A stretch of 64,000 bases of DNA from an uncultured Methanomassiliicoccales archaeon (GTDB lineage: Archaea > Thermoplasmatota > Thermoplasmata > Methanomassiliicoccales > UBA472): the NCBI GenBank assembly GCA_963732855.1, contig CAVTBB010000002.1, forward strand, positions 336,632-400,631. Direction: 5' to 3'. The position numbers were made by a program, and so were the translations under genes. This document shows, in pieces, positions 1 through 64,000 of the stretch (within the stretch, counting starts at the first letter, position 1; the number at the start of each line of letters is the position of its first letter). The notes below the pieces were generated by a model. That model saw only the letters and a program-made list of their open reading frames with translations. It was not told where the DNA came from and searched no databases.

Positions 1-17
1 AAAGATGGGTCAAGAGG

Positions 18-878
18 GTGCTGGTCGTTGGGTTCGATAAGGACGTCGCCTTGGACCGTCACATCATCGACCTCTACCTGGCAGTCGCCTCTTTGATCGG
101 GACGGTCTTGCAGCGAGGCCTCAACGAGGACGAACTGAGGCGTCACCGAACAGAATTGACGAAACTCGTTGAAGAAAGGACCGCGGAGCTGGAGCGTTCC
201 AACAGCGAGCTGCAACAGTTCGCCTATGTAGCATCACATGATTTGCAGGAGCCACTTCGGATGGTGACGGTGTATCTCAACCTGCTCGAGAACCGATTCG
301 GCGACAAGTTGGACGGGGATGCGAGGACATTCCTGGATTTCGCCGTTGAGGGAGGTCTGAGAGCTAGGGACCTGGTCAATGACCTCCTCGAATTCTCAAG
401 GGTGGACTCGCAGGGAAAGTCGTTCATGGAAGTCGACATGGAGAATGTGTTGTCCAGGGTAAGGAACAATCTCTCGGTCCAGATCGAAGAGGACCATGCC
501 TCTGTCTCCGGAGATCTGCTTACGGTGATCAAGGCGGATGATTCGCAGATGGTCCAGGTATTGCAGAACCTCATCAGTAACGCTATAAAGTTCCACGGAC
601 AGGAAAGCCCCACAGTACACGTATCATTTTTTGACCTTGGGTCAGAGTGGTTGTTCTCCGTCAAGGACAATGGAATCGGAATCGAGCCAGAATATAATGA
701 TAAGCTATTTGTCCTGTTCCGGAGACTCCACACTAGAGATAAATATAAAGGAACCGGCATTGGGCTGGCCATCAGCAAGAAGATCGTCGAGAGACATGGC
801 GGCAGGATCTGGTTCGATTCGGAACCGGGGAAGGGAACGGAATTCCGCTTCACGATACCGAAGGAACCGAGAAGATGA
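18..878 (+). CDS. Sensor histidine kinase, C-terminal part (HisKA + HATPase_c, Cph1/phytochrome-kinase-like); 5' end lies outside the window
   Basis: H-box ASHDLQEPLR, N-box LQNLISNAIKF, G1 DNGIGI, G2 GTGIGLAI; frame is open back to the window edge. Confidence 0.9.
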   Translation: MLVVGFDKDVALDRHIIDLYLAVASLIGTVLQRGLNEDELRRHRTELTKLVEERTAELERSNSELQQFAYVASHDLQEPLRMVTVYLNLLENRFGDKLDGDARTFLDFAVEGGLRARDLVNDLLEFSRVDSQGKSFMEVDMENVLSRVRNNLSVQIEEDHASVSGDLLTVIKADDSQMVQVLQNLISNAIKFHGQESPTVHVSFFDLGSEWLFSVKDNGIGIEPEYNDKLFVLFRRLHTRDKYKGTGIGLAISKKIVERHGGRIWFDSEPGKGTEFRFTIPKEPRR

Positions 879-974
879 AGGCCCAAGATAAGCCGTCCGG
901 TGAGGTACGAGATCGTCCTCTCGAGAATCCAATACTTTTATTTCCTTTCGGCTGAAACAATACCATTCGATAAC

Positions 975-1397
975 ATGACATCAGAGATCAAGCGCATTCT
1001 CATCGGGATCGACGGGTCGAGCAACTCGAACAGGGCGGCGTCCTTCGCAGCCCAAATAGCAAAGAGATTCGATGCGGAGGTCACGCTACTTTTCGTGGTG
1101 ACTCCCTCCGATCATGACATGCTCGCGGGAAAGTCCACATTCATGGACGAGGACACAGGCTTCGGCGAACAGCGTATGGAAAAGGCGGAAGCGATCTTCA
1201 AAGAGGCGGGCGTTAAATTCGCCAAAGACATCGAGTTCGGCCATGCTGCGGAGAAGATTCTTGTCCTCTCGGAGCGCGGATTTGACCTCACGGTCCTCGG
1301 AACCAGGGGACAGAGCGCGGTCCGGGGGTTCTTGATGGGCAGTGTGTCCAGCCAGGTCTCCCAGCATTCGAAGGTGCCGGTGGTGGTCGTCCCCTGA
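975..1397 (+). CDS. Universal stress protein (UspA family)
   Basis: RILIGIDGSSNS N-terminus and VLGTRG...GSVS..V...SKVPVVVVP C-terminal USP motif; ATG at 975 chosen over GTG at 900. Confidence 0.9.
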   Translation: MTSEIKRILIGIDGSSNSNRAASFAAQIAKRFDAEVTLLFVVTPSDHDMLAGKSTFMDEDTGFGEQRMEKAEAIFKEAGVKFAKDIEFGHAAEKILVLSERGFDLTVLGTRGQSAVRGFLMGSVSSQVSQHSKVPVVVVP

Positions 1398-1419
1398 CGG
1401 GGACAGTCCACTGACCCCC

Positions 1420-2391
1420 TTAACGCAAATAAATGCTGCCCATTTCCTTGTTCCAAGCCCATTCGTCCTCGGTCCTAGCGTCGAGCTTCGCCCGGACTAT
1501 CTCCTGTATCCTTGAATCCAGTGTGTCTGCTTGAGCTATGGCGACCGCTTCGGGGAACGATGGTTCCTTTGGGGATCCATATTCCAGCTCTCCGTGGCTG
1601 CTGAGTATGATGTGGCTTATCTTCAGGCGGAGGTTATCCGGAAACTCCGGTATGGTGCGTATCGCCAGGCTGATCATCTCGGCCCCGATGACGATGTGAC
1701 CGCGCAGACGTCCCTCATTCGTGCAGTCAATGTTCGTAGTGACAACGTACTCGTGAACCTTACCGATATCGTGCAGGATCGCTCCCGCCAGTAGCAGGTC
1801 CCGGTCCATCTTGGGGTACATATCCCCCATCGTGTCACAAAGCTTGGTGACGTCCAGCGTGTGCTCCAACAGACCGCCGATCCAGTTGCAGTGATGGGTT
1901 ATTGCGGCTGGGCACTTCTTGAACTCCTCGACGAACGTTTCGTCTGCGAAGAAGTATGTGAGCAGCTCTAACAGCTTCGGGTCCTTGACCTTCTTGATGT
2001 ACCCGTTCAGCTGTGTCATCATCTGGTTGATGTCCTTCTCTGTCCTCGGTACGAAGTCCTCGAGGCGGTACTCTCCCTCAGTCAATGCAAGGACCATGTC
2101 GCCATTATCAGGGTTGATCGCGATCTCCAGGATCTCATTGTACTCCTGCGCCTTTCCCTTTACGCGGAGAACGCCACCGGGAAGGATCGAGTCATATACC
2201 TTGCGCACGGCCATCTCGTTGGTGTTGCCGAAGTACTTGACCGCGATATCGCCGGTCTTGTCGCCGACCCGCACGTCGAACATGAAGCCATTTTTGCTCT
2301 TGCGAACCGGCTTCTTGAACTTGACCGAGAACATGTCGTCGACCTTGGTCTCTTTGTTAAGGTCCTTGATGAACTGCTTCTTTTCTGCCAT
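1420..2391 (-). CDS. YhaM/Cbf1-like 3'-5' exoribonuclease (OB-fold + HD domain)
   Basis: N-terminal OB-fold (VGDKTGDI), HH..GGLLEHT, ILHDIGK, ILSSHG..EYGSP motifs. Confidence 0.85.
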   Translation of the reverse strand: MAEKKQFIKDLNKETKVDDMFSVKFKKPVRKSKNGFMFDVRVGDKTGDIAVKYFGNTNEMAVRKVYDSILPGGVLRVKGKAQEYNEILEIAINPDNGDMVLALTEGEYRLEDFVPRTEKDINQMMTQLNGYIKKVKDPKLLELLTYFFADETFVEEFKKCPAAITHHCNWIGGLLEHTLDVTKLCDTMGDMYPKMDRDLLLAGAILHDIGKVHEYVVTTNIDCTNEGRLRGHIVIGAEMISLAIRTIPEFPDNLRLKISHIILSSHGELEYGSPKEPSFPEAVAIAQADTLDSRIQEIVRAKLDARTEDEWAWNKEMGSIYLR

Positions 2392-2460
2392 TGACTTGCC
2401 CCTTGCCCCTAATGATATCTGGTTAATATTGATACCGGACGGCGGGCTGAAAACGCCGGC

Positions 2461-3154
2461 TCATACCTTCTTTGCCGCGACGCGTTTCAGCCAGTCCTCC
2501 GCCTCGCGATAGCGGGGGTGGATCCTCTCCATGTCCTTGAAGTGCTTGTCGTGGTACCGGCCCAGAGATTTGAGACCGCCACGAAGGTGAAGCAGTTCAT
2601 GATAGAGAACGTACTCCGGGACGTATTCCGGTAAACGGTCGGTGTCCAAGGCGGAACTGATCGCGATGACCCGCATCAGGATCGAACAATATCCGAGGCG
2701 GGCCCGGTTCGGACGGCTGGTCCAGGTAATATAGGTGTTGGGGATGTCAGGCACCAGGCCTTGATCCTTCAAACGTTCGAACGATTCCAGCAGCTGGTAA
2801 TTGCTGCCCTCAGACCGGTAAGCCAGATTGCGGCTGCGGTGCAGGTAGACCGGACGATTGGTGTCCAAGAACTCCCTCGACTGGAACCAGTCCTTCATGC
2901 GCTCGTTGTAGAGCTCGACCTTGCCCTTGGACCGGAGCCTTTTGAACAGGTTGTCAGCGAACTCGTCGATCGATCTGACCGTCCGCGCATTCCAGATAGT
3001 CAGTGACCTTGAAATCGGCGGTGTTCCCGGTCCTTTGCCAGCTTGCCTTGAAATCCTTGAACGGGAAGAAGCTCGCGCTCACTTTATCGTATCCGTGCGC
3101 CCTGCCCGCCCTCTGGAAAGAAGCGCCGATCCCATCCTGTACATCCGTCGTCAT
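2461..3154 (-). pseudogene. YgjP/DUF45 (M48/SprT-like, HExxH) protein split by a +1 frameshift at about 2968-2975; pseudogene or sequencing error
   Basis: ORF 2954..3154 (..FKVTDYLECADGQI) continues in another frame as DEFADNLFKRLRSKGKVELYNER-MKDW into ORF 2461..2898, which has VLYHELLH; the junction is a tandem GATCGATC. Confidence 0.75.
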
Positions 3155-3167
3155 CGATTGTAACCTC

Positions 3168-3863
3168 TCATCGGCTTAGGAGGATAAACCCGTTTTCCTC
3201 ATCGCCGATCATCTTACTGACCTGGCCCCGATATATCGCATGCCTATACACGGATATTGCACAGAGCAAAGAGTCGATCTTGTCGGCAGCCGATTTGACG
3301 CCGCTAGAATTGGCCTGACGGATCTCGTCTTGAAGGCCTCTAGGTAATTGAATCTCGGGCTGCAGTTCCTGGATCGCCCGGAGCACGTTCAGGCATTCCT
3401 GTTTCTTTTCCGCCAGCTTGCCATGCTTGTACCGCGGCGAACGACCCATCATGCACCTGACGGCAGCGTACGGGAACACCTCATAGACCAGCCGACCGGG
3501 TATTTCGTTCAGCCTAGCTAGACAGAATCCTTTTGGACACAACGCCTCGACCAAAGACTCTCCCCGGGAACCCCCGAACATATTCGTGAGATAGCCCTTC
3601 GAGGTCGGCAGGACCTTGAATCCCATTCTTCTGACCAGCTTCTCAGTGGACCTCATGCCGGTCTGGTTCGGCACCTTGAGGGAGGCGTCGATCCCTACGA
3701 GGCAATCACCTTCATCTTCGATCAGGGAGATGATCTCGTCATCGTTCGTGACCAGGTCGATGTTGACGCTGAGATCTTCGCCGATGACGCAGACCGCGGT
3801 GCTCAAGGGACTCGGGTCCACGCATTTCCATGCCAGGTCGATGCCTACGAACCTCACGTTCAC
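3168..3863 (-). CDS. DUF429-family predicted nuclease (RNase H-like fold)
   Basis: FVGIDLAW, VGIDA, VYEVFP and D.IDSLLCA motifs typical of DUF429. Confidence 0.7.
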   Translation of the reverse strand: MNVRFVGIDLAWKCVDPSPLSTAVCVIGEDLSVNIDLVTNDDEIISLIEDEGDCLVGIDASLKVPNQTGMRSTEKLVRRMGFKVLPTSKGYLTNMFGGSRGESLVEALCPKGFCLARLNEIPGRLVYEVFPYAAVRCMMGRSPRYKHGKLAEKKQECLNVLRAIQELQPEIQLPRGLQDEIRQANSSGVKSAADKIDSLLCAISVYRHAIYRGQVSKMIGDEENGFILLSR

Positions 3864-3973
3864 CGTATCGCAGGCCGAATATTTTCATGGTATCACTGCA
3901 AGCTGATCTCAGGGAAAATCGCCAGTACAGATTTGTTAAATAGTCAACATGGGAATATGAGTTTCCCGAGGAC

Positions 3974-4942
3974 ATGGATAGCTTATCCAGGGATGACCGG
4001 GAAAAGCACCTGATAACTCGTGGGAACGTAGACGGGATCGTAAGCGCCTCTATCTTTCTAAACCGATATCCGAACTCCCGTGTATCATTTATCACGTCCC
4101 CGACAGCAGGTGCTAAGGCTTTGTCAATGGACTTCACCTCGAACGAAATATACTTGGCCGACGTGGCGCTCGTTCCGGATGTGGCCGAAGCAATGGCAAC
4201 GCGCCGGGACAGGCAGAAGGTCTTCCTGATAGACCATCACCCGACGCCGAACAACGTCTGCCCGAACGGTGTCAAGGTCATCAACGAGGGCATGAGCGCC
4301 GCTGGCGTCCTGTACAATTTCCTGAACTCCTCCAGTCACTTGAAGAAGCTGGTGGCCATCGCCGACCTGGTGGAGTATTTCGAGACACCCATACTGACGG
4401 AGGTGGTGGACGATCATGGACATCAGAAGGTGGACGAGGAGTCGCGGATCCTGGATTTCTCATGGAGGCTGAACATCGATGACGATTACTTCCGAATGCA
4501 GGCAGCGCAGCACCTGTCACAAGGCCTATGGCCGTCACAGGTCGGACCGATCAAGAGGCGGTTCGTCCAGGTAGTGAACGAGCAGCGGTGGCCGAAAGCT
4601 CTGGCCCGAGCTCAGTCCGGCATAAGGGTGCGGGGCAGTGTCGGCATATTCGACGGAACGGATAAGAACCGCTCGCTCTACGGTTTTGGGACCAGGGCGA
4701 TAGTCGAGGTGGCGCTGCGGCGAGGTTGCCGTTACGCGATGATGATCAATGAACGGAAGATACACTCCTCGATCTCGATGCGGGGGATGTGCGCCAACGG
4801 CACCAACCTTGGGCGATTCGTCGAGGACTTCACCGCTATCCATGGACTAGAAGGCGGAGGTCACCCGTCCAGCGCAGGTGCCAGAATACCGGTGGAGAGC
4901 ACGAGGATGTTCGTCGAAGAGTTCGTAACCGAGGCCCATTAG
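3974..4942 (+). CDS. DHH/DHHA1-family phosphoesterase-like protein
   Basis: LIDHH motif, LADVAL motif II, IAD motif, C-terminal GGGH..SAG; motif I reads NVDG instead of DxDG. Confidence 0.7.
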   Translation: MDSLSRDDREKHLITRGNVDGIVSASIFLNRYPNSRVSFITSPTAGAKALSMDFTSNEIYLADVALVPDVAEAMATRRDRQKVFLIDHHPTPNNVCPNGVKVINEGMSAAGVLYNFLNSSSHLKKLVAIADLVEYFETPILTEVVDDHGHQKVDEESRILDFSWRLNIDDDYFRMQAAQHLSQGLWPSQVGPIKRRFVQVVNEQRWPKALARAQSGIRVRGSVGIFDGTDKNRSLYGFGTRAIVEVALRRGCRYAMMINERKIHSSISMRGMCANGTNLGRFVEDFTAIHGLEGGGHPSSAGARIPVESTRMFVEEFVTEAH

Positions 4943-7200
4943 TCGTCTTCAACGGCCTTATCCTCGTCTATCTGCTTCTTGACCACATGCTTGTAGACAA
5001 GTACCGGGCACTTGGCGTTGGTAATGATCTTGTCCTGCAGCGGGCCAAAGTCGAACGCCTCCCAGCGCTTGGCGGCGCTGGAACCCATCACAAGCAGATC
5101 GTAGTCCATCGATTCCCCAATGACCCCACCGATGATCGTTTCCGGACGTATTTCCTTGGTCAGCACCGGGACGTTCTCCGCCTCGAGTATGCCAGTGAGG
5201 CGCTTGGAATATTCTCTCGCCTTCTCCAGGTATTTCTCATCCACTATGACATTCAGTATTGTGACGCGGGCGCCCTGCTTACGGGCCACCATGGCCGCGA
5301 CCTCGGTGGCGGCGCTGACATGCCATAGCCCTCCGGAAAGAATCAGGATGCGGAGCGGCTTGAGCTTCTCATCCGACTTGATGAACAGGACGTCGCATGG
5401 GGTGAGACGCAGTATCAGGTCCATCTTGCGGCCCAAGATGCGCTTCTGCGTGTGCGTATATCCCTTCCAGCCGATGATGATCATGTTGGCCGATTCTTCC
5501 TTCGCGGTGTCGATGACGGCGGTCACTACGTCGTGGGAGACGGAGACGAGCGCGCGGGTCACAATGCCATTCGCCTCGGCATGATACTTTAGCTTCTCCA
5601 GCATCTTCTTCCGGTCGTCGATCAGTTTCCGATCCACGTCGCTGATGGGAACGCCTCCTGGGACCTCGACCACGCTTAGGAGTAACAGCTCGCCATTGTG
5701 ATCCGAAGCGACCATGCAGCCCAGATCAATCGCCGCTATGTTCCTCGGGTCATCGATCGGGATGAGGACACGGTATCTTTCCAGCTCCTCCTCAGAGAGC
5801 GGGGCACGTGCCGGAATCGGAACCTTTTCAATCTCCTTCTTCCCTTTGGCAAAGTAGTGGATCAACAACCCGACGTTGATGATGGCGAACGCCATATACC
5901 AAGCGAATGGCTCGTAGAAGAACAGGGTGATCGCCAATATCAGCTTGGTGGCGATGCCGATCAATGGTATGATCGGGAACCAAGGAGTGATGAAATGCCT
6001 TTTGACGTCCGGCCTGTTCCGCCTCAGGGTTATGGCCGAAATGTTGACCAATGTGAAAAGCAACAGTATTAGGATGTCGGCAACCGAAGCCACCTGGTTC
6101 AACGGAAGCAGCACGACCATGCCTATGATGATGGCTCCGCTCAAAAGCAATGCCGCCACCGGGGTTTGTTTCTTAGGATGAAGCTTCCCGAAGGTAGATG
6201 GGAGGTTGCCATCACGGCCCATGGCGAATGAGACCCTAGATGCTGAGAATACGATGGAGTTCACAGCTGCAATCGAACCAACGATGATTCCAAAGGCGAT
6301 CAGAACGGCTCCGATGTAAGGCACCGATATCGCTGCTGTATAGGATATCGCCTGCGACCCATCTCCACCGGCGGCGGCTAAAGGTTCCCATCCTGACACG
6401 CCGATCGCTACGACGGCCGTAGCTATGAAAAGAATCGCGCTGATCGCGATGCACAGGAACATCGCCCTAGGTACGGTCTTCTCCGGATTTTTGGCCTCCT
6501 CACCGGTCTGGGCCACGACCTCATAGCCCTCGAACACCATGAATGTGAATCCCATGGAGATGAAGATGGACAGCGTGCCTTTGGGAATCAGCGGTGTGAA
6601 GTTGCCTCCGGTACTGGGATGGGTGAACATGAAGTAGGCCGAGAACACCAGGAAGATCATGATCACGCCCATGAGGATGAACGAAACCAGTATCTCTATC
6701 CGGCCAGCACCTTTAATGCCGCGGTAGTTGAGGTAGATGAATACGAGGGCGATGAACACGGCCGCAAGCTTTGACACGATGTCCGGGTCCATGCCGAAGA
6801 ATGTCAGCCCGTAAAGATTCATGAAAATATTGACACCGACGCCGAAACCGAGCGAGTACACGGAGCAAGCGATGCAATGCCCCACCCAGGACATCCATCC
6901 CCCGAGGAAACCGAACGGAGGGAAAAGCCCTTCCTTGATCCATAGATAGCCGCCTCCCGTCTCGGGAAAGGCAGAAGCTAGCTCGGCGTATGCCATGGCG
7001 GTGAAGATGGTGACGAAGAGGTTCAGGACGAATGCGAGGATGATCGCAGGGCCGGCGATGCCCGCCGCGGCGCCTATGAGGATGAAGATGGTCGATCCGA
7101 TATTCGGTCCGAGCCCGATCATGAGAACTTCTAGTAGGCCAAGGTCCCTCCGAAGGGTAACCTCCACCTCGCCAGACTTCTTCTCGACCGGCTCAGACAT
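4939..7200 (-). CDS. APC-family amino acid permease with C-terminal tandem USP domains
   Basis: GSTIF, YAELASAFPETGGGY, FEGYEVVAQTGEEAKNP motifs; about 12 hydrophobic segments followed by USP-like domains. Confidence 0.9.
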   Translation of the reverse strand: MSEPVEKKSGEVEVTLRRDLGLLEVLMIGLGPNIGSTIFILIGAAAGIAGPAIILAFVLNLFVTIFTAMAYAELASAFPETGGGYLWIKEGLFPPFGFLGGWMSWVGHCIACSVYSLGFGVGVNIFMNLYGLTFFGMDPDIVSKLAAVFIALVFIYLNYRGIKGAGRIEILVSFILMGVIMIFLVFSAYFMFTHPSTGGNFTPLIPKGTLSIFISMGFTFMVFEGYEVVAQTGEEAKNPEKTVPRAMFLCIAISAILFIATAVVAIGVSGWEPLAAAGGDGSQAISYTAAISVPYIGAVLIAFGIIVGSIAAVNSIVFSASRVSFAMGRDGNLPSTFGKLHPKKQTPVAALLLSGAIIIGMVVLLPLNQVASVADILILLLFTLVNISAITLRRNRPDVKRHFITPWFPIIPLIGIATKLILAITLFFYEPFAWYMAFAIINVGLLIHYFAKGKKEIEKVPIPARAPLSEEELERYRVLIPIDDPRNIAAIDLGCMVASDHNGELLLLSVVEVPGGVPISDVDRKLIDDRKKMLEKLKYHAEANGIVTRALVSVSHDVVTAVIDTAKEESANMIIIGWKGYTHTQKRILGRKMDLILRLTPCDVLFIKSDEKLKPLRILILSGGLWHVSAATEVAAMVARKQGARVTILNVIVDEKYLEKAREYSKRLTGILEAENVPVLTKEIRPETIIGGVIGESMDYDLLVMGSSAAKRWEAFDFGPLQDKIITNAKCPVLVYKHVVKKQIDEDKAVEDD

Positions 7201-7577
7201 CCTTAGGCCTTAATGGGTCAGGTTTATTAATCCTTTCCATCCACCCCAGACGTGTGGCCCGTGGCTGAATGTAACCCAAAGCTGCCTTACCAGATGCAAT
7301 GTCATGAACTGATCCTTCGGTGGCTGTATTGATATCGGAGATCGGGCCGCAGTCCCTCCTAGAGACCGTGCCACGCAACAGGTTACTTTTTCGCCTTCTT
7401 GGGTACCGAATACGTGTGCCCCCAACGCCGGCCAAGGGCAAATGGGGGGGGCGAAGTGTAAGGAATACTGGGGTCATCCTCAATGCCGCAAAGTGGATCG
7501 AGGCGATCACCTAGGGCGGTCGGTCGAGACCTGGATAATTACGGAACGTGGTCTTTTCTTTTGAGTCATGATCCGAT

Positions 7578-8690
7578 CTAACCCTTTTCCGGTCTGATAT
7601 CGATCCCGTAGTCCCGATGGAACTTTTCCAATCTGGAACCGATCAATGAAAATAGCGCACGTTCCGCGAAAATCGTGGCGTTCTTCCCCACGATCACGTC
7701 ATGGATGCAGTTCTCTAAAGCATCGAAACCGTAGTCCACGCCGATGCAGCGTTCCTTCATCAGGCGCCTGGCCACCGCTCCGTATATCCCGGTCACGGAA
7801 TGCCGGTTCATGATGTCCGGTTGCATTGTTCCCAGTCGATCGGGGAGCTCCTCAGCCGGGAAGAGCCTCAAACTGCCCCGCAACGCTCCGTAGGGGGCAA
7901 ACTTCTGTGCCAGCTCCAGCGTCGTCCTGGGATAGGGCTTCAATGGCCGCACCGAACGGTCGGAGAGCTCACGATTCATCTCGAACATCATCGGCACCGA
8001 CAGGCCGAGTCGCCTTACCTGACCGGCATTGACGAAGAACCCGTTCGGGTCGCCGGAATAGATCATCCTTCCCCGGTCCAGCACCCTGATCTCGTCCGCC
8101 CAGCCATAGGCCGTCTCCACGTCGTGGGTGGACATGATGACCGTCAGGCCTTTGAAGTTCAGCTCGTCCGCCAGCTCCAGCAGCTCATGCACCATCTGCG
8201 CGTCCAGCCCGGCTGTCGGTTCGTCCATGACCAGCACCTTGGGCTTCATGGCCAGCGCCCCCGCCAATGATACCCTCTTCCGCTGACCGAACGAAAGCTG
8301 CTGGGTGGGCCTATCCCTATGTTGAGCCATGCCAACAAAGGATAGGGATTCGGCCACGCGCAGTTCGACCTCATCCCGGGGCAGGCCCATGTTCATTGGT
8401 CCGAAGGCGACATCCTCCTCCACCGTGGCGGAGAATATCTGGTCATCCGGGTTCTGAAGAACGACCGCGACGTTCGAACGGAGCGCATCCAGGTCCTTCT
8501 GGCGATAGGTGACCTCCTTGCCCTCGAACGACACCGTTCCGGACTTTGGCTTGAATATCCCATTGAACTGAAGGAACAACGTGGACTTGCCGGCACCGTT
8601 CGGTCCCAGCAGGACGGTCTTCTTGCCCTTCGGGATGGTCAAGCTGATGTCGTCCAACGCCACGATCTTGTTCGAATAGGAATATGTCAA
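7578..8690 (-). CDS. cbiO: ECF transporter ATPase CbiO with about 100-aa C-terminal extension; true start uncertain (frame open to about 8720)
   Basis: Walker A GPNGAGKS, QNPDDQIF Q-loop, LSFGQ signature, DEPT, THD; follows cbiMNQ. Confidence 0.9.
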   Translation of the reverse strand: MTYSYSNKIVALDDISLTIPKGKKTVLLGPNGAGKSTLFLQFNGIFKPKSGTVSFEGKEVTYRQKDLDALRSNVAVVLQNPDDQIFSATVEEDVAFGPMNMGLPRDEVELRVAESLSFVGMAQHRDRPTQQLSFGQRKRVSLAGALAMKPKVLVMDEPTAGLDAQMVHELLELADELNFKGLTVIMSTHDVETAYGWADEIRVLDRGRMIYSGDPNGFFVNAGQVRRLGLSVPMMFEMNRELSDRSVRPLKPYPRTTLELAQKFAPYGALRGSLRLFPAEELPDRLGTMQPDIMNRHSVTGIYGAVARRLMKERCIGVDYGFDALENCIHDVIVGKNATIFAERALFSLIGSRLEKFHRDYGIDIRPEKG

Positions 8691-8727
8691 GCCTTTTGTT
8701 TCGATTATCGTTTCATCGGAAATATTA

Positions 8728-10473
8728 TCACCAGATCCTGAAAGAACCGAACACGGCGGAATTCAACAGATACAACACAACGAACACCAGCAATGGCACC
8801 AGTATCCACACGAGGGTCACCTTGGCTGGTGGTCGGAACGAATGGAACTGGCCTCGGAACCCACGACACTCCAGCGCCACCTGGGAACGGTCAGCTACCT
8901 CCATCGATCGAGTGAACAGCCCGACCGCCAATTTCCCTGAAGTGCGGAACCTGTTGCGGAGCCCCCTGAACCCGAGGCGACATTGGGCGGCCACATACAT
9001 CGTGCCCAGCAGATCGAGCAGCAGGAACGAATACCGATAGATCAGGACCACTAGCTCGGATATCTCCTTCGGAAGGCGCAATTGCCCCATCGCTTCGGAG
9101 AGATGCGGTATCGGCGTCGACGTGGCGAAGAACAACATCACCGACATGCCAGCCAGCGCCCTCATGAACACCAGCAAACCAAGGTTCATCCCTCCATCGG
9201 ACAGGCTCAGTCCGAGTCCGAGAAGATCTAGGGAGTACAGGGTCGTACCGGGTGTGATCAAGGCGATGACCAATGACCCTATCACCAACACCGCCAATCC
9301 GTTCAGCAATGCCAGCAGAACGACACGGGGGAACCGCAAGTGGGTGGAGTACGCTAGCAACACCGTCCCTCCCACCAGTACCATCCCAGGCACGGCAATC
9401 GAGGTGGCGAAGATGGAGGCGAACAGCATAGCCAGAGCGAGGAATAGTTTGCCCAGCGGTGGCCAGCGCCTCATTGGCGAGGCGAACGCGATCTCGTCGA
9501 TGGAGGAAGGGGCGCCTATCGCCGGGCTTTCCTTTAACTTCACCTTCTTCTTCCGCAGCCGGTGCACGACGTATCCGATTATTACCAGGCCGATCAATCC
9601 CTGGACCATGAACAACCCGACCTCCAGCGTTGCAGAGGGTGTCCATATGCTGTTGAACCAGGGCTGATAATCGGGGACAATGCCTTGAATTAGCTCTCCC
9701 CCCTTGTCGTCCGCTCCGACCAGGTCGGATGCCAGGTTGAAGGTATAGGCGACAGCGATGATCGAGACGATTGCGATCAGCCCCACCAGGTAAATGATCT
9801 TCGTTCTCCTCGTTTCGTTGCGCACCACCTCACATCCCTCGATGATCTCAGGACGGCTCCGAGTGAGAAAATCGAAGAAGATGACGATGAGAACGCCTTC
9901 GGCAATGGCCAAAGGTATCTGAGTGATGGCAAACACCGCCAGGAACGCCTCGAGCGAGACCAGCACGCTCCCTCCTGAGGGATAGGCCACGGCAAGTTGG
10001 AACGATGTCACGAAGTAGGTCGCCATATCCGCCAGGAAGGCAGCGATGAAGACCGATGCGGCGATCGGGGCTCTTGCACGTCGCAGCCCTTTGAACACGA
10101 AGTAAGCAAAGAACGGCCCGGCTATGCCCATCGAAAAGACGTTCGCCCCCAGGGTGGTTATCCCGCCGTGCGCCAGCAATACCGCTTGGAACACCAATAC
10201 AATGGTGGCCAGGACAGAGGTGATCGCTGGCCCGTACAGGATCGTGGAAAGCCCGGTCCCGGTCGGATGGGACGAGGAACCACCGATCGAGGGTAACTTC
10301 AACGACGAAAGGACGAATACGAAAGCGCCGGATACGGCGAGAACCAGTTTTTGTTCCGGGTGCTCCCGGAAGATGACCTTGATCTTCCTGACCCCCCAGA
10401 ACACGAATGGAATGGAGACGAGGAACCAGAACAGGCACCAAAGGGGCGGAAGGAAACCTTCCATTATGTGCAT
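8728..10473 (-). CDS. Fused cobalt/nickel ECF transporter CbiM-CbiN-CbiQ
   Basis: N-terminal MHIMEG metal-binding motif (CbiM), GADD...YQPWF..IWTP (CbiN), then CbiQ-like TM domain with IYRY and ECRGF. Confidence 0.85.
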   Translation of the reverse strand: MHIMEGFLPPLWCLFWFLVSIPFVFWGVRKIKVIFREHPEQKLVLAVSGAFVFVLSSLKLPSIGGSSSHPTGTGLSTILYGPAITSVLATIVLVFQAVLLAHGGITTLGANVFSMGIAGPFFAYFVFKGLRRARAPIAASVFIAAFLADMATYFVTSFQLAVAYPSGGSVLVSLEAFLAVFAITQIPLAIAEGVLIVIFFDFLTRSRPEIIEGCEVVRNETRRTKIIYLVGLIAIVSIIAVAYTFNLASDLVGADDKGGELIQGIVPDYQPWFNSIWTPSATLEVGLFMVQGLIGLVIIGYVVHRLRKKKVKLKESPAIGAPSSIDEIAFASPMRRWPPLGKLFLALAMLFASIFATSIAVPGMVLVGGTVLLAYSTHLRFPRVVLLALLNGLAVLVIGSLVIALITPGTTLYSLDLLGLGLSLSDGGMNLGLLVFMRALAGMSVMLFFATSTPIPHLSEAMGQLRLPKEISELVVLIYRYSFLLLDLLGTMYVAAQCRLGFRGLRNRFRTSGKLAVGLFTRSMEVADRSQVALECRGFRGQFHSFRPPAKVTLVWILVPLLVFVVLYLLNSAVFGSFRIW

Positions 10474-10844
10474 TTGGGCTCACACTCCGGGCAGACACCG
10501 CGGAGATGCAGCTCCCACCTTTCAACCTTCATTCCGGTCTTGCGGGAGAGTTCTGGCACATTAAGGTCGAACGGCACAGAATAGAGCCTGTGACAGACCG
10601 AGCACTCGAAGTGGGCGTTTGAGAAAGGGTGTTTCACGAAAGCTGCGGAAGAGCTCATCTTCGATTCTGATATCAACCCTTCCAGCACCAGTTTGTTGAG
10701 GTTTCGGTAGACCGTACCCAGACTGACGTTCGGCAATCGCTCCTTGGCCTTCAAATAGACATGCTCGGCTGTGATAGGGGAGTCGCTGTTGTAAACAATG
10801 TCCACGATGACCTTCAGCTGCTTCGTCCATCGTGTTTTGGGCAT
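10464..10844 (-). CDS. Fur/PerR-family metalloregulator
   Basis: SLGTVYRNL recognition helix, HFECSVC and GVCPEC zinc-site motifs. Confidence 0.9.
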   Translation of the reverse strand: MPKTRWTKQLKVIVDIVYNSDSPITAEHVYLKAKERLPNVSLGTVYRNLNKLVLEGLISESKMSSSAAFVKHPFSNAHFECSVCHRLYSVPFDLNVPELSRKTGMKVERWELHLRGVCPECEPKCT

Positions 10845-10847
10845 ATC

Positions 10848-10866
10848 AGTAATGATTATCATTATC
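10848..10866 (-). promoter_or_regulatory. Fur-box-like operator GATAATGATAATCATTACT
   Basis: 17 of 19 nt match the E. coli Fur consensus GATAATGATAATCATTATC; ends 3 nt upstream of the Fur-like ATG. Confidence 0.7.
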
Positions 10867-10965
10867 AAGTTATTTATTGTTATTCAGCAATGGATGGATG
10901 TATTAACAGGTCTCATGACAACATAGAAAATTGAAAAGGACGGAATGGTCCGATGGCTGAAGATA

Positions 10966-11787
10966 TCAAGGTCCTTTCGGCTTGAACGCCTTGCGTTTAA
11001 CGACCACATATAACGTTACGATCGCTAGCTGGAAAGCGATGACGGCCACGACCAACGCGAACACTGACAGGAGCCCGCTGTCGTCGTTTATGTTCTTAGG
11101 CGGAGTGGTGACGATCACACTGTCACTCCAGCCTGATTCGCTTACGTTGGTCACCGCCTTCACGTTGTAAGTGAGGACCGCCCCAGAGCCGGCCTGGTCA
11201 TCGTGGACTGAGGTGACGGGGACATCGGTACCGCTGACCTTGACCTCGAACTGTGTCGATTCGCCCGTCGCGGCCTGCCGTCTCACTACATACTTGGTGA
11301 TGTTGTCGCCTCCGTCCGATACGGGTGTGTTCCAGGAGATATCCACATAGTCGCCCCCGCCCACTCCCCTGAGACCGTTCGGCACGCTTGGATGGGCACT
11401 AGGCACGAGGGTGACCTTGTCGCTTGAATTGCCTGGTCCGATGTTGTTCTCCGCAATTATCCAGTAGGTGACGTTCGTTGCGGACGATGGCATCGGGTCA
11501 TCGTACTCCCGCTCCGTGGCGTTGAGCTTCACCGCCAATTCGGTACCGGTTCCGTTGATCTGCCGATAGACGTCATAATAGGTTATTCCGGGGCCGGTCT
11601 GGTTCGGCTCCTGCCACCAGATGTGGGCGATGCCGTTCCAGTTGGAAGCATTGAACCCGAAAGGATCGGAGGGCACCACCTGGACGCCCGCACCCGAGGC
11701 CAGGGGCATTGCCGAGACTAGTGTTATCTGGAAGATTACGAGAATATACAGGATACGGTTCGATCTCATTAGGCTCTGCTCCGACAA
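10966..11787 (-). CDS. Secreted/membrane-anchored protein with two fibronectin type III-like domains
   Basis: Signal-like N-terminus, SWNTPVSDGGDNITKYVV and YNVKAVTNVSESGWS Fn3 patterns, C-terminal TM helix with basic tail. Confidence 0.75.
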   Translation of the reverse strand: MSEQSLMRSNRILYILVIFQITLVSAMPLASGAGVQVVPSDPFGFNASNWNGIAHIWWQEPNQTGPGITYYDVYRQINGTGTELAVKLNATEREYDDPMPSSATNVTYWIIAENNIGPGNSSDKVTLVPSAHPSVPNGLRGVGGGDYVDISWNTPVSDGGDNITKYVVRRQAATGESTQFEVKVSGTDVPVTSVHDDQAGSGAVLTYNVKAVTNVSESGWSDSVIVTTPPKNINDDSGLLSVFALVVAVIAFQLAIVTLYVVVKRKAFKPKGP

Positions 11788-11811
11788 TTAAGGTTATTTT
11801 AACGCGGTAAT

Positions 11812-12267
11812 TCAAACTTTGCCTGTTTCGATAAGCGTCTTCCGCATGAGGAAATTGTTCCCTCTCCGGCACACCTTCCGATAACCCAAGTGCCGGTAGA
11901 AGCGCAACGCCGCCTCATTGGTCATCTGGACCACGAGTTCGACACCTTCGTAACAGGCATCTACCGCCTTAGCCTCAACATGCCTCATGATCTCTGTCCC
12001 GAAACCGCGATGTTGCAGGTCCTTCCACAGCTGTATCGAGGTGACGAAAAGATAACGGTCGACCACCTCAAGCGAGACGTATCCGGCTAGATCGCCCTCG
12101 AACATTGCCACCTCGGTGTCCACGTCCTTGGACATGAGCCATTCCAGCAGCGGTTCGTCCCGCCACTCCAACCCCCATGCCGAGCGGATGATGCTTGACA
12201 TATTATCCCGGCTCATTTTGACCAGAGCAGGGATGTCACCGCGGTTCATTCGCCGGAAATGGATCAT
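11812..12267 (-). CDS. GNAT-family N-acetyltransferase
   Basis: QHRGFG acetyl-CoA motif, TNEAALRFYRHLGY; start set at the MIHFRR ATG. Confidence 0.8.
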   Translation of the reverse strand: MIHFRRMNRGDIPALVKMSRDNMSSIIRSAWGLEWRDEPLLEWLMSKDVDTEVAMFEGDLAGYVSLEVVDRYLFVTSIQLWKDLQHRGFGTEIMRHVEAKAVDACYEGVELVVQMTNEAALRFYRHLGYRKVCRRGNNFLMRKTLIETGKV

Positions 12268-12397
12268 CGAGCATCGTAGACTGGCCTCAATTGAAATAGT
12301 CTTCGCCGCCCCTGAATCGTGTACCACGAACAAAAACGAAGGATTAGCACAGACATTAAATATCTGGTGGAATTTTGACACCCACTAGGTGAAAGAC

Positions 12398-12718
12398 ATG
12401 GTGGAAGTCACAGAAGAGGCCACTAAATACATCAACGACCTGATCGCGAAGAACAGCAAACAGGGATTCGGCATCAGGATATATCTTTCGGGAATGGGTT
12501 GCTCTGGCCCGCAGTTCGGTATGTCCTTCCAGGACAAGGCCAAAGAGGGCGACATGGAGCAGCAGGGAGCTGGTTTCTCGTTGTTCTACGACAAGGAGAC
12601 GAAGGAGGTCCTCGACACATGCACGGTGGACTTCATCGAGACCCCGTATGGATCCGGGCTCATCGTCCACAACCCGAACATGTCGGGATGCAGCTCCTGC
12701 GGCGGCGGCTGTCATTAA
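12398..12718 (+). CDS. HesB/IscA-like Fe-S cluster assembly accessory protein
   Basis: GMGCSGPQFGMS and C-terminal CSSCGGGC. Confidence 0.8.
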   Translation: MVEVTEEATKYINDLIAKNSKQGFGIRIYLSGMGCSGPQFGMSFQDKAKEGDMEQQGAGFSLFYDKETKEVLDTCTVDFIETPYGSGLIVHNPNMSGCSSCGGGCH

Positions 12719-12785
12719 TCGTTGAGAACCGTCAATCATTTTCGGGGCCCTGCCCCAAATCCTATTCTAATAAGACCCGATATTC

Positions 12786-14393
12786 ATGAACGTGTTCTTG
12801 GAGCTTCCACTGATCAAGAAGGACGCGGTCGAGCAGCGCGAATACCAGGTTGACCTGGCCCGATTGGCGTTGCGCTCCAACACGCTGGTGGTCCTCCCTA
12901 CCGGGATGGGTAAGACCGTGATCGCGCTTATCGTCCTGGCGAACGTTCTTCATAGACGCAATGGAAAAGTCCTATTTCTAGCGCCGACGAAACCGCTGGT
13001 AGAGCAGCACGCGAATTTCCTCAAAGAGATGGTAGTCGGAAAATCCGTGACCGTGCTGACCGGGGAGGTGGATCCGGAGGAGCGCGAGGCGCTGTGGATC
13101 CAGAACGACATCATCGTCTCCACGCCTCAGGTGGTGGCCAACGACCTCAAGCATGAAAGGGTCTCGCTCAAGGAAGTCCAGCTCATAGTATTTGACGAGG
13201 CCCACCGAGCCATAGGCAGCTATGCTTATGTGGCTGTCGCGCAGCAATACAAGGACTACTGTCGCCTGATATTGGGCATGACCGCTTCGCCCGGTGGCAG
13301 CAAGGCCAAGATCATGGAGGTATGCGAGAGCCTGGGCATCGTCGACATCGAGGTCCGCACCGAGTTCGACCCGGACGTGGCACCGTACGTCCAGGACGTA
13401 CAGATGCAGCATATCGAGGTGGACGTCCCGATCGACCTGAGGAAGGTTATTGCGATATTATCCTCCCTCTATGAGACGTATATCAAGGAGCTCACCAACC
13501 TTGGCGTGCTGGAAAGAGGCCGACCGGTGAACATGCGATATCTGCTGGACGTTCAGAACAACCTTCAGGCCCGGCTGCGCTCGGGGGAGAAGAGCAAGAC
13601 CATCTACCGGGCCCTGAGCCTCCAGGCGATGGCCGTGAAAGTGGAGCACGCTTTGGGGCTGGCGGAGACCCAGGGAACGTCCTCGTTGAACGCGTACCTG
13701 GAACGTCTGGTTGTAGAGGCTAATTCGGACGAGGGTTCGAAGGCGTCGAGGGTGGTCGTCTCCTCGGAGCAGTTCAAGGATGTTCTTGAGCTCCTGAAGA
13801 CCATCCGCTCCGAACATCCGAAACTATCGAAGGTCATGAGCATCGTTTCCCAACAGGTGAACGACAAGCCCAACTCTAGAGTGCTTGTGTTCACGCACTA
13901 CCGGGATACCTGCGACTTGATGGCGACCAAGCTGGCGATGATACCGGGCGTGAAGGTGGCGAAGCTGGTCGGCCAGGCCGACCGGGTGGGCGAACGGGGA
14001 CTGAAACAGAAGGACCAGGTTGGCGTTCTGGACAAGTTCCGGAGTGGAGAATACAACGTGGTCGTGGCGACATCGGTCGGCGAGGAGGGCCTGGACGTGG
14101 CGCAGACCGACCTGGTGGTGTTCTATGAGCCAGTGGCATCCGAGATCGCTCGATCCAGCGCCGGGGCCGTACCGGGAGGAAGCGAGCCGGCCGGGTGGTC
14201 GCTCATGATCACCAAGGACACCCGGGACCAGGCTTACTTCTATGCCAGCATGAAGAAGGAAACGGCGATGCGCAAGCGGCTCAGGTCGTTGAGCGACGAA
14301 CTCAAGGAAGGGAAGGCGGAATGCAAGGATGTAGGTCCGTACTCAGACAAGAAACCCGTCAAGCCAGGACAGGCCTCTCTTTTGGATTTCTGA
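12786..14393 (+). CDS. hef: Hef/FANCM-family SF2 helicase without nuclease domain; motif VI displaced by compensating frameshifts
   Basis: LPTGMGKT, DEAHRA, MTASPG, ATSVGEEGLD; SIQRRGRTGR is found in another frame at 14150-14179; C-terminal PIP-like QASLLDF. Confidence 0.9.
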   Translation: MNVFLELPLIKKDAVEQREYQVDLARLALRSNTLVVLPTGMGKTVIALIVLANVLHRRNGKVLFLAPTKPLVEQHANFLKEMVVGKSVTVLTGEVDPEEREALWIQNDIIVSTPQVVANDLKHERVSLKEVQLIVFDEAHRAIGSYAYVAVAQQYKDYCRLILGMTASPGGSKAKIMEVCESLGIVDIEVRTEFDPDVAPYVQDVQMQHIEVDVPIDLRKVIAILSSLYETYIKELTNLGVLERGRPVNMRYLLDVQNNLQARLRSGEKSKTIYRALSLQAMAVKVEHALGLAETQGTSSLNAYLERLVVEANSDEGSKASRVVVSSEQFKDVLELLKTIRSEHPKLSKVMSIVSQQVNDKPNSRVLVFTHYRDTCDLMATKLAMIPGVKVAKLVGQADRVGERGLKQKDQVGVLDKFRSGEYNVVVATSVGEEGLDVAQTDLVVFYEPVASEIARSSAGAVPGGSEPAGWSLMITKDTRDQAYFYASMKKETAMRKRLRSLSDELKEGKAECKDVGPYSDKKPVKPGQASLLDF

Positions 14394-14475
14394 GCTTCCA
14401 CACTAGCGTATCCAGACTCACACACTCGACCCATCGGATGAGAGCCTTATATAGGGAAAATCCAATAGACGGGTC

Positions 14476-16236
14476 ATGCTGTTCCGGGAACTGGTCGATA
14501 CATACGAGGAGCTCGATAAGACCTCGAGCCGGCTCGAGATGACCGATATATTGTCCCAGTTCTTCAAGAAGGCCGACCGCGGTTCGCTGCGGAAGGCGGT
14601 GTATCTCACGCAAGGGCAGCTCTACCCGGATTTCAACCCGCAGAAGCTGGGAATGGCAGATAAACTCCTATTCAAGACGCTCACCTTCACCACCGGCATG
14701 AGGGAATCGGCCATCCAGGAGATGATGGTCAAGGAAGGCGACCCGGGACAGGTGGCGTTCCAGCTGTTCCAGGGAAGGAAGCAGACCACCCTCTTCTCGG
14801 AACCGCTCACGCTCTACCGGGTCTACGCGGCGTTGGAGAAGATCGCTACGTCGGAAGGGGGCGGTTCACAGGACACCAAGCTGAAGCTGCTCGCCGACAT
14901 ACTCGGAGATTCAAGCCCAGAAGAGGCCAAGTACATTTCCCGGATCGTTTCCGGAAAGATGCGATTGGGCGTGGCCACTATGACCATCATCGACGCGTTA
15001 GCGACGGCCTACGCCACCAAGGACGAGCGCGACGTCGTGGAGAACGGCTTCAACGTATCGTCGGACCTGGGGTTGGTCGCCGAGATCCTTCAGGAGAAGG
15101 GGATCGAGGGTGTCAGGCAGATGAAGGTCAAGGTCGGGAACCCGATCCGGGCGATGCTGGCGGAAAGACTTCCCTCGCCTAAGGAGATCCTAGTGAAGAT
15201 GGGCGGCACGGCGGCGTTCGAGTACAAGTACGACGGTGTCCGAGTGCAGGCACACATCGAACAGGGAAAGATCACGCTTTACTCAAGACGGTTGGAGGTG
15301 CTCACTGACCAGTTCCCCGACGTGGTCAAGGCGCTGAAGGAATCGTTCAAGGCCAGTAGCGCCATTGTCGAAGGCGAGTGCGTCCCGGTTGACATCAACA
15401 CCGGTGAATTCCTCCCGTTCCAGGAAGTATCCCACCGCCGAGGCCGGAAGCACGGCCTGGAGGAGGCGATTGAGGACTATCCAGTGAGGATGTGCTTGTT
15501 CGATTGCCTCTACCTCGAAGGTGTGGATATCACCCAGCAGCCCCTACTCAAACGCCGGGCAGCTTTGCAGTCAGCGGTCAACATCTCGGAATCGGTGAAG
15601 CTCTCGGAGATGCGCGTGCTATCAGACGAGGCAAGCGTGGAGAAGTTCTTCTCGGAAGCGTTGAAAGATGGTTGCGAGGGATTGATGGCCAAGTCTATCG
15701 CCCCCGAATCAGTTTACCGGGCTGGTAGCCGTGGATTCTTATGGATAAAGTACAAGAAGGAATACCGCTCGGAGATGACTGACACGGTGGACCTGGTCGT
15801 TGTCGGCGGTTTCGCCGGGCGGGGTAGGCGCAAGGGGTTCTATGGGGCGTTGCTCATGGCCACGTACAATTCGGAGGAAGACACGTTCGAGACCGTGTCC
15901 AAGCTCGGCAGCGGTTTCGACGATGCCACGCTAGCCTTCATGGTCGCCCAAATGGAGAAATACAAGCTCATGGACAGGCACCATCTGGTCAAGAGCAACA
16001 TGCAGGCGGACTTCTGGTTCGAGCCGGGAATGGTACTGGAAGTGCTAGGCGCGGAGATAACCGTCTCACCCATCCACACCTGCGCTTTCGGCAAGGTACG
16101 TAAGGACGCCGGTCTGGCGATACGGTTCCCACGATTCACTGGCAAGGTCCGGGATGATAAAGGACCCAGGGAAGCGACCACGTCCACCGAGCTTGAGAAT
16201 ATGTACCGCTCCCAGCTGAAGAAGGTCGAGGACTAA
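14476..16236 (+). CDS. lig: ATP-dependent DNA ligase
   Basis: EYKYDGVRVQAH motif I, EGE, FDCLY, EGLMAK, WIKYK, IRFPRF..VRDDK. Confidence 0.97.
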   Translation: MLFRELVDTYEELDKTSSRLEMTDILSQFFKKADRGSLRKAVYLTQGQLYPDFNPQKLGMADKLLFKTLTFTTGMRESAIQEMMVKEGDPGQVAFQLFQGRKQTTLFSEPLTLYRVYAALEKIATSEGGGSQDTKLKLLADILGDSSPEEAKYISRIVSGKMRLGVATMTIIDALATAYATKDERDVVENGFNVSSDLGLVAEILQEKGIEGVRQMKVKVGNPIRAMLAERLPSPKEILVKMGGTAAFEYKYDGVRVQAHIEQGKITLYSRRLEVLTDQFPDVVKALKESFKASSAIVEGECVPVDINTGEFLPFQEVSHRRGRKHGLEEAIEDYPVRMCLFDCLYLEGVDITQQPLLKRRAALQSAVNISESVKLSEMRVLSDEASVEKFFSEALKDGCEGLMAKSIAPESVYRAGSRGFLWIKYKKEYRSEMTDTVDLVVVGGFAGRGRRKGFYGALLMATYNSEEDTFETVSKLGSGFDDATLAFMVAQMEKYKLMDRHHLVKSNMQADFWFEPGMVLEVLGAEITVSPIHTCAFGKVRKDAGLAIRFPRFTGKVRDDKGPREATTSTELENMYRSQLKKVED

Positions 16237-16279
16237 TCCAGACTGGCGATTCTATCGTTCCCTCAGGGGCTGTTCTATC

Positions 16280-16975
16280 CTAAGGATCCTCTACTTTTCC
16301 CCATCTGACGGGCTTTGGCGCATCGAACAGCTGCCACAGTAGGACGAGCAGGAATGGCATGGTGAATATTACGGCCGTAATGATCCTGACCCACACTGAG
16401 AACTCACTCGGCTGGAATATCAGAAAGATCGATTCCAATGACAGGAGGGCTAAGAACCCCCCGACTAACAGCAGAATGATACCTCTGACGAACTTGCCCA
16501 TGTAGAAGTGGCCGATGCCCATGAACCCGAGGAAACCGAATCCGGCCAGGACCATTGCCATCTTTGGGTCTTTGACATTAGGAATCCAGGATTGTTGATA
16601 CCGGTTTGAGCCGTGACCCGGGTTGGGTGTTCTTGGAACCGGGAACTCCTGCCGCGGGTACTGGTTCTGGTAATATGGGTTCGGGTAAGGCGAAGGGTAT
16701 TGGTCCTGTGATCTCCATGGTTCATACTGGCATGATTGTGTTGGCCTCGACCGTTCGGGTTCTTGTTTCTTCCCCGCCTCATTTCCGTGGCTGAACAATT
16801 TGATCGGGCCTCTTTCGTCCGAGACCATCCTCCCGCAGCTGGGGCAGAAACCGAGCTCGTTGGTGAAAAAGTATCCGCACCCTACGCAGGTCTTGATCTT
16901 AGGATCGTTAACCATTGGAACCTTATGATGTACGGTTATAGGGCCTCCCGCTAGATCAACCTTATCCACTTTCAT
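16280..16975 (-). CDS. Zinc-ribbon + Pro/Gln/Tyr-rich linker + TM2-domain membrane protein
   Basis: CVGCG...CPSCG, GFMGIGHFYMGKFVRG TM2 motif. Confidence 0.75.
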   Translation of the reverse strand: MKVDKVDLAGGPITVHHKVPMVNDPKIKTCVGCGYFFTNELGFCPSCGRMVSDERGPIKLFSHGNEAGKKQEPERSRPTQSCQYEPWRSQDQYPSPYPNPYYQNQYPRQEFPVPRTPNPGHGSNRYQQSWIPNVKDPKMAMVLAGFGFLGFMGIGHFYMGKFVRGIILLLVGGFLALLSLESIFLIFQPSEFSVWVRIITAVIFTMPFLLVLLWQLFDAPKPVRWGKVEDP

Positions 16976-17338
16976 ATTCCATCGGTCTCAATCCACTTAG
17001 AAGTTGAAATGATGTCGGTCTTTGATCCGGTCTCCGGTTCTGTTGGTCTTCCAGCATTCGTTTTGAAGATCAAATCGGCATGTTGAAACGAACCAAGTTC
17101 TGTCCAGTAATAATGAGTCTTATATCGAAAATATCTTACTCCTAGGCAGAAAGGTTCTCTTCCCCTCATCCCATCCCAAAGGCAGTTAGGAGAATCAATT
17201 CCTTTCTCATTGGTAACAATTTATTTCCCAGTTCCTTCCAAAGCGTGACTGGTGGAATAAGAACAAACCATTGTCGATTATCACCATTGAAGACCATCGT
17301 GATATGCATAGTGACTGGAAGAAGGGCTTATCATTAGC

Positions 17339-17488
17339 CTAAACGAAAGCATAGTAGGACAAATAGACAATGATGAAGACGGTGCCCATGGGGACGGCCT
17401 ATACCGCCATCTTCTTGGCCCTCTCATTTGGGTCAGAGACTTCCGGGGTTCTGATCGGACCGCCCTCGTACTCGTTGTAGGCGACCAA
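17339..17488 (-). other. Small single-TM ORF (49 codons) with in-frame TAG at codon 30; pyrrolysine read-through candidate or pseudogene
   Basis: SD-like GGAGGGGGTG before TTG; MVAYNEYEGGPIRTPEVSDPNERAKKMAV-TAG-AVPMGTVFIIVYLSYYAFV; the hydrophobic stretch spans the TAG. Confidence 0.4.
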
Positions 17489-18002
17489 ACAACCACCCCC
17501 TCCGATACTGGGTCAAAGGTAAAACCTGGTCACATTGATTACGTTCGGATTCTAAGTCGATTTTACTCCCTTCTCAGGTCAGTGGAGCTCTCTTGGCGTG
17601 TTGAGATGAATATGTTCAATTGTGGTCCTTTCCTTTTATCATTTAATTAGCCAGAGACATCAACAAGTCAGGATGATATTCGATATTCATTCCTTTACGA
17701 CACAAATATTCCATTTGAAATCTGGATATTTCAGATCTGTGTACCGCCGATATGACATATCGCAAGCCCCCAGATCATTGATTATAAATTCGATATCGTA
17801 AATATTTTAATAAATAAACGATTCCTATTGTACATTTATCTACAATTCCAATAATCATTGCACAAATGTCTTGCTAGCAAAGCTTTTATTGTCAATTTCG
17901 ATAACCGTGGATAAGTTTGCGAGACAAATAAACAATTAAAAAATAGTGAGTCTCCGACGAATTGTCCGAAATCGGCTCTAAATAGTATCCTTGGGTGGTC
18001 AA

Positions 18003-19674
<1,672 letters not shown>

Positions 19675-19795
19675 GGATTCCATAGTAGTGGAAAACGTGA
19701 ATTTCAACGATACTGATAGGTATCTAAACGATGTTTGACCGTTCCTGCGGCGATGCCCTTCAGTAGGGTCGCCCGGGAAAGGGATTCCACGACCC

Positions 19796-21721
19796 ATGCT
19801 GAATATCGATTTCAAGACAGTGGTAGGTAATTCACAAGAAGCGATTGTGGTTTTTGATAGGTCTGGAACCATCATATATTCGAACAAAGCCATCACCAAT
19901 CTCCTGGGTTTCACTTCTGAGGAGATAGTAGGCAGGAACATACTGACGCTTCTGCAACGGGACTCGCATAACCTCGTAAAAAGCCAGTTGAGGCTTTCAG
20001 CAATGGATGAGGATGTGCAGCACCGCTATCTGCTCGACATACTGACCAAATCGCGGAATAGGGTAGCTTGCGACATCGTAACATCAGCGCTCCGATCGAC
20101 CGACGGTGGAGAATTGGTCATGGCGTTCGTGCGGGACATGACTGGGATGAAAGCCCTGGAGGGCAAGTATTCAGCGGAACGCGAAAAATATCTAAACCTG
20201 GTAAGTGAAAGTAGTAGCATAGTTTTGGTCCTGAACAAAGATCTTATTGTTACCCTTGCGAATCGAGGATTCAAGGAGCGTTTGAAGTACCCTGACCATA
20301 TGGTCGTTGGAAAGGATATTCGAGACCTGCGGATCATGGATTCAAAGGTGGTCGACGCCATAAGGGATATTGCCTCTTCATCAGAGGGAGAAGGTCACCG
20401 CGGTTTGGAATCAGCCGCTTGGACAAATGATGGTCTGAAGATGTTCGTCTCGTGGTACCTGAGTGCCGTAAAGGAAGAAGACGGAAAAGTTTCAGGAGTA
20501 TTGGCAATTGGGCATGACATAACCTCCAGGTTCCAATTAGAGGCCCTATACAGACTGACAAGCAAGATGCTCGAGATTGAGCATGGCATCTCGTATCTTA
20601 CATCCACCGTGAATGATTCGCGTTTGATGATGACCAGCGCCTTGGATCTGATCCTTAAGATGTATGGGCATGAGGAAGGATTCGCCATGAATACGGCGTC
20701 CAAAGCAGACCAATCCCTCATTGTCAGCGTTGGAAGTAAGTTGATGCATGAAGATATCACGGATTGGACCGCTGGTAGGGTTGACGAATTCTATGAACCC
20801 ATCTACTACCCGGAGGACGAGGTAACGGAAGAATGGGAACAATTTGCCAGCGGATTGAAGAGCATGGCGTTGCTTCCACTTAGAGGAAAGGAAGGAGCGT
20901 TGGGCTACATATGCATCGGTTCTGAGAGGCAGATCGCGCTATCACAAAACGAGAAGGACGCGATGGTCGGAGTAATCTCCATGCTAGGATATGCCTATGA
21001 GAACATCGGTCTGGCCGAGAGTCTGCGTAAATCCAAGGAGCAGCTCTCCCTTTACAATGACATTCTCCTGCACGACATCACCAACTACCTGGTCCCCATG
21101 AAGGCGTACCTCGATCTGCTTAGGCGAACAGAGTGTGGTGAAATCAAGAGACGCGATTACCTAGACCGCATATCTTCAAGAGATGCTGCCCTGAACGAAT
21201 TTGTGCAGGATGTCAAATTGCTCATGCATGTGAATAACACCAAAGCAGATGATTTGGCCACGATTCCATTACTTACCGAGATCGGGAACGCGATAGAGGT
21301 CTCGGTTAGCCGTTATGAAGGGGCTGCGGTCCATCTCCTAGCACCTAATGAAGAGGATATCTTGGTCAGGGCAGACAACGCCCTGTATCACCTATTTACG
21401 AACCTTATATCGAACGCGATAAAGCATTCCTTGCCCAAGCCGGTGGTCGTTAGAGTTGTGGTCGAAGCCGGGAACATGGTCCGTATTAGCGTAGAGGACG
21501 AGGGGCCAGGCATACCTGATGAAAAGAAGGGACTGGTGTTCGAAAGAGGATTCTCTGAACCGACGAATAAGGTGGCGAAGAGCACCGGCATCGGTCTTTC
21601 GATAGTGTCGGCCTTGGTCGAAAAATACCACGGAAAGGTTCATGTGGAGGACAGGGTGCCAACGAAGCCAGAACTTGGGGCCAGTTTCGTGGTTGAGCTT
21701 CAGGTGGCGGACGACCGTTGA
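19796..21721 (+). CDS. PAS-PAS-GAF sensor histidine kinase
   Basis: Two PAS-like segments, LHDITNYL H-box, NLISNAIKH, EDEGPGIP, TGIGLSIV. Confidence 0.85.
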   Translation: MLNIDFKTVVGNSQEAIVVFDRSGTIIYSNKAITNLLGFTSEEIVGRNILTLLQRDSHNLVKSQLRLSAMDEDVQHRYLLDILTKSRNRVACDIVTSALRSTDGGELVMAFVRDMTGMKALEGKYSAEREKYLNLVSESSSIVLVLNKDLIVTLANRGFKERLKYPDHMVVGKDIRDLRIMDSKVVDAIRDIASSSEGEGHRGLESAAWTNDGLKMFVSWYLSAVKEEDGKVSGVLAIGHDITSRFQLEALYRLTSKMLEIEHGISYLTSTVNDSRLMMTSALDLILKMYGHEEGFAMNTASKADQSLIVSVGSKLMHEDITDWTAGRVDEFYEPIYYPEDEVTEEWEQFASGLKSMALLPLRGKEGALGYICIGSERQIALSQNEKDAMVGVISMLGYAYENIGLAESLRKSKEQLSLYNDILLHDITNYLVPMKAYLDLLRRTECGEIKRRDYLDRISSRDAALNEFVQDVKLLMHVNNTKADDLATIPLLTEIGNAIEVSVSRYEGAAVHLLAPNEEDILVRADNALYHLFTNLISNAIKHSLPKPVVVRVVVEAGNMVRISVEDEGPGIPDEKKGLVFERGFSEPTNKVAKSTGIGLSIVSALVEKYHGKVHVEDRVPTKPELGASFVVELQVADDR

Positions 21722-21817
21722 GCATCGACCTCCCGAAGCACGGAAAGATTCTCACTAGGGCGCCGCCTGGACACTGAGCACTTGAATGAGAAAGTTTTAT
21801 ACACACCTCCAATATAG

Positions 21818-22102
21818 GTGGCAGTCATGGAGATCATACAGGTAGAGAAGGACAAGGATTCTATCCTTATCCAGATCAAGGAGGCCGATATGACCCTGAT
21901 CTCTCCTCTGGTCAAGGAGCTTCTCGAGGACGATCAGGTCTCAGAGGTGAAATATACCGCTGGACACCCGGACCTGGAGATACCGACGCTTTACGTCAAG
22001 GTCAAGAGCGGCAAGCCCCAAACGGCCCTGAAGAGAGCCGCCAAGGCATTATCCAACGAGTTCAAGGAAGCTCGAGAGAAACTCGAGAAGGACCTGAAGT
22101 AG
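21818..22102 (+). CDS. rpoL: DNA-directed RNA polymerase subunit L (Rpo11)
   Basis: Size of about 94 aa; TL..PLVKELLED..V..VKY..GHP pattern and C-terminal helix. Confidence 0.8.
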   Translation: MAVMEIIQVEKDKDSILIQIKEADMTLISPLVKELLEDDQVSEVKYTAGHPDLEIPTLYVKVKSGKPQTALKRAAKALSNEFKEAREKLEKDLK

Positions 22103-22104
22103 TC

Positions 22105-23409
22105 ATGGTCTATTCCGAGAACACAAACCGTGAGCGGGAGATCGGTATCGAGGTCTTTTATACCTCGTCTAGAGGGACGGGCGGACGCCTCAAGGTCAAT
22201 TATGACGACTTCATCGTTGATGAGGTTTCCATTCTTCCGGAGCGGACTGAGAACGGAAAGTATTCCATCGCCAAGATCACCTCCACCAACTGGGAAACGA
22301 ACCGTCTGGTGAGGATGATATCTAGGAACCTGGGAATCACCCGCAACAGGATCACGTTCGCCGGCACGAAGGACAAACGGGCGGTCACATCTCAGCTGTT
22401 CTCCATAGAAGCCCCGGTCGAGGCGGTGCGCGCGTTGAGCATGCACCAAGTGGTCATCGAGGATGTCTACGCCTCGAAGAAGCATATCACCATCGGTGAC
22501 CTGATCGGCAACACATTCAAGATCAAATTGCGCGACACGGCGCTCAGGGGAGAGGAGATGGCGAACGCCGTCGATCAGACGAGAATCGAACTCGAGGCCC
22601 TTGGTGGATTCCCCAACTTCTTTGGAGTACAGCGCTTCGGTGCGATCAGGCCAGTCACGCATCTTGTCGGCAAGCACATCGTCCACGGTGATTTCGAGAA
22701 GGCGGTCATGATCTACATCGGCAACCCGAACGATGAGGAGGACGAGTGTTCGCGTCTCCCTCGCCAGCGTCTCCAAGATACAATGGATTTCGAGATGGCG
22801 ATGCAAGAGTTCCCCCGTACGCTGACTTTCGAGCGCATGCTCATCGGCTGGGTGCTCCGGAACCCGGGCGACTGGTCCGGCGCGATCAGGACGCTGCCGC
22901 CGAACCTGCAGATGATGTTCGTCCATGCCTACCAGTCATATCTGTTCAACCTCATACTAAGCGAGCGGATCAGGCGGGGCATCCCGCTGGACCGCCCTAT
23001 CGTGGGCGATGTGGTCCTTCCGGCCGACCGGAGCGGCTATGCGGATCATGACAAGCCAGTGCCGGTGACCAAGTTCAATCTGGACCTGGTGGAGAAGAGC
23101 GTGCGTGAGCGCAAGGCGTACGTCTCCGGAGTCTTGTTCGGCTCGGAGTCGAAGTTCGCCGAAGGAGAGATGGGTGAAATCGAGCGCGACGTCGTCACCA
23201 CGGAAGGGGTAGAGCTCAAGGACTTCATCGTGCCGCAGATCGCCGAATGCAACTCCAGAGGATCCCGCCGGGAGCTGCTCTCGCCATTCAGGGACCTCAA
23301 ACTGGAGTGCGCGGAGGATACCGTGGACATGGCGTTCACCTTGGGTAAGGGCTGCTATGCCACGGTCATGCTGCGAGAGTTCATGAAATCGGACCTGCTC
23401 GATTATTGA
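22105..23409 (+). CDS. truD: tRNA pseudouridine(13) synthase
   Basis: FAGTKDKRAVTSQ, GNTFKI, FPNFFGVQRFG, HAYQSYLFN, KGCYATVMLRE. Confidence 0.97.
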   Translation: MVYSENTNREREIGIEVFYTSSRGTGGRLKVNYDDFIVDEVSILPERTENGKYSIAKITSTNWETNRLVRMISRNLGITRNRITFAGTKDKRAVTSQLFSIEAPVEAVRALSMHQVVIEDVYASKKHITIGDLIGNTFKIKLRDTALRGEEMANAVDQTRIELEALGGFPNFFGVQRFGAIRPVTHLVGKHIVHGDFEKAVMIYIGNPNDEEDECSRLPRQRLQDTMDFEMAMQEFPRTLTFERMLIGWVLRNPGDWSGAIRTLPPNLQMMFVHAYQSYLFNLILSERIRRGIPLDRPIVGDVVLPADRSGYADHDKPVPVTKFNLDLVEKSVRERKAYVSGVLFGSESKFAEGEMGEIERDVVTTEGVELKDFIVPQIAECNSRGSRRELLSPFRDLKLECAEDTVDMAFTLGKGCYATVMLREFMKSDLLDY

Positions 23410-23433
23410 ACGGTCTGGATCGCTCTAAGCATC

Positions 23434-26400
23434 CTATAGCCTGGACCAGTCCTTGGACTGCCGGTCATCCTCGGATTCCGGGACCGCTTCAGATTCCTCA
23501 CCCTGACTCTCCTCCAGTATGGCCCTTGGGTCCTTCTTCGGTGCGCCAGCCTTCTTCACCTTGACCGCCCCCTCGATCGGCGCGTGGCAGCGTGGGCACG
23601 GCCCCCTCGGACACACTCCTCGCAAAGGAGCGATGAGCACTTGGAACACGCAGTCACCGCGGCCTCGCCGTGGAACAGGCACCTCCTTCCTTGGACGTCG
23701 GCGGCCTCCACCTTTGCTGGGCGTTTCTCTGGATTGTAGAACGTCTGATAGAGGTCCTTCTGCTCGTCCCCGAACATGATCGGTTCACGGGAGGACTTCT
23801 TTTCCATCACCGGGACGCCGGATTCCACTTGATATTCGATAACGGGGGCCTGCTTCGGCTCCGGCCGGGTCCTCCTGGGTCTCTGCTCCGGTAACGCGAC
23901 CGGCTCCTCCGATTCCACCCATTCTTTCGGATTGACTGGCCTGTGCTTCAGCTTGGGCGCCTCTTCCTCTTTGACCGGTGCCTGCTTGGGCTCGTTGGTC
24001 CTCAGCGTCTTGATGACCGACATGAGGCGACGGGCGGTGTATATGCCCACACCCAACGTCTCGATGATCCCCATCACGTTCCTTTTCTCGTCCGGCAGGT
24101 TCATGGCCGTCCGCAGGAGCTTCTCGGTCCTGGCGTCCATAATGGTGTGGGACATGTCCATCTTGTTGACCTTTTCCACATAGCTGAGCACCTTCTTGGA
24201 ACGGACGATGTCCTTGCCCGGTAGGGCCATCATGACGTCCGAAAGCCCGAGACCACTCTCCTTAACTCGGGGATTGCGGGCAGCCGCCATAAGCACGTAG
24301 CGTGAATCTTCCTCGTATTGGTCCAGGTCAGCGTCGTTCAGAAGTTCCACGTTGACCAGTTCCCGCTGGTCCAGGAACGTTGAGACCTCGTCCAGGCTGT
24401 TATATGGGATGCCGCACTCCTTGAACATCTCCTCCTTGGACATACAGCGGTTCTGCCGGTATTCACATTCCAGTACGCTCGTCGCCTGATTGAGGACCTC
24501 GATCTCATGCAGCTTCTGCTCCGCCGCCTTCAACGACTCCCGGGCCTGATCGAAGTTCGGATTGAGCTCCAGCGCCGACCTTAGAGAGTCCTGCGCTTCG
24601 GCGTACCGGCGAAGCTTCAGGAATGATACACCTCGTCCGAAATAGGCGAACGGGTCCGACTGGTCCAGTGCGATCGCCCCATCGTAGCTCTTGATCGCCT
24701 CTTCCGGGCGTAGCAGTCTCTGGCTGATGTCCCCTTTCTCCATCAGCATGCGCCTGTTCTTGGGGTCACAGGCCAACGCCTTCTTTATTGCCTCATAGGC
24801 GTTCGTCGGGTCATCCAACTGCATCTGGATCACTGCGATGCGCTCCCATGCGCTGGCATCGGAGGGGTCTAGTGCAACCGCCCTAAGGAACGAGTCCAAG
24901 GCGTCATTGTAGCGCTTCAGCTCCTCCAATGCACGACCCTTCGCCTTGTAGATGCCTTGCTCTTCTGCGCCCAGCTCCAGCGCCCGGTTCAGACAGACTA
25001 CGCAATCCTGGAACTGGCCCAGCTTGAACATGACGTTGCCCTTGTATTTCCAGACCTGGGGGTCGCCCTTGTCCACCGCCAATGCGGCATCGAAAGCGTC
25101 CACTGCCTCGGCCAGATTGCCGAGGGAGGCCAAGGCGCGGCCCCGGTCGCTCTGGAAGCGCGAGTTGCCCGGCTGCGCAGACACGCATTGGTCGAAGACC
25201 TGCAGAGCCCTTTCGTAGTCCCGCATCAGCAAGTAGGCCCGACCCTTGTTGTTAAGGGGCATAAGGTCAGAATTGTCCAAGGCGAACGTCCGATCGAATT
25301 CGACGACCGCATCGGCGTAGCGGCCCAATCCGATAAGGACCAGACCCTTGCGGTTGTGCAGCTCCTTGTCCATGTCATCCACGGCCAACGCCATGGAATA
25401 GGTGTCGTTGGCCTCGGCCAGACTCCCCAATCGCTCAAGAGCGAAGGCTTTGTCCATCATTGCTGGTTTATCGCTCGGCGCTACCTTGAGTATCGAATTG
25501 CAAACATCGATGATCTCATCGGCCACACCCTTGGCCACAACCGAGGTCTTCTTGTAATTGAGAATGGCCACGTTGCCAGGCTCTATGCCCAGTGCCGCGT
25601 CGAATGATTCGATGGCGTCGTCGAAACGGGACAGCCGGTGCGACGCCACTCCCAGGTCGACATAGGCATTGCGGTTCTTTCCATCAAGTTTGATTATCCG
25701 GTTGCAGACCTTGACCAATTCCTCGAGGCGGTCGGTGTGCTTCAGCGATACCTTCTTCATCTCGAGCAGCCCGACGTCCTTTGGTGCCAGCTCCAAGGCC
25801 TTGTCGAAGGAAATGATCGCGGACTCATGATCGTCCATCTTCGCCAGCACCTGACCCATGCGAATATGGACGAACTTGTTGCTGGCGTCAAGCCGCAACG
25901 CCTCCTCATAACAATCGAGCGCCTGTGGGAAGCGGTGGAGCCATTCCAGGGCCACGCCCTTGCTTAGCCACACGCCTTTGTCCTTGGGGTCGATCGCCAA
26001 TGCCTCATCGTAGGAGGTGACCGCTTCCTCGAACCTTTTGGCATTCTCCAGAGCCAATCCGCGGGAGTAGATGAGCCGTTTTTCGCCTGGCGACAGCTTG
26101 ACCGCATTCGTGAACGATGTGACGGCATCGGCATACCGTTTTAGGGCGAAGTTGCTGTCCCCCTGAACCCTCCAGAAGGCCACCTGATTCGGGTACATCT
26201 GAGTTCCAAGGGTGGAGCGGGCCAGTGATTCCTCGAAACGGCCCATTGAATACAATGCAAGCGACAGGTCCTTGAGGTTGTCCTTATCGTCAGGGTCCAA
26301 TGCCATGACCTGTTCGTACAGCTCGACAGCATCGTCCTTCCGGTTCATCCGGTCCAGGGCGACCGCCTTATCGAACAGCGCCCCTTCGTTGACCGGGTTG

Positions 26401-27836
26401 ACCTTCAGGATGCGATCACATGAGCCCAGCACGTCCTTGTCCTTGCCGATGTGTTTGTAAGACTCCTTGATGCAGATGAGCGGGGCTTCATTGGATGGCT
26501 GCACCTTCGCCGCTTTCTCTAGGGGTTTCAACGCGTCCCGGTATCGGGTCGACTTCATGTAAGCGGATCCCAGGTCCATAAGCGCCTGGAAGTCCTCCTT
26601 ATCCTTGGCCAGTTTAGCCTCGGCCAGCGTGATGACCCCTTCCATGTTGCCGGTCTGGAGCAGGATCTTGCGCTTTCGGGCCAGTAACTCGTCGTCCTGC
26701 AGGAACTTGCCAAGGGCGGCCTGGACCGCATCTGAGGCTTCGTCGAACTTGCCCAGTCGGAACAATGCATCGATCCGTTCCATGAAAACCGAACGTTCCT
26801 CCACCTTGCGGTCGAGGAGCTTTCCGGAAAATAGGGCGATATCATCATCGGCCCCGTTCTTCTTGGCGACTTGCAGCTTGCCATTGATCGCAGTTATCAG
26901 CTCGGGATCTATGCTAAGCGCCCGATCGTATGCGATCGAGGATTCCTGTAGCCTTCCCAGGTCGAACAGTAGCGCGGCGACCTCTGTCCAGGTGAACTTG
27001 TTCTGTCCGTCACTGCGAAGGGATTCCTTGTATTGGGCCAGCGCTGCGGCGTTATCGCCTTTGTCCTTGAATCCGCGAGCCTTATAGAGATGGGCGAGAG
27101 CGTTGGATGAATCGCGGGCCAGGACATCATCGAATATGAGCATACCCTGGTCGGTCCTTTTCAGCAGGTTAAGGACCTCCCCCTTCCTCAGCATCAGCTC
27201 GACCGTACGGGGCATGAGGGTGACTGCCTGGTCGATGGCGAGCAAAGCTTCCTCGTAGCGACCCTGAGAGACCAGCAGGTCTGCCTTCTTCCGAAGCAAT
27301 GGCACCTTATCCTCGGTTCTTTGTATCATTCGGTCGAGAATAGAGATGTCTGACGGGTCGAGCTCGATCGCCTTCTTCAAGCAGAACATTACCATATCCT
27401 GCCTCCCCGCCTGGTCATACAGGTCGGCCTTGAAAAGCCAGGTACTCTTGTCCGAACTAGGCTGCTGGGTTGCCTTGTCCAATACTGAGATCGCCTGAAG
27501 GATGTCTCCCTTCTTTTCCAAGGCATGCGCGGAAGCCAATAGCGCAGACAGATCATTGGGTGAGTTTCTAATCGCCAGATCGGCGGCGTTTGCAGCATCC
27601 AGGGACATCCCGCAATCAAGATAGTCCTTTGACAGCCTGACCAGCGCTTCCACTAGAATCGATTGCTGGCCTGGTTCTACGATCGCTCCGAGCAGAGAGT
27701 CCCTTGCCTTTGTTAGCTCGGAGATAGCCACGTCTAGGTTTCTTGCGAGAATATAACGCTCGGCCGCATCCATCGATTTCTGCGCCTTTCGGACCGCCCG
27801 GATATCGGTCTCTTTACCTGGGGTCAGGAGTCCCAT
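23434..27836 (-). CDS. Large TPR-repeat protein with C-terminal B-box-like zinc finger; -1 frameshift near 23600 (called ORF ends at 23556)
   Basis: Many 34-aa TPR patterns (A...YD.AL.LDP); C..H...C..C...LCEEC continues as CPRCHAP in the frame of ORF 23434..23682. Confidence 0.85.
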
Positions 27837-28054
27837 CCCATCACCGTTGGGCCGATAATCGGCGTGATTGCACTAAAACCTTTTCCTAGATTCTCATGAA
27901 AATATAATGTCCGCTGAATTTGGTAATCTGTCGGACGATGAACATTCGATGAAAATACATGTTCGATCTCAATGTGATAATTCAATGAACTTGACTGGTA
28001 TAGAATAATGTGGAGAAATAAAAAACATTAAATACACAATATCCAATATACCAT

Positions 28055-28273
28055 ATGTCTGACGCAAGTCGGACGAAAACTCTAGGATGGGATGCAATGG
28101 GGCTAGAGGAGATATCGGCAAAATATGATATCGACCTGGAAGTGCTGGAATGGATGAAAACCCATTCCATAAATGACCTGACGCACATCGCAGAAGGCAT
28201 GGATGCTAAAGGGATCGACCTCAAACAGCTTTGGTGCCTCATCAACGACCTACGTCTTATGGAAGATAATTAG
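28055..28273 (+). CDS. Small hypothetical protein
   Basis: 72-aa ORF after an AT-rich promoter-like region; no recognised motif. Confidence 0.5.
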   Translation: MSDASRTKTLGWDAMGLEEISAKYDIDLEVLEWMKTHSINDLTHIAEGMDAKGIDLKQLWCLINDLRLMEDN

Positions 28274-28410
28274 GGCGTTGATCTGACAACAATACCTGTT
28301 CCGATAATGACTCGGAGGACGACGGAGGATGGGACCTACGTCCCCACCCCAAAAATTTCTTACCATAATTTTAACGGATGCATTGTTTCATTAAGGACTA
28401 ACAACAATAA

Positions 28411-28857
28411 TTGATACAGATTATGGTGAAATCCTTGTTGAGCTCGGTCATCGAGGACCCAGTCGACATCGAGCTCATTGGTTGGTTCACGCTGATGGTC
28501 GGAGCAATCAGCTTTATCTTTGGAATGATGGCAGCGTTAGCTGGAATAACCGTTGAGATGAACGGATCGGTAGTCGGGAAGCTTCTGTTATTCGTAACAA
28601 TCGGGTCTCTTGCCATATGGTCAGGATCCAAAGCAATGAGATGGGCTAAGACTGGAACCACAAGGAACGACGACGGGATCACCAGAATCGGACCATTGAC
28701 ACTGATAGTCGCGGTCATATTGATCTTCGTCGTCATGATGATGGCCGCACCCAACCTTATGGCGGTGGAGTTCCAGTGGCTGATGGCAGCCGGCCTGATC
28801 ACGATCCTGTTGGTCTGGTTGCAGAAGAACCGGAAGCCGACCGCTCGTCCGGCGTAA
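28411..28857 (+). CDS. Hypothetical membrane protein (about 4 TM)
   Basis: Four hydrophobic stretches; no recognised family. Confidence 0.55.
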   Translation: MIQIMVKSLLSSVIEDPVDIELIGWFTLMVGAISFIFGMMAALAGITVEMNGSVVGKLLLFVTIGSLAIWSGSKAMRWAKTGTTRNDDGITRIGPLTLIVAVILIFVVMMMAAPNLMAVEFQWLMAAGLITILLVWLQKNRKPTARPA

Positions 28858-28957
28858 TCACGAACGGTTTTGATCTCCATCGAGATGACTGAAAGGCTGG
28901 CCAATCCCGCAACGATAGAAGTTTTTTATATCAATGAACCATTAGGTCGCCCAACTC

Positions 28958-29053
28958 GCAGGTGTAATCTAGCGGTTAGGATTTTAGCCTTCCAATCCCC
29001 AGAAATGGGGACGAGGCTAGCTAAACACTCGGGTTCGAATCCCGACACCTGCA
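28958..29053 (+). tRNA. tRNA-Gly(TCC) with 24-nt intron (28995-29018) at canonical position 37/38
   Basis: Acceptor GCAGGTG/CACCTGC, anticodon stem TTAGC/GCTAA, loop CT-TCC-A|intron|A, T-arm TCGGG-TTCGAAT-CCCGA. Confidence 0.92.
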
Positions 29054-29194
29054 CTCTTACTCATACCCAGCATTCCTTTTTATCGTCAATCAACGGCGTT
29101 GACATTTCCAAATCTTTCTACCTGAGTATTTCTGTGAGATTTCCCATGCATTTAAAACGAAACGAGATAAAGCCTTGAAACACCAGCTGCCGAT

Positions 29195-30643
29195 TCAAGG
29201 AAAAAATGTGAAATTCCTGAATTGCCACATATCCTCGTCCGGATGGTTAGCGAGGTTTTCCTTGAAATAGACCTTCCTGTTCTTAAGCGGAGTCCAATCC
29301 GACTGCACCGAGAGGAACTTCCCCAGGTAGGGCATGGCGATCTTTAGAACGTAGTCGTGAGGCAGGTCCTCGGGGGTGCATAGACCCTCGCGGGGATGTT
29401 CGATCATCCACATGACCGCGGACACAACCCCTAATGCCACCTGTACAGTGGTCGCGTTCTGTCCCGGAGCGAGCTTCCTGGCCTCTTCGATGGTGAGAAG
29501 GCTCCCACACCACCAGGCGCCGTACTCGTGGCCCATCAGCAGGGCGCCGAGTATGTCCGCACCAGAGACTATCTCGTTCTCCGTGAGGATCCTGAGCTTT
29601 GGCTGCATCTCGTAGTTCCTGCACCTTAGTTCATGCAGGGAGACTATCGTCTCATTGCAAGGCATGTAAGAATAGCATACCGTTGGACGGTAGATGGCCT
29701 CACCGTTCTTCCACACAGTGAACTTGTCCGATAATCCGAACGCCTCTCCATGCCTTATAACCATCCCGACTATCTCATAGTCTGGGACCCAGGACCTCAC
29801 CCAGGTGTTCATCCCCATCTGGGCCAGCATGATCTGGTTCCTCGGCCCGGTCGACGGCACAAAGGCCATCGGTGGCAAAGTGTTCTCGTGCGTTCCCCAG
29901 CCGATCTCCGCCGGAGCGGTTCCCTCCTCCCTCAGTCCCTCTATGCTCCAAGTCCCGACGAACTCGTCGATCTTCTTAGGATTGTTCGTGATCTGGGTGT
30001 CCCTCTCTGAGCAGTGGATGACCTTTATGTTCAGGGACATGGAAAGGTCGGCGAAATTACGCTCCCCCACCAGGGTTCTGAGGTGTTCGGCCTCCTTGCC
30101 GGTCACCTTCTTGTCGGCGATCAACCTCTCGGATATGTCGATGAGTGCCTGTTTCACGAAGTGGGATATCAGACCGGGATTGGCACCGTGGTCTATGACC
30201 GATGTCGCCCCATCATCCCAGCCCCTGATCATCTCTCTCAGCCGTATCTGCCTGCTGTAGAGCGACTTCTCGACCGGCCCCTTGGATTCTATGTCACTGA
30301 CCGAGTCCCAGACCTCCAGCGACGTGTTCACGAACAACACTTCGTGCTCGTGGCACCATTTTATGAGAGTGCAGGTGTCCAGGTTCCATGACAGATCAAT
30401 GAGGAGTCCGCCTGGCGATAGGTGCTCTGAGAGGACGGAATCGATGTTCTCAGGAGTTATTCTCACCTGCCGGTATCCGATTCCCTGGCTGGTCCATTCG
30501 CTTAGGGCAGAGACTTTGTTCTCGAAGTCGATTATGGTAATGTTGCCATATGGCATCTCAATATGCTTTAGAAGGATGGGGAGGGTGCATCTCGCTACAG
30601 AGCCATATCCAATTATCAGCACCTTGCCATCAAATTTCATCAT
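29195..30643 (-). CDS. hss: Homospermidine synthase
   Basis: IIGYGSVA Rossmann motif, DHGANPGLISHFVK, IHCSERDTQ, TWSIEG..EEG..PAE.GWGTHE, HGEA, YRPT..Y.Y.PC. Confidence 0.9.
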   Translation of the reverse strand: MMKFDGKVLIIGYGSVARCTLPILLKHIEMPYGNITIIDFENKVSALSEWTSQGIGYRQVRITPENIDSVLSEHLSPGGLLIDLSWNLDTCTLIKWCHEHEVLFVNTSLEVWDSVSDIESKGPVEKSLYSRQIRLREMIRGWDDGATSVIDHGANPGLISHFVKQALIDISERLIADKKVTGKEAEHLRTLVGERNFADLSMSLNIKVIHCSERDTQITNNPKKIDEFVGTWSIEGLREEGTAPAEIGWGTHENTLPPMAFVPSTGPRNQIMLAQMGMNTWVRSWVPDYEIVGMVIRHGEAFGLSDKFTVWKNGEAIYRPTVCYSYMPCNETIVSLHELRCRNYEMQPKLRILTENEIVSGADILGALLMGHEYGAWWCGSLLTIEEARKLAPGQNATTVQVALGVVSAVMWMIEHPREGLCTPEDLPHDYVLKIAMPYLGKFLSVQSDWTPLKNRKVYFKENLANHPDEDMWQFRNFTFFP

Positions 30644-30827
30644 CGGAACTATTCCTGTTCAACCTTTGAGAACTCTTCGTTGAATGCCTCCAAAATATAT
30701 AAGTTTAAGAGAAAAGGGGTTCAAACAGAGGACGTCGGATGGATAAGTGCTGAATGAAAAGCCGTAGGGTTCTGAGCGACCCCGCCAGACCAATAACAGC
30801 ATATTCAATAACCATGTTACGCGGGAT

Positions 30828-31160
30828 ATGCTGTCCATGGCCTGGGTCTATCTCGTGGCGGCTGGGCTCATGGAGCCTTGCTGGGTCATCGGCATGAAGA
30901 AGTCCTCGGGGTTCAAACAGGTGAAATGGACCATTGCGACGGTCTTCTTCATTTTCACCAGCATGTATCTGTTGGCATTGGCCATAGACATGGATATCCC
31001 GGTAGGCACGGCTTATGCAGTTTGGACAGGAATAGGTGCGGTGGGAGCCCTGGTGGCCGGGATGGTCCTATTCAAGGAACGGGCGGCCTGGATCAGGATC
31101 TTCTTCATAATGCTCCTTATCGTGGGCATTGTCGGGGTGGAGATCACCGCGGGGGTGTGA
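30828..31160 (+). CDS. SMR-family exporter (Gdx/SugE-like), subunit 1
   Basis: About 110 aa, 4 TM, conserved Glu (GLMEP.W), PVGTAYAVWTGIG. Confidence 0.9.
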   Translation: MLSMAWVYLVAAGLMEPCWVIGMKKSSGFKQVKWTIATVFFIFTSMYLLALAIDMDIPVGTAYAVWTGIGAVGALVAGMVLFKERAAWIRIFFIMLLIVGIVGVEITAGV

Positions 31161-31161
31161 G

Positions 31162-31542
31162 ATGACAGACGACCCTATCAGTAAGAAAGCGAATGTCTCC
31201 AAAGCCAGCAATGGATGGACATATCTGATATTGGCCGGGTTGTTAGAGCCGATTTGGGTGGTTTCCATGAAATACTCCCAGGGTTTCACCGATATCCTCT
31301 GGGCGGCGGCTACGTTTATCTTCCTGTTCTTTAGCATGTACTTTCTGGCACTGGCCCTGAAGTCCAAAATACCGGTCGGCACCGCCTACTCCATATGGGT
31401 GGGGATAGGTGCCATAGGCGCACTGATCGCCGGCATTATCCTGTTCAACGAATCCTCGGACATTATTCGCCTGGGCTTTGTGCTGCTGATAATAGTGGGC
31501 ATCGCTGGCCTTCAGACCACAAGTCGCAAGGAGAGCATGTAG
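31162..31542 (+). CDS. SMR-family exporter (Gdx/SugE-like), subunit 2
   Basis: GLLEPIW, YSQGFT, PVGTAYSIWVGIG; tandem with the previous SMR. Confidence 0.9.
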   Translation: MTDDPISKKANVSKASNGWTYLILAGLLEPIWVVSMKYSQGFTDILWAAATFIFLFFSMYFLALALKSKIPVGTAYSIWVGIGAIGALIAGIILFNESSDIIRLGFVLLIIVGIAGLQTTSRKESM

Positions 31543-31557
31543 TAAAGATCATTCAGT

Positions 31558-31809
31558 TCAGGATCTCAAGAATTCCACTAACTGGCTTTCAACCATGCCC
31601 CAGGTCGTGAGCAGGGGCTTTTCCGAGATCGTGACCGTCAATATCCCCTTGTCGACCTGGTAGGTTCCGATCAACCTACCACCCATGAGCCTTCCGGAGA
31701 ACTTGCCCTTTGTCCCGTCTCCGGTGAATGTGACACCATGCTCGGCGGCTATCAATTTTGCCTGTTTCAATTTCTCCTCGGGCTTTGTGATCTTGATCTG
31801 GTATTGCAT
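31558..31809 (-). CDS. Small hypothetical protein (resembles PHA_gran_rgn-like alpha/beta proteins)
   Basis: 83-aa ORF; the family call is from pattern recall only. Confidence 0.55.
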   Translation of the reverse strand: MQYQIKITKPEEKLKQAKLIAAEHGVTFTGDGTKGKFSGRLMGGRLIGTYQVDKGILTVTISEKPLLTTWGMVESQLVEFLRS

Positions 31810-32030
31810 GGTTGCCTTCAGCAGTAATTTCCAATCAATATAACATATTTATCATAGATACATGAACTGGCATTCACTTCGAAGACCCGCCTCCGATTAT
31901 TTGGAAACATCGTATTTGAGCAACCCTTTCAAAGCTAAATCACTATCAAGAATCAATAATCATATTGTAATCTTCTTAGCTGAAAGATTTCATAACTATC
32001 CAACAAATGAAAATTGGCATATGATCTATC

Positions 32031-34589
32031 ATGATTAGTATTGTACTTCTGACGTTGGTGATTTCAGGGTTGATCATGGTCGCCCTAGGCGTGTACTCAC
32101 GTAGTCACAAAGCGGTCCCAGCGCAGCTTCCGTTCGAATTCATGGTCTATCTGGTCGCAGCCTGGTGCCTTTTCTTTGCCATGGATGGACTGACCGATGA
32201 CCCTTCAATAAAACTGATTGCGTTTCAAATTGTGTTAGGGATCGTGGCCTTGGTCCCAATTATCACCCTAATTACAATCATCTATCTGTTCGGACTGCAG
32301 AAGGTCCTTACTGGATGGAGGGTCGTGGGTCTATTCGTGATCCCATTCATGATGATCCTGATTAACGCCACCAACGGGCTTACATCCTGGTTCATCACTG
32401 GGTACCAACAAATAGAAACAGCTGGTTTTTCCTCGCTTGCACTCGAATACGGACCGGCTTTTCTTGCCCATACCGCCTATTCTTACATTATAATACTAAC
32501 AACACTTGCATTGCTTGTCTGGCATACTTTTCATAATCCCGGCATCTATAGGTGGCGGGATATCATTGTCCTCATAGGTTTCACAATACCCTTCATTGGC
32601 AATGCCCTCGTCATCACTGGGGCATCCGGTGGGTTCGATGTCACTCCGATCCTCTTCGTATTCACCAGTTTCTCATTGGCATTCGCCCTGTTCCGTTACC
32701 AGATGCTCAGCCTTATGCCCGTGGCCAGAGGAGTGATAATGGATATTTCGTCCGATCCAATACTGGTCCTAGACCAGAACGGGAAATTGGTGGACCTCAA
32801 CCCTAAGGCCACTACTCTAATCGGCCTTTCCCCTCGATCGATCGGGCAGGATGCCTCGACATTATTCAAAGAACATCAGGCTATTCTCGATGTGATGGAT
32901 GGAGTTAGTGCAGAAAACCGGATAGTGGTATTGCAGACCACTACAGGCATTAAATACTTTGATTGTCAGGTCGACGAAATGATGGATGGCAACCAGCATA
33001 TGGGCAGGGTGGTCATCCTTCGCGACATCAGTGTCAGCAAAATCGCCCAGGACGCGCTCAGGGAGAGCGAGGAGCGTTATCGGGCGATATTCGACCAATT
33101 CCTGGGATCTATCTTCGTGGTAGATCTGACAGATAGTTCTATCCTCCAGGCAAATCAGTCGTTCTGTCACTTCTTTGGATACGCAGATGATGAGGTATTG
33201 GGACTAAAAATGAGCGCTATCCCATCCATCGATGGTACCATCGTTAAGAAAGTGATGGATACCGTTCGCGGAGGACATCGACTGGTAGTGGAGACGTCTG
33301 CCTCCCGGTTCGATGGAAAGGTTATGAATCTGGAGATCTCGGCCAGCCCTATCAGATATGGGGGCAAGGACGCGGTCTGCGTGATGGGATGGGATGTCAC
33401 GGAACGGCGCCACGCAGAGGCTGATCGAGAACGGATCGAGAAGCTCGAAGCAACAGGCACGCTTGCTGGCGGCATCGCTCACGACTTCAATAACCTGTTG
33501 ACCGGCGTCCTCGGTTACGTTTCACTCACCAAGCAGCGGACTGATCGAGGGGCTGAGACCTACAAGGGACTGCAGGAAGCGGAAATGGCCATATTGCAGG
33601 CTAAGGAAATTGCGCAGGAACTGCTCTCGCTGGCCAAGGGTGGATCCCCTATAAGGAAACCAGTTTCGATTTCAGATCTGCTAAAGGTCGCATCTAATCA
33701 TCCTTTCTTCAACAGCAATGTGCGTTGTAGTCTTGCAATACCCCCAGGACTGTGGCCGGCTTACGTAGACCCCGGCCAGATGGGTAGGGTATTCACAAAC
33801 CTTTTCCTGAACGCGAAGGATGCCATGCCGCAAGGAGGAACGGTGGAGGTTTCAGTGGCCAACATAATCGTCGACTTCAATAATCACCCAACCTTGGAAC
33901 CGGGCCGATACCTCGAAATAATCATCAAGGACGAGGGAATGGGAATTCCTGAGCATGTCCTTACAAAGATTTTTGAACCATATTTTACTACAAAAGTGAA
34001 AGGTTACGGTCTAGGGCTATCGGTGGTCTACGCCACCGTGACCAGGCATAATGGCAGCATAGATGTTGAATCAAAGGAGGGCAAAGGAACGACGTTCAAG
34101 ATCTGCCTTCCAGCAACGGACGAACAACCATCTGAAGGTGTTGTTGAAGAGGCAGTAATACCCCAAGGTAAAGGCCACGTCCTGGTCATGGACGATGAGG
34201 AGTATATCCTAGATGTGATCAACGAACTGCTTCAGGCACTGGGATATGATGTGGGAGTCGCACGAGACGGGGAAGAAGCGATCCGGGAATACAAACTAGC
34301 TATGGATGCAGGTCGGAGATATGACATCGTTTTAATGGACCTGACCAATATAAGGGGTATGGGAGGCAAGGAGGCAATCGTAGGATTGCTTGCCTTGGAT
34401 CCTTCTGCTCGAGCTATTGTCTCGTCAGGTTATTCGAACGACCCGGTAATGGCTGAATATACGAAGTATGGATTCGCAGGAGTATTGCCCAAACCCTATA
34501 AAATGGAGGAATTGGCAATGTCGATTAAGCAAATCATGGCCTCCGAGATTGTCTTTAATCCGCAGGAAATGGCTGAAGACACCAGTTAG
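32031..34589 (+). CDS. Hybrid histidine kinase: N-terminal 7TM (HisKA_7TM-like), 2 PAS, HisKA, HATPase, receiver
   Basis: 7 hydrophobic helices, AGGIAHDFNNLL, NLFLNAKDAM, FTTK..GYGLGLS, LVMDDE...VLMDL...KPY. Confidence 0.92.
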   Translation: MISIVLLTLVISGLIMVALGVYSRSHKAVPAQLPFEFMVYLVAAWCLFFAMDGLTDDPSIKLIAFQIVLGIVALVPIITLITIIYLFGLQKVLTGWRVVGLFVIPFMMILINATNGLTSWFITGYQQIETAGFSSLALEYGPAFLAHTAYSYIIILTTLALLVWHTFHNPGIYRWRDIIVLIGFTIPFIGNALVITGASGGFDVTPILFVFTSFSLAFALFRYQMLSLMPVARGVIMDISSDPILVLDQNGKLVDLNPKATTLIGLSPRSIGQDASTLFKEHQAILDVMDGVSAENRIVVLQTTTGIKYFDCQVDEMMDGNQHMGRVVILRDISVSKIAQDALRESEERYRAIFDQFLGSIFVVDLTDSSILQANQSFCHFFGYADDEVLGLKMSAIPSIDGTIVKKVMDTVRGGHRLVVETSASRFDGKVMNLEISASPIRYGGKDAVCVMGWDVTERRHAEADRERIEKLEATGTLAGGIAHDFNNLLTGVLGYVSLTKQRTDRGAETYKGLQEAEMAILQAKEIAQELLSLAKGGSPIRKPVSISDLLKVASNHPFFNSNVRCSLAIPPGLWPAYVDPGQMGRVFTNLFLNAKDAMPQGGTVEVSVANIIVDFNNHPTLEPGRYLEIIIKDEGMGIPEHVLTKIFEPYFTTKVKGYGLGLSVVYATVTRHNGSIDVESKEGKGTTFKICLPATDEQPSEGVVEEAVIPQGKGHVLVMDDEEYILDVINELLQALGYDVGVARDGEEAIREYKLAMDAGRRYDIVLMDLTNIRGMGGKEAIVGLLALDPSARAIVSSGYSNDPVMAEYTKYGFAGVLPKPYKMEELAMSIKQIMASEIVFNPQEMAEDTS

Positions 34590-34958
34590 TCCAGGCAATT
34601 TTCACTCCTTCGTCCCCGGAATATCTGAGAGACGATGCCTGATAGGACTTGTGGCATTGATCAAAACTCGAAATGTCAATTTATTCTCAGTAACCGTCAA
34701 TAATTTTGTAGAATGATGGGTAAGGCGGGAGAACGGGGCAGAACTCCCGCCTTGGGATGGTTGTTCATAGTTAGGGATGGGCCGATGCATCCTCCCCTGG
34801 TTTGGTTATAGAGCTTCGGACCCCATGCGCTTTTCCGCGCATGCCTTCTTGAATCATAGTAGGCATCCGACACTTAAATACCGGAGCGCCAGAGGTGAGC
34901 GAAAGTAGTATCCACTGGAAAGTACAATGGATAGTTAAAATAGAGGCCGAAAGTGAAC

Positions 34959-36719
34959 CTATGCTGATTTCCTCTTATGCCTTATCCGGACGGCCTCACC
35001 CTTTGCACTGTCCGCCATCTCCTCACCTGACATCATGGCCACCCCCACCGCTTCCACTTTGCCCTTGCGCATCACGATCGCCTCGTCCCCGATGCGTATG
35101 TCCGGGTCTGCGCTTTCAACGCCGACGGCGAATAGGTTGCCAGTCATCTCGAAGTCCTTCATGTTCACCAGGAACCTACCCGATGCGGCGATCCTTTCCG
35201 CTCCATCTAACGTAAGGGATATCATGCCTCGGTCCGGTGTCAGCATCCCCATCTGGGTCTTGCCAAGCATGAATCGTGAGTATGGGTAGCTGCCGGAGAC
35301 CTCACAGCCCTCTGTGAGCGCCGAGCCGACTTCGCCGAACTGGAAGATCGCCGAGGACCTCATTGAGTTAGCCCGGTCCACGCCTCTCGGAACGCGGGGG
35401 TACTCGGAGCAGTACTTTTGCAGCACTTCATACAACCGATCCAGTGAATCCTTTGATGTGCAGCTGGCGCTCTTGGTTGTGTCGACGAACTCGTCCAGCA
35501 CCGGCAGGACGAACTCGCTCTCGTCTCCTAGATGACAGATGATGTGATCGTATCCGAAAGAGACGATGCGCTTGACCATATCCTGCACCATGGCCACCTC
35601 TTCCCGGTCCCAGTGACCCGTCACCGGTATGTCGTACTGGGCAGCGGGGTAGAACAGTTCCAGCTCACGAGGCACCGCACCCAACGGAGACGTTATGATT
35701 ACCTCGTGCACAACATCGAAATTGCTCAGCGACGTAAGCACTCGCTTGAACGCCTGGTGGCTCTTCGAGGAGTAGTACGGCTTTTTGGCCGAGCAGGGGA
35801 TAAGGAGCAGGACCTTCTTATCCGCCGGACGGACATACCGTTCCATGATCCGCTTGCGGTATCTCTGGATGTCGGGCCGGCTGAGCGACTGCTTGGCGTT
35901 GCAGTAGAACTGGGGGCCGATGACCGGGAAGTACCTCTCCTGGAAATCGTAGTGGCTCTCGTCGAATATTCTCAAGGCAGAGACCAACCAGGGCGAGGCG
36001 TGGATGCGCATCTCCACGAGCTCCCGGAGGCGCTGCTTGTAGATCATGTGACGGACCAGGCTCAGTTCCTTGGCCGTATTGTCCAGGCTGAGCATGTACG
36101 CGTCCTCGGGCTTGGTTGCGCCAACCCACTTCGAGTCCTTGGCGGATACAGTGCCTTCGGCCATACTGACCTCCATCCGGGAAGAGCGGTATTGAAGCAG
36201 GGATGTATCGACCAGGTCCACGCCCATGTAGGCGAGCAACGCCAGGTTGCTGACATCCATTAGCCCCGGTGCATAGACCAGGCGCTTGTGTCCAGCTGCA
36301 CCGCGGAGAGCGACCATAGTGGCGGCGAACTGCCTTGCATCACGCCGGTATTCGAATGCGTTGCCTAATACGATGATCTCGGAGGTGGATGCCTTTACCT
36401 GCTCGGCGATGACCGCTGGCTCGCCCCGCACCAGTGTCGTACCGGTCCCCTCGATGCTGCCGAAATCGGTGCGACCGCCGCGCATTTGGGAGAGGGGCGG
36501 ATAGAAACCATGCGGTATTACGATTTCGCCATTGTCAGGCCCGTCGGCGGAATGAAGGCTGTGTGAATCGCCCCTGTTCGTAAGAACAAGGTCATACCCA
36601 TCGGGCGAAGTCTTGAGTAGCCCCCCGGCGAAGATCACATTGGGAGTGAGCGCCTTGAAAGTTGACGCGGTCCACCTTGCACTTCGTCCGACACCGGAAC
36701 GGCCCAGCACCTCGAGCAT
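34959..36719 (-). CDS. arcS: Archaeosine synthase alpha subunit (TGT-like + DUF5591 + PUA)
   Basis: LAYMGVDLVD, LLIPCSAKKPY..SKSH, TSPLG.VPRELE..YP...YDIPVTG.W, C-terminal PUA domain. Confidence 0.9.
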   Translation of the reverse strand: MLEVLGRSGVGRSARWTASTFKALTPNVIFAGGLLKTSPDGYDLVLTNRGDSHSLHSADGPDNGEIVIPHGFYPPLSQMRGGRTDFGSIEGTGTTLVRGEPAVIAEQVKASTSEIIVLGNAFEYRRDARQFAATMVALRGAAGHKRLVYAPGLMDVSNLALLAYMGVDLVDTSLLQYRSSRMEVSMAEGTVSAKDSKWVGATKPEDAYMLSLDNTAKELSLVRHMIYKQRLRELVEMRIHASPWLVSALRIFDESHYDFQERYFPVIGPQFYCNAKQSLSRPDIQRYRKRIMERYVRPADKKVLLLIPCSAKKPYYSSKSHQAFKRVLTSLSNFDVVHEVIITSPLGAVPRELELFYPAAQYDIPVTGHWDREEVAMVQDMVKRIVSFGYDHIICHLGDESEFVLPVLDEFVDTTKSASCTSKDSLDRLYEVLQKYCSEYPRVPRGVDRANSMRSSAIFQFGEVGSALTEGCEVSGSYPYSRFMLGKTQMGMLTPDRGMISLTLDGAERIAASGRFLVNMKDFEMTGNLFAVGVESADPDIRIGDEAIVMRKGKVEAVGVAMMSGEEMADSAKGEAVRIRHKRKSA

Positions 36720-36788
36720 ACCGCTCTGATGCGGCCCCCGGATAAAAACACTTGCAATGAAGCAAAAAGATAGAAATGAAATGTGTTT

Positions 36789-37148
36789 TCAGAAAGTGGT
36801 GACCATGTCATGATCCGCAATGATCTTCCTGGCCTCATGCCAGTCGATCCCAGTGACGCTGTCGAGGACTGCAACGTCCCCGACCCGGTCATACAGGTCC
36901 TCCTTGACGCAATAGACCTTGGCCTCGAAATCGACCAAATCGCCGAGCGCTTCCCCATTGGACGGCATTTTCAACACTTCCGGCTTCTGGCTGGCGACAG
37001 CGTTCAGCGTCCCGTCCCCCACAAGGAGGACGTTGCACTTGGTGATCATCCCGCCCGCCATCTGAGAGAGGGCGAGCCGGGCCCCGGCGAAACCTTCCTC
37101 ATAGCCATAGGGCGCCTTCATTATCAGTACCAATAAGCTTTGTGCCAT
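36789..37148 (-). CDS. DsrE/DsrF(TusC)-like sulfur relay protein
   Basis: LVLIMKAPYG.E, LVGDG, VYCVKEDL..R. Confidence 0.75.
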   Translation of the reverse strand: MAQSLLVLIMKAPYGYEEGFAGARLALSQMAGGMITKCNVLLVGDGTLNAVASQKPEVLKMPSNGEALGDLVDFEAKVYCVKEDLYDRVGDVAVLDSVTGIDWHEARKIIADHDMVTTF

Positions 37149-37153
37149 CTTCC

Positions 37154-37513
37154 TCACCTCGCAATGGTGACCATTCGGTCGCTCTCCGCCACGAACCGGG
37201 TCAGGTCGTTCGCCAGGCTGCCCTGTTTTCCGCCCGGTATCTCCTCGCCCCGGTTCAGGCCGCGCGCCGCGCAACAGGTGTTGCAAACCGCGATCTCCAG
37301 ACCTTTCTCCGCCAGTTCCTTGGCCTCATTCCCAACATTAGGGAACCGCTTCGGCTCTTGTCCTTTCTTTATCAGCCACACGCCCTCCCCATAGCCGAAT
37401 ATCCTTACTGCATATCCCTTGTCCAGGGCGGCGGCCGCGAGCTTCATGGCGACGTTCGTGTCCATGCTCATCATGGTGCCGCTCCTGACCTGTATCGTCA
37501 AAGTTTTCATCAT
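37154..37513 (-). CDS. DsrE/TusD-like sulfur relay protein
   Basis: IFGYGEGV, AVCNTCCAARG conserved Cys motif. Confidence 0.8.
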   Translation of the reverse strand: MMKTLTIQVRSGTMMSMDTNVAMKLAAAALDKGYAVRIFGYGEGVWLIKKGQEPKRFPNVGNEAKELAEKGLEIAVCNTCCAARGLNRGEEIPGGKQGSLANDLTRFVAESDRMVTIAR

Positions 37514-37518
37514 CTCAC

Positions 37519-37824
37519 CTATAGCGTGATGGTCTGGTCGAACCGCTCCATGATCAGCTCGACCGCTTCCGGATACTCAATCTCCTTAAACCCGGGCAAA
37601 GCCTTACCGCCAAAACCCTTGCCCTGCAGGTCGTCGCTCATCACAAAGACCTCTTTGGCCGAATGGAGTAGCCTCTGGCCCTGCTTCTGGTCTACGGCAT
37701 AATATACCGCATCCTCGAAAAGGATTGCTGCCCGCTTCCCCTCGCCGGCGATCTTGTCGATCATCTCCAGCGAGGTCTCGAACTCGTGCGGCGACTTGAA
37801 CAGGAGGAAAAGAATGGAAGGCAT
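37519..37824 (-). CDS. DsrH/TusB-like sulfur relay protein
   Basis: LFLLFKSP, LFEDAVY, FVMSDDL..KG, IEY...VEL. Confidence 0.75.
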   Translation of the reverse strand: MPSILFLLFKSPHEFETSLEMIDKIAGEGKRAAILFEDAVYYAVDQKQGQRLLHSAKEVFVMSDDLQGKGFGGKALPGFKEIEYPEAVELIMERFDQTITL

Positions 37825-37834
37825 ATTCTTCCAC

Positions 37835-38248
37835 CTAACCTATAAACAGCGAAATGTCGCCATCCGCCGCGATGTCCAGGAAACCGGCTGCGCCCAATAT
37901 CTTGACCCCGTCGACCATGTCCTCCTTGGTTATCCGCATCAGCGCCATTGTTGTGCTGCAAGCGTAGATGTTCACGCCCAGGTCGAGGGCCATAGCGAGC
38001 TGCGCTGGGTAGTTCTCGATACCGACCGCCTTCATCCTTCCGATGAAAGTACCGGTGAACAGGCGCATCATGCCACTCAGCTTCGGCATCTTGCCCTTCT
38101 TCAGAAGGGATAATCCGAAGAATGTGTGGAACACGTGCACTTCCATGCCCATGCTCGCCGCTGTGTTCGCCATCATCATAGACATCATCGCCTTGTCGAA
38201 CTTGTCCTCTGATACGACAATGATCAATCTCTTTGCATTCTCAACCAT
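37835..38248 (-). CDS. DsrE2-like (DsrE/DrsH family) protein
   Basis: DKAMMSMMMANTAASMG.EV.VFHTFFGL, IYACSTTM.LM. Confidence 0.8.
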   Translation of the reverse strand: MVENAKRLIIVVSEDKFDKAMMSMMMANTAASMGMEVHVFHTFFGLSLLKKGKMPKLSGMMRLFTGTFIGRMKAVGIENYPAQLAMALDLGVNIYACSTTMALMRITKEDMVDGVKILGAAGFLDIAADGDISLFIG

Positions 38249-38314
38249 TCGAATCACGATCCATTTATTCAGTGCTAACTATCTTCTTCGCTTCGCCCAT
38301 CACAAGCTTGTCAT

Positions 38315-38545
38315 TCATACAAGCCTCTTGATGTAATAGTAAAAGACACCGTTATCCTCCTTCATCTCGAGGAGCTGGTTGTTCGTCCTTTTGCACCAGG
38401 CCGGGACATCCTCCTTGGAACCCACATCATCGGAGATCATCTCCACTACCTTCCCTACTGGAAGCTCTTTCATCTTCTTAGCGAGCTTGACGATCGGCAT
38501 AGGGCACATCAGGCCCTTGCAGTCCAATGTCTCATCTTTCTGCAT
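38315..38545 (-). CDS. tusA: Sulfur carrier TusA/SirA family
   Basis: LDCKGLMCPMP (CPxP), DDVGSKEDVPAWC. Confidence 0.92.
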   Translation of the reverse strand: MQKDETLDCKGLMCPMPIVKLAKKMKELPVGKVVEMISDDVGSKEDVPAWCKRTNNQLLEMKEDNGVFYYYIKRLV

Positions 38546-38564
38546 TTTTGATCCCCCTACGGTT

Positions 38565-38580
38565 TTGCACGGTTGTGCAA
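38565..38580. promoter_or_regulatory. Perfect palindrome TTGCAC-N4-GTGCAA, probable operator
   Basis: Lies between the minus-strand TATA-like element (about 38586-38593) and the tusA SD/ATG, in the divergent tusA/regulator intergenic region. Confidence 0.6.
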
Positions 38581-38639
38581 CAATCTTATATAACTGCGCC
38601 TTTATAAGTCTTTCCAGAGATTCGGAAAGAGGTGCAAGC

Positions 38640-39017
38640 GTGCTCCCGGAAAAGATGATTCACAGTGCTTCAAACTGCAAGGATCTTGTCCAGTGCGCGT
38701 TCTCCCTGAATGAGTTTGAGGTAGAGGTATTTAATCGTTTGACTGATTCCGGGGCTAAAAGGGCAGATGACCTCGCTGACCTGATGGGGAAGGACCGGTC
38801 CACGGTCTATCGCGCCTTACAGAAGTTGATGACCTGCGGCATGTGCTTCCGTGAGACCAAGAGCATCGAACGTGGAGGTTACTATCACATCTACAGGGCG
38901 ATCAGCAGGGATGAGCTGAAGCACAAACTAGAGCAGTGTGTGGACGACTGGTATGAGCGGATGCAGCAGGTACTGGCGAAATTCGGGGAATTAGGAAATA
39001 TCGGGTCAGCGCCGTGA
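38640..39017 (+). CDS. TrmB-like winged-helix transcriptional regulator, Cys-rich
   Basis: C.DLVQCAFSLNEFE, GKDRSTVYRALQKL HTH, GGYYHIY. Confidence 0.8.
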   Translation: MLPEKMIHSASNCKDLVQCAFSLNEFEVEVFNRLTDSGAKRADDLADLMGKDRSTVYRALQKLMTCGMCFRETKSIERGGYYHIYRAISRDELKHKLEQCVDDWYERMQQVLAKFGELGNIGSAP

Positions 39018-39105
39018 GATCGGATCTGACAGCATACCTCCTTAAAACGTGCCAGCAGTTTTGCCAAGGGTAATATATGCCCAGGGGACATACGGCTTCG
39101 AGACC

Positions 39106-40038
39106 ATGAGCTTCAAGGGTTTGGACATCGTTTCTATCAGAGACCTTACAAGGGAACAGATCGACACAATCCTGGACCTCACCGAGAGGATGATCCCGTA
39201 CGCCAAGGGGGAGAAGTTCACCAAGGCCCTTGAAGGGCGAATACTGGCGAACTTGTTCTTCGAGCCTTCCACCCGTACCCGAATGTCTTTTGAATCAGCG
39301 ATCACCAGATTGCACGGCGGTTCCATCGATATGAGCATACCTTCTATGACGTCCATCGTCAAAGGCGAGACCCTGGCCGATACAATACGCATGGTCGAGT
39401 CCTATTCCGACGTCATTGTGCTCAGGCACCCTCACGAAGGCGCGGCGCGGCTCGCAGCGCGGTTCTCCTCAAAGCCAGTCATTAACGCCGGGGACGGGGC
39501 GGGCCAGCACCCGACCCAGACATTGCTCGATCTGTTCACCATACGACGATCCAAGAAGTCCATCGACGGCATCAAGGTGGCGATGGTCGGCGATCTCAAG
39601 TATGGCCGTACCGTACACTCATTGGCCGAGGCCCTGACCATGTTCGGGGCGGACCTTACGTTCGTTGCGCCATCGACCCTGCAGATGCCGAAGGAGACGA
39701 TCAAGCAGGTGGAGAAGTACGGCGGGAAGCCAAAGCTCAAATCCAAGTTGTCCGAGGTGATTGCAGATGCTGACGTTCTCTACATCACCAGGATCCAACG
39801 GGAAAGGTTCCCTGACGCGGCGGAATACCAGAAGGTGGCTGGCACGTACCGCGTCGATAATTCTTTGCTGCGCGAGGCAAAGAGCGATCTGATCGTCATG
39901 CATCCTCTGCCCAGAGTGGACGAAATCGCCCCGGAAGTTGATTCGACGCCTCACGCTAAGTACTTCGAACAGGCCTTCAACGGGGTGCCAGTGCGCATGG
40001 CCCTGCTGAACCTTGTACTCGGAGGTGAGTTGGAATGA
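39106..40038 (+). CDS. pyrB: Aspartate carbamoyltransferase catalytic subunit
   Basis: FFEPSTRTRMSFE, HPTQTLLD, MHPLPR. Confidence 0.98.
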   Translation: MSFKGLDIVSIRDLTREQIDTILDLTERMIPYAKGEKFTKALEGRILANLFFEPSTRTRMSFESAITRLHGGSIDMSIPSMTSIVKGETLADTIRMVESYSDVIVLRHPHEGAARLAARFSSKPVINAGDGAGQHPTQTLLDLFTIRRSKKSIDGIKVAMVGDLKYGRTVHSLAEALTMFGADLTFVAPSTLQMPKETIKQVEKYGGKPKLKSKLSEVIADADVLYITRIQRERFPDAAEYQKVAGTYRVDNSLLREAKSDLIVMHPLPRVDEIAPEVDSTPHAKYFEQAFNGVPVRMALLNLVLGGELE

Positions 40039-40493
40039 AGGAGTTCAAGGTCACGCCGATAAGGAACGGGACCGTCATCGACCACATCGATTGCGGAATG
40101 GCGCTCAAGGTGCTGAGGATCATCGGACTAAATGAGGGTAATGTCCAGTCACCGGTCTCTGTGCTCATGCACGTGCCGTCGAAGAAGGCCGGCTGGAAGG
40201 ACGTGGTTAAGGTCGAGGACCGCGAATTGGACCCGAGGGACGTGGACAAGATCGCCCTCATCTCGCCGAAGGCGACGATCAACATCATCCGCGACTTCAA
40301 CGTGGCCGAGAAGCACCACGTCAGGCTTCCGGACATCGTTCGCGGAAAGGCCAGGTGCGGCAATCCGAACTGCATCACCAACCTGAACGAGCCAGTGGAG
40401 CCGGAGTTCATGGTGGAGTCGAAGAACCCGCCAGTGCTGCGCTGCATCTATTGCGACCGGATCGTCGAAGACATAGGAGAGAACCTGCTTTAA
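40035..40493 (+). CDS. pyrI: Aspartate carbamoyltransferase regulatory subunit
   Basis: NGTVIDHI, KDVVKVE, CGNPNCIT...C.YC. Confidence 0.97.
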   Translation: MKEFKVTPIRNGTVIDHIDCGMALKVLRIIGLNEGNVQSPVSVLMHVPSKKAGWKDVVKVEDRELDPRDVDKIALISPKATINIIRDFNVAEKHHVRLPDIVRGKARCGNPNCITNLNEPVEPEFMVESKNPPVLRCIYCDRIVEDIGENLL

Positions 40494-40610
40494 GGTGGGA
40501 CCCCTTTACAACTAAGAAGGTATCGCAATAAAATGAGATGACCGTTTTGCGCCATCTGCCCGAACCGGACCCCGAAATTGCTTCACTTGTTCTAATGACC
40601 AGTTCAAGGT

Positions 40611-41003
40611 TTAGCGGAGCCAGACCAGCTCTTCCTTGGTCTTGTTGGCTACGTTCTGAATTCTGGCGAGCATGCTCTCGTCAGTGACGTCCCTGTCGCA
40701 TGTTAGTGCGATCATCAGGCTCTGAGACAGCTCCCAGACGAATATCTTTTTGGTCTTGTAGACACCAATGACGTACTCCAGTTTATCCTTCTTAGGCTCC
40801 ACCCTAGAAGCCTCGGCAGAACTGAATATGACCGAGATCATCGCGGAGAACATCTCTGGCTTTGCTGGCAATCTGCTTGGGTCCCCTGTGATGATGAGGC
40901 CGCTTTTCGATACGACCGAGACACTCTCGATCTTCTGGTCCGTGCCGAACTCAGCGTTGATTATTTCGTCGAGGACGTTCTCGACCGATTTCGTTCCCTG
41001 CAT
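40611..41003 (-). CDS. Roadblock/LC7-domain protein
   Basis: IESVSVVSKSGLII, FSAMISVI..SAE helix, beta-beta-beta-alpha C-terminus; about 130 aa. Confidence 0.7.
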   Translation of the reverse strand: MQGTKSVENVLDEIINAEFGTDQKIESVSVVSKSGLIITGDPSRLPAKPEMFSAMISVIFSSAEASRVEPKKDKLEYVIGVYKTKKIFVWELSQSLMIALTCDRDVTDESMLARIQNVANKTKEELVWLR

Positions 41004-41141
41004 CGTATACCTCCTAAAATTTTACCCTAGACCCTGTCACAATCGAATACCATATCCTGTTTCCATTTAATATGTTTCCGTCATCAGTGTCATTTATAGA
41101 AAACACACTGGAGAACTCTTATTATCTCCAGCCTTGATTCG

Positions 41142-41684
41142 ATGGACGACAAAATGACCTTGATCGTGATCGCAGGGATGCCCGGAGCGGGGAAGGAAGA
41201 GTTCGTTGTGGTTGCCCTTTCTAATGGATACCAAGTGGTCAGGATGGGAGACGTAGTGAGGGAGTTCGCCTCCAAGACATCCGTCGGAGTGGGAGACAAG
41301 GGGGTGGGCGGGTTCGCAAACGAAGAACGCCAGAAGTATGGCTATGACATATGGGCTAAAAGATGCTTGGACCGAGTAAGATCGGAAAGGACCATCATTG
41401 ACGGGTCGCGAGGGGTGATGGAGATGAAGGTATACCATGACCGGTTCGGGGAAGGCATTCGCTTGGTAGCGATCCACTCCTCACCCTCGACCAGATATCC
41501 GCGGCTGATCGGGCGGGGACGGGAAGATGCTCCGAAAAACAAGGAGGAGTTCGAAGCCAGGGACGAACGAGAGCTGTCCTGGGGGCTTGGTTCGCTCATT
41601 GCATTGGCGGACGTGATGATCGTCAACGAAGGATCTTTGGAAGGTTTCAAATCAAGCTGTGCCAAAGTGATAGACTCGATCTAA
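41142..41684 (+). CDS. UPF0200/archaeal dephospho-CoA-kinase-like P-loop kinase
   Basis: AGMPGAGK, MGDVVRE, IDG.RG, R..RGREDAP, RD.REL.WGLG. Confidence 0.8.
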   Translation: MDDKMTLIVIAGMPGAGKEEFVVVALSNGYQVVRMGDVVREFASKTSVGVGDKGVGGFANEERQKYGYDIWAKRCLDRVRSERTIIDGSRGVMEMKVYHDRFGEGIRLVAIHSSPSTRYPRLIGRGREDAPKNKEEFEARDERELSWGLGSLIALADVMIVNEGSLEGFKSSCAKVIDSI

Positions 41685-41953
41685 TGAAGTTCAAGGTTGT
41701 TCGTATCTGCGGCTCTGAGGCTAACACGGTGCTTCCTGAGGAACGAATCACGTTCGATCTTAAGCGGTCAGCAACGATCCTGCAGGACTTGGGTTTCACT
41801 GTTTCAAATCGGGAGGTCATGCTCCTGGCGACCAAGGACGGGATCGAGGTATCGATCTACCGAACCGGGCGGATGGTCATTCATCCGGCGGAGAAGGAGA
41901 GAGCAAGGGAGATGGCGGATATTTTCTACAGAACACTGGCCCGTTCTGAGTGA
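41684..41953 (+). CDS. Small hypothetical protein, paralog A
   Basis: 89 aa; clearly similar to the next ORF. Confidence 0.65.
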   Translation: MKFKVVRICGSEANTVLPEERITFDLKRSATILQDLGFTVSNREVMLLATKDGIEVSIYRTGRMVIHPAEKERAREMADIFYRTLARSE

Positions 41954-41994
41954 GACGATGCTTTCAATAGGCGGTCCTCGATAGGTGGGGCAAG

Positions 41995-42264
41995 ATGAGA
42001 TTCCGAATAATCCGGATATGCAAATCTGATGCGATGTCCGCTGTCCCCCAGTCGCCGATAAGATTCGACCTTGAAAAATCGTCAGACTCGCTTCGGAACA
42101 ACGGTTACGAGGTCCAGGAGAACCCGGTCATGGTCATCGCCATGAAGGACGAGATAGAGGTCACGTTATATATGAACGGGAGATTGCTGGTGACCCCGGC
42201 GACCGACAAGGATGCGGTCCGGGAGTTGGCAGAAACATTCTACTCCCACCTGGTTCTAGAATGA
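41995..42264 (+). CDS. Small hypothetical protein, paralog B
   Basis: 89 aa; shares F..IRIC...A..P...I.FDL..S...L...G..V...EV..Y..GR....P with paralog A. Confidence 0.65.
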   Translation: MRFRIIRICKSDAMSAVPQSPIRFDLEKSSDSLRNNGYEVQENPVMVIAMKDEIEVTLYMNGRLLVTPATDKDAVRELAETFYSHLVLE

Positions 42265-42283
42265 TTATGTCTCGCCGGTCGAA

Positions 42284-42649
42284 TCACTGGCTGGTCTGGT
42301 GGTTTGTAGTGGTAGAGCCGCTATCTGGATTCAGCTTCAGGTCAAAGCTGCTCTTTCCACCATCCTTGAATTCCGTCGTAAGGACCATCCGGCTATCGTT
42401 TATGATCAGCGACATGCGTTCCATGTTGGACGAGTACGTTCTATTTCGTTTGTTTGATCCAATTCCCTTCAGCAACCCCAATTTCTCCAGGTCCTTAATG
42501 CGCCTATAGCACTTGACCTGCGGTATTTTAAGTACTTCACAGAGCTCTCTCACCCCTCTTGGATTGGTATAGGTAAGAGCTAGTATCTTCGCGGCATCGG
42601 CGTCAAGCGCTAATTCCGCAAGGTCAAACCCCACGGCCTTCGATTCCAT
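42284..42649 (-). CDS. Winged-helix HTH protein
   Basis: ELCEVLKIPQVKCYRRIKDLEKLGLL HTH pattern; divergent from the large surface protein. Confidence 0.7.
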   Translation of the reverse strand: MESKAVGFDLAELALDADAAKILALTYTNPRGVRELCEVLKIPQVKCYRRIKDLEKLGLLKGIGSNKRNRTYSSNMERMSLIINDSRMVLTTEFKDGGKSSFDLKLNPDSGSTTTNHQTSQ

Positions 42650-42895
42650 CAAAACAATTAACGGGCCGGATTATATATCATCATTTACTCAAGATTCTCC
42701 CGACTGATAGTGATAATAGACAAATTTCCTGACCATCCAGCAGGGTTTTGTGAATGAATATTTCACTCGGCCACCGATAATATAGAATCTAGAATCGGTA
42801 ATCCCCCATCAGTGGACCCGATTTGCACCTAGCGGAATTTAAGAGCAATTATATATGCACAATCACATTCATTTTTCCTGCACGGAGGGGATGGC

Positions 42896-45800
42896 GTGAG
42901 AAAAACATTGAGCGTTGTAGCACTAACGGTGTTTGCTGCAGCTCTAATGACAATTTCTCCATTTCTTTGTGCCATTGAAGGGAATGGCCAAACAACCAAC
43001 GGCACTTCTAATCCATCACCATTATCGAATGTCGGTCTGGTCGATGGCGACCCATTATTCGCCAAGCTCTCGACCACCCTTCAGACCAGGGCCAATCCAA
43101 GTTGTATGGCCGTCGCGGATCTGAACAATGACGATCTTCTGGACATTGCTGTTGGATATTCGAACAATAAGAGTCTTGATATATTCTTTCAAACTCAGAG
43201 TGGAAACTTCACCTTGAGAAGTCCAGGAATGACCCTCCCTTCACCGGTGTCATCCCTCGCGACGGGAGACATGGACAATGACGGCCAAGCAGACCTGATA
43301 TTGGGATACGACAGATACGTGGTAATCCTGTACCAGGCATCTTCGTTTTCCGTGGCTGGGGAATGGATTCGGACAGTCACTTACAAGGTTCATGGTTTGT
43401 CCATAGCCGATTTCGATAAAAACGGAAGATCTGACATTGCGGTCCTTCACACTCGCGACACCTCAATAGAAACAGCGAAAATCGACATGTTGTATGAGGA
43501 TGGATCTGGAGATTATTACACAGAATTCTCGTCTTCCATACCTGGAATGGATAGGCCCCGATCAATAAGTCTCGGAGACTTTGACAACAATGGTTTCATC
43601 GATATTGTAGTAGCCGATGAGAATAAAGGAATTGTTGCACCATACATTAATGACAATGCTTCACAAGAATGGGATGCGGCCCCTCAAATTTCAATCTCGG
43701 AGCCGGTTGGAATCAAGATAGGAAAATTCGATAGCTCAAACCTATTCGAACTGGCAATCGCCTCACGAGGAACGTTCACCAATCATGTGGAGATCTGGAA
43801 GTTCACTTCCCCTACAGCTCCATTTATATCCATTAAAACCACAACGAATGTCGATGGCGTTAACGGTTTCATCGATTATGACATGAACGACGATCCCTAC
43901 AGAGACATCGCCATCTCATCTAATTCTTCCTCCAGGATCAGCATATTCAATTCCCCGGCGAACCCGGGAACGGCCTATCCCTCAACCACCCAAGCGATCA
44001 TACCAGCAGGTTACGAGATCATCTCAATGCTCGGCAGTGACATCAATCATGACAATGTGGAAGACCTCGTTGTGAGCTCGAAAAGCTACGGGATCAACGG
44101 ATCGATCTCCATCTACTACCGAGTGGGTTCAGGAATATCGAACGCTAACGACAATGTGTTCCCATCTGCCACGAACCAGTCGGGTCTTGTAACGGGTGAT
44201 TATAACGCGGATGGAAGGATCGAGGTCGGTACGCTTGATAACACCGCAAGACGGCTGGTCTTTGTCGAGACCACGAGCCTGATTGCCTCGTACAAGACCT
44301 TCGATTATAGTGCTTCAAGAATCGTTTCAGGTCCATTGAAGACCCCGACCTCCTCGGATATCGTTGTCCTTCATCCCGATGACAACAAGATCAGCATCTA
44401 TCTCGGCGGATCTTCCTTCTTCAGTTCACAGGCCCCTTCATTAGTGATAAGTACTGGAGCGAACGCACCTAGATCGGTAGCGTTGGGAGATGTCAATGGA
44501 GATGGAAGGACCGATATCGTGATCGGTTGCCACGATGGAATCTTGATCCTGAACAACACCGGTTCGAACCCCTATTTCGCCAGCAACAAGAACATTACCA
44601 TCAGCCAGCCGGGTGCGGATTTCATATGGGTCGGCGTAGGGGATTACAACAACGGGGCCGAGGAAAATGAGCAGGCGCCAAAGCTCAATGACATTTTCGG
44701 TGCCTATCAGGATCTTAACCGAGTCATAATCTATTTCCAGCAAGACCAGCCCGTCAGGTTCACACCGATTAACAACCTCATTCTCGTCCCGGCCACCACG
44801 GGCAAGATCGTCTGGGCGGGCACGGGACATATCAACAATGATGGCCTTTCCGATATTGTGATAGGGCTCTCGACCAATCGATCGGTGACCTATCTTCAGA
44901 ATAATGCATACTCCAAAGGTTTCTCTAACTCGAGCGCCACGGACAAGGTTAACATTCCATCCCCGTATGGTTTCAGATATGCAAGTATCGGTGATCTTAA
45001 CGATGACGGCCTGGATGAGCTCGCCATAGCAGGATCTAAGGTGAATGTCATAACCGTATTTGGTTGGAAGCAGGGAAGGTACGTCCCATTCACCAACATG
45101 ACGACCGGGGCTGGAAGAGCTGTTTGCCTGGTTTCCGATCTTGATGGAGACAAGCGGAGTGATCTGATCGCCTCGTCCGAAGGTTCAGGCTCGATCTCGT
45201 TCCTGTACCAGAGGAATATGGCACCGAAGGCGGGCTTTTCAATAATGCCAGTCTCCCCCCATGAGACCGAAATAACCACTTTCGATGCCTCCAGCACAAC
45301 CGACGGCATCTCGGATATGAGTTCTATTAGTTATGCGTGGCTTTTTGATGGTACGATCGTCAAAACCGGCAAGACCGTAACTCACAGCTTCATGTTCAAC
45401 AGCCATTTCCGAACGCATACCGTCAAGCTCACGGTACAGGACCGCAACGGGTTATCCAATGTTTCCTCACAGGTCGTCATGGTCGAAGACGTGAAACCTG
45501 TTGCCAACTTTTACTTCAATCCGTCATCTCCGATAGAGGCCCAGCAGATCCATTTCACGGATGCTTCATCCTCCGTTACAGACACCATAATCCAATGGCT
45601 ATGGGACTTCGGGGATGGCAGCCCATCTTCCACTGACCGGAATCCTGTCCACACCTTCTATTTCAACCACTCATACGCGGTCAAACTGCGGGTGATCGAG
45701 GCCGATGGGAGCATGGAGAACTGCACCAAGATAGTTAACATGACCGATCGGCCCCCCCAGGTCAGCTTCATCACAACTGGCACCATGGTCGAGAACAGCA

Positions 45801-48800
45801 GCGTCTCCTTCACAGACGCCAGCAACTCGTTCGATGACACAATACTCTGGCGTGAGTGGGATTTCGGAGATGGCACGGCCAAAGTGAACACCAGCTTGGC
45901 CACTGTCAGTCACAAGTTCCATTATAGCGGTGCCTATTCGGTCACGCTGAGGATAGGGGACGACGACCACGCGATCAACCGGACGGTCAAACTCCTCAGT
46001 ATCGCTGACATCCTTCCGACCGCGAACTTCAATCCGAACGTTTTAACTATCTTGGAGAACGGCACCGTCCACTTCACCGACCGCTCGACCACATACTACA
46101 AGGACCACATTGTGGAATGGAGCTGGTCTTTCGGAGACGGATCAAGCGCCATCACGCACAACCCAGATCACCGCTATCAGTACAATGGAAGCTACCAGGT
46201 GAACCTGACCGTAAGATGCAATGACAGCTCCAGCTGGAGCGCTGTGCATTCCACCACGATCATCGTTGAGGATATTCCGCCAGCATCCAATTTCATCGTT
46301 AACGACCTGTCACCCTTGGAGAATGTGACGGTCAGCTTTGTTGACACCTCTTCCCATTATGACCCGATCATCTCCTGGCATTGGGACTTCGGGGATGGCA
46401 GCTTCAGCACGACCCAGAACCCGACCCACAAGTTCCTCCGAAATGGGACCTATCAGGTCATTCTGACGGTCACCGATTCTGACCAAGTGGCCAGCTCACC
46501 CAAGACTGTCAACATTGTCGTCCAGGATCTAAATCCAACGGCGCTGATCGAAATTCCGTGGGGAGCCAACCTGGAAGGGGACTCCATCCAATTCTTTGAC
46601 CGGTCCTTCTCATACGACCCGATCGACAAATGGTCATGGGACTTTGGCGACGGATTTTCCTCCAATGACCGCGACCCGGTGCACACCTATCGGCACTATG
46701 GGACGTACCAAGTCACTTTGAAGGTGTGGGACGGGGACAACCACTCAGCGAGCAGCACGTACACTGTTGAGATCACCATCCAAGATCGCGACCCCCGGGC
46801 ATCTTTCGACTTCACCACCGGAAGATATGAGAACACCACTGTCTGGTTCAATGAGACAGCCAACCCTTGGTTCGACCACATCGATAACTGGACCTGGGAC
46901 TTCGGGGACGGATCGGCTGTCGTATACACCAGAAATGCGTCCCATATCTATTCCCAGAACGGAACATACACGGTCAAGCTGACTGTGGTGGATAACAATT
47001 CCAAGACCAACATGGTGGCATCGAGCGTCACGGTCCTCGATTGCACTCCAATCTTAATCTTCAGTTTCCCCGAAGGCGTCTATGAGAACGAGACCGGATG
47101 GGTGAACTTCTTCAGCGCGTGTTATTCGCTTTATCCATCTGGTGATCCTATCGTCTATTGGGAATGGGATTTCGGGGACGGGATCAAGAACCTGTCCCAA
47201 GCAGCATCCCATTTGTTCCCATTGGCGGGCGATCACAGCGTCACCCTTCGCGTCAGGGACCTTGATGACAGACATACGACCAATCTTACCAAGACCATCC
47301 ATGTGATCAGCCTGGTACCGACCGCGGCCATCATGCCGATCGAAGGAGACTGGATCGAGGATGACAACGTCGTCCATTTCACCGATCTGTCCACTGCATA
47401 TAGGCTCGACCCGATCGTACAATGGTCATGGGATTTCGGGGACGGGTCGAGCAGTTCGGACAGGAACCCAGATCATTCCTATCAATGGGCGGGGACCTAT
47501 GTGGTCGGCCTGACAGTCACGGACTTGGACGGCGACCACTCAACCAGGACGACCGCCACGGTCAGGATAGGGCATGCGATACCGACCGCCTCTGTCCTAG
47601 TCATCACACCGAGGCCCTATGTCGTGGGCGATACGGTCACCTTCCAAAGCACCTCCACCGCAAGTCCGGACCATATCGCCCGGTTGCTCTGGGAATCGGA
47701 CGGGGACTCTGGCGACCAGAGCGTCTTCAGGCACCAATTCAATGCCAACAGTAACTTCTGGGTCAAACTGACCGTCTGGTCCAACGACAGTATCGAGAAT
47801 ACGACCACTGCCTTCGTCAATCTGGAACCGTCGGATGTCTCCATCGGCACCGCGGACGGCTCGACGAACAACCTGTATGTGGAGGACACCGCCGTGACCT
47901 TTGTGGTGGCCGCGACCAGATCGCCGACCGACCCCATCGTCAGCTATGTCTGGGACCTTTCGTTCGGAACAGGGTTTGTAGCCCAACCCCCGCGCACCGA
48001 GAACTCGATAACCTGGCATTTCAACCAATCAGGTTCCTACCTGGTCAAGGTGCGGGTATACGACACCGACGGATACACCGAGGCCCACAGGCAAATCAAC
48101 ATATTCGAGTCGGACCCGACCCCCGCATTCAACTGCGGCAATCTGAACTCCGAGGGACCGGTATGGTTCAACGCCAACCAAACCCATGATACACCCAGTG
48201 ACGTTTCCTTGCTCAGATTCCGGTGGAACTACGGAGATAGCTCCCCCTGGAGCGAGTGGAGCTCCGACGCCACCACAAGCCATAACTATCCCGGGGATGG
48301 CAACTACACGACGATCATGCAGGTCAAGGATGATTCAGGCAAGATCGTGGCCCTTACACGATCGGTCGTGGTCGACAGGTCGCCACCAAAGATCGAGATC
48401 TCCTCGCCCATTTCAAAAGCTTACATCGGTGATCCAATCTTCGTTTACGCGAACGTGACCGACCTGATCGGGGTCGAGAAGGTCGTCCTTATCTATACTG
48501 TCGGCAATCAAACCTTCGAAGTGGAGATGACGCGGGCCAACCAGGCGGGTTCCTTTGTGGCGGAGATACCGGCGCAGAACCGTTCGGTCAACCTGTCATA
48601 TGCAATCTCGGCGGTCGACGTGTCCGGGATGCAATCGCCGCTCTCACAATCGTTCCAGATAGTACTTTCGCAGCGCCCGACCCTGGACATGATGTGGGCT
48701 TTCGCGGTGTTGCTAATGAGCATCGTTTCAGCCCTACTGGTCGTTGCCTTCGTCACCAAACCGGTGGTGGACGAGGTGTTCGTCATCTATCATGATGGGT

Positions 48801-49171
48801 CGCTGCTCAGCCACCATACCAGGCACCTCAAGCCGAGCATGGATGACCAGATCCTCGGTTCCATGCTGATCGCCCTGCAATCGTTCGTCAAGGACTCGTT
48901 CAAGGACGAGTCGATGACCGATCTGAAACGTATGGAGTTCGGTGACAAGAGGATACTGGTGGAGCGCGAAGGCCCAATATTCCTGGCAGTCATCCTACGC
49001 GGCAAGAGGGACGGAAAGGCCACTCGCGAGATGAAATACTCCCTGGATGGGATCAACCACCGTTTCGGCGAGATGCTCAACCCGTGGGACGGCGACCTGG
49101 AGAAGGTCAGGGGAGTAAAGGACATGGTCAAGCCGCTGGTCAAGCGCAAAGGCCTCTTCAGGGATAAGTGA
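42896..49171 (+). CDS. Large cell-surface protein: signal peptide, about 14 FG-GAP/VCBS repeats, about 12 PKD domains, Ig-like domain, TM helix, cytoplasmic longin-like domain
   Basis: Repeated (G)D(F/L)NxDGxxDI motifs; repeated WDFGDG motifs; hydrophobic WAFAVLLMSIVSALLVVAFV followed by a C-terminal globular domain of about 135 aa. Confidence 0.85.
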   Translation: MRKTLSVVALTVFAAALMTISPFLCAIEGNGQTTNGTSNPSPLSNVGLVDGDPLFAKLSTTLQTRANPSCMAVADLNNDDLLDIAVGYSNNKSLDIFFQTQSGNFTLRSPGMTLPSPVSSLATGDMDNDGQADLILGYDRYVVILYQASSFSVAGEWIRTVTYKVHGLSIADFDKNGRSDIAVLHTRDTSIETAKIDMLYEDGSGDYYTEFSSSIPGMDRPRSISLGDFDNNGFIDIVVADENKGIVAPYINDNASQEWDAAPQISISEPVGIKIGKFDSSNLFELAIASRGTFTNHVEIWKFTSPTAPFISIKTTTNVDGVNGFIDYDMNDDPYRDIAISSNSSSRISIFNSPANPGTAYPSTTQAIIPAGYEIISMLGSDINHDNVEDLVVSSKSYGINGSISIYYRVGSGISNANDNVFPSATNQSGLVTGDYNADGRIEVGTLDNTARRLVFVETTSLIASYKTFDYSASRIVSGPLKTPTSSDIVVLHPDDNKISIYLGGSSFFSSQAPSLVISTGANAPRSVALGDVNGDGRTDIVIGCHDGILILNNTGSNPYFASNKNITISQPGADFIWVGVGDYNNGAEENEQAPKLNDIFGAYQDLNRVIIYFQQDQPVRFTPINNLILVPATTGKIVWAGTGHINNDGLSDIVIGLSTNRSVTYLQNNAYSKGFSNSSATDKVNIPSPYGFRYASIGDLNDDGLDELAIAGSKVNVITVFGWKQGRYVPFTNMTTGAGRAVCLVSDLDGDKRSDLIASSEGSGSISFLYQRNMAPKAGFSIMPVSPHETEITTFDASSTTDGISDMSSISYAWLFDGTIVKTGKTVTHSFMFNSHFRTHTVKLTVQDRNGLSNVSSQVVMVEDVKPVANFYFNPSSPIEAQQIHFTDASSSVTDTIIQWLWDFGDGSPSSTDRNPVHTFYFNHSYAVKLRVIEADGSMENCTKIVNMTDRPPQVSFITTGTMVENSSVSFTDASNSFDDTILWREWDFGDGTAKVNTSLATVSHKFHYSGAYSVTLRIGDDDHAINRTVKLLSIADILPTANFNPNVLTILENGTVHFTDRSTTYYKDHIVEWSWSFGDGSSAITHNPDHRYQYNGSYQVNLTVRCNDSSSWSAVHSTTIIVEDIPPASNFIVNDLSPLENVTVSFVDTSSHYDPIISWHWDFGDGSFSTTQNPTHKFLRNGTYQVILTVTDSDQVASSPKTVNIVVQDLNPTALIEIPWGANLEGDSIQFFDRSFSYDPIDKWSWDFGDGFSSNDRDPVHTYRHYGTYQVTLKVWDGDNHSASSTYTVEITIQDRDPRASFDFTTGRYENTTVWFNETANPWFDHIDNWTWDFGDGSAVVYTRNASHIYSQNGTYTVKLTVVDNNSKTNMVASSVTVLDCTPILIFSFPEGVYENETGWVNFFSACYSLYPSGDPIVYWEWDFGDGIKNLSQAASHLFPLAGDHSVTLRVRDLDDRHTTNLTKTIHVISLVPTAAIMPIEGDWIEDDNVVHFTDLSTAYRLDPIVQWSWDFGDGSSSSDRNPDHSYQWAGTYVVGLTVTDLDGDHSTRTTATVRIGHAIPTASVLVITPRPYVVGDTVTFQSTSTASPDHIARLLWESDGDSGDQSVFRHQFNANSNFWVKLTVWSNDSIENTTTAFVNLEPSDVSIGTADGSTNNLYVEDTAVTFVVAATRSPTDPIVSYVWDLSFGTGFVAQPPRTENSITWHFNQSGSYLVKVRVYDTDGYTEAHRQINIFESDPTPAFNCGNLNSEGPVWFNANQTHDTPSDVSLLRFRWNYGDSSPWSEWSSDATTSHNYPGDGNYTTIMQVKDDSGKIVALTRSVVVDRSPPKIEISSPISKAYIGDPIFVYANVTDLIGVEKVVLIYTVGNQTFEVEMTRANQAGSFVAEIPAQNRSVNLSYAISAVDVSGMQSPLSQSFQIVLSQRPTLDMMWAFAVLLMSIVSALLVVAFVTKPVVDEVFVIYHDGSLLSHHTRHLKPSMDDQILGSMLIALQSFVKDSFKDESMTDLKRMEFGDKRILVEREGPIFLAVILRGKRDGKATREMKYSLDGINHRFGEMLNPWDGDLEKVRGVKDMVKPLVKRKGLFRDK

Positions 49172-49212
49172 GGGCCGCAGGTAACCAGTTTATATCTTCA
49201 AAACATTGGGAC

Positions 49213-49950
49213 ATGGCAATGTCGGTCATTGAGAACCTGGCGATAGTGTTAGCATTATGCGCGATACTGTCGCTGATCTCCTACAAGTTCGGGTTGCTGA
49301 CGCCCAGCGGCAGTGCGGCCTCGTTCATCATGGGAGTCGTGATCGGAGTGTTCGGCTCGATCAACTGGCTGATCATGCTGATCGCGTTCGCCCTGGCTGG
49401 CTTCGTAGTGACGCGGTATAAGATCGACGTCAAGATGAAGAACGGTCTGCAGGAGGGCAGCAAGGGCGAGAGGACATACAAGAATGTCTTCGCCAACGCT
49501 CTCGTGCCGGCGCTGATCGCGGTGATATCATACGCTGTGGGGATGCAGAACCGCGATATCGCCGCGCTTGCCTATCTCTGTTCCATAAGCGTGGCCGCCG
49601 CCGATACCATCGCCAGTGAGCTTGGGGTGCTCAGCCCACACGTCCGCCTGATCACCAATCTCAAAAAGGTGCCGGCCGGCACTGACGGCGGCATCTCCAT
49701 GTATGGGACTTTCTGGGCCATCATGGCGGCGCTTTTCTGTTCCCTCGCGGGTTGGGTCGTGCTCTTCCCCGGGACGGCCATAGACGCACGAGTGTTTGTG
49801 CCGATATTCATGGGCGTCTTCGGCTGCATGGTGGATTCGTTGATCGGGGCAACCTTCGAGACCTGGAAGATGGTAGATAAGCTCGGTAACAATGTCTCCT
49901 CTATGGCTATCGGGACATTGGCCGGCGTTTTGGTCCTCCTCTTCATCTAA
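49213..49950 (+). CDS. DUF92/TMEM19-family membrane protein
   Basis: R.YKNVFAN, AAADTIASELG, T.GGIS..GT, VDSLIGATFE. Confidence 0.85.
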   Translation: MAMSVIENLAIVLALCAILSLISYKFGLLTPSGSAASFIMGVVIGVFGSINWLIMLIAFALAGFVVTRYKIDVKMKNGLQEGSKGERTYKNVFANALVPALIAVISYAVGMQNRDIAALAYLCSISVAAADTIASELGVLSPHVRLITNLKKVPAGTDGGISMYGTFWAIMAALFCSLAGWVVLFPGTAIDARVFVPIFMGVFGCMVDSLIGATFETWKMVDKLGNNVSSMAIGTLAGVLVLLFI

Positions 49951-50010
49951 AGGAGCGGGACATCAATTATCTAGTTAACACCTCGATGACCAACAGGGTG
50001 GAGATGGTGG

Positions 50011-50517
50011 ATGCAGATCGAGATTAGGCCGGGTTTGCTCGTTTTCGTAAAGGGCAAAGGGGAGGATAGGGTCCGTGAGCTGATGACCAGTCTTAGATCT
50101 GCTGGATACCGGATCATGGCCGTCTCATCACGTCAATCTCAAGTAGTGATGGACGACTTGAAGGCACCTATCGGATGCGTCCTGACCTTGACCGAGACGG
50201 TCGGTCAATATTGCCTGGACCCACAGAACCTGATGGTGCTGACTGATACCATCACCAAGTTCATCGAGCGGGGAGGGCCCTCAGCCTTCCTGATTGAGGA
50301 TCTCGGATTGCTGAAGCAGAAGAATGACTTCCCCAAGGTGCTGCGGATGGTAGGTCATCTCAAGGAATCTTTGGCCATTAACCGGGGCATCGGTATCGCC
50401 ACCATCGACCCTCAATCGTGGGAGGAGAATGAACTAGCGCATTTTGGGAAGGAAGGGTGTATCGTAGAGGAGAAGGACCGCCTGGGAATGAAGTTCCAGC
50501 AGTCCGCGGACCATTAG
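50011..50517 (+). CDS. DUF835-like protein
   Basis: LDPQNL..LTDTITKFI, FLIEDL..L...NDF..VLRMV.HLKE pattern. Confidence 0.6.
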   Translation: MQIEIRPGLLVFVKGKGEDRVRELMTSLRSAGYRIMAVSSRQSQVVMDDLKAPIGCVLTLTETVGQYCLDPQNLMVLTDTITKFIERGGPSAFLIEDLGLLKQKNDFPKVLRMVGHLKESLAINRGIGIATIDPQSWEENELAHFGKEGCIVEEKDRLGMKFQQSADH

Positions 50518-50573
50518 AATGGCCCCCACCCCAGAATGTTTAAATACGACCGTTTGCTTCGGTGGCTTAAGAA

Positions 50574-50698
50574 TGGTATGACGGCCAAAGAGGCGGGGAT
50601 ACGCCTGGTCTCATCCGAACCCAGAAGCTAAGCCTGCCGTCGTTCGGCGCTGTACTGTGGTGCGCGAGCCCACGGGAACCTCCGAAAGCTGTCAGCCA
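50574..50698 (+). rRNA. rrf: 5S rRNA, copy 1
   Basis: Helix I TGACGGC/GCTGTCA, CTCATCCGAACCCAGAAGCTAAGC conserved 5S segment, upstream TTAAATAC TATA box, T-rich 3' end. Confidence 0.95.
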
Positions 50699-50852
50699 TT
50701 CTTATTTTATCAATATCTTGGTCTCAGTGCAGCCTTCATTGGACGACCCGGATCACGAACGGAGGATGTGATTCGACCACCTCAAAAAGGCATCTGGATT
50801 TTCCCATGGGGAAAAATATTAAATACGATGTTTGCGTGACGGGAATTAAGAA

Positions 50853-50977
50853 TGGTATGACGGCCAAAGAGGCGGGGATACGCCTGGTCTCATCCGAACC
50901 CAGAAGCTAAGCCTGCCGTCGTTCGGCGCTGTACTGTGGTGCGCGAGCCCACGGGAACCTCCGAAAGCTGTCAGCCA
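50853..50977 (+). rRNA. rrf: 5S rRNA, copy 2 (identical)
   Basis: Same 125-nt sequence as copy 1, with its own TTAAATAC TATA box upstream. Confidence 0.95.
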
Positions 50978-51347
50978 TTCTTATTTTATCAGAATTTATT
51001 GCATCAACTTTGTTTTTCACCCAAAGACTTCTTCATAGAGCGGGGAAAGGAATAAACTAAAGAAAGGTGGAGGAGAGGGCAGTCACGCCCCATCATGTTA
51101 CTGTCCTTCAGCATAAACCGTAGGCCGACATCACGCTCCATGATCCACAGCAAAAAGAGTTGCAGCGGCCTTCAGATCGGCGGTCATGATCGACAGACAT
51201 TGATAATCAGAACAGAGAAATGAAAAACGAGTCGCTCATATGATCAAAGAGGAATGGACAGTATTCAAGTCGTAAATTGAAAGCATCCAATAGGTTTAAT
51301 AATATTGATACTGGTTGTCATTCCAGTTATTCAAGTTGGTGCCACAG

Positions 51348-52208
51348 ATGGACCTGGACATTATCCTGGTAATCGTACTCCTATTAGTACTTGGAATTGC
51401 TGTTTTCATAGAACTGAGATACATCAGGTCCAAGAGAAGCGAGGGCATCGAGCGCGCGTTGGAAAAGGACGAATCTTTCAACGCCCTCAATACCACCAAG
51501 GCGGTAGGCCGTGCGCTCAAGGATAAGGGTCGGGACACGGCAAAGGCCGAATTGGAGTTGCTCCGAGGCAGCCTAGCCTATGATCGAGGCGATTACGCGG
51601 AGTGCATGGATTCGGTCAACAAGGCCAAGAAGCTCCTGGATTCAGCTCCAGATATCGGATTCGCAAACGAGGCGTCGAATGGACCTGAGGCCGATGATAG
51701 CACACCAGAAGAAGAACCGATGCAAGAACAAGCTACCATCGCGGATGCTAGGAAACTCCCACCGAACTACCTTGAATCCAAATTCATGATCAAGACCGCT
51801 GGAGATGAGATCGAGCGATTCCGATCGGAAGGCAAGGACGTCTCTGGATCTATGTACTTGCTCGATGAGGCAAGAATCGCGTTCGAATCAAAGGACTATG
51901 ATCTTGCCCTCAGAAAATCTCTCAAGGCTAAGAAAGGTGCCGAATCATCATCCGAGCCAGCTCAGATAGATGTGGTGAAGATAATCCCACCCATCAAGAC
52001 AGTGGAGATAGACATCGTGAAGGATTCTTCGAGTTCATCGGCCTGCAGCAACTGTGGGGCCGATTCCCGGATCGATGATGTGTTCTGCGCTAAATGTGGC
52101 AAACCCATTGTAAGGACGCGAGCATGTACTGCCTGCGGGACGAAATTGTCCGAGGATGACGTGTTCTGCCGTAAATGCGGGACAGAGGTCAAGACCGCAT
52201 ACCATTGA
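51348..52208 (+). CDS. Membrane-anchored helical protein with C-terminal double zinc ribbon
   Basis: N-terminal TM helix; CSNCG..FCAKCG and CTACG..FCRKCG. Confidence 0.75.
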   Translation: MDLDIILVIVLLLVLGIAVFIELRYIRSKRSEGIERALEKDESFNALNTTKAVGRALKDKGRDTAKAELELLRGSLAYDRGDYAECMDSVNKAKKLLDSAPDIGFANEASNGPEADDSTPEEEPMQEQATIADARKLPPNYLESKFMIKTAGDEIERFRSEGKDVSGSMYLLDEARIAFESKDYDLALRKSLKAKKGAESSSEPAQIDVVKIIPPIKTVEIDIVKDSSSSSACSNCGADSRIDDVFCAKCGKPIVRTRACTACGTKLSEDDVFCRKCGTEVKTAYH

Positions 52209-52331
52209 TATGTTTGCTTTGCCATTGCCAATAATGAAGACCCAGTGTTTTGTAAAGCGACTAGCCAGGTTCGAAAATCGACCCTCAGAACATTTTTTAT
52301 ATCGACGGATTCATGCTCGATTGAGTTCTAA

Positions 52332-53108
52332 ATGATACTGGTCAAGCTCGGGGGCAGCGTTATCACCGACAAGACCACCTACCGGACATTCCGGGAAGGG
52401 GCGGTCCGCAGGCTTGCCCGTGAGATGATGACTACCAGCGAAGAGAAGATAGTTGTTCATGGAGCTGGCTCATATGGGCACATCTATGCCAAGGAGTACG
52501 CATTACAGACTGGACTCAAGGAGGAACGCCAGATCGAGGGCGTTGCCAAGGTCATGCAAGATGTACGCGAGTTGGACAATCTGGTCATTGGCGCGTTCAA
52601 CGAAGAGGGGATGTGGTCCGTTGCCGTGCCACCAGCTTCATCGGTGTTAATGAAAGGCGGCATCCTGTCGCATATGGATCTCTGGCCATTCGAACGTTTT
52701 CTACAGATCGGCATCACCCCGATAACCTTTGGCGACGTAGCGCTGGATGACGAAAAAGGAGTTAGCATATGCTCCGGAGACCAGCTCATGATGCGGCTAG
52801 CGGAGCGGTTCAGGCCGAGGAAGGTCATCTTCTGCGCCGACGTGGACGGGTTGTTCACAGCTGATCCGATCAGTGACCCGAACGCGAAGCTCATCGAAGA
52901 GGTCGACAAGAATTCACTTTCATCCATTCCCCGCACGGAACGCTGCGTGGACGTCACAGGGAGCATCTACGCGAAGATCGAATACATGCTCCAAATCGCC
53001 AAACATGCGGGCGAATGCGAGATTATCAATGGGAACGTCCATGGCAGACTGGGGGATGTTATTGCAGACCGTAAGGCAGTCTGTTCTCGGATCATCGGAG
53101 GTAATTGA
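52332..53108 (+). CDS. ipk: Isopentenyl phosphate kinase
   Basis: VKLGGSVITDK, VHGAGSYGH, SGDQ, DVDG, DVTG.I..KI; upstream of IDI-2. Confidence 0.92.
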   Translation: MILVKLGGSVITDKTTYRTFREGAVRRLAREMMTTSEEKIVVHGAGSYGHIYAKEYALQTGLKEERQIEGVAKVMQDVRELDNLVIGAFNEEGMWSVAVPPASSVLMKGGILSHMDLWPFERFLQIGITPITFGDVALDDEKGVSICSGDQLMMRLAERFRPRKVIFCADVDGLFTADPISDPNAKLIEEVDKNSLSSIPRTERCVDVTGSIYAKIEYMLQIAKHAGECEIINGNVHGRLGDVIADRKAVCSRIIGGN

Positions 53109-53109
53109 C

Positions 53110-54177
53110 TTGAAACAGATAGAAAAGAGAAAATCAGACCATATCGAGATCGCCCTGGAGGAGCAGGTCGGCTGCGGATACCGATATTGGGATGATGTAA
53201 AGATGGTCCATTGTGCTCTGCCAGAAGTGGACATGGCCGAGATCGATACGTCCTGCAGGCTGTTCGGCAAGAAGCTGGCCTTCCCATTGATCGTCACCGC
53301 CATCACCGGCGGCTATTCCAAGGCCGAAAAGATCAACCGGAACCTGGCGGAGGCATGCCAAAAGCTTCAGATCGGGATGGGCGTAGGCTCCGAGAGGGCG
53401 GCAGTGGAGAATGGTGCGGATGCGTCCTACACCGTCCTAAAAGAATACGATGTGCCGCTAAAGATCGGGAACGTCGGAGCACCACAGCTCATCAAGCAGA
53501 ACCGCAAGAAGGCCTTCACCGTGGATCAGGTGAAGAAGGCGATGGAGATCATCGACGCGGACGTGATGGCGATCCATCTTAATTTCCTGCAAGAGGTCGC
53601 GCAGCCTGAGGGCGACACTAACGCAAAGGGCTGTGTGGATGCTATCAGGAAGGTGGCAAGGGAAGTGCCTTCGATCGCCAAGGAGACCGGAGCGGGCATA
53701 TCACATGATGTGGCCATGAAGCTCAAAGGCAGCGGGATAATCGGCATGGATATCTCAGGAACGGGAGGGACCAGCTTTTCGGTGGTCGAACGCTTCCGCG
53801 CAGAACGGGTAGGCAACGCCCGATGCGCCGACATAGGAAGGTTGTTCTCCGACTGGGGAATTCCTGCCCCGGCATCCTTGTTGGAGGCGAGAGTAGGATT
53901 GCCGCTCATCGCCAGCGGTGGCGTGGAGGACGGATTGCAGGTGGCCAAGGCAATAGCGCTCGGCGCCAGTTGCGGAGGCATAGCCAGGGGCGTTCTAAAG
54001 GAGGCGATGGTCTCATCAAAGGCCGTCGAGGAGAAGCTCATCCTGATCAGGGAGGAGCTAAGGGCCGCAATGTTCTTGACCGGCTCCGCGGATGTGGCTT
54101 CACTGTCTTCCAAGGATTGCATCGTTACCGGCAAGACCGCCGAGTGGATAACCCAAAAGGACCAGGAGGGGATGTGA
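53110..54177 (+). CDS. fni: Type 2 isopentenyl-diphosphate delta-isomerase (FMN-dependent)
   Basis: RKSDHI, AITGG, MGVGSER, IHLN.LQEVAQPEGD, KETGAG, GGTSF, DWGIP; TTG start inferred. Confidence 0.95.
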   Translation: MKQIEKRKSDHIEIALEEQVGCGYRYWDDVKMVHCALPEVDMAEIDTSCRLFGKKLAFPLIVTAITGGYSKAEKINRNLAEACQKLQIGMGVGSERAAVENGADASYTVLKEYDVPLKIGNVGAPQLIKQNRKKAFTVDQVKKAMEIIDADVMAIHLNFLQEVAQPEGDTNAKGCVDAIRKVAREVPSIAKETGAGISHDVAMKLKGSGIIGMDISGTGGTSFSVVERFRAERVGNARCADIGRLFSDWGIPAPASLLEARVGLPLIASGGVEDGLQVAKAIALGASCGGIARGVLKEAMVSSKAVEEKLILIREELRAAMFLTGSADVASLSSKDCIVTGKTAEWITQKDQEGM

Positions 54178-54178
54178 A

Positions 54179-55168
54179 ATGGAGTTCCCTGAGGAAATGA
54201 TCACTATAGCAAATGATGTGGACAAGAGCCTGATGGCATATCTGGACATCGGGAAGCATGAGAAGCTGCGCCAGGCCATGAAACACTACCCGGAGGCTGG
54301 TGGAAAGCGTATGCGCCCAGTGATGGCCATTCTGGTCGCCGAGGCGGTCGGCAAGAAGGGGCATAAGGCAATGCCGTTCGGCTGCTCTCTTGAGATCATA
54401 CACAATTTCACCCTGGTGCATGACGATGTCATCGACCAGGACCCGGTCAGGCGGGGAAGGCCAGCTGTCCACGTTCTGTTCGATGTTCCCACCGCGATCA
54501 TCGCCGGTGACGCCCTGTTCGCCATCGGCTATGAGGTGTTGTCCGAGACCGACGTCGGTCTGGAGGACCTCCGGACCATTTTCCACTCCGTCTCCGAGAC
54601 CGTTTACTTGATCGCTGAAGGGCAACAGATGGACGTCGATTTCGAAGGAACTGTCACTGTAAAGATCGAAGAGTACGTGGAAATGGTGGAGAAGAAGACC
54701 GCGGTACTGTTCGCCTGCGCTGCCGAAGGCGGCGCCATCATTGGCGGCGGGACCAAGAAGCAGGTCGCCGACATGAAGGAGTACGCCCGCCTGATGGGCA
54801 TAGGGTTCCAAATGTGGGATGACGTGCTGGGCATCAAGGGCGACACCAAGAAGACCGGTAAACCGGTCGGCTCCGACATCAGGAACGGCAAAAGGACGCT
54901 GATCATTGTCCATGCCATGGAGCATCTGAAGGAAGGCTCCAAGGACAAGGCGACATTACTCGCTGCCCTTGGCAAAGCGGACGCTACTGATGCTCAGGTG
55001 AAAGATGCGATCGGCTTGCTGGAAAAGATCGGTTCGATCGAGTACGCCCGCACCGAGGCGATGCGCTATGCGACCGAGGCGAAACAGAAGCTCGAATGCC
55101 TCGGTCCAAGCCGCGAGAAGGATGTGCTTGCGGCGTTCGTTGATTTCGCGGTAGGACGAGAGGCTTGA
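54179..55168 (+). CDS. idsA: Geranylgeranyl diphosphate synthase (polyprenyl synthase)
   Basis: GGKRMRP, VHDDVID...RRG, GQQMD, KKTA, FQMWDD. Confidence 0.93.
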   Translation: MEFPEEMITIANDVDKSLMAYLDIGKHEKLRQAMKHYPEAGGKRMRPVMAILVAEAVGKKGHKAMPFGCSLEIIHNFTLVHDDVIDQDPVRRGRPAVHVLFDVPTAIIAGDALFAIGYEVLSETDVGLEDLRTIFHSVSETVYLIAEGQQMDVDFEGTVTVKIEEYVEMVEKKTAVLFACAAEGGAIIGGGTKKQVADMKEYARLMGIGFQMWDDVLGIKGDTKKTGKPVGSDIRNGKRTLIIVHAMEHLKEGSKDKATLLAALGKADATDAQVKDAIGLLEKIGSIEYARTEAMRYATEAKQKLECLGPSREKDVLAAFVDFAVGREA

Positions 55169-55200
55169 AACCACTTTCAGTTCTATTACATTTTTGAATA

Positions 55201-55869
55201 TCAACAGGTTATGCCCCAGTCCACCAGGGCGAACTCACCAGACCGGCCCTCCGCCAGGTGGCGATGCTTCATGATGATGGCCCGGCGGCGCCCGGTTCCC
55301 ACCCTTTCCAACTTAATGATGGTCTTGGAATTGTGCATTAGAACGTTACCACCCAACGCCTCGAACGTTCCCTTGTCGATGTCGGTGTACACCTGGGAAG
55401 TGACAAGCACAGGCAGTCCCTTCTTCCTCGCCAAGGTCAACAAACGGGCGCTCATGCCCGCTATGGAACGTCTCTCGCTACGTTCCTCCTCCCTCGATGT
55501 GAGCCGGTAGTACATGGTCATGGAATCAATGACGATCAGGCCAAAGTCCGAGTTCCCTTCAGCCAGCTTGATGGCCTTATCCACCATGGTCTCCTGCTCG
55601 GTGAACGAGTGGACCTCGGAGAAGAGCACGTTCCTGGTCACTTCCTCGTAATCCTTCCCTGAGATCTGGCGCAACCTTTCGACCGATACTCCTTCGCTAT
55701 CGACGTAGATGACCTTCTTGCCCGTCCTGGCTACATTCCTGGCAAGTACCAAGCACAGGTTCGTCTTCCCTGTGCCGGCCTCGCCATAGAGCAGCGTAAT
55801 GCAGCTGGTCTCGATGCCCCCTCCGAGCATCGCGTCGAGGGCCCCACATTCGGTCGGGATATATTCCAC
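55201..55869 (-). CDS. radB: DNA repair protein RadB
   Basis: GEAGTGKTN, VIDS, TSQVY, KHR at the C-terminus; lacks the RadA N-terminal domain. Confidence 0.92.
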   Translation of the reverse strand: MEYIPTECGALDAMLGGGIETSCITLLYGEAGTGKTNLCLVLARNVARTGKKVIYVDSEGVSVERLRQISGKDYEEVTRNVLFSEVHSFTEQETMVDKAIKLAEGNSDFGLIVIDSMTMYYRLTSREEERSERRSIAGMSARLLTLARKKGLPVLVTSQVYTDIDKGTFEALGGNVLMHNSKTIIKLERVGTGRRRAIIMKHRHLAEGRSGEFALVDWGITC

Positions 55870-56084
55870 GGAGTGTGAACATCCTCTCAACGTTAAAGTC
55901 TTTCCAGAATTATCGCAGCTGGCAAACTGGACATTCGACCAAGGAACGGACACCAGTTCCTAGAATGACCGACTAATCAAAGCGCAAGGAGACATCCGAT
56001 CCAGGTCCACCGATGGGGATGTAGTGTTTGGGTAAGCTGAATCTAGCGGTCGGATATGCATCCCCCTGGACCGATCGATCACTC

Positions 56085-57971
56085 ATGACCGACACCAAGT
56101 GCCTGGAGTGCGGCACCCAGGAACGACCGGATCTATTCCCTTACGATCAAATCAGGGAAGGGCAGCGTCAGTTCCTGGAGGACGCCAGATCATGTATGAA
56201 GAACAAGATCAACCTGCTGGCCCATGCGCCAACCGGACTTGGGAAGACCGCAGTGGCACTCACGGCAGCATTGGAGACCTCGATGCCGAACGATGGTTTC
56301 GTGTTCTTCCTCACCGCGCGCCAATCCCAACACGCCGCGGCGATCGAGACGCTCCGACACATATGGAAAAAGCGGAGGGTCAAGGCAGTGGACATCATCT
56401 CCCGGGAAGATACCTGCCTATGCCGGAAGAAGGGAAGCGGCGTGCCCTGCATCTCGTCCGGTGACTGTTACTTCCTCGACGAAGGCAGGATAAATGAGGC
56501 TGCCGGCAAGCTGCTCGAGTACCCGTTGCATGTGCAGGAGGTGATCCGGATGTGCATCCGGGTCGGCGCCTGCCCCCATCATGCGGCGATGAAGGCGCTG
56601 GCGACCGCGGATATCGTTGTGTGCGACTACAACCAGGTGTTCGGAGATGTGAACACCACGCTGCTCGACCGAGCGGCCAGGAGGTCGGAGGAGGCGATCC
56701 TGATCATTGACGAAGGGCACAACCTGCCCACACGCATCATGGAGAACAATAGCCATGTCCTGACCCGTGAGATGCTGAGGCGGGCCTGCAATAGCACCGG
56801 GAACCGCCGCTTCCGCTCCATATTCGAATCCATCGAAAGGAGGATGGACGACGCGGCATCGTTGGCCGGCGATCCATATTTGGAACCGGCGGCGCTCGAT
56901 GAGATGCTCGTGTCCGAATTCTCAGTTGACTGCCCGCAACTGGCCGACGAGATGGACCGGTATTTCATCGGCCGTAGCCGCCATTCGGTCGATGACCTGA
57001 TAGCGTTCATGGCAAACTGGCGCTCGTTTGGTGACTCGACTGTAAGGTATGTCGAGAAGCACCCCGCAAGGATCGTGACCCGGTTCATCGAGCCTTCCCT
57101 GGTTTCTACCGCCGTCTTCGACAGGGTGCGGTGTTCTCTCATCATGTCCGGGACGCTTCATCCCCCGGAAATGTTCGCGGATGTGCTTGGGCTTTCAGAT
57201 CGGTGTGCCTGCCGGCGATACCCCTCACCCTTCCCGGCGAGAAACCGCTTAGTGCTGGGCGTTGAGGGTGTTTCGTCAAAATATGACCTTCGGACGGATG
57301 ACATGTTCCGGACCATGGCCGCCAAGATAATAGAGACCTGCGAGACGACGCCGGGCAATGTGGCAGCATTCTTCCCCTCCTACGATTTTATGCAACGGGT
57401 AGAACCGTTCATCCGGGAGGGACATATGGAAAAACGTATCCTTATGGAGCGAAGAGAGTTCGGCAAGAACGAGAAGGATGCGATCATCTCCGACCTGAGA
57501 AGAGACAGGAACGCGATCCTCATGGCAACGATTGGAGGTTCTTTCTCCGAAGGGGTCAACTACAGCGACAACCTCCTTTCGTCGATCGTGGTAGCTGGGT
57601 TCCCGTTTTCCCCACCCACCCTGGAGGGGGAGTTGATGAAGGCCCGCTACGAGAAACGATATGGTGCCAGGAAAGCCATCCTGTACGTCTCGACCTATCC
57701 AGCGGTGTCAAGGGTGTTGCAGGCGGCCGGAAGGGCCATCCGGAGCGAGTTCGACCGGGCTGCCATAATACTCCTGGACGAGAGATATCTGAACCCGGCG
57801 ATGCAGTCCGCCTTCCCTGAGGATTTCCAGATTAGCAAAGCCCGGGACCTGGGTGAGACGCTTTCGCAGTTCCACGAAAATGAAGATGAGGTCGCAGGGA
57901 GCCACGACCCCATCGCTGGGGAGGGCGGAGATACAGCCGATCCGGTTGAGGCAGGTGATGCCAGACCCTGA
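56085..57971 (+). CDS. XPD/Rad3/DinG-family Fe-S DNA helicase
   Basis: APTGLGKT, Cys cluster ending CPH, IDEGHNL, MSGTL, SEGVN, QAAGRAIRS. Confidence 0.9.
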   Translation: MTDTKCLECGTQERPDLFPYDQIREGQRQFLEDARSCMKNKINLLAHAPTGLGKTAVALTAALETSMPNDGFVFFLTARQSQHAAAIETLRHIWKKRRVKAVDIISREDTCLCRKKGSGVPCISSGDCYFLDEGRINEAAGKLLEYPLHVQEVIRMCIRVGACPHHAAMKALATADIVVCDYNQVFGDVNTTLLDRAARRSEEAILIIDEGHNLPTRIMENNSHVLTREMLRRACNSTGNRRFRSIFESIERRMDDAASLAGDPYLEPAALDEMLVSEFSVDCPQLADEMDRYFIGRSRHSVDDLIAFMANWRSFGDSTVRYVEKHPARIVTRFIEPSLVSTAVFDRVRCSLIMSGTLHPPEMFADVLGLSDRCACRRYPSPFPARNRLVLGVEGVSSKYDLRTDDMFRTMAAKIIETCETTPGNVAAFFPSYDFMQRVEPFIREGHMEKRILMERREFGKNEKDAIISDLRRDRNAILMATIGGSFSEGVNYSDNLLSSIVVAGFPFSPPTLEGELMKARYEKRYGARKAILYVSTYPAVSRVLQAAGRAIRSEFDRAAIILLDERYLNPAMQSAFPEDFQISKARDLGETLSQFHENEDEVAGSHDPIAGEGGDTADPVEAGDARP

Positions 57972-58056
57972 GGGCCGTCGTACGACCTGGGACCCGACGT
58001 TCATCGGATTTGAACTGCATGCAAAAGGTTATTACTCCGAGCACAGGTTTTCTTGC

Positions 58057-58671
58057 GTGGATATAATCAGACGCGGTGCGGAGGCCGAGATCGGCCGTGA
58101 CATTTGGATGGGGAGGAAGGTCATTGTGAAAAGCAGAGTGGCCAAAGGCTATCGCCATCCAGATCTGGACACTTCCATCCGTGTGACCCGCACCAAGAAC
58201 GAGGCACGTCTGATCCAGGAGGCCAGGAGGCAAGGCGTCCCGACCCCTATCATCTACGACATCGATCTAAAGAACGGAAAGATCGTGATGGAGGAGATCG
58301 AGGGTGAACGGGTGAAGGACGTGCTCGATTCCACCGATATGGACAGTTGCCGCACGATATGCAGTGAGATCGGCCGACTAGTGGCGCTCCTCCATAAGGC
58401 GGCCATCACCCATGGGGACCTAACCACCTCGAACATGATCATGCGCGACGGAAGGATCTGGTTCATCGATCTTTCACTGGGTACACGAAATGCCATGATC
58501 GAGGACATGGGGGTGGACCTGCACCTCCTCAAAGAGGCGTTCCAGTCAGCTCATTCCAAGATACTGCCGATGTATGATGTGATCCTCGCCTCCTACCGTT
58601 CCAATTTCGAACGGGGGAACGAAGTCCTAAAGAAGATCAAGGAGATAGAAGACCGGGGTAGGTATACATGA
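58057..58671 (+). CDS. bud32: KEOPS complex kinase Bud32
   Basis: GAEA, K.R..KGYRHP.LD, EAR, HGDLTTSN, IDLSLG; GTG start inferred. Confidence 0.93.
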   Translation: MDIIRRGAEAEIGRDIWMGRKVIVKSRVAKGYRHPDLDTSIRVTRTKNEARLIQEARRQGVPTPIIYDIDLKNGKIVMEEIEGERVKDVLDSTDMDSCRTICSEIGRLVALLHKAAITHGDLTTSNMIMRDGRIWFIDLSLGTRNAMIEDMGVDLHLLKEAFQSAHSKILPMYDVILASYRSNFERGNEVLKKIKEIEDRGRYT

Positions 58672-59237
58672 GAGAGCTCGCGATCGTAACGTCCAATATG
58701 GGAAAGCTGGAGGAATTCAAGGCTGGCCTAGAACCTATGGGCTTCAAGGTGATCCAGCTTGATGTCGATTGCGACGAGATCCAAACCGATACCTTGGAAG
58801 AGGTGGTTAAGAGCTGCGTCGCCCAGGTCGAACTGATGGGCTATAACGATTTCGTCCTTGACGATTCGGGGCTTTTCCTAAACAACTACGACGGATTCCC
58901 CGGAGTGTATTCCGCATACGCCTTCAAGACCATCGGATGCAAGGGCATCCTCAAGCTCCTAGACCGCGAACCGGAAAGGAGCGCCCATTTCGAATGCGTC
59001 ATCGGCTGCAGTATACAGGACGTGGGCCGTATCTTCGTCAAAGGATCGTGCCCTGGATGGATTGACTACACCGAAAGGGGCAAGGTCGGCTTCGGTTTCG
59101 ATCCGATCTTCGTTCCTGACGGTTCGAGTAAGAGCTTCGGGGAGATGTCCATGGAGGAGAAGAACAAGATCTCCCACCGGGGCATCGCCACGAAGCAATT
59201 GTGCGAACAGCTCAAGTGGAGATTGGGGGAGAAGTGA
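58668..59237 (+). CDS. rdgB: Non-canonical purine NTP pyrophosphatase (RdgB/HAM1)
   Basis: TSNMGK, DDSGL, GFPGVYS, FGFDPIF, KNKISHRG. Confidence 0.95.
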   Translation: MRELAIVTSNMGKLEEFKAGLEPMGFKVIQLDVDCDEIQTDTLEEVVKSCVAQVELMGYNDFVLDDSGLFLNNYDGFPGVYSAYAFKTIGCKGILKLLDREPERSAHFECVIGCSIQDVGRIFVKGSCPGWIDYTERGKVGFGFDPIFVPDGSSKSFGEMSMEEKNKISHRGIATKQLCEQLKWRLGEK

Positions 59238-60205
59238 TGAGGCTCACCGGCCGGAAGATATTTGTCACCGGTTGCGCCGGTTTCATAGGCAGCCACATGG
59301 TCGATGCCCTGCTTCGTAACGACAACGAAGTCGTCGGCATTGACAACCTGGCCGCCGGCAAGATGGCCTTTCTTAACGATGCGCATCGGTCCAAGCGCTT
59401 CAAGTTCATTCCACTGGACCTGCTCAAGAAGGACATTGCGCCGGCGATGAACGAATGCGAAGTGGTATTTCACTTCGCGGCCAACCCGGACGTCCGGCAG
59501 GGCCCATCTAACACCAGGGCCCATTTCGACCAGAACATTGAGGTGACCTTCCGGGTCCTGGAGGCGATGAAGGACCTCGGGATCAAGAACATCGCGTTCC
59601 CTTCCACATCCACCGTCTACGGCGAGGCCACCCAGATCCCTACCCGAGAGGATTACGGGCCGCTTGTGCCCATAAGCATCTACGGAGCTTCGAAGCTGGC
59701 CTGCGAAGCGCTGATCGCATCGTATGCTTATACCTTCGACATGGAGGCAGTCCTCTACCGTTTCGCCAACGTGGTCGGTTCGAGAAGCACCCACAACGTC
59801 ATCCACGACTTCATATACAAGCTCGAGAAAGATCGCGCCAGGCTCGAGATCCTAGGTGCAGAGCCTGGCACGAACAAGTCTTATGTTCATGTGTCGGACT
59901 GCGTCGAGGGCATGCTGGTCGGAGGGGAGAAGGCAACCTCCCGGGTCGAGATCTACAACATAGGATCGGAGGATACATTGGACGTCAAGGGTATCGCCGA
60001 CGCCGTGGTTGGGGGCATGAGGCTTGAGAACGTCCGGTACGATTGGACCGGCGGGGTCCAGGGCGGAAGGGGCTGGATCGGTGATGTCAAGCGGATGCGG
60101 CTGGACGTGGAACATCTCAAGTCGAAAGGATGGTCACCCAAGCTGAACTCAGGTCAGGCCATCCAAAGGGCGGTAAACGAGATCCTGGCCTCCAAACATT
60201 TGTGA
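59237..60205 (+). CDS. NAD-dependent nucleotide-sugar epimerase/dehydratase (GalE-like)
   Basis: TGCAGFIGSH, STSTVYG, YGASK. Confidence 0.9.
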   Translation: MRLTGRKIFVTGCAGFIGSHMVDALLRNDNEVVGIDNLAAGKMAFLNDAHRSKRFKFIPLDLLKKDIAPAMNECEVVFHFAANPDVRQGPSNTRAHFDQNIEVTFRVLEAMKDLGIKNIAFPSTSTVYGEATQIPTREDYGPLVPISIYGASKLACEALIASYAYTFDMEAVLYRFANVVGSRSTHNVIHDFIYKLEKDRARLEILGAEPGTNKSYVHVSDCVEGMLVGGEKATSRVEIYNIGSEDTLDVKGIADAVVGGMRLENVRYDWTGGVQGGRGWIGDVKRMRLDVEHLKSKGWSPKLNSGQAIQRAVNEILASKHL

Positions 60206-60213
60206 TCATCTGA

Positions 60214-61365
60214 TCAGAAAGGAAGCAGACCGGTATCATGATTCAGACCGGTCGCATCAACCTGTGACAACCAGATACTGGACTCGAACGACCAGGAGTA
60301 TTGAACATCACAAAGCACCGGGCCAGACAGGGTGGCCAATCCTCCGGCATAAGGGAAACCGGTAGTGTCGATGATCATCCAGTAACCGGTCGTATCGTTG
60401 AGGAAGTTGACCGGGACCTCGGTCTGGTAATGAGAGGAGATCGCCTTGCTGACATTGGTCAGGACGCTTTTGTCTGATCCCACATAGACTGAAGGGAAGG
60501 CATGGCCATCGATCACGTTCACCCGTGCGTTGCCGCCCAACTTATTGATCATGGAAGCCAGCAATATCGCTTGGTCCTCGCAATCCCCTGAACGCCATGA
60601 AAGCGTCTCGCTTGCACTTTGCCAGTAATCTTGCGCGTCATCGGTGTAAACGATGTTCTCCCTAACCCAATCGAACGCTTCAGCCACTGCCTGTATGCTG
60701 TAGACGTTCGAATTATTGGCCAGAATGTTGGACACGATGTCCTTGGTCGCCTCGGGATCGACCCGCTTGTTGATCTTGGAATAGTAGACCGCATTGTTAG
60801 TTGTGGTGGAATGGTTGAGATAGCTGAGCGGCGGTATCAGGTGGACATGTTTGGATCCTGACATCCCGTAGGTCCCGATGTCCTTCCAGCCTGTACCCCT
60901 CTCGTTCTGGATCTCCACCTTCAACTTGATCGTATAGTACCCTTCGGAAATGTTTGCTGGAGCGCTAAAAAATAGGAAACCCAGCATTCCATCTTGACCG
61001 GGCAAGATGATGGTCGATGTGTTCCGCCAGGTCTCGACCGTCGAATCTTCCCATATGACGCCAAATCCATACACGTATATCGGTGTCGGATCGTTGTTCG
61101 TAACTGTGATGTTGATCACCCCACCGTACCCCGAATAGACCGGTGTGAGGGTCCAGCTCATTTTGAGGTCCAGTGAAGGAGCGGTGACAGAGGGTTTGTG
61201 ATAGATGCGCTCGATCGGCGAATCGATGACGATGGAGGGGGCGCTCAGGGAACTGACCTCAAAACCGGTCGGTGTCCTTGAATTGACGAACGCGACGAAC
61301 GACCCAGACATGACCAAAGCTAGCGCGATCACTAATGTTATCGCCAGTAGGACTAGCTTACGCAT
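60214..61365 (-). CDS. Secreted transglutaminase-like cysteine protease domain protein
   Basis: Signal/TM N-terminus; FDWVRENI.Y, GDCEDQAILLAS, HAF. Confidence 0.8.
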   Translation of the reverse strand: MRKLVLLAITLVIALALVMSGSFVAFVNSRTPTGFEVSSLSAPSIVIDSPIERIYHKPSVTAPSLDLKMSWTLTPVYSGYGGVINITVTNNDPTPIYVYGFGVIWEDSTVETWRNTSTIILPGQDGMLGFLFFSAPANISEGYYTIKLKVEIQNERGTGWKDIGTYGMSGSKHVHLIPPLSYLNHSTTTNNAVYYSKINKRVDPEATKDIVSNILANNSNVYSIQAVAEAFDWVRENIVYTDDAQDYWQSASETLSWRSGDCEDQAILLASMINKLGGNARVNVIDGHAFPSVYVGSDKSVLTNVSKAISSHYQTEVPVNFLNDTTGYWMIIDTTGFPYAGGLATLSGPVLCDVQYSWSFESSIWLSQVDATGLNHDTGLLPF

Positions 61366-61482
61366 GCTCGAACGGACGTCCAGGCAGGTATATTATGCTT
61401 TCATTTTGTATCACGGGTGCTGAAAATATACACAGTGGGCTCAGCAACCTTTATTGATTAGTTGTGCATTAGCGGCTCACAC

Positions 61483-61560
61483 GGGTTTGTGGGGTAGCTT
61501 GGTCCATCCTTCGGGCTTTGGGAGCCTGAGACCCCGATTCAAATTCGGGCAGACCCACCA
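61483..61560 (+). tRNA. tRNA-Pro(TGG), CCA encoded
   Basis: Acceptor GGGTTTG/CAGACCC, anticodon arm CGGGC-TTTGGGA-GCCTG, T-arm CCCGA-TTCAAAT-TCGGG. Confidence 0.95.
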
Positions 61561-61634
61561 TTTTTCCAATCCATTACATTTATTTTTCTCCGGAACTAAA
61601 AGTTTTATCCTTTCTGGACATCCGAGTGGAGCTA

Positions 61635-62642
61635 CTACTCTTTGATGAAGGCCACCGCCCTGGCAACCTTGCGCAGCTCCGCGAGCAGGTTGTCCTCGAT
61701 GTCAATCTCCCCCTTCTTCAGACATTCCCGCGCGGTGCGGGAACCGCGTTCCCCCGGCACCAAGATCTCGTCCACACCCGGCAGAAGCCTGGTCGATTTG
61801 ACCCTGGTGATGACATGCTGCACATTGGCCAGAAACTCATCACGATCACCAAGGAGATCCGGGTCAATGGCGAAAATCAAATGTCCCCAGTTCCCCTTGC
61901 TGTCCCCCTGGCCGCAAAACGCCGCCCCAACCATCGGACCGGCCAGGATCTCAACGATCATGGCCAGGGCCGAGCCTTTGTACCCCCGGTCGAAGGAACG
62001 GATCGCCCCCTTGATCGCCTCCGCCGGGCTTGTGGTCGGCTGGCCGCCGGCGTCGTACGCCATGTCTCCGGGGATGTCGCTCCCCTCGGTCACCGCCTCC
62101 ACCAGTCCGTAGTAGGAAATCGCCGCCGTGGACATGTCCAGCACGATCGGGTCATCCGCGGCCGGGATGCCGATCGCCAGTGGATTGGTACCGAAGACCG
62201 GTTCATAGGAGCCGCACATTGCCGCCCGTTCCGGCGACCTGCTGAACACGAAACCGATGAACCCTCTCCGGGCCAGTTCGGAGGCGACGTAGCCAATGGC
62301 GCCGGAGGAGGTGTTGGTGTTGAAGGTCCCGGCGATGCCGAACCCGCTTTTCTCCGCCTTTGCCGCGACGATCTCCAGCGCCTTGCGCACTACGACCATG
62401 GCATGGTTACGGTTGCCGTTAATGCGAGCCGAGAGGGGGGTTTCCTTTTCGATGACGATCCCTCCGGCAGCGGGATCCCTGGGAATTCCCTTGCCGATCA
62501 GTTTCACCACTCCCTGATTGTTGCCGCGCAGTTGGGCGTACAGAAGGATTTCGCGGATTGCCGCGGTCTCCTCTTCGTTATAGCCGAAGCTAGCAATGGC
62601 CTTCGTGGTCAGGTCCCTAAGTTCAGCGATGGATATTTTCAT
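61635..62642 (-). CDS. Ldh_2-family oxidoreductase (type 2 malate/L-lactate/L-sulfolactate dehydrogenase-like)
   Basis: LYAQLRGNNQG, GTNPLAIGIP, VLDMSTA, GYKGSALAM.VEILAG, AIDP, PGERG. Confidence 0.88.
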   Translation of the reverse strand: MKISIAELRDLTTKAIASFGYNEEETAAIREILLYAQLRGNNQGVVKLIGKGIPRDPAAGGIVIEKETPLSARINGNRNHAMVVVRKALEIVAAKAEKSGFGIAGTFNTNTSSGAIGYVASELARRGFIGFVFSRSPERAAMCGSYEPVFGTNPLAIGIPAADDPIVLDMSTAAISYYGLVEAVTEGSDIPGDMAYDAGGQPTTSPAEAIKGAIRSFDRGYKGSALAMIVEILAGPMVGAAFCGQGDSKGNWGHLIFAIDPDLLGDRDEFLANVQHVITRVKSTRLLPGVDEILVPGERGSRTARECLKKGEIDIEDNLLAELRKVARAVAFIKE

Positions 62643-63023
62643 GGATCTTACCTCCGGATATGGATCTAGCGTAAAAGTCCCGCCGCCAGTCGGCAGATAC
62701 CGTATCATGTGGTATTGTACCATGGCATTACATATTTTGTGGGTGACGACCAGTCCGTCGCAGGGAGAAACACAACATGGCTCATTCATTGGAAAAGTCA
62801 TGAGTTGACTTATTGCAGACGATGACCTGGGGGTAACATTTCTCAATCCGTATATAACCCAATAATGACATGCGGGGGTTATATAGAACGGAAAAATGAT
62901 ACTCCCCCTATTGCCCTTCACTTCTTCATCAAACCTGATCAACGGCCCCGATCTCAATCCAATGCCGTCCGGCTCGCCTTCCCGGTCGACCGCAAACTAC
63001 GTTCGCGGCGTGGCCGATGGTGT

Positions 63024-63449
63024 TCAGCCCTTGGAGGCCTGAAATGCTTCTAGGATGCGCCGCAATTTCTTGGTCGCTGTCTCCATCTCGACCTTGCCTG
63101 AGGGCTTGATCAGGTAGCCGTCCGCCCTGTTCTTCCAAGCCCGATATTCATCGGACTGGTATACCGAACCTGTGTAGACAATGACCTTGACCTTCGCCAA
63201 GGCCTCCTTGCTTCTGATGAAATCGAGTACGTAATGCCCACTTTCTCCCGGCATTTTCAAGTCAAGGAAGACCAGGTCTGGCAGCGGGGGCTTCTTGATC
63301 ATCTCCATGAGCTCGGACATCCCCTGCTCTCCATTCTTGGCGATCCTGATGGTTACCGGGACCTTGGTCTCCGCGATCAGTTCCTTTAACAGCCTCACGT
63401 CGAAGGGGTTGTCGTCCACCACGAGCACGCTCAGGGTCTGTTCGGTCAT
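63024..63449 (-). CDS. Stand-alone response regulator receiver protein
   Basis: VLVVDDNPFD, FLDLKMP..SG, YTGS, YLIKP. Confidence 0.9.
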   Translation of the reverse strand: MTEQTLSVLVVDDNPFDVRLLKELIAETKVPVTIRIAKNGEQGMSELMEMIKKPPLPDLVFLDLKMPGESGHYVLDFIRSKEALAKVKVIVYTGSVYQSDEYRAWKNRADGYLIKPSGKVEMETATKKLRRILEAFQASKG

Positions 63450-63740
63450 CGTTTCGCCTCATTCTATGGGTCAAGTTATGGGCCCGATCTCTTTAGATGG
63501 ACTCCATCACCCGACGCATTCCACTTTATTCAGTTCTCCGTCTGCATGGTGCTGACACCGGCATGCCGGATGCAAATGATGCTACTGTACGGATCTATGG
63601 TGGTTACGATGTGAGCGATTAGTATTCAAATCAATTCCTCATATAGAACGGAATGGACGCTCTCTATCTCAAGAAAGGACGGGAACCAGTTAGTTCCGCG
63701 CCCACCCTAAACGATATGCATCCTCTACTAGAATTTCATT

Positions 63741-63929
63741 TTGGGAACGTTCGAGGCGCCCTCCTATGAATACAAATTCATCCATTATTTCATGATGACA
63801 AACGGAGATGGTGCTTGCCGTTGGGTCATCGAATCGAAGAGAGCCGATGGGAATCAGTTTATCGATGAAGACCAAATAATGGAATTGATGAATGAGGGCC
63901 GGTTAGTAAGAAAGGGAAAGACTCTCTGA
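63741..63929 (+). CDS. Possible small hypothetical protein
   Basis: 62-aa TTG-start ORF only; no motif recognised. Confidence 0.3.
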   Translation: MGTFEAPSYEYKFIHYFMMTNGDGACRWVIESKRADGNQFIDEDQIMELMNEGRLVRKGKTL

Positions 63930-64000
63930 GGCCGATCTAAGACAGACCTAAAGGAAAGGCAGAATGTTGGATAACGGACCCTGACAGATGGCGATAGGGT

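Follow-up and report, generated by a model that had tools for sequence, protein, structure and literature searches.

Analysis of a 64,000-nucleotide stretch of DNA from an uncultured Methanomassiliicoccales archaeon, referred to here as the window, uncovered a 19-bp Fur-type box directly in front of an operon encoding a Fur-like protein and a CbiMNQO importer. This motif is likely the operator of an autoregulated, single-operon metal circuit. Direct evidence extends to the sequence and its uniqueness, its placement and conservation, the co-occurrence of regulator and importer, and the loss of sensing ligands; that the protein binds and represses, that it depends on metal, and where transcription begins are inferences.

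The Fur-type box and the operon behind it

The box, GATAATGATAATCATTACT (10866..10848, minus strand), was read directly from the sequence and is followed by the trinucleotide "gat" and then by the ATG (10844..10842) of the fur-like gene, leaving a gap of 3 nt. Of its 19 positions, 17 agree with GATAATGATAATCATTATC, the Fur consensus of E. coli. Matches to this consensus with three or fewer mismatches are expected only 0.02 times per window from dinucleotide shuffles, and the 19-mer itself occurs a single time in the 2.54-Mb genome (53.5% G+C, 97% complete), even with 3 mismatches permitted.

Boxes built as 7-1-7 inverted repeats are familiar from the Fur (TGATAATnATTATCA), PerR (TTATAATnATTATAA), and Zur (TCGTAATnATTACGA) regulators of B. 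subtilis, and the 19-bp E. coli Fur box can be read as overlapping 7-1-7 units. The archaeal box is a 6-7-6 inverted repeat that consists of two overlapping 7-1-7 elements. The predicted core operator, TGATAATCATTACTG (10861..10847, minus strand; 15 bp), was delimited by conservation. It is centered on the C at 10854, 10 nt before the A of the fur ATG, and with 21.5 bits against a position weight matrix (PWM) it is the top-scoring site genome-wide. The second element, TGATAATGATAATCA (10867..10853, minus strand), scores 17.2 bits, is offset by 6 bp from the core, and arises from the left GATAAT hexamer; the box as a whole is a hybrid of GATAAT and AGTAAT half-sites. A second repeat of this type is kept only in the window's genus and in genus g8 (it was seen at loci L003-L005, L013, L016, and L019) and is missing in most other genera. 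The likeness of the box to the E. coli consensus is generic to the Fur family. The two apparent mismatches to that consensus (ATTACT vs. ATTATC) are the conserved, clade-specific part of the box and are common to PerR-like bacterial relatives.

The fur-like gene (10844..10464, minus strand) encodes a protein of 126 aa and is the sole Fur-family gene in the window's genome. Its product matches Pfam PF01475 (E 1e-12; 48.7 bits vs. a gathering cut-off of 23.1), with residues 4-112 aligned to positions 4-118 of the 121-position profile. Next in the operon is a cbiM-cbiN-cbiQ fusion of 581 aa (10473..8728, minus strand; N-terminus MHIMEG), which contains the Pfam domains CbiM, CbiN, and CbiQ and scores 285 bits against TIGR00123 cbiM (cut-off 184) and 115.8 against TIGR02454 CbiQ (cut-off 111.8). 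The last gene, cbiO (8690..7578, minus strand), encodes an ECF-type ATPase of 370 aa (TIGR01166, 249.9 bits vs. a cut-off of 211.8). With an MH-type CbiM S component, CbiN, a CbiQ T component, and a CbiO ATPase, the operon meets the make-up of a CbiMNQO system. The fur stop codon TAA (10466..10464) overlaps the cbiM ATG (10473) by 10 nt, which, judged from the sequence alone, suggests translational coupling. A first-pass annotation had claimed a near-perfect Fur box just ahead of the ATG at 10844, an overlap of the fur stop with the cbiM start, and a fur-cbiMNQ-cbiO operon; the first two claims held on direct reading, and the gene identities held against the Pfam and TIGR profiles.

The box is conserved well beyond the window's genome. 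A 7-1-7 element of the form T(G/A)(A/G)TAAT-N-ATTAC(T)(A/G) is present in 32 of 36 distinct orthologous promoters, and in 28 of the 32 box-carrying promoters its center lies 9-13 nt before an ATG or GTG start. Four promoters from genus g3 share one operator, centered 13 nt before an inferred TTG start. In the scan of these 36 promoters no box was found at L024 and L050, and L031 and L032 have only a half-box, located farther upstream. When 28 promoters were aligned on the box center, the 15 box positions averaged 1.48 bits each vs. 0.17 at -45 to -25, and the fur ATG was found 10-12 nt downstream of the center. The conservation check proposed in the first-pass annotation is therefore passed; together with the information content, it identifies the conserved core as the right-hand 15-mer (10861..10847) and not the whole 19-mer, which refines the original description.

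The same 28 promoters contain a second, AT-rich conservation peak at -24 to -16 from the box center, approximately 19 nt upstream. In the window, a TATA-like element, AATAAATA (10878..10871, minus strand), is a putative archaeal promoter centered ~30 nt before the ATG, and no Shine-Dalgarno sequence was found on inspection of the window between the box and the fur ATG. In archaea, the distance from a TATA box to the transcription start is usually ~26-27 nt. With AATAAATA at its present position, this spacing predicts a transcription start 0-5 nt ahead of the ATG, where the box has its 3′ edge. From this TATA-ATG geometry the fur mRNA is inferred to be leaderless or nearly so, the start site being unmapped. 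The geometry thus fits the earlier suggestion of an operator placed over the start of a leaderless transcript, a suggestion that still rests on an inferred start site.

Comparison of the window's genome with genome G006 revealed 39 of 40 identical bases in the last 40 bases of the promoter, a scrambled region from -120 to -60, and a synonymous divergence of fur and cbiMNQ of 0.49-0.68 substitutions per site (dS about 0.5-0.7). In the same comparison, dN/dS was 0.086 for fur and 0.081 for cbiMNQ. These ratios show that the operon is under strong purifying selection, also in genomes that apparently lack corrin-ring synthesis.

An alternative explanation is that the box is the coding part of a longer protein initiated at the TTG at 10868 or the ATG at 10862, or that it is plain AT-rich core promoter. 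In support of this reading, the frame is open from the in-frame TTG, the ATG at 10862 is also in frame, an ATG within the box is in frame at many loci, and the box is AT-rich like a TATA box. However, the box-internal ATG is out of frame in L013 and L019, runs into a stop codon in L018, and is absent in L016 and L017, whereas a start codon just past the box (ATG or GTG) is present at every locus compared. A longer fur reading frame from either upstream codon is ruled out by these five loci (L013 and L016-L019), and the start at TTG 10868, which the first-pass annotation had named as one outcome that would refute it, failed on them. In addition, the similarity of the Fur protein to its orthologues starts at residue 4. 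A TATA box at this position would put the transcription start inside the gene, a palindrome identical to the boxes of bacterial homologues is not expected of a TATA box, and a separate AT-rich peak exists upstream. The coding and core-promoter readings are all but excluded by these observations, and we retain the interpretation of the box as an operator.

Distribution, regulon size, and relatives of the regulator

The Fur-like protein is encoded in 29 of 36 genomes of the same family vs. 1 of 24 genomes from other families of the order, and cbiM starts at the fur stop codon in 28 of 30 loci. Of the 36 family genomes, 28 encode both Fur and this CbiM, six encode neither, and two are discordant; the genomes with neither include some that are 93-99% complete. 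This co-occurrence shows that Fur and this CbiM were gained and lost together. An oligo-T run terminates fur in the Methanomassiliicoccus-type subclade, where cbiM is served by a separate promoter that holds another related box, such as AGTAAT-N7-ATTACT at L052.

For the genome scan, which the first-pass annotation had also proposed, a palindromised PWM was built from 15 distinct orthologous operators. The fur site scored above the maximum of the reversed-sequence control (21.5 vs. 20.2 bits) and no other site exceeded it, while matches of at least 10 bits were about equally numerous in the genome and in the control (189 vs. 197). A larger regulon was rejected, as whole-genome scans with the consensus and the PWM yielded as many matches as the reversed-sequence control. 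Two further candidates with the right geometry, C5:1762 (before a CxxCxxCC protein) and C1:238674 (before a response regulator), were rejected because neither is conserved in G006 or G003. No peroxide-defence genes with a box were identified in the genome-wide PWM scan. The genome scan also recovered no iron-uptake regulon with a box, and the genes beside the runner-up sites have no connection to iron. Since the fur site alone stands above the control genome-wide, the regulator is considered local and autoregulated, and on the available sequence evidence it appears to control only its own operon. The claim of an autoregulated Fur-type regulator that controls Co/Ni uptake is therefore supported computationally, with metal-dependent binding only inferred.

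Searches against solved structures recovered PerR of Streptococcus pyogenes (4i7h) and of Bacillus subtilis (2fe3) as the best relatives, then Campylobacter Fur, and the matches to PerR and Fur entries of the PDB range from E 2e-13 to 1e-3. An alignment of 36 archaeal and 59 outside sequences was built with B. subtilis PerR. The structural Cys4 site, formed by two CxxC pairs (C81, C84, C118, and C121), is invariant in 36 of 36 archaeal proteins and aligns with PerR C96, C99, C136, and C139. At the PerR sensing positions, the outside homologues keep H37 (59/59), D85 (57/59), H91 (58/59), H93 (59/59), and D104 (59/59). The archaeal clade, in contrast, contains N at the H91 position in all 36 proteins, P or N at the H37 position with His in 8 of 36, no acid at D85, H at the H93 position in 21 of 36, and C, S, or R at D104. 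In the window protein, the equivalents of H37, D85, H91, and D104 are P, V, N, and S, and only H93 (H78) is left. The protein fails as a five-ligand PerR in two respects: the oxidisable H37 and H91 are lost, and the gene neighbours are cbiMNQO and not rubrerythrin or peroxiredoxin.

The Fur regulatory site 2 is recognized by the signature HHxHx2Cx2C together with a His of the DNA-binding domain (PMC11672702), and this signature is degenerate in the window protein (SNAHFECSVC). Residues invariant within the archaeal clade are H72, N76, and E80 (Q in two proteins), along with C125 in 28 of 36. The putative remodelled sensing site of the window protein comprises H72, N76, H78, E80, and C125, while a second subclade differs in having His at the H37 position, H85, and Cys residues at two sites, the D104 position and position 110. 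A metal site made up of H72, N76, E80, and the accompanying residues is an inference that rests on conservation alone, and the set differs between the two subclades.

The archaeal clade is monophyletic (support 100/100), subtended by a branch of 1.22 changes per site, and is confined to Methanomassiliicoccales among the genomes compared. Its closest homologues outside the clade are bacterial and share 30-42% identity. The loci of the 11 nearest homologues, 10 bacterial and one from a Methanosarcinales archaeon, were examined, with neighbour identities judged from N-terminal sequences. Eight of the 11 genes lie directly upstream of rubrerythrin and one lies upstream of peroxiredoxin, while the Methanosarcinales homologue adjoins glutaredoxin-like and desulfoferrodoxin-like genes. 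At these 11 loci the neighbourhoods match the PerR arrangement of anaerobes.

Boxes of these kinds also occur in the sigma-70-type promoters of the bacterial homologues themselves, and homologues with the identical recognition helix SLGTVYRNLNK carry tAGTAATnATTACTa there. The description of the operator as bacterial in style therefore held. AGTAAT/ATTACT half-sites accompany the helix S-L-G-TVYRNL, and GATAAT/ATTATC half-sites accompany S-L-A-TVYRNL; the archaeal clade has the Gly-type helix, and its sole Ala-type member, L018, has a GAT/ATC box. This helix-box correlation is inflated by relatedness and is used as supporting evidence only. We infer a PerR-type scaffold in which the DNA specificity was kept and the sensing site rebuilt, and the protein is accordingly described here as a member of a PerR-derived clade and not as an ordinary Fur, a further refinement of the first description.

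The sensed metal and comparison with known systems

In the proposed circuit, the first gene of the operon would encode a Fur-family dimer that binds the 7-1-7 repeat TGATAATCATTACTG. This operator, which the second overlapping repeat extends here, sits downstream of the TATA box and ahead of the start codon, and it covers the point at which a leaderless or nearly leaderless mRNA is predicted to begin. Metal-loaded repressor would occupy the operator, RNA polymerase would not be recruited, and both the repressor's own synthesis and the ECF importer would be shut off; when the metal is scarce, the repressor would leave the DNA and the importer would be made. This cycle is inferred by analogy, the models being Fur-family co-repressors and archaeal repressors with binding sites downstream of the TATA box, a position from which the latter block the recruitment of RNA polymerase.

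The sensed metal is inferred to be, most probably, the transported metal. In the absence of metal-response data, the case for Co(II) as the effector is evenly balanced, Ni(II) is possible, and another metal or signal is also possible. In support of cobalt, the S component scores above the cbiM equivalog cut-off, starts with MHIMEG, and has a fused CbiN segment. The genome's second importer, NikMN, starts with MHIPDG and has a NikQ-like partner; the NikMN-NikQ promoter contains two perfect GTAACAC-N13-GTGTTAC repeats, and the genome encodes a bona fide NikR. A NikM-type system is found alongside fur-cbiMNQO in 27 of 36 family genomes, and in genus g5 the nikM-like and fur promoters lie back to back, each with its own box type. 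Since a separate, NikR-controlled NikMN system is present, cobalt is favoured for the fur-linked importer. In genome G007 and in the Fur-less families f6 and f7, cbiM orthologues map within or close to cbi clusters and are associated with a corrinoid palindrome described below. CbiM-type and NikM-type components cannot, on the other hand, be reliably separated by sequence alone.

We had expected fur-cbiM to track de novo corrin synthesis, and this expectation was contradicted by the distribution of CbiC. Of the 28 family genomes that carry both fur and cbiM, only 5 encode this enzyme and 23 show none, yet it is present in 12 of 12 genomes of the Fur-less families f6 and f7. CbiX proved uninformative as a marker of corrin synthesis and CbiC was taken in its place; the CbiX family also includes the F430 Ni-chelatase type. 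In the window's genome (97% complete), CbiC, CbiK, and CbiX were not detected and CbiD is present. Given the scarcity of CbiC in carriers, most of them apparently cannot synthesize the corrin ring, which leaves unexplained what they would need cobalt for.

A nickel circuit with the same architecture would have the importer feed F430 and hydrogenases and the Fur-like protein sense Ni(II), functionally like Nur or like Fur of Mycoplasma genitalium. This explanation is supported by the lack of corrin-ring genes in most fur-cbiM carriers, by the high nickel demand of methanogens, and by the sole experimentally studied precedent, that of Mycoplasma genitalium, in which Fur represses a CbiMNQO-like ECF operon and limits nickel accumulation (PMC6968530). 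Against it, the window's genome has a distinct NikM-type importer with NikR boxes and a NikR gene, a pairing of importers repeated in 27 of 36 family genomes; in genus g5 the NikM-type system sits back to back with fur under a separate box; and the S component passes the cbiM equivalog cut-off with a CbiN segment, its f6 and f7 orthologues being located with cbi genes. We consider the nickel circuit unlikely.

A second alternative is that the regulator reports redox, Fe, Zn, or Mn status, or is constitutive via its structural Zn, and in this manner gates Co/Ni uptake. Its nearest relatives are indeed PerR-like proteins encoded beside rubrerythrin or peroxiredoxin, and its best solved matches are PerR. 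Moreover, the canonical site is dismantled, so that any effector is conceivable, and the extra Cys residues (C125, or the Cys at the D104 position and at 110) could be redox-active. However, the His residues needed for peroxide sensing are lost (N at the H91 position in 36/36; H37 kept in 8/36) and no peroxide-defence gene carries the box, while a regulator that is co-transcribed and coupled with a single importer, and controls only that importer, bears the usual signature of substrate feedback. This alternative is regarded as very unlikely, and feedback by the transported metal remains our preferred reading.

Fur-family operators and autoregulation are textbook features. Like bacterial members of the family, the archaeal system has a FUR domain, the helix TVYRNL, a Cys4 site, an AT-rich 7-1-7 element with overlapping repeats in the 19-mer, and autoregulation, but it differs from them in its archaeal host with a TATA-type promoter, its hybrid box, its degenerate HHxH, and its single-operon regulon. 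PerR proteins of anaerobic Firmicutes and relatives are closest in sequence and share the helix SLGTVYRNLNK and the tAGTAATnATTACTa box; unlike these, the archaeal protein has lost the sensing ligands and flanks cbiMNQO, whereas PerR-like loci flank peroxide-defence genes.

Several characterized regulators are similar in part. Fur of Mycoplasma genitalium (MG_236) represses the CbiMNQO-like ECF operon MG302-304 and hrl, and a fur mutant contains ~10-fold more nickel and variably more cobalt (PMC6968530). Both systems combine a Fur-family regulator, a dyad operator, and an ECF-type importer of the Ni/Co class, but the Mycoplasma system is bacterial, uses sigma-70 promoters, encodes the regulator outside the transporter operon with no CbiM/N nearby, and implicates nickel. 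Nur of Streptomyces coelicolor is a Ni-responsive Fur-family repressor of nikABCDE and sodF (see also PMC11672702), and its box is different and GC-containing. It is likewise a Fur-family member dedicated to the control of Ni/Co-class uptake, but has other ligand sets, controls a classical ABC importer, and no close sequence relationship to it was found here.

Among archaeal regulators, MDR1 of Archaeoglobus fulgidus is a DtxR-family repressor encoded by the first gene of a metal ABC-importer operon, and its operators over the transcription start block RNA polymerase recruitment. The parallels comprise a bacterial-type metalloregulator in an archaeon, encoded by the first importer-operon gene, with an operator downstream of the TATA box and autoregulation; MDR1 differs in belonging to the DtxR and not the Fur family and in its transporter class. 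SisPerR of Saccharolobus islandicus is described as redox-sensing, and its metal-binding residues have been mapped onto B. subtilis PerR; the metal transporter MntH is among the targets that ChIP-seq and reporter assays identified (PMC11724291). It too is an archaeal Fur-family protein that acts on metal-homeostasis genes and not on antioxidant enzymes, but it is crenarchaeal and has no reported CbiMNQO link. Bacterial cbiMNQO operons are usually under the control of B12 riboswitches or NikR (PMC7689651; Rodionov et al. 2006 cited there); the operon type is the same here, with a predicted protein operator in place of the RNA of B12 riboswitches.

According to a 2021 review, no protein-based cobalt sensor that regulates a cobalt importer has been identified (PMC7689651). 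The metals sensed by the Fur family include every late first-row divalent one other than Cu (2024 Chem Rev; PMC11672702), and no Co sensor is named in the searched text of that review. We found no description of a Fur-cbiM link in archaea or of a cobalt-responsive Fur in the literature searched. Archaeal Fur-family regulators (SisPerR) and Fur control of an ECF importer of the Ni/Co class (Mycoplasma) are already known. The apparently new elements are a PerR-derived clade that has lost the canonical site and its dedicated coupling to an archaeal CbiMNQO; a Co effector is possibly new as well. If the effector is Co(II), no earlier protein-based cobalt sensor would be known to govern the import of cobalt, which is thought to be regulated via its product through B12 riboswitches. 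If it is nickel or another signal, the system would still represent a clean new archaeal Fur-family regulon, albeit a less surprising one.

The locus offers a compact, testable candidate, with one small protein, one operator of 15-19 bp, and one operon, and the residues and bases that are conserved can already be read from 36 natural variants. It illustrates how a bacterial-type metalloregulator can be wired into an archaeal TATA promoter and, by inference, how a peroxide-sensor scaffold may be repurposed by rebuilding its metal site while its DNA specificity is kept. Methanomassiliicoccales are corrinoid-hungry methanogens of gut and sediment, and control of trace metals in these organisms bears on methane biology.

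A possible corrinoid signal: a palindrome in cbiM leaders and its relative upstream of fur

The 17-mer palindrome TTGGATR-N3-YATCCAA is found in 53 of 61 genomes of the order, and reversed controls yielded zero in all. Its 15-nt core occurs five times in the window's genome vs. 0.3 expected. Four of the core sites precede genes, three of which encode a BtuF-type binding protein, a CbiA/CobQ-domain enzyme, and a B12-binding corrinoid protein, while the fourth is a neighbour of cobS- and cobY-like genes. Neither the fur promoter nor any of the five palindrome loci matched an Rfam family. In L047, L052, L031, and G002, the cbiM leader contains TTGGATG-N3-CATCCAA downstream of the Fur-type box, and in Fur-less families it contains the palindrome alone, without a Fur-type box. 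Although speculative, it is possible that the palindrome is an order-wide corrinoid regulon signal, and, equally speculatively, that the Fur module was added to this signal, or replaced it, in one family.

A bolder reading of the locus combines these observations. In this reading, the clade would be a new functional class of the Fur family, in which a Co(II)-sensing co-repressor would have evolved from a PerR-like ancestor via a rebuilt site (H72, N76, E80 plus His/Cys) and been recruited in Methanomassiliicoccaceae as a dedicated feedback regulator of CbiMNQO, layered on or replacing the corrinoid palindrome in lineages that no longer make the corrin ring. We put this forward tentatively, as the balance of the evidence falls slightly short of favouring it.

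In the window, the element CATCCATCCA (10900..10891, minus strand), located upstream of the TATA box, is a half-site-like relative of the palindrome and a possible second regulatory input, its function being only inferred. The same position upstream of fur in genera g1, g3, and g8 is occupied by ATCCATCCA, often in two copies.

An order-wide palindrome, a candidate corrinoid-regulon element

A perfect palindrome, TTGGATR-N3-YATCCAA, was found in 53 of 61 Methanomassiliicoccales genomes, while the reversed control gave zero matches. Its five copies in the genome holding the window (C2:303698, C2:312482, C5:72108, C1:197232, and C3:749939) all lie outside the window, and further perfect copies occur in the cbiM leaders of loci L047, L052, L031, L161, L154, L158, L165, and L166. 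Besides cbiM, the genes that follow encode a BtuF-type binding protein, a CbiA/CobQ-domain enzyme, and a B12-binding corrinoid protein, or belong to a cobS/cobY neighbourhood. The palindrome may be the operator of an order-wide corrinoid regulon, a candidate for which no binding factor has been identified. Alternatively, the repeat could act as an RNA hairpin with a 7-bp stem and a 3-nt loop; comparison of the palindrome with Rfam families returned no match.

On the minus strand, CATCCATCCA (window 10891-10900), a half-site relative of the palindrome, precedes the TATA-like box of fur by approximately 12 nt. The form ATCCATCCA precedes fur in genera g1, g3, and g8 at the position seen in the window, and it is frequently found there as a pair spaced 11 nt apart. 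This half-site may give the operon an additional regulatory input.

Corrin-ring genes in Fur-bearing and Fur-less families

Corrin genes were surveyed in the whole genomes of the window's organism and 60 relatives. The window's genome encodes CbiD, and CbiC, CbiK, and CbiX were not detectable in it. CbiC was detected in every one of the 12 genomes from the Fur-less families f6 and f7, against just 8 of 36 from the Fur-bearing family; the Fur-linked importer therefore resides mostly in genomes apparently unable to make the corrin ring.

The importer's CbiO subunit (window 7578-8690, minus strand) is 370 aa long, with an ABC ATPase domain ending near residue 250; the approximately 120 residues beyond it received no Pfam assignment.

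Other putative operators and additional loci

Two perfect GTAACAC-N13-GTGTTAC inverted repeats in the window's genome (L114 1400-1426 and 1459-1485; C2:139177-139203 and C2:139236-139262) precede an operon encoding a NikM-type protein (MHIPDG, 316 aa) and a NikQ-like protein. A NikR gene is present at L115 1327-1791 (NF003381, E 1e-46). In genus g5 (L009, L014, L018), nikM-like genes diverge from fur and are preceded by similar boxes.

Bacterial PerR-like homologues (L054-L112) precede genes for rubrerythrin or peroxiredoxin, and their autoregulatory 7-1-7 boxes come in two flavours that follow one helix residue: SLG-TVYRNL regulators have AGTAAT/ATTACT and SLA-TVYRNL regulators GATAAT/ATTATC.

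In the window's genome, an uncalled ORF of approximately 41 codons for a small hydrophobic protein, MIMKFSLRRDKEARTGLLGLIIIIVIVLVILAFFGLFGLHL, begins at a Fur-box-like 15-mer, TGATAATGATTATGA, that scores 16.8 bits (C2:570377-570500); this match is likely due to chance. In relative G001, fur and cbiM lie approximately 1.2 kb apart (L031 1870-3077). By eye only, the interval might encode a transposase-like protein, which, if real, would suggest that an insertion sequence split the fur-cbiM operon.

Follow-up and report, generated by a model that had tools for sequence, protein, structure and literature searches.

An archaeal surface receptor with FG-GAP propellers, a PKD stalk and a cytoplasmic tail of predicted longin fold

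Small GTPases are known to use longin and roadblock domains as platforms, and longin and Bet3/V4R-like subunits together make up the core of TRAPP (PMC3747258, PMC3521125, PMC10933270). In bacteria, the neighbourhood of Group-1 Rup GTPases described by Wuichet and Søgaard-Andersen in 2014 (PMC4316618) matches a four-gene module that encodes a coiled-coil protein, a membrane protein in which a domain is followed by a transmembrane (TM) helix and OmpA, a Ras-family protein and a histidine kinase. Here we describe a gene of an uncultured Methanomassiliicoccales archaeon, found in a 64-kb stretch of DNA (the window), whose product ends in a tail that, from sequence comparison, is homologous to the 'conserved domain of unknown function' of these Group-1 Rup modules. 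The tail matches 16-19 bacterial domain-TM-OmpA proteins at 36-53 bits by phmmer and at 58-74 bits with the A1 profile, and the match to the Rup-module domain spans nearly its full length.

The receptor gene (42896..49171, + strand; 2,091 amino acids) begins with a GTG codon, its coordinates agreeing exactly with those given earlier, and its product reads as a type-I membrane protein. The gene occurs as a single copy, and its synteny extends across Methanomassiliicoccales and Thermoplasmata. Upstream of the GTG lie TTATATAT at 42849-42856, a putative archaeal TATA-like box, and a putative ribosome binding site (RBS), GGAGGGG, at 42884-42890. The original prediction had described a signal peptide, about 14 FG-GAP motifs, about 12 PKD repeats and one TM helix, and all four elements were recovered (Table 1). 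The N-terminus, MRKTLSVVALTVFAAALMTISPFLCA, is that of a typical signal peptide, with a hydrophobic segment at residues 7-25 in a hydropathy scan. Pfam searches return nine FG-GAP_3 stretches (E 3e-36) and five FG-GAP stretches (E 7e-24); a repeat HMM built from the protein itself resolves 12 units over the blade region, and two degenerate units (approximately residues 255-295 and 458-500) fit the 50-residue spacing, giving 14 blades in total. DxDxDG-type Ca2+ motifs are present in at least eight of them. Blade number and spacing suggest a 7+7 split, enough for two seven-bladed β-propellers.

In the stalk, both PKD_4 (E 3e-134) and a self-built HMM give 12 PKD units, and since no tandem repeats are found in it at the DNA level, these repeats are old. 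Between the stalk and the membrane, Big_7 matches weakly at residues 1831-1865 (E 0.079). Every one of the 44 N-glycosylation sequons falls in the ectodomain, consistent with a heavily N-glycosylated surface receptor or adhesin, and the propellers and stalk share 23-35% identity between orthologues.

Table 1. Features of the receptor gene and its surroundings (positions in the window).
Feature	Residues	Position	Strand	Evidence
Putative TATA-like box and RBS		42849..42890	+	Sequence reading, 5' of GTG start
Signal peptide	~1-26	42896..42973	+	MRK, hydrophobic stretch, CAIEG
14 FG-GAP blades	55-767	43058..45196	+	Pfam, self-HMM, spacing
Stalk, 12 PKD (Ig-like) domains	774-1826	45215..48373	+	Pfam PKD_4, self-HMM
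Membrane-proximal β-sandwich region	1827-1931	48374..48688	+	Big_7-like, weak evidence
Single TM helix	1932-1954	48689..48757	+	MMWAFAVLLMSIVSALLVVAFVT, hydropathy scan
Cytoplasmic tail, predicted longin fold	1959-2091	48770..49168	+	AF2, Foldseek, conservation
DUF92 (VTE6/TMEM19-type) integral membrane protein		49168..49950	+	Pfam DUF92, E 5.6e-54
DUF835 (inactivated KaiC-like) protein		50011..50517	+	Pfam DUF835, E 3.8e-17
ZnR297: TM, helical-repeat and double zinc-ribbon protein		51315..52208	+	Pfam Zn_ribbon_3, DZR
Roadblock/LC7-like stand-alone protein, 1.9 kb upstream		40611..41003	-	Pfam Robl_LC7, E 2e-3, under curated cutoff
Winged-helix (TrmB-like) protein, divergent		42284..42652	-	Pfam TrmB, E 9e-4, weak

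The TM helix is a lone C-terminal segment; the juxtamembrane sequence reads TKPVVDEVF, and the first strand of the tail starts five residues past the helix. The tail, originally put at 135 residues, comprises 133 and contains the motifs quoted for it. AlphaFold2 (AF2) modelled it with a pLDDT of 76.7 from an orthologue-only alignment and of 87.8 (pTM 0.83; all five models 85-88) from a diverse one, and both models have identical topology, ββαβββαα, the order of elements claimed at the outset. In tail numbering, the strands occupy residues 2-7, 12-17, 53-57, 60-67 and 70-77, the long helices 26-43 and 82-103 and the short C-terminal helices 110-113 and 116-125; no helix precedes β1. Foldseek searches of the PDB gave 23-29 matches at E≤1e-3, mostly longins (AP1/2/3 sigma and mu-N, COPI zeta/delta, Sec22b, Mon1/Ccz1 and BLOC-3). 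Nearly all of the best matches are longins, with 115-130 aligned columns and TMq of 0.5-0.74; for Sec22b, TM reaches 0.72-0.74 over approximately 121 residues (rmsd 2.6 A). Roadblock, LAMTOR and LC7 proteins align over the core only (74-89 columns, TMq 0.30-0.45). The models thus predict a longin fold for the tail, as the original prediction had it, and solved longins are closer structural matches than roadblock, profilin or PAS/GAF domains.

At the sequence level, the tail showed no link to either longin or roadblock families. It matches nothing in Pfam, NCBIfam or PDB sequences, and so is not an already characterised domain. Among the Pfam longin families (Longin, Clat_adaptor_s, Sybindin, Sedlin_N and Fuz_longin_1), none matches above its curated threshold; the sole match is to Fuz_longin_1 (E 0.14; score 12.8 bits, cutoff 26.1 bits), which matches two of 24 diverse tail-family members, and Robl_LC7 matches one of the same 24 (E 0.036). 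Separately, a roadblock/LC7 (MglB) identity was rejected for the tail, which has neither the N-terminal helix nor a match to the Robl_LC7 profile, and its hhalign comparison with the roadblock family of the window was not significant (probability 2.5%, P 0.019).

Longins are counted in a wider PAS/GAF-like group (PMC4917890), and the tail might accordingly be read as a small-molecule sensor whose ligand, as for PAS and GAF domains, would be an intracellular metabolite and which would signal inside-out to the ectodomain. The ligand could be, for example, an isoprenoid phosphate from the neighbouring DUF92/IPK/GGPS genes: the receptor adjoins isoprenoid genes and is coupled to DUF92, whose GTG start overlaps its TGA stop (GTGA). 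This reading is very improbable in our estimation, as PAS and GAF domains are absent from the top 50 Foldseek matches, no pocket was detected in the tail and receptor paralogues do not have the DUF92 link. Moreover, the most conserved element of the tail is helix 1, the central helix, which in roadblock proteins is reported to be the dimerisation region (PMC10933270) and which may also contact the GTPase.

Conservation in the receptor is highest in the tail, at 51-60% identity between orthologues, and the conserved motifs of the tail include MLxAxQxFVKDSFKD in helix 1 as well as FG, WDGD and RG. The domain is a member of a family that is very large and uncurated and mostly adjoins a membrane helix, with at least 4,672 representatives (50%-identity clusters) at E≤1e-3. 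In 125 of the best 147 representatives the domain lies no more than 85 residues from the C-terminus, a TM-like segment is present no more than 45 residues upstream of it in 101 of 143 assessable representatives, and the TM and tail occur as a cassette on many unrelated ectodomains. Some tails themselves carry zinc ribbons, and in P0149, P0104 and P0136 the domain is fused to DUF835, both orders occurring.

Several features place the tail on the cytoplasmic side of the membrane, the location claimed for it originally. The single TM helix separates it from a signal-peptide-led ectodomain that holds all of the sequons; in bacterial homologues the membrane lies between the domain and a periplasmic OmpA domain; relatives carry fusions of the tail domain with zinc ribbons or DUF835; and paralogues show a KRRKP stretch directly past the TM helix. 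Together, these sequence features indicate a cytoplasmic tail.

The original prediction had pointed to small GTPases as neighbours to look for, and at the level of the tail family this is borne out: Ras-family GTPases, V4R and DUF835 are associated with the domain by operon or fusion. Ras-family genes adjoin a tail-bearing gene in loci L059, L063 and L064, and among the non-orthologous metagenome loci with the tail domain, 14 of the 31 that could be assessed have an adjacent Ras-family gene. In a reciprocal test from the GTPase side, three of four loci contained a Ras-Ras-V4R-receptor(tail) operon. A Thermoplasmata paralogue operon has the order RHH–Ras (~272 aa)–Ras (~160 aa)–V4R–receptor, with the tail gene last (L064, L159, L161 and L162), and the window tail retains 30 of the 38 residues that are invariant across GTPase-coupled paralogue tails.

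Taken together, we lean modestly towards a receptor tail on which a cytoplasmic P-loop switch docks, the tail serving as a longin-type platform anchored in the membrane. Two Ca2+-type FG-GAP propellers would be held outside, raised on the 12-PKD stalk, and the tail, probably acting as a dimer like longin and roadblock domains, would dock the switch protein, so that ligand binding or clustering of the ectodomain might set its location or nucleotide state. Candidate partners are the DUF835 protein, ZnR297 and perhaps a Rab/Rup-like GTPase whose gene lies elsewhere in the genome. The repeated association of the tail family with adjacent Ras/Rab-like GTPase genes in other archaea and in bacteria suggests a prokaryotic wiring of surface receptors to molecular switches. 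Against a docking platform stand the absence of any small GTPase or V4R gene within the window and of either kind of gene beside orthologues in 68 syntenic genome loci and 10 orthologous metagenome loci, the presence of DUF835 in only 26 of the 68 orthologous loci and a longin assignment that is drawn from predicted structures, with no link at the sequence level.

The gene neighbourhood bears on both the choice of partner and the alternative of a purely structural role. Two genes downstream of the receptor, the DUF835 gene keeps its position in those 26 loci; its product, of the inactivated KaiC-like type named 'iKaiC' (PMC5847659), has no Walker A GK[ST] motif in the window and is a candidate cytoplasmic partner. 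The ZnR297 gene is syntenic in most orthologous loci, and the repeat of its product (GxDVxxAxxLLxxAxxAxxxxDYxxA) recurs N-terminal to the tail domain in giant multi-copy cytoplasmic proteins (full-sequence E 1e-6 to 7e-2, domain E 1e-4 to 1e-2); ZnR297 is thus a candidate receptor partner or scaffold, and, though helical, it shows no similarity to the coiled-coil proteins of bacterial Rup modules. On the upstream side, the roadblock-like gene is kept between pyrI and an AAA_17 kinase gene in 16 loci, and the TrmB-like gene, a possible local regulator, keeps its position in Methanomassiliicoccales loci. DUF92 lies directly downstream of the receptor in 68 of 74 genome loci and may be part of an isoprenoid cluster rather than of the receptor unit. 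Along with IPK, IDI2, GGPS and RadB, it is one of the universally conserved receptor neighbours, and because these look like housekeeping genes, the synteny of the receptor may be historical and not functional.

Such a setting, a single-copy gene held in synteny beside housekeeping and lipid genes with no GTPase adjoining it, would also suit a structural anchor. In that case these archaea, wall-less or lightly walled, would have the receptor as their main envelope or S-layer-like glycoprotein, with a tail that carries no signal and only dimerises or oligomerises it or ties it to a cytoplasmic scaffold, ZnR297. The huge, fast-evolving, sequon-rich ectodomain and the giant cytoplasmic proteins in which the ZnR297 repeat is fused to the tail domain are in keeping with this, as is the classic role of longin and roadblock domains as dimerisation modules (PMC10933270). 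We nonetheless consider an anchor unlikely: a plain anchor has no need of a tail that is the most conserved part of the receptor, the window tail keeps most of the residues invariant in GTPase-coupled paralogues, and the same domain is attached to numerous unrelated ectodomains and, in GTPase/histidine-kinase modules, to bacterial OmpA-type proteins.

That portability, with the TM and tail placed at the extreme C-terminus behind many different ectodomains, raises another possibility, in which the cassette is a sorting or trafficking tag. Some cytoplasmic machine would recognise it and so target, position or package diverse surface proteins, for instance to a cell pole or into extracellular vesicles, much as eukaryotic longins take part in cargo and adaptor recognition. 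The association of paralogues with Rab-like GTPases and a V4R (Bet3-like) protein speaks for it. However, known prokaryotic C-terminal sorting signals are short and the tail is a folded domain of 130 residues, no sorting enzyme is conserved near receptor loci, and in bacterial homologues the domain is N-terminal to the TM helix and lies beside kinases or cyclases, which points to signalling. A sorting tag therefore seems to us quite improbable, and a docking platform remains the reading we lean towards.

When compared with integrin alpha subunits, the receptor has in common seven-blade FG-GAP units with DxDxDG Ca2+ loops, an Ig-like stalk, a single TM helix and a cytoplasmic tail. It differs in having blades for two propellers instead of one, a stalk of 12 PKD domains in place of thigh and calf with no Integrin_alpha2 match, and, without GFFKR, a folded 133-residue cytoplasmic domain where integrins have a short tail; no integrin beta-subunit-like gene was seen among its annotated neighbours. 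The label 'integrin-like' therefore holds for the propellers but not for the leg domains, GFFKR or a beta-subunit. Roadblock/LC7–MglB proteins share a related core of a five-stranded sheet and central helix and have a GTPase platform role in the family, but roadblock domains place a helix before strand 1, whereas the extra helices of the tail are C-terminal, the longin permutation. With eukaryotic longins (AP sigma/mu-N, COPI zeta/delta, Sec22b/VAMP7/Ykt6, Mon1/Ccz1 and TRAPPC1/C4) the tail has in common the predicted ββαβββαα order, and its family is likewise tied by context to Ras-superfamily GTPases and a Bet3/V4R-type protein; unlike them, it is joined covalently to the TM end of a receptor, has no SNARE motif and comes from a non-Asgard archaeal host.

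The membrane protein of the Group-1 Rup modules shares with the receptor the tail domain by sequence, cytoplasmic and beside a single TM helix and without a Pfam model. In the bacterial protein, however, this domain is N-terminal to the TM helix and the outer part is a small peptidoglycan-binding OmpA domain, whereas in the receptor it is the C-terminal tail of a 1,930-residue ectodomain that has FG-GAP and PKD repeats and no OmpA match. The bacterial modules also encode a coiled-coil protein, a Rup GTPase and a kinase or cyclase alongside, in contrast to the receptor locus without a GTPase. Finally, the receptors of the Thermoplasmata operons differ from that of the window in their ectodomains (Big_1, Invasin_D3 and CLIPPER/DUF11) and in having GTPase and V4R genes in the operon without the DUF92/ZnR297 synteny, but like it they combine a signal peptide, a large Ig-type ectodomain, a TM helix and a tail of predicted longin fold, the tails being 43-48% identical to that of the window.

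The original prediction had described a large surface protein with about 14 FG-GAP motifs, about 12 PKD repeats and one transmembrane (TM) helix followed by a C-terminal tail, and our annotation recovered all of these elements in an open reading frame at exactly the predicted position (see table). A Pfam scan of the product identified 9 FG-GAP_3, 5 FG-GAP and 12 PKD_4 stretches, the last at E 3e-134. A repeat HMM made from the receptor itself resolved 12 FG-GAP blades between aa 55 and 767, and two degenerate blades that occupy the regular 50-aa spacing of the array bring the total to 14, a number and spacing from which an arrangement as 7 + 7 blades, that is two propellers, would follow. At least eight blades carry DxDxDG-type loops. 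Tandem Repeats Finder detected no DNA-level repeats in the receptor gene, which argues against recent amplification of the PKD array, and an exact-sequence look-up of the protein returned no record. The closest relative, encoded at locus L001 (OW818644.1), has a tail that is 93% identical in a protein that is ~300 aa shorter. This length gap corresponds to the first half of the PKD stalk, where identity is 52%, and so the number of PKD domains differs between close relatives.

Positions of the receptor gene, its domains and neighbours, and of related loci (locus coordinates are those of each locus)
Feature	Position	Strand	Remarks
tRNA gene	28958-29053	+	96 nt; 55.6 bits (Rfam)
Hybrid sensor kinase	32031-34589	+	
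Roadblock/LC7-like gene	40611-41003	-	Pfam E 2e-3, below cutoff
AT-rich TTATATAT box	~40 nt upstream of receptor GTG start	+	
Ribosome-binding site GGAGGGG	42884-42890	+	upstream of receptor GTG start
Receptor ORF	42896..49171	+	2,091 aa, GTG start
12 PKD units	aa 774-1826 of receptor		
TM helix	aa 1932-1954 of receptor		single hydrophobic helix
Tail	aa 1959-2091 = nt 48770-49168	+	
DUF92 membrane protein	49168-49950	+	VTE6/TMEM19-type
DUF835 gene	50011-50517	+	
5S rRNA genes	50577-50697, 50856-50976	+	83.2 bits each (Rfam)
ZnR297 gene	51315-52208	+	
IPK, type-2 IDI, GGPP synthase	52332-55168		downstream of DUF835 gene, two 5S rRNA genes, ZnR297
L001, closest relative	5012-10399		
L064 operon	3250-10390		
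L159 operon	8738-15713		
L161 operon	8682-14532		
L162 operon	8729-15454		
L075, P0149 locus	1-3298		
L099, tail-bearing ORFs and GTPase	4616-11608		scanned ORF at 8387-10714

Scanning one genome per species yielded 74 loci, every one of them from Methanomassiliicoccales, Thermoplasmata or Thermoplasmatota MAGs. Of these loci, 68 share a common gene order around the receptor: pyrB, pyrI, (roadblock-like), AAA_17 kinase, (wHTH), receptor, DUF92, (DUF835), ZnR297, IPK, IDI2, GGPS, RadB and XPD. We therefore regard the receptor gene as vertically inherited and single-copy and not as a mobile adhesin. Gene content in the window is archaeal (archaeosine tRNA-guanine transglycosylase, RadB, XPD, isopentenyl-phosphate kinase [IPK], type-2 IDI and GGPP synthase). 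Orthologous ectodomains keep the two-propeller-plus-PKD design at only 23-35% identity, and the tails, at 51-60% identity, are the best-conserved portion of the receptor. An HMM search found no second copy of the tail domain within the window.

The conserved companions of the receptor gene are DUF92, ZnR297 and DUF835. The DUF92 start overlaps the receptor stop as GTGA, a translationally coupled arrangement; DUF92, IPK, type-2 IDI and GGPP synthase together make up a conserved isoprenoid cluster, and DUF92 is also found close to a giant multi-longin gene at locus L078. DUF92 may belong to the adjacent isoprenoid genes instead of partnering the receptor. In ZnR297, a TM helix is combined with a double zinc ribbon and with two copies of a helical repeat, GxDVxxAxxLLxxAxxAxxxxDYxxA. 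DUF835 occurs at 26 receptor loci, the window's included, and we rejected it as a universal receptor neighbor on this count; the window's copy has no Walker A motif, consistent with the label 'iKaiC' (inactivated KaiC). The two 5S rRNA genes, contained in a 279-bp direct repeat, lie between the DUF835 and ZnR297 genes with no 16S or 23S rRNA gene nearby. Elsewhere in the window, a tRNA gene unreported by ARAGORN probably contains an intron, and a hybrid sensor kinase consists of a HisKA_7TM membrane domain, PAS domains, HisKA/HATPase_c and a C-terminal receiver. The stand-alone Roadblock/LC7-like gene encodes a protein with N- and C-terminal helices, as in MglB, and in 16 loci of Methanomassiliicoccales it keeps its place between pyrI and the AAA_17 kinase gene; its immediate neighbors include no gene for an MglA-like GTPase.

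The small GTPases of eukaryotic membrane traffic have longin and roadblock domains as their universal docking platforms. The longin permutation of this platform is usually credited to eukaryotes and Asgard archaea; for both domain types, what is known of their past in prokaryotes comes mainly from Asgard proteins and from soluble roadblocks of the MglB type. We modeled the receptor tail with AlphaFold2 using either 18 close homologs (pLDDT 76.7) or 23 diverse family members (pLDDT 87.8, pTM 0.83, with all five models between 85 and 88). Both predictions share the order β-β-α-β-β-β-α plus short C-terminal helices, which in these models is the longin permutation; β1 begins five residues past the TM helix and no helix precedes it, whereas Roadblock domains possess an N-terminal helix (PMC3521125, PMC10933270). 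Foldseek searches of the PDB returned 23-29 matches at E<=1e-3, almost all of them longins (the AP-1/2/3 sigma and mu N-terminal domains, COPI zeta/delta, Sec22b, Mon1/Ccz1 and BLOC-3), and the alignment to Sec22b extends over ~121/127 residues with a TM-score of 0.72-0.74 and an rmsd of 2.6 Å. By contrast, Roadblock, LAMTOR and LC7 proteins align over 74-89 columns only, with TM-scores of 0.30-0.45. At the level of predicted structure, the longin topology originally proposed is thus borne out, and we consider a longin fold well supported by these models. Neither Pfam nor NCBIfam places the tail in a curated longin sequence family: its best Pfam match is Fuz_longin_1 (E 0.14), a Pfam scan of the tail and 24 diverse family members gave noise-level matches only, and an NCBIfam scan of the family gave nothing above noise. 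PDB sequence searches with the tail and two family profiles likewise yielded chance matches only, and hhalign aligned the tail family to the window's Roadblock-like protein in a consistent register with a non-significant P of 0.019.

Several independent lines argue that the tail is cytoplasmic, in agreement with the original prediction. The receptor has a signal peptide at the head of its ectodomain and just one further TM helix, and N-X-S/T sequons are confined to the ectodomain (44 of 44, with none in the tail). In paralogs, a KRRKP stretch directly follows the TM helix, which fits the positive-inside rule. Relatives of the tail carry extensions of zinc-ribbon or DUF835 type, and DUF835, which is also used as an output domain of response regulators, is KaiC in inactivated form (PMC5847659). 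Finally, in bacterial homologs the tail domain and a peptidoglycan-binding OmpA domain lie on opposite sides of the TM helix.

The tail belongs to a very large domain family. Homolog searches with the tail or a diverse alignment recovered only ~20 short fragments; far more informative was a profile search of 1.84 billion cluster representatives, which returned 4,672 proteins at E<=1e-3, of which 2,776 also reached E<=1e-10. Among the best 147 members, the domain lies within 85 aa of the C-terminus in 125, is preceded within 45 aa by a TM-like segment in 101 of the 143 that could be assessed, is accompanied by zinc-ribbon-like extensions in 18 and is present in two or three copies in 26. Architectures include a signal peptide, a varied ectodomain (PKD, CARDB, He_PIG, Big_9, DUF11), a TM helix and the tail; two tail domains in tandem after four TM helices; ~2,300-aa giants that lack TM helices and contain two to three units of helical repeats, a CARDB-like domain and the tail domain, with DUF5915 at the end; and DUF835 fusions in both orders (TM-domain-DUF835 in P0149, DUF835-domain in P0104 and P0136). 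In P0149, encoded at locus L075, a long low-complexity linker separates the longin-fold domain from DUF835, and its gene has two neighbors: on the opposite strand, another tail-domain gene that appears to be frameshifted, and a gene for a 1,755-aa NosD/beta-helix surface protein. The repeat type of ZnR297 precedes the tail domain in the multi-copy giants; in a set of 165 sequences the full-sequence E-values range from 1e-6 to 7e-2, and on inspection the motifs of the two agree. This repeat is uncurated, measures ~55 aa and occurs twice in ZnR297 and ~20 times in the giants (P0019, P0058 and P0088), cytoplasmic proteins in which it alternates with CARDB-like and longin-fold domains.

Ras-family GTPase genes recur beside members of this family. 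In six genome loci without DUF92 synteny, which constitute our paralog set, such genes directly adjoin the tail-bearing gene in three (Pfam Ras E 6e-30 to 1.5e-37), and at one of the loci, L064, two GTPase genes and a V4R gene lie immediately upstream. A metagenome scan with the paralog tails added 80 loci, and a Ras-family gene lies within 1.5 kb in 14 of the 31 non-orthologous loci with sufficient flanking DNA. Three consecutive tail-bearing ORFs at L099 are followed by a gene for a 290-aa Ras-family GTPase; in the product of the one scanned, the TM helix and tail follow a DUF11 ectodomain. Many metagenome loci are bacterial and encode a helical N-terminus, the tail domain, a TM helix and OmpA in one protein. 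The gene for this protein is one of four in a module whose other members encode a coiled-coil protein, a histidine-kinase-like protein and a Ras-family GTPase; this is the 'Group 1 Rup' neighborhood of Wuichet & Søgaard-Andersen (PMC4316618). The receptor tail matches the bacterial domain from residue 4 to ~120 at 36-53 bits by single-sequence phmmer, and an orthologue-only profile of the receptor tails scores 58-74 bits. We regard homology between the receptor tail and the Group-1 Rup domain as solid at the sequence level. In a reciprocal test with Thermoplasmata 'Rab family GTPase' genes as the starting point, four loci were examined, and three of them (L159, L161 and L162) contain an operon of a small RHH-like ORF, Ras genes of ~272 and ~160 aa, V4R and a large surface protein that has the tail domain at its extreme C-terminus (E 1e-31 to 1e-38). 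L064 shares this operon. The ~272-aa GTPase of this operon has a helical C-terminal extension, and in L159 and L161 a KaiC-like gene lies on the opposite strand one to two genes downstream.

The small-GTPase neighbors raised in the original prediction are therefore found at the family level, as Ras genes, in some loci together with V4R. Both are missing from the receptor's own and orthologous loci: when the 64-kb window was searched for genes of small GTPases, V4R proteins or further KaiC copies, RadB was the only match, and no orthologous locus has a GTPase or V4R gene. Of 38 residues invariant in GTPase-coupled paralog tails, the receptor tail has kept 30. Helix 1 (MLxAIQDFVxDSF) is the element conserved across bacteria and archaea; it is the central helix, which is reported to be the dimerization region in roadblock proteins (PMC10933270). 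We infer that helix 1 of the tail is also part of a GTPase-binding surface.

We favor, with moderate confidence, a reading in which the protein is a surface receptor or adhesin and its cytoplasmic longin-type domain serves as a docking platform, anchored in the membrane, for a P-loop switch protein. At the receptor locus, candidates for this switch partner are DUF835, ZnR297 and a GTPase with its gene elsewhere. Our confidence is tempered because no GTPase gene adjoins the receptor gene. Family-wide association with GTPases, kinases and iKaiC, together with strong tail conservation, leads us to prefer this signaling platform to three rival readings. Of these, we consider a tail that is purely a structural anchor for a major envelope glycoprotein rather unlikely, a sorting or positioning tag improbable, and an intracellular small-molecule sensor very improbable. 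The step from genomic association to a GEF, GAP or scaffold role, and to outside-in coupling, is one of interpretation.

The fold type itself and the GTPase-platform role that goes with it are already known, and the bacterial branch was noticed in 2014 as an unnamed domain (PMC4316618). In Pfam 2025, NCBIfam 2026 and the papers searched, we found no recognition of the tail domain as longin-fold, no account of it as the cytoplasmic tail of large archaeal surface receptors, no Ras–Ras–V4R–receptor operons and no DUF835–tail-domain fusions. The family comprises thousands of sequence clusters with no database model. Its longin-order domain is joined directly to surface receptors at their cytoplasmic end, both in bacteria and in archaea outside the Asgard group, and the 'unknown domain' of bacterial Rup modules thereby gains a predicted structure. 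These findings suggest a way in which surface receptors of prokaryotes could use P-loop switches instead of histidine kinases for signaling, and they make the most conserved large surface protein of Methanomassiliicoccales a probable receptor, not a passive adhesin.

V4R and TRAPPC3/Bet3 share common ancestry, and the TRAPP core, which acts on Rab1, is a longin heterodimer between Bet3-family subunits (PMC10933270). The Thermoplasmatota operons join Rab-like GTPases, a Bet3/TRAPPC3-like V4R protein and a receptor-tethered longin domain; holding three TRAPP-core folds and the Rab substrate, they could encode a receptor-anchored 'proto-TRAPP' exchange factor. As a tentative joint reading, the longin-type GTPase platform may be an old, widespread prokaryotic transmembrane-signaling module, of which the window's receptor would be a conserved housekeeping member with a DUF835/iKaiC partner or a distal GTPase. 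Asgard GTPase genes generally lie outside operons with roadblock, longin or TRAPPC3 genes (PMC10933270), so that the Thermoplasmata operons tie the three folds together in the genome with unusual explicitness. Their GTPase/regulator pairs are open to biochemistry and bear on the history of longin, TRAPP and Rab modules before eukaryotes.
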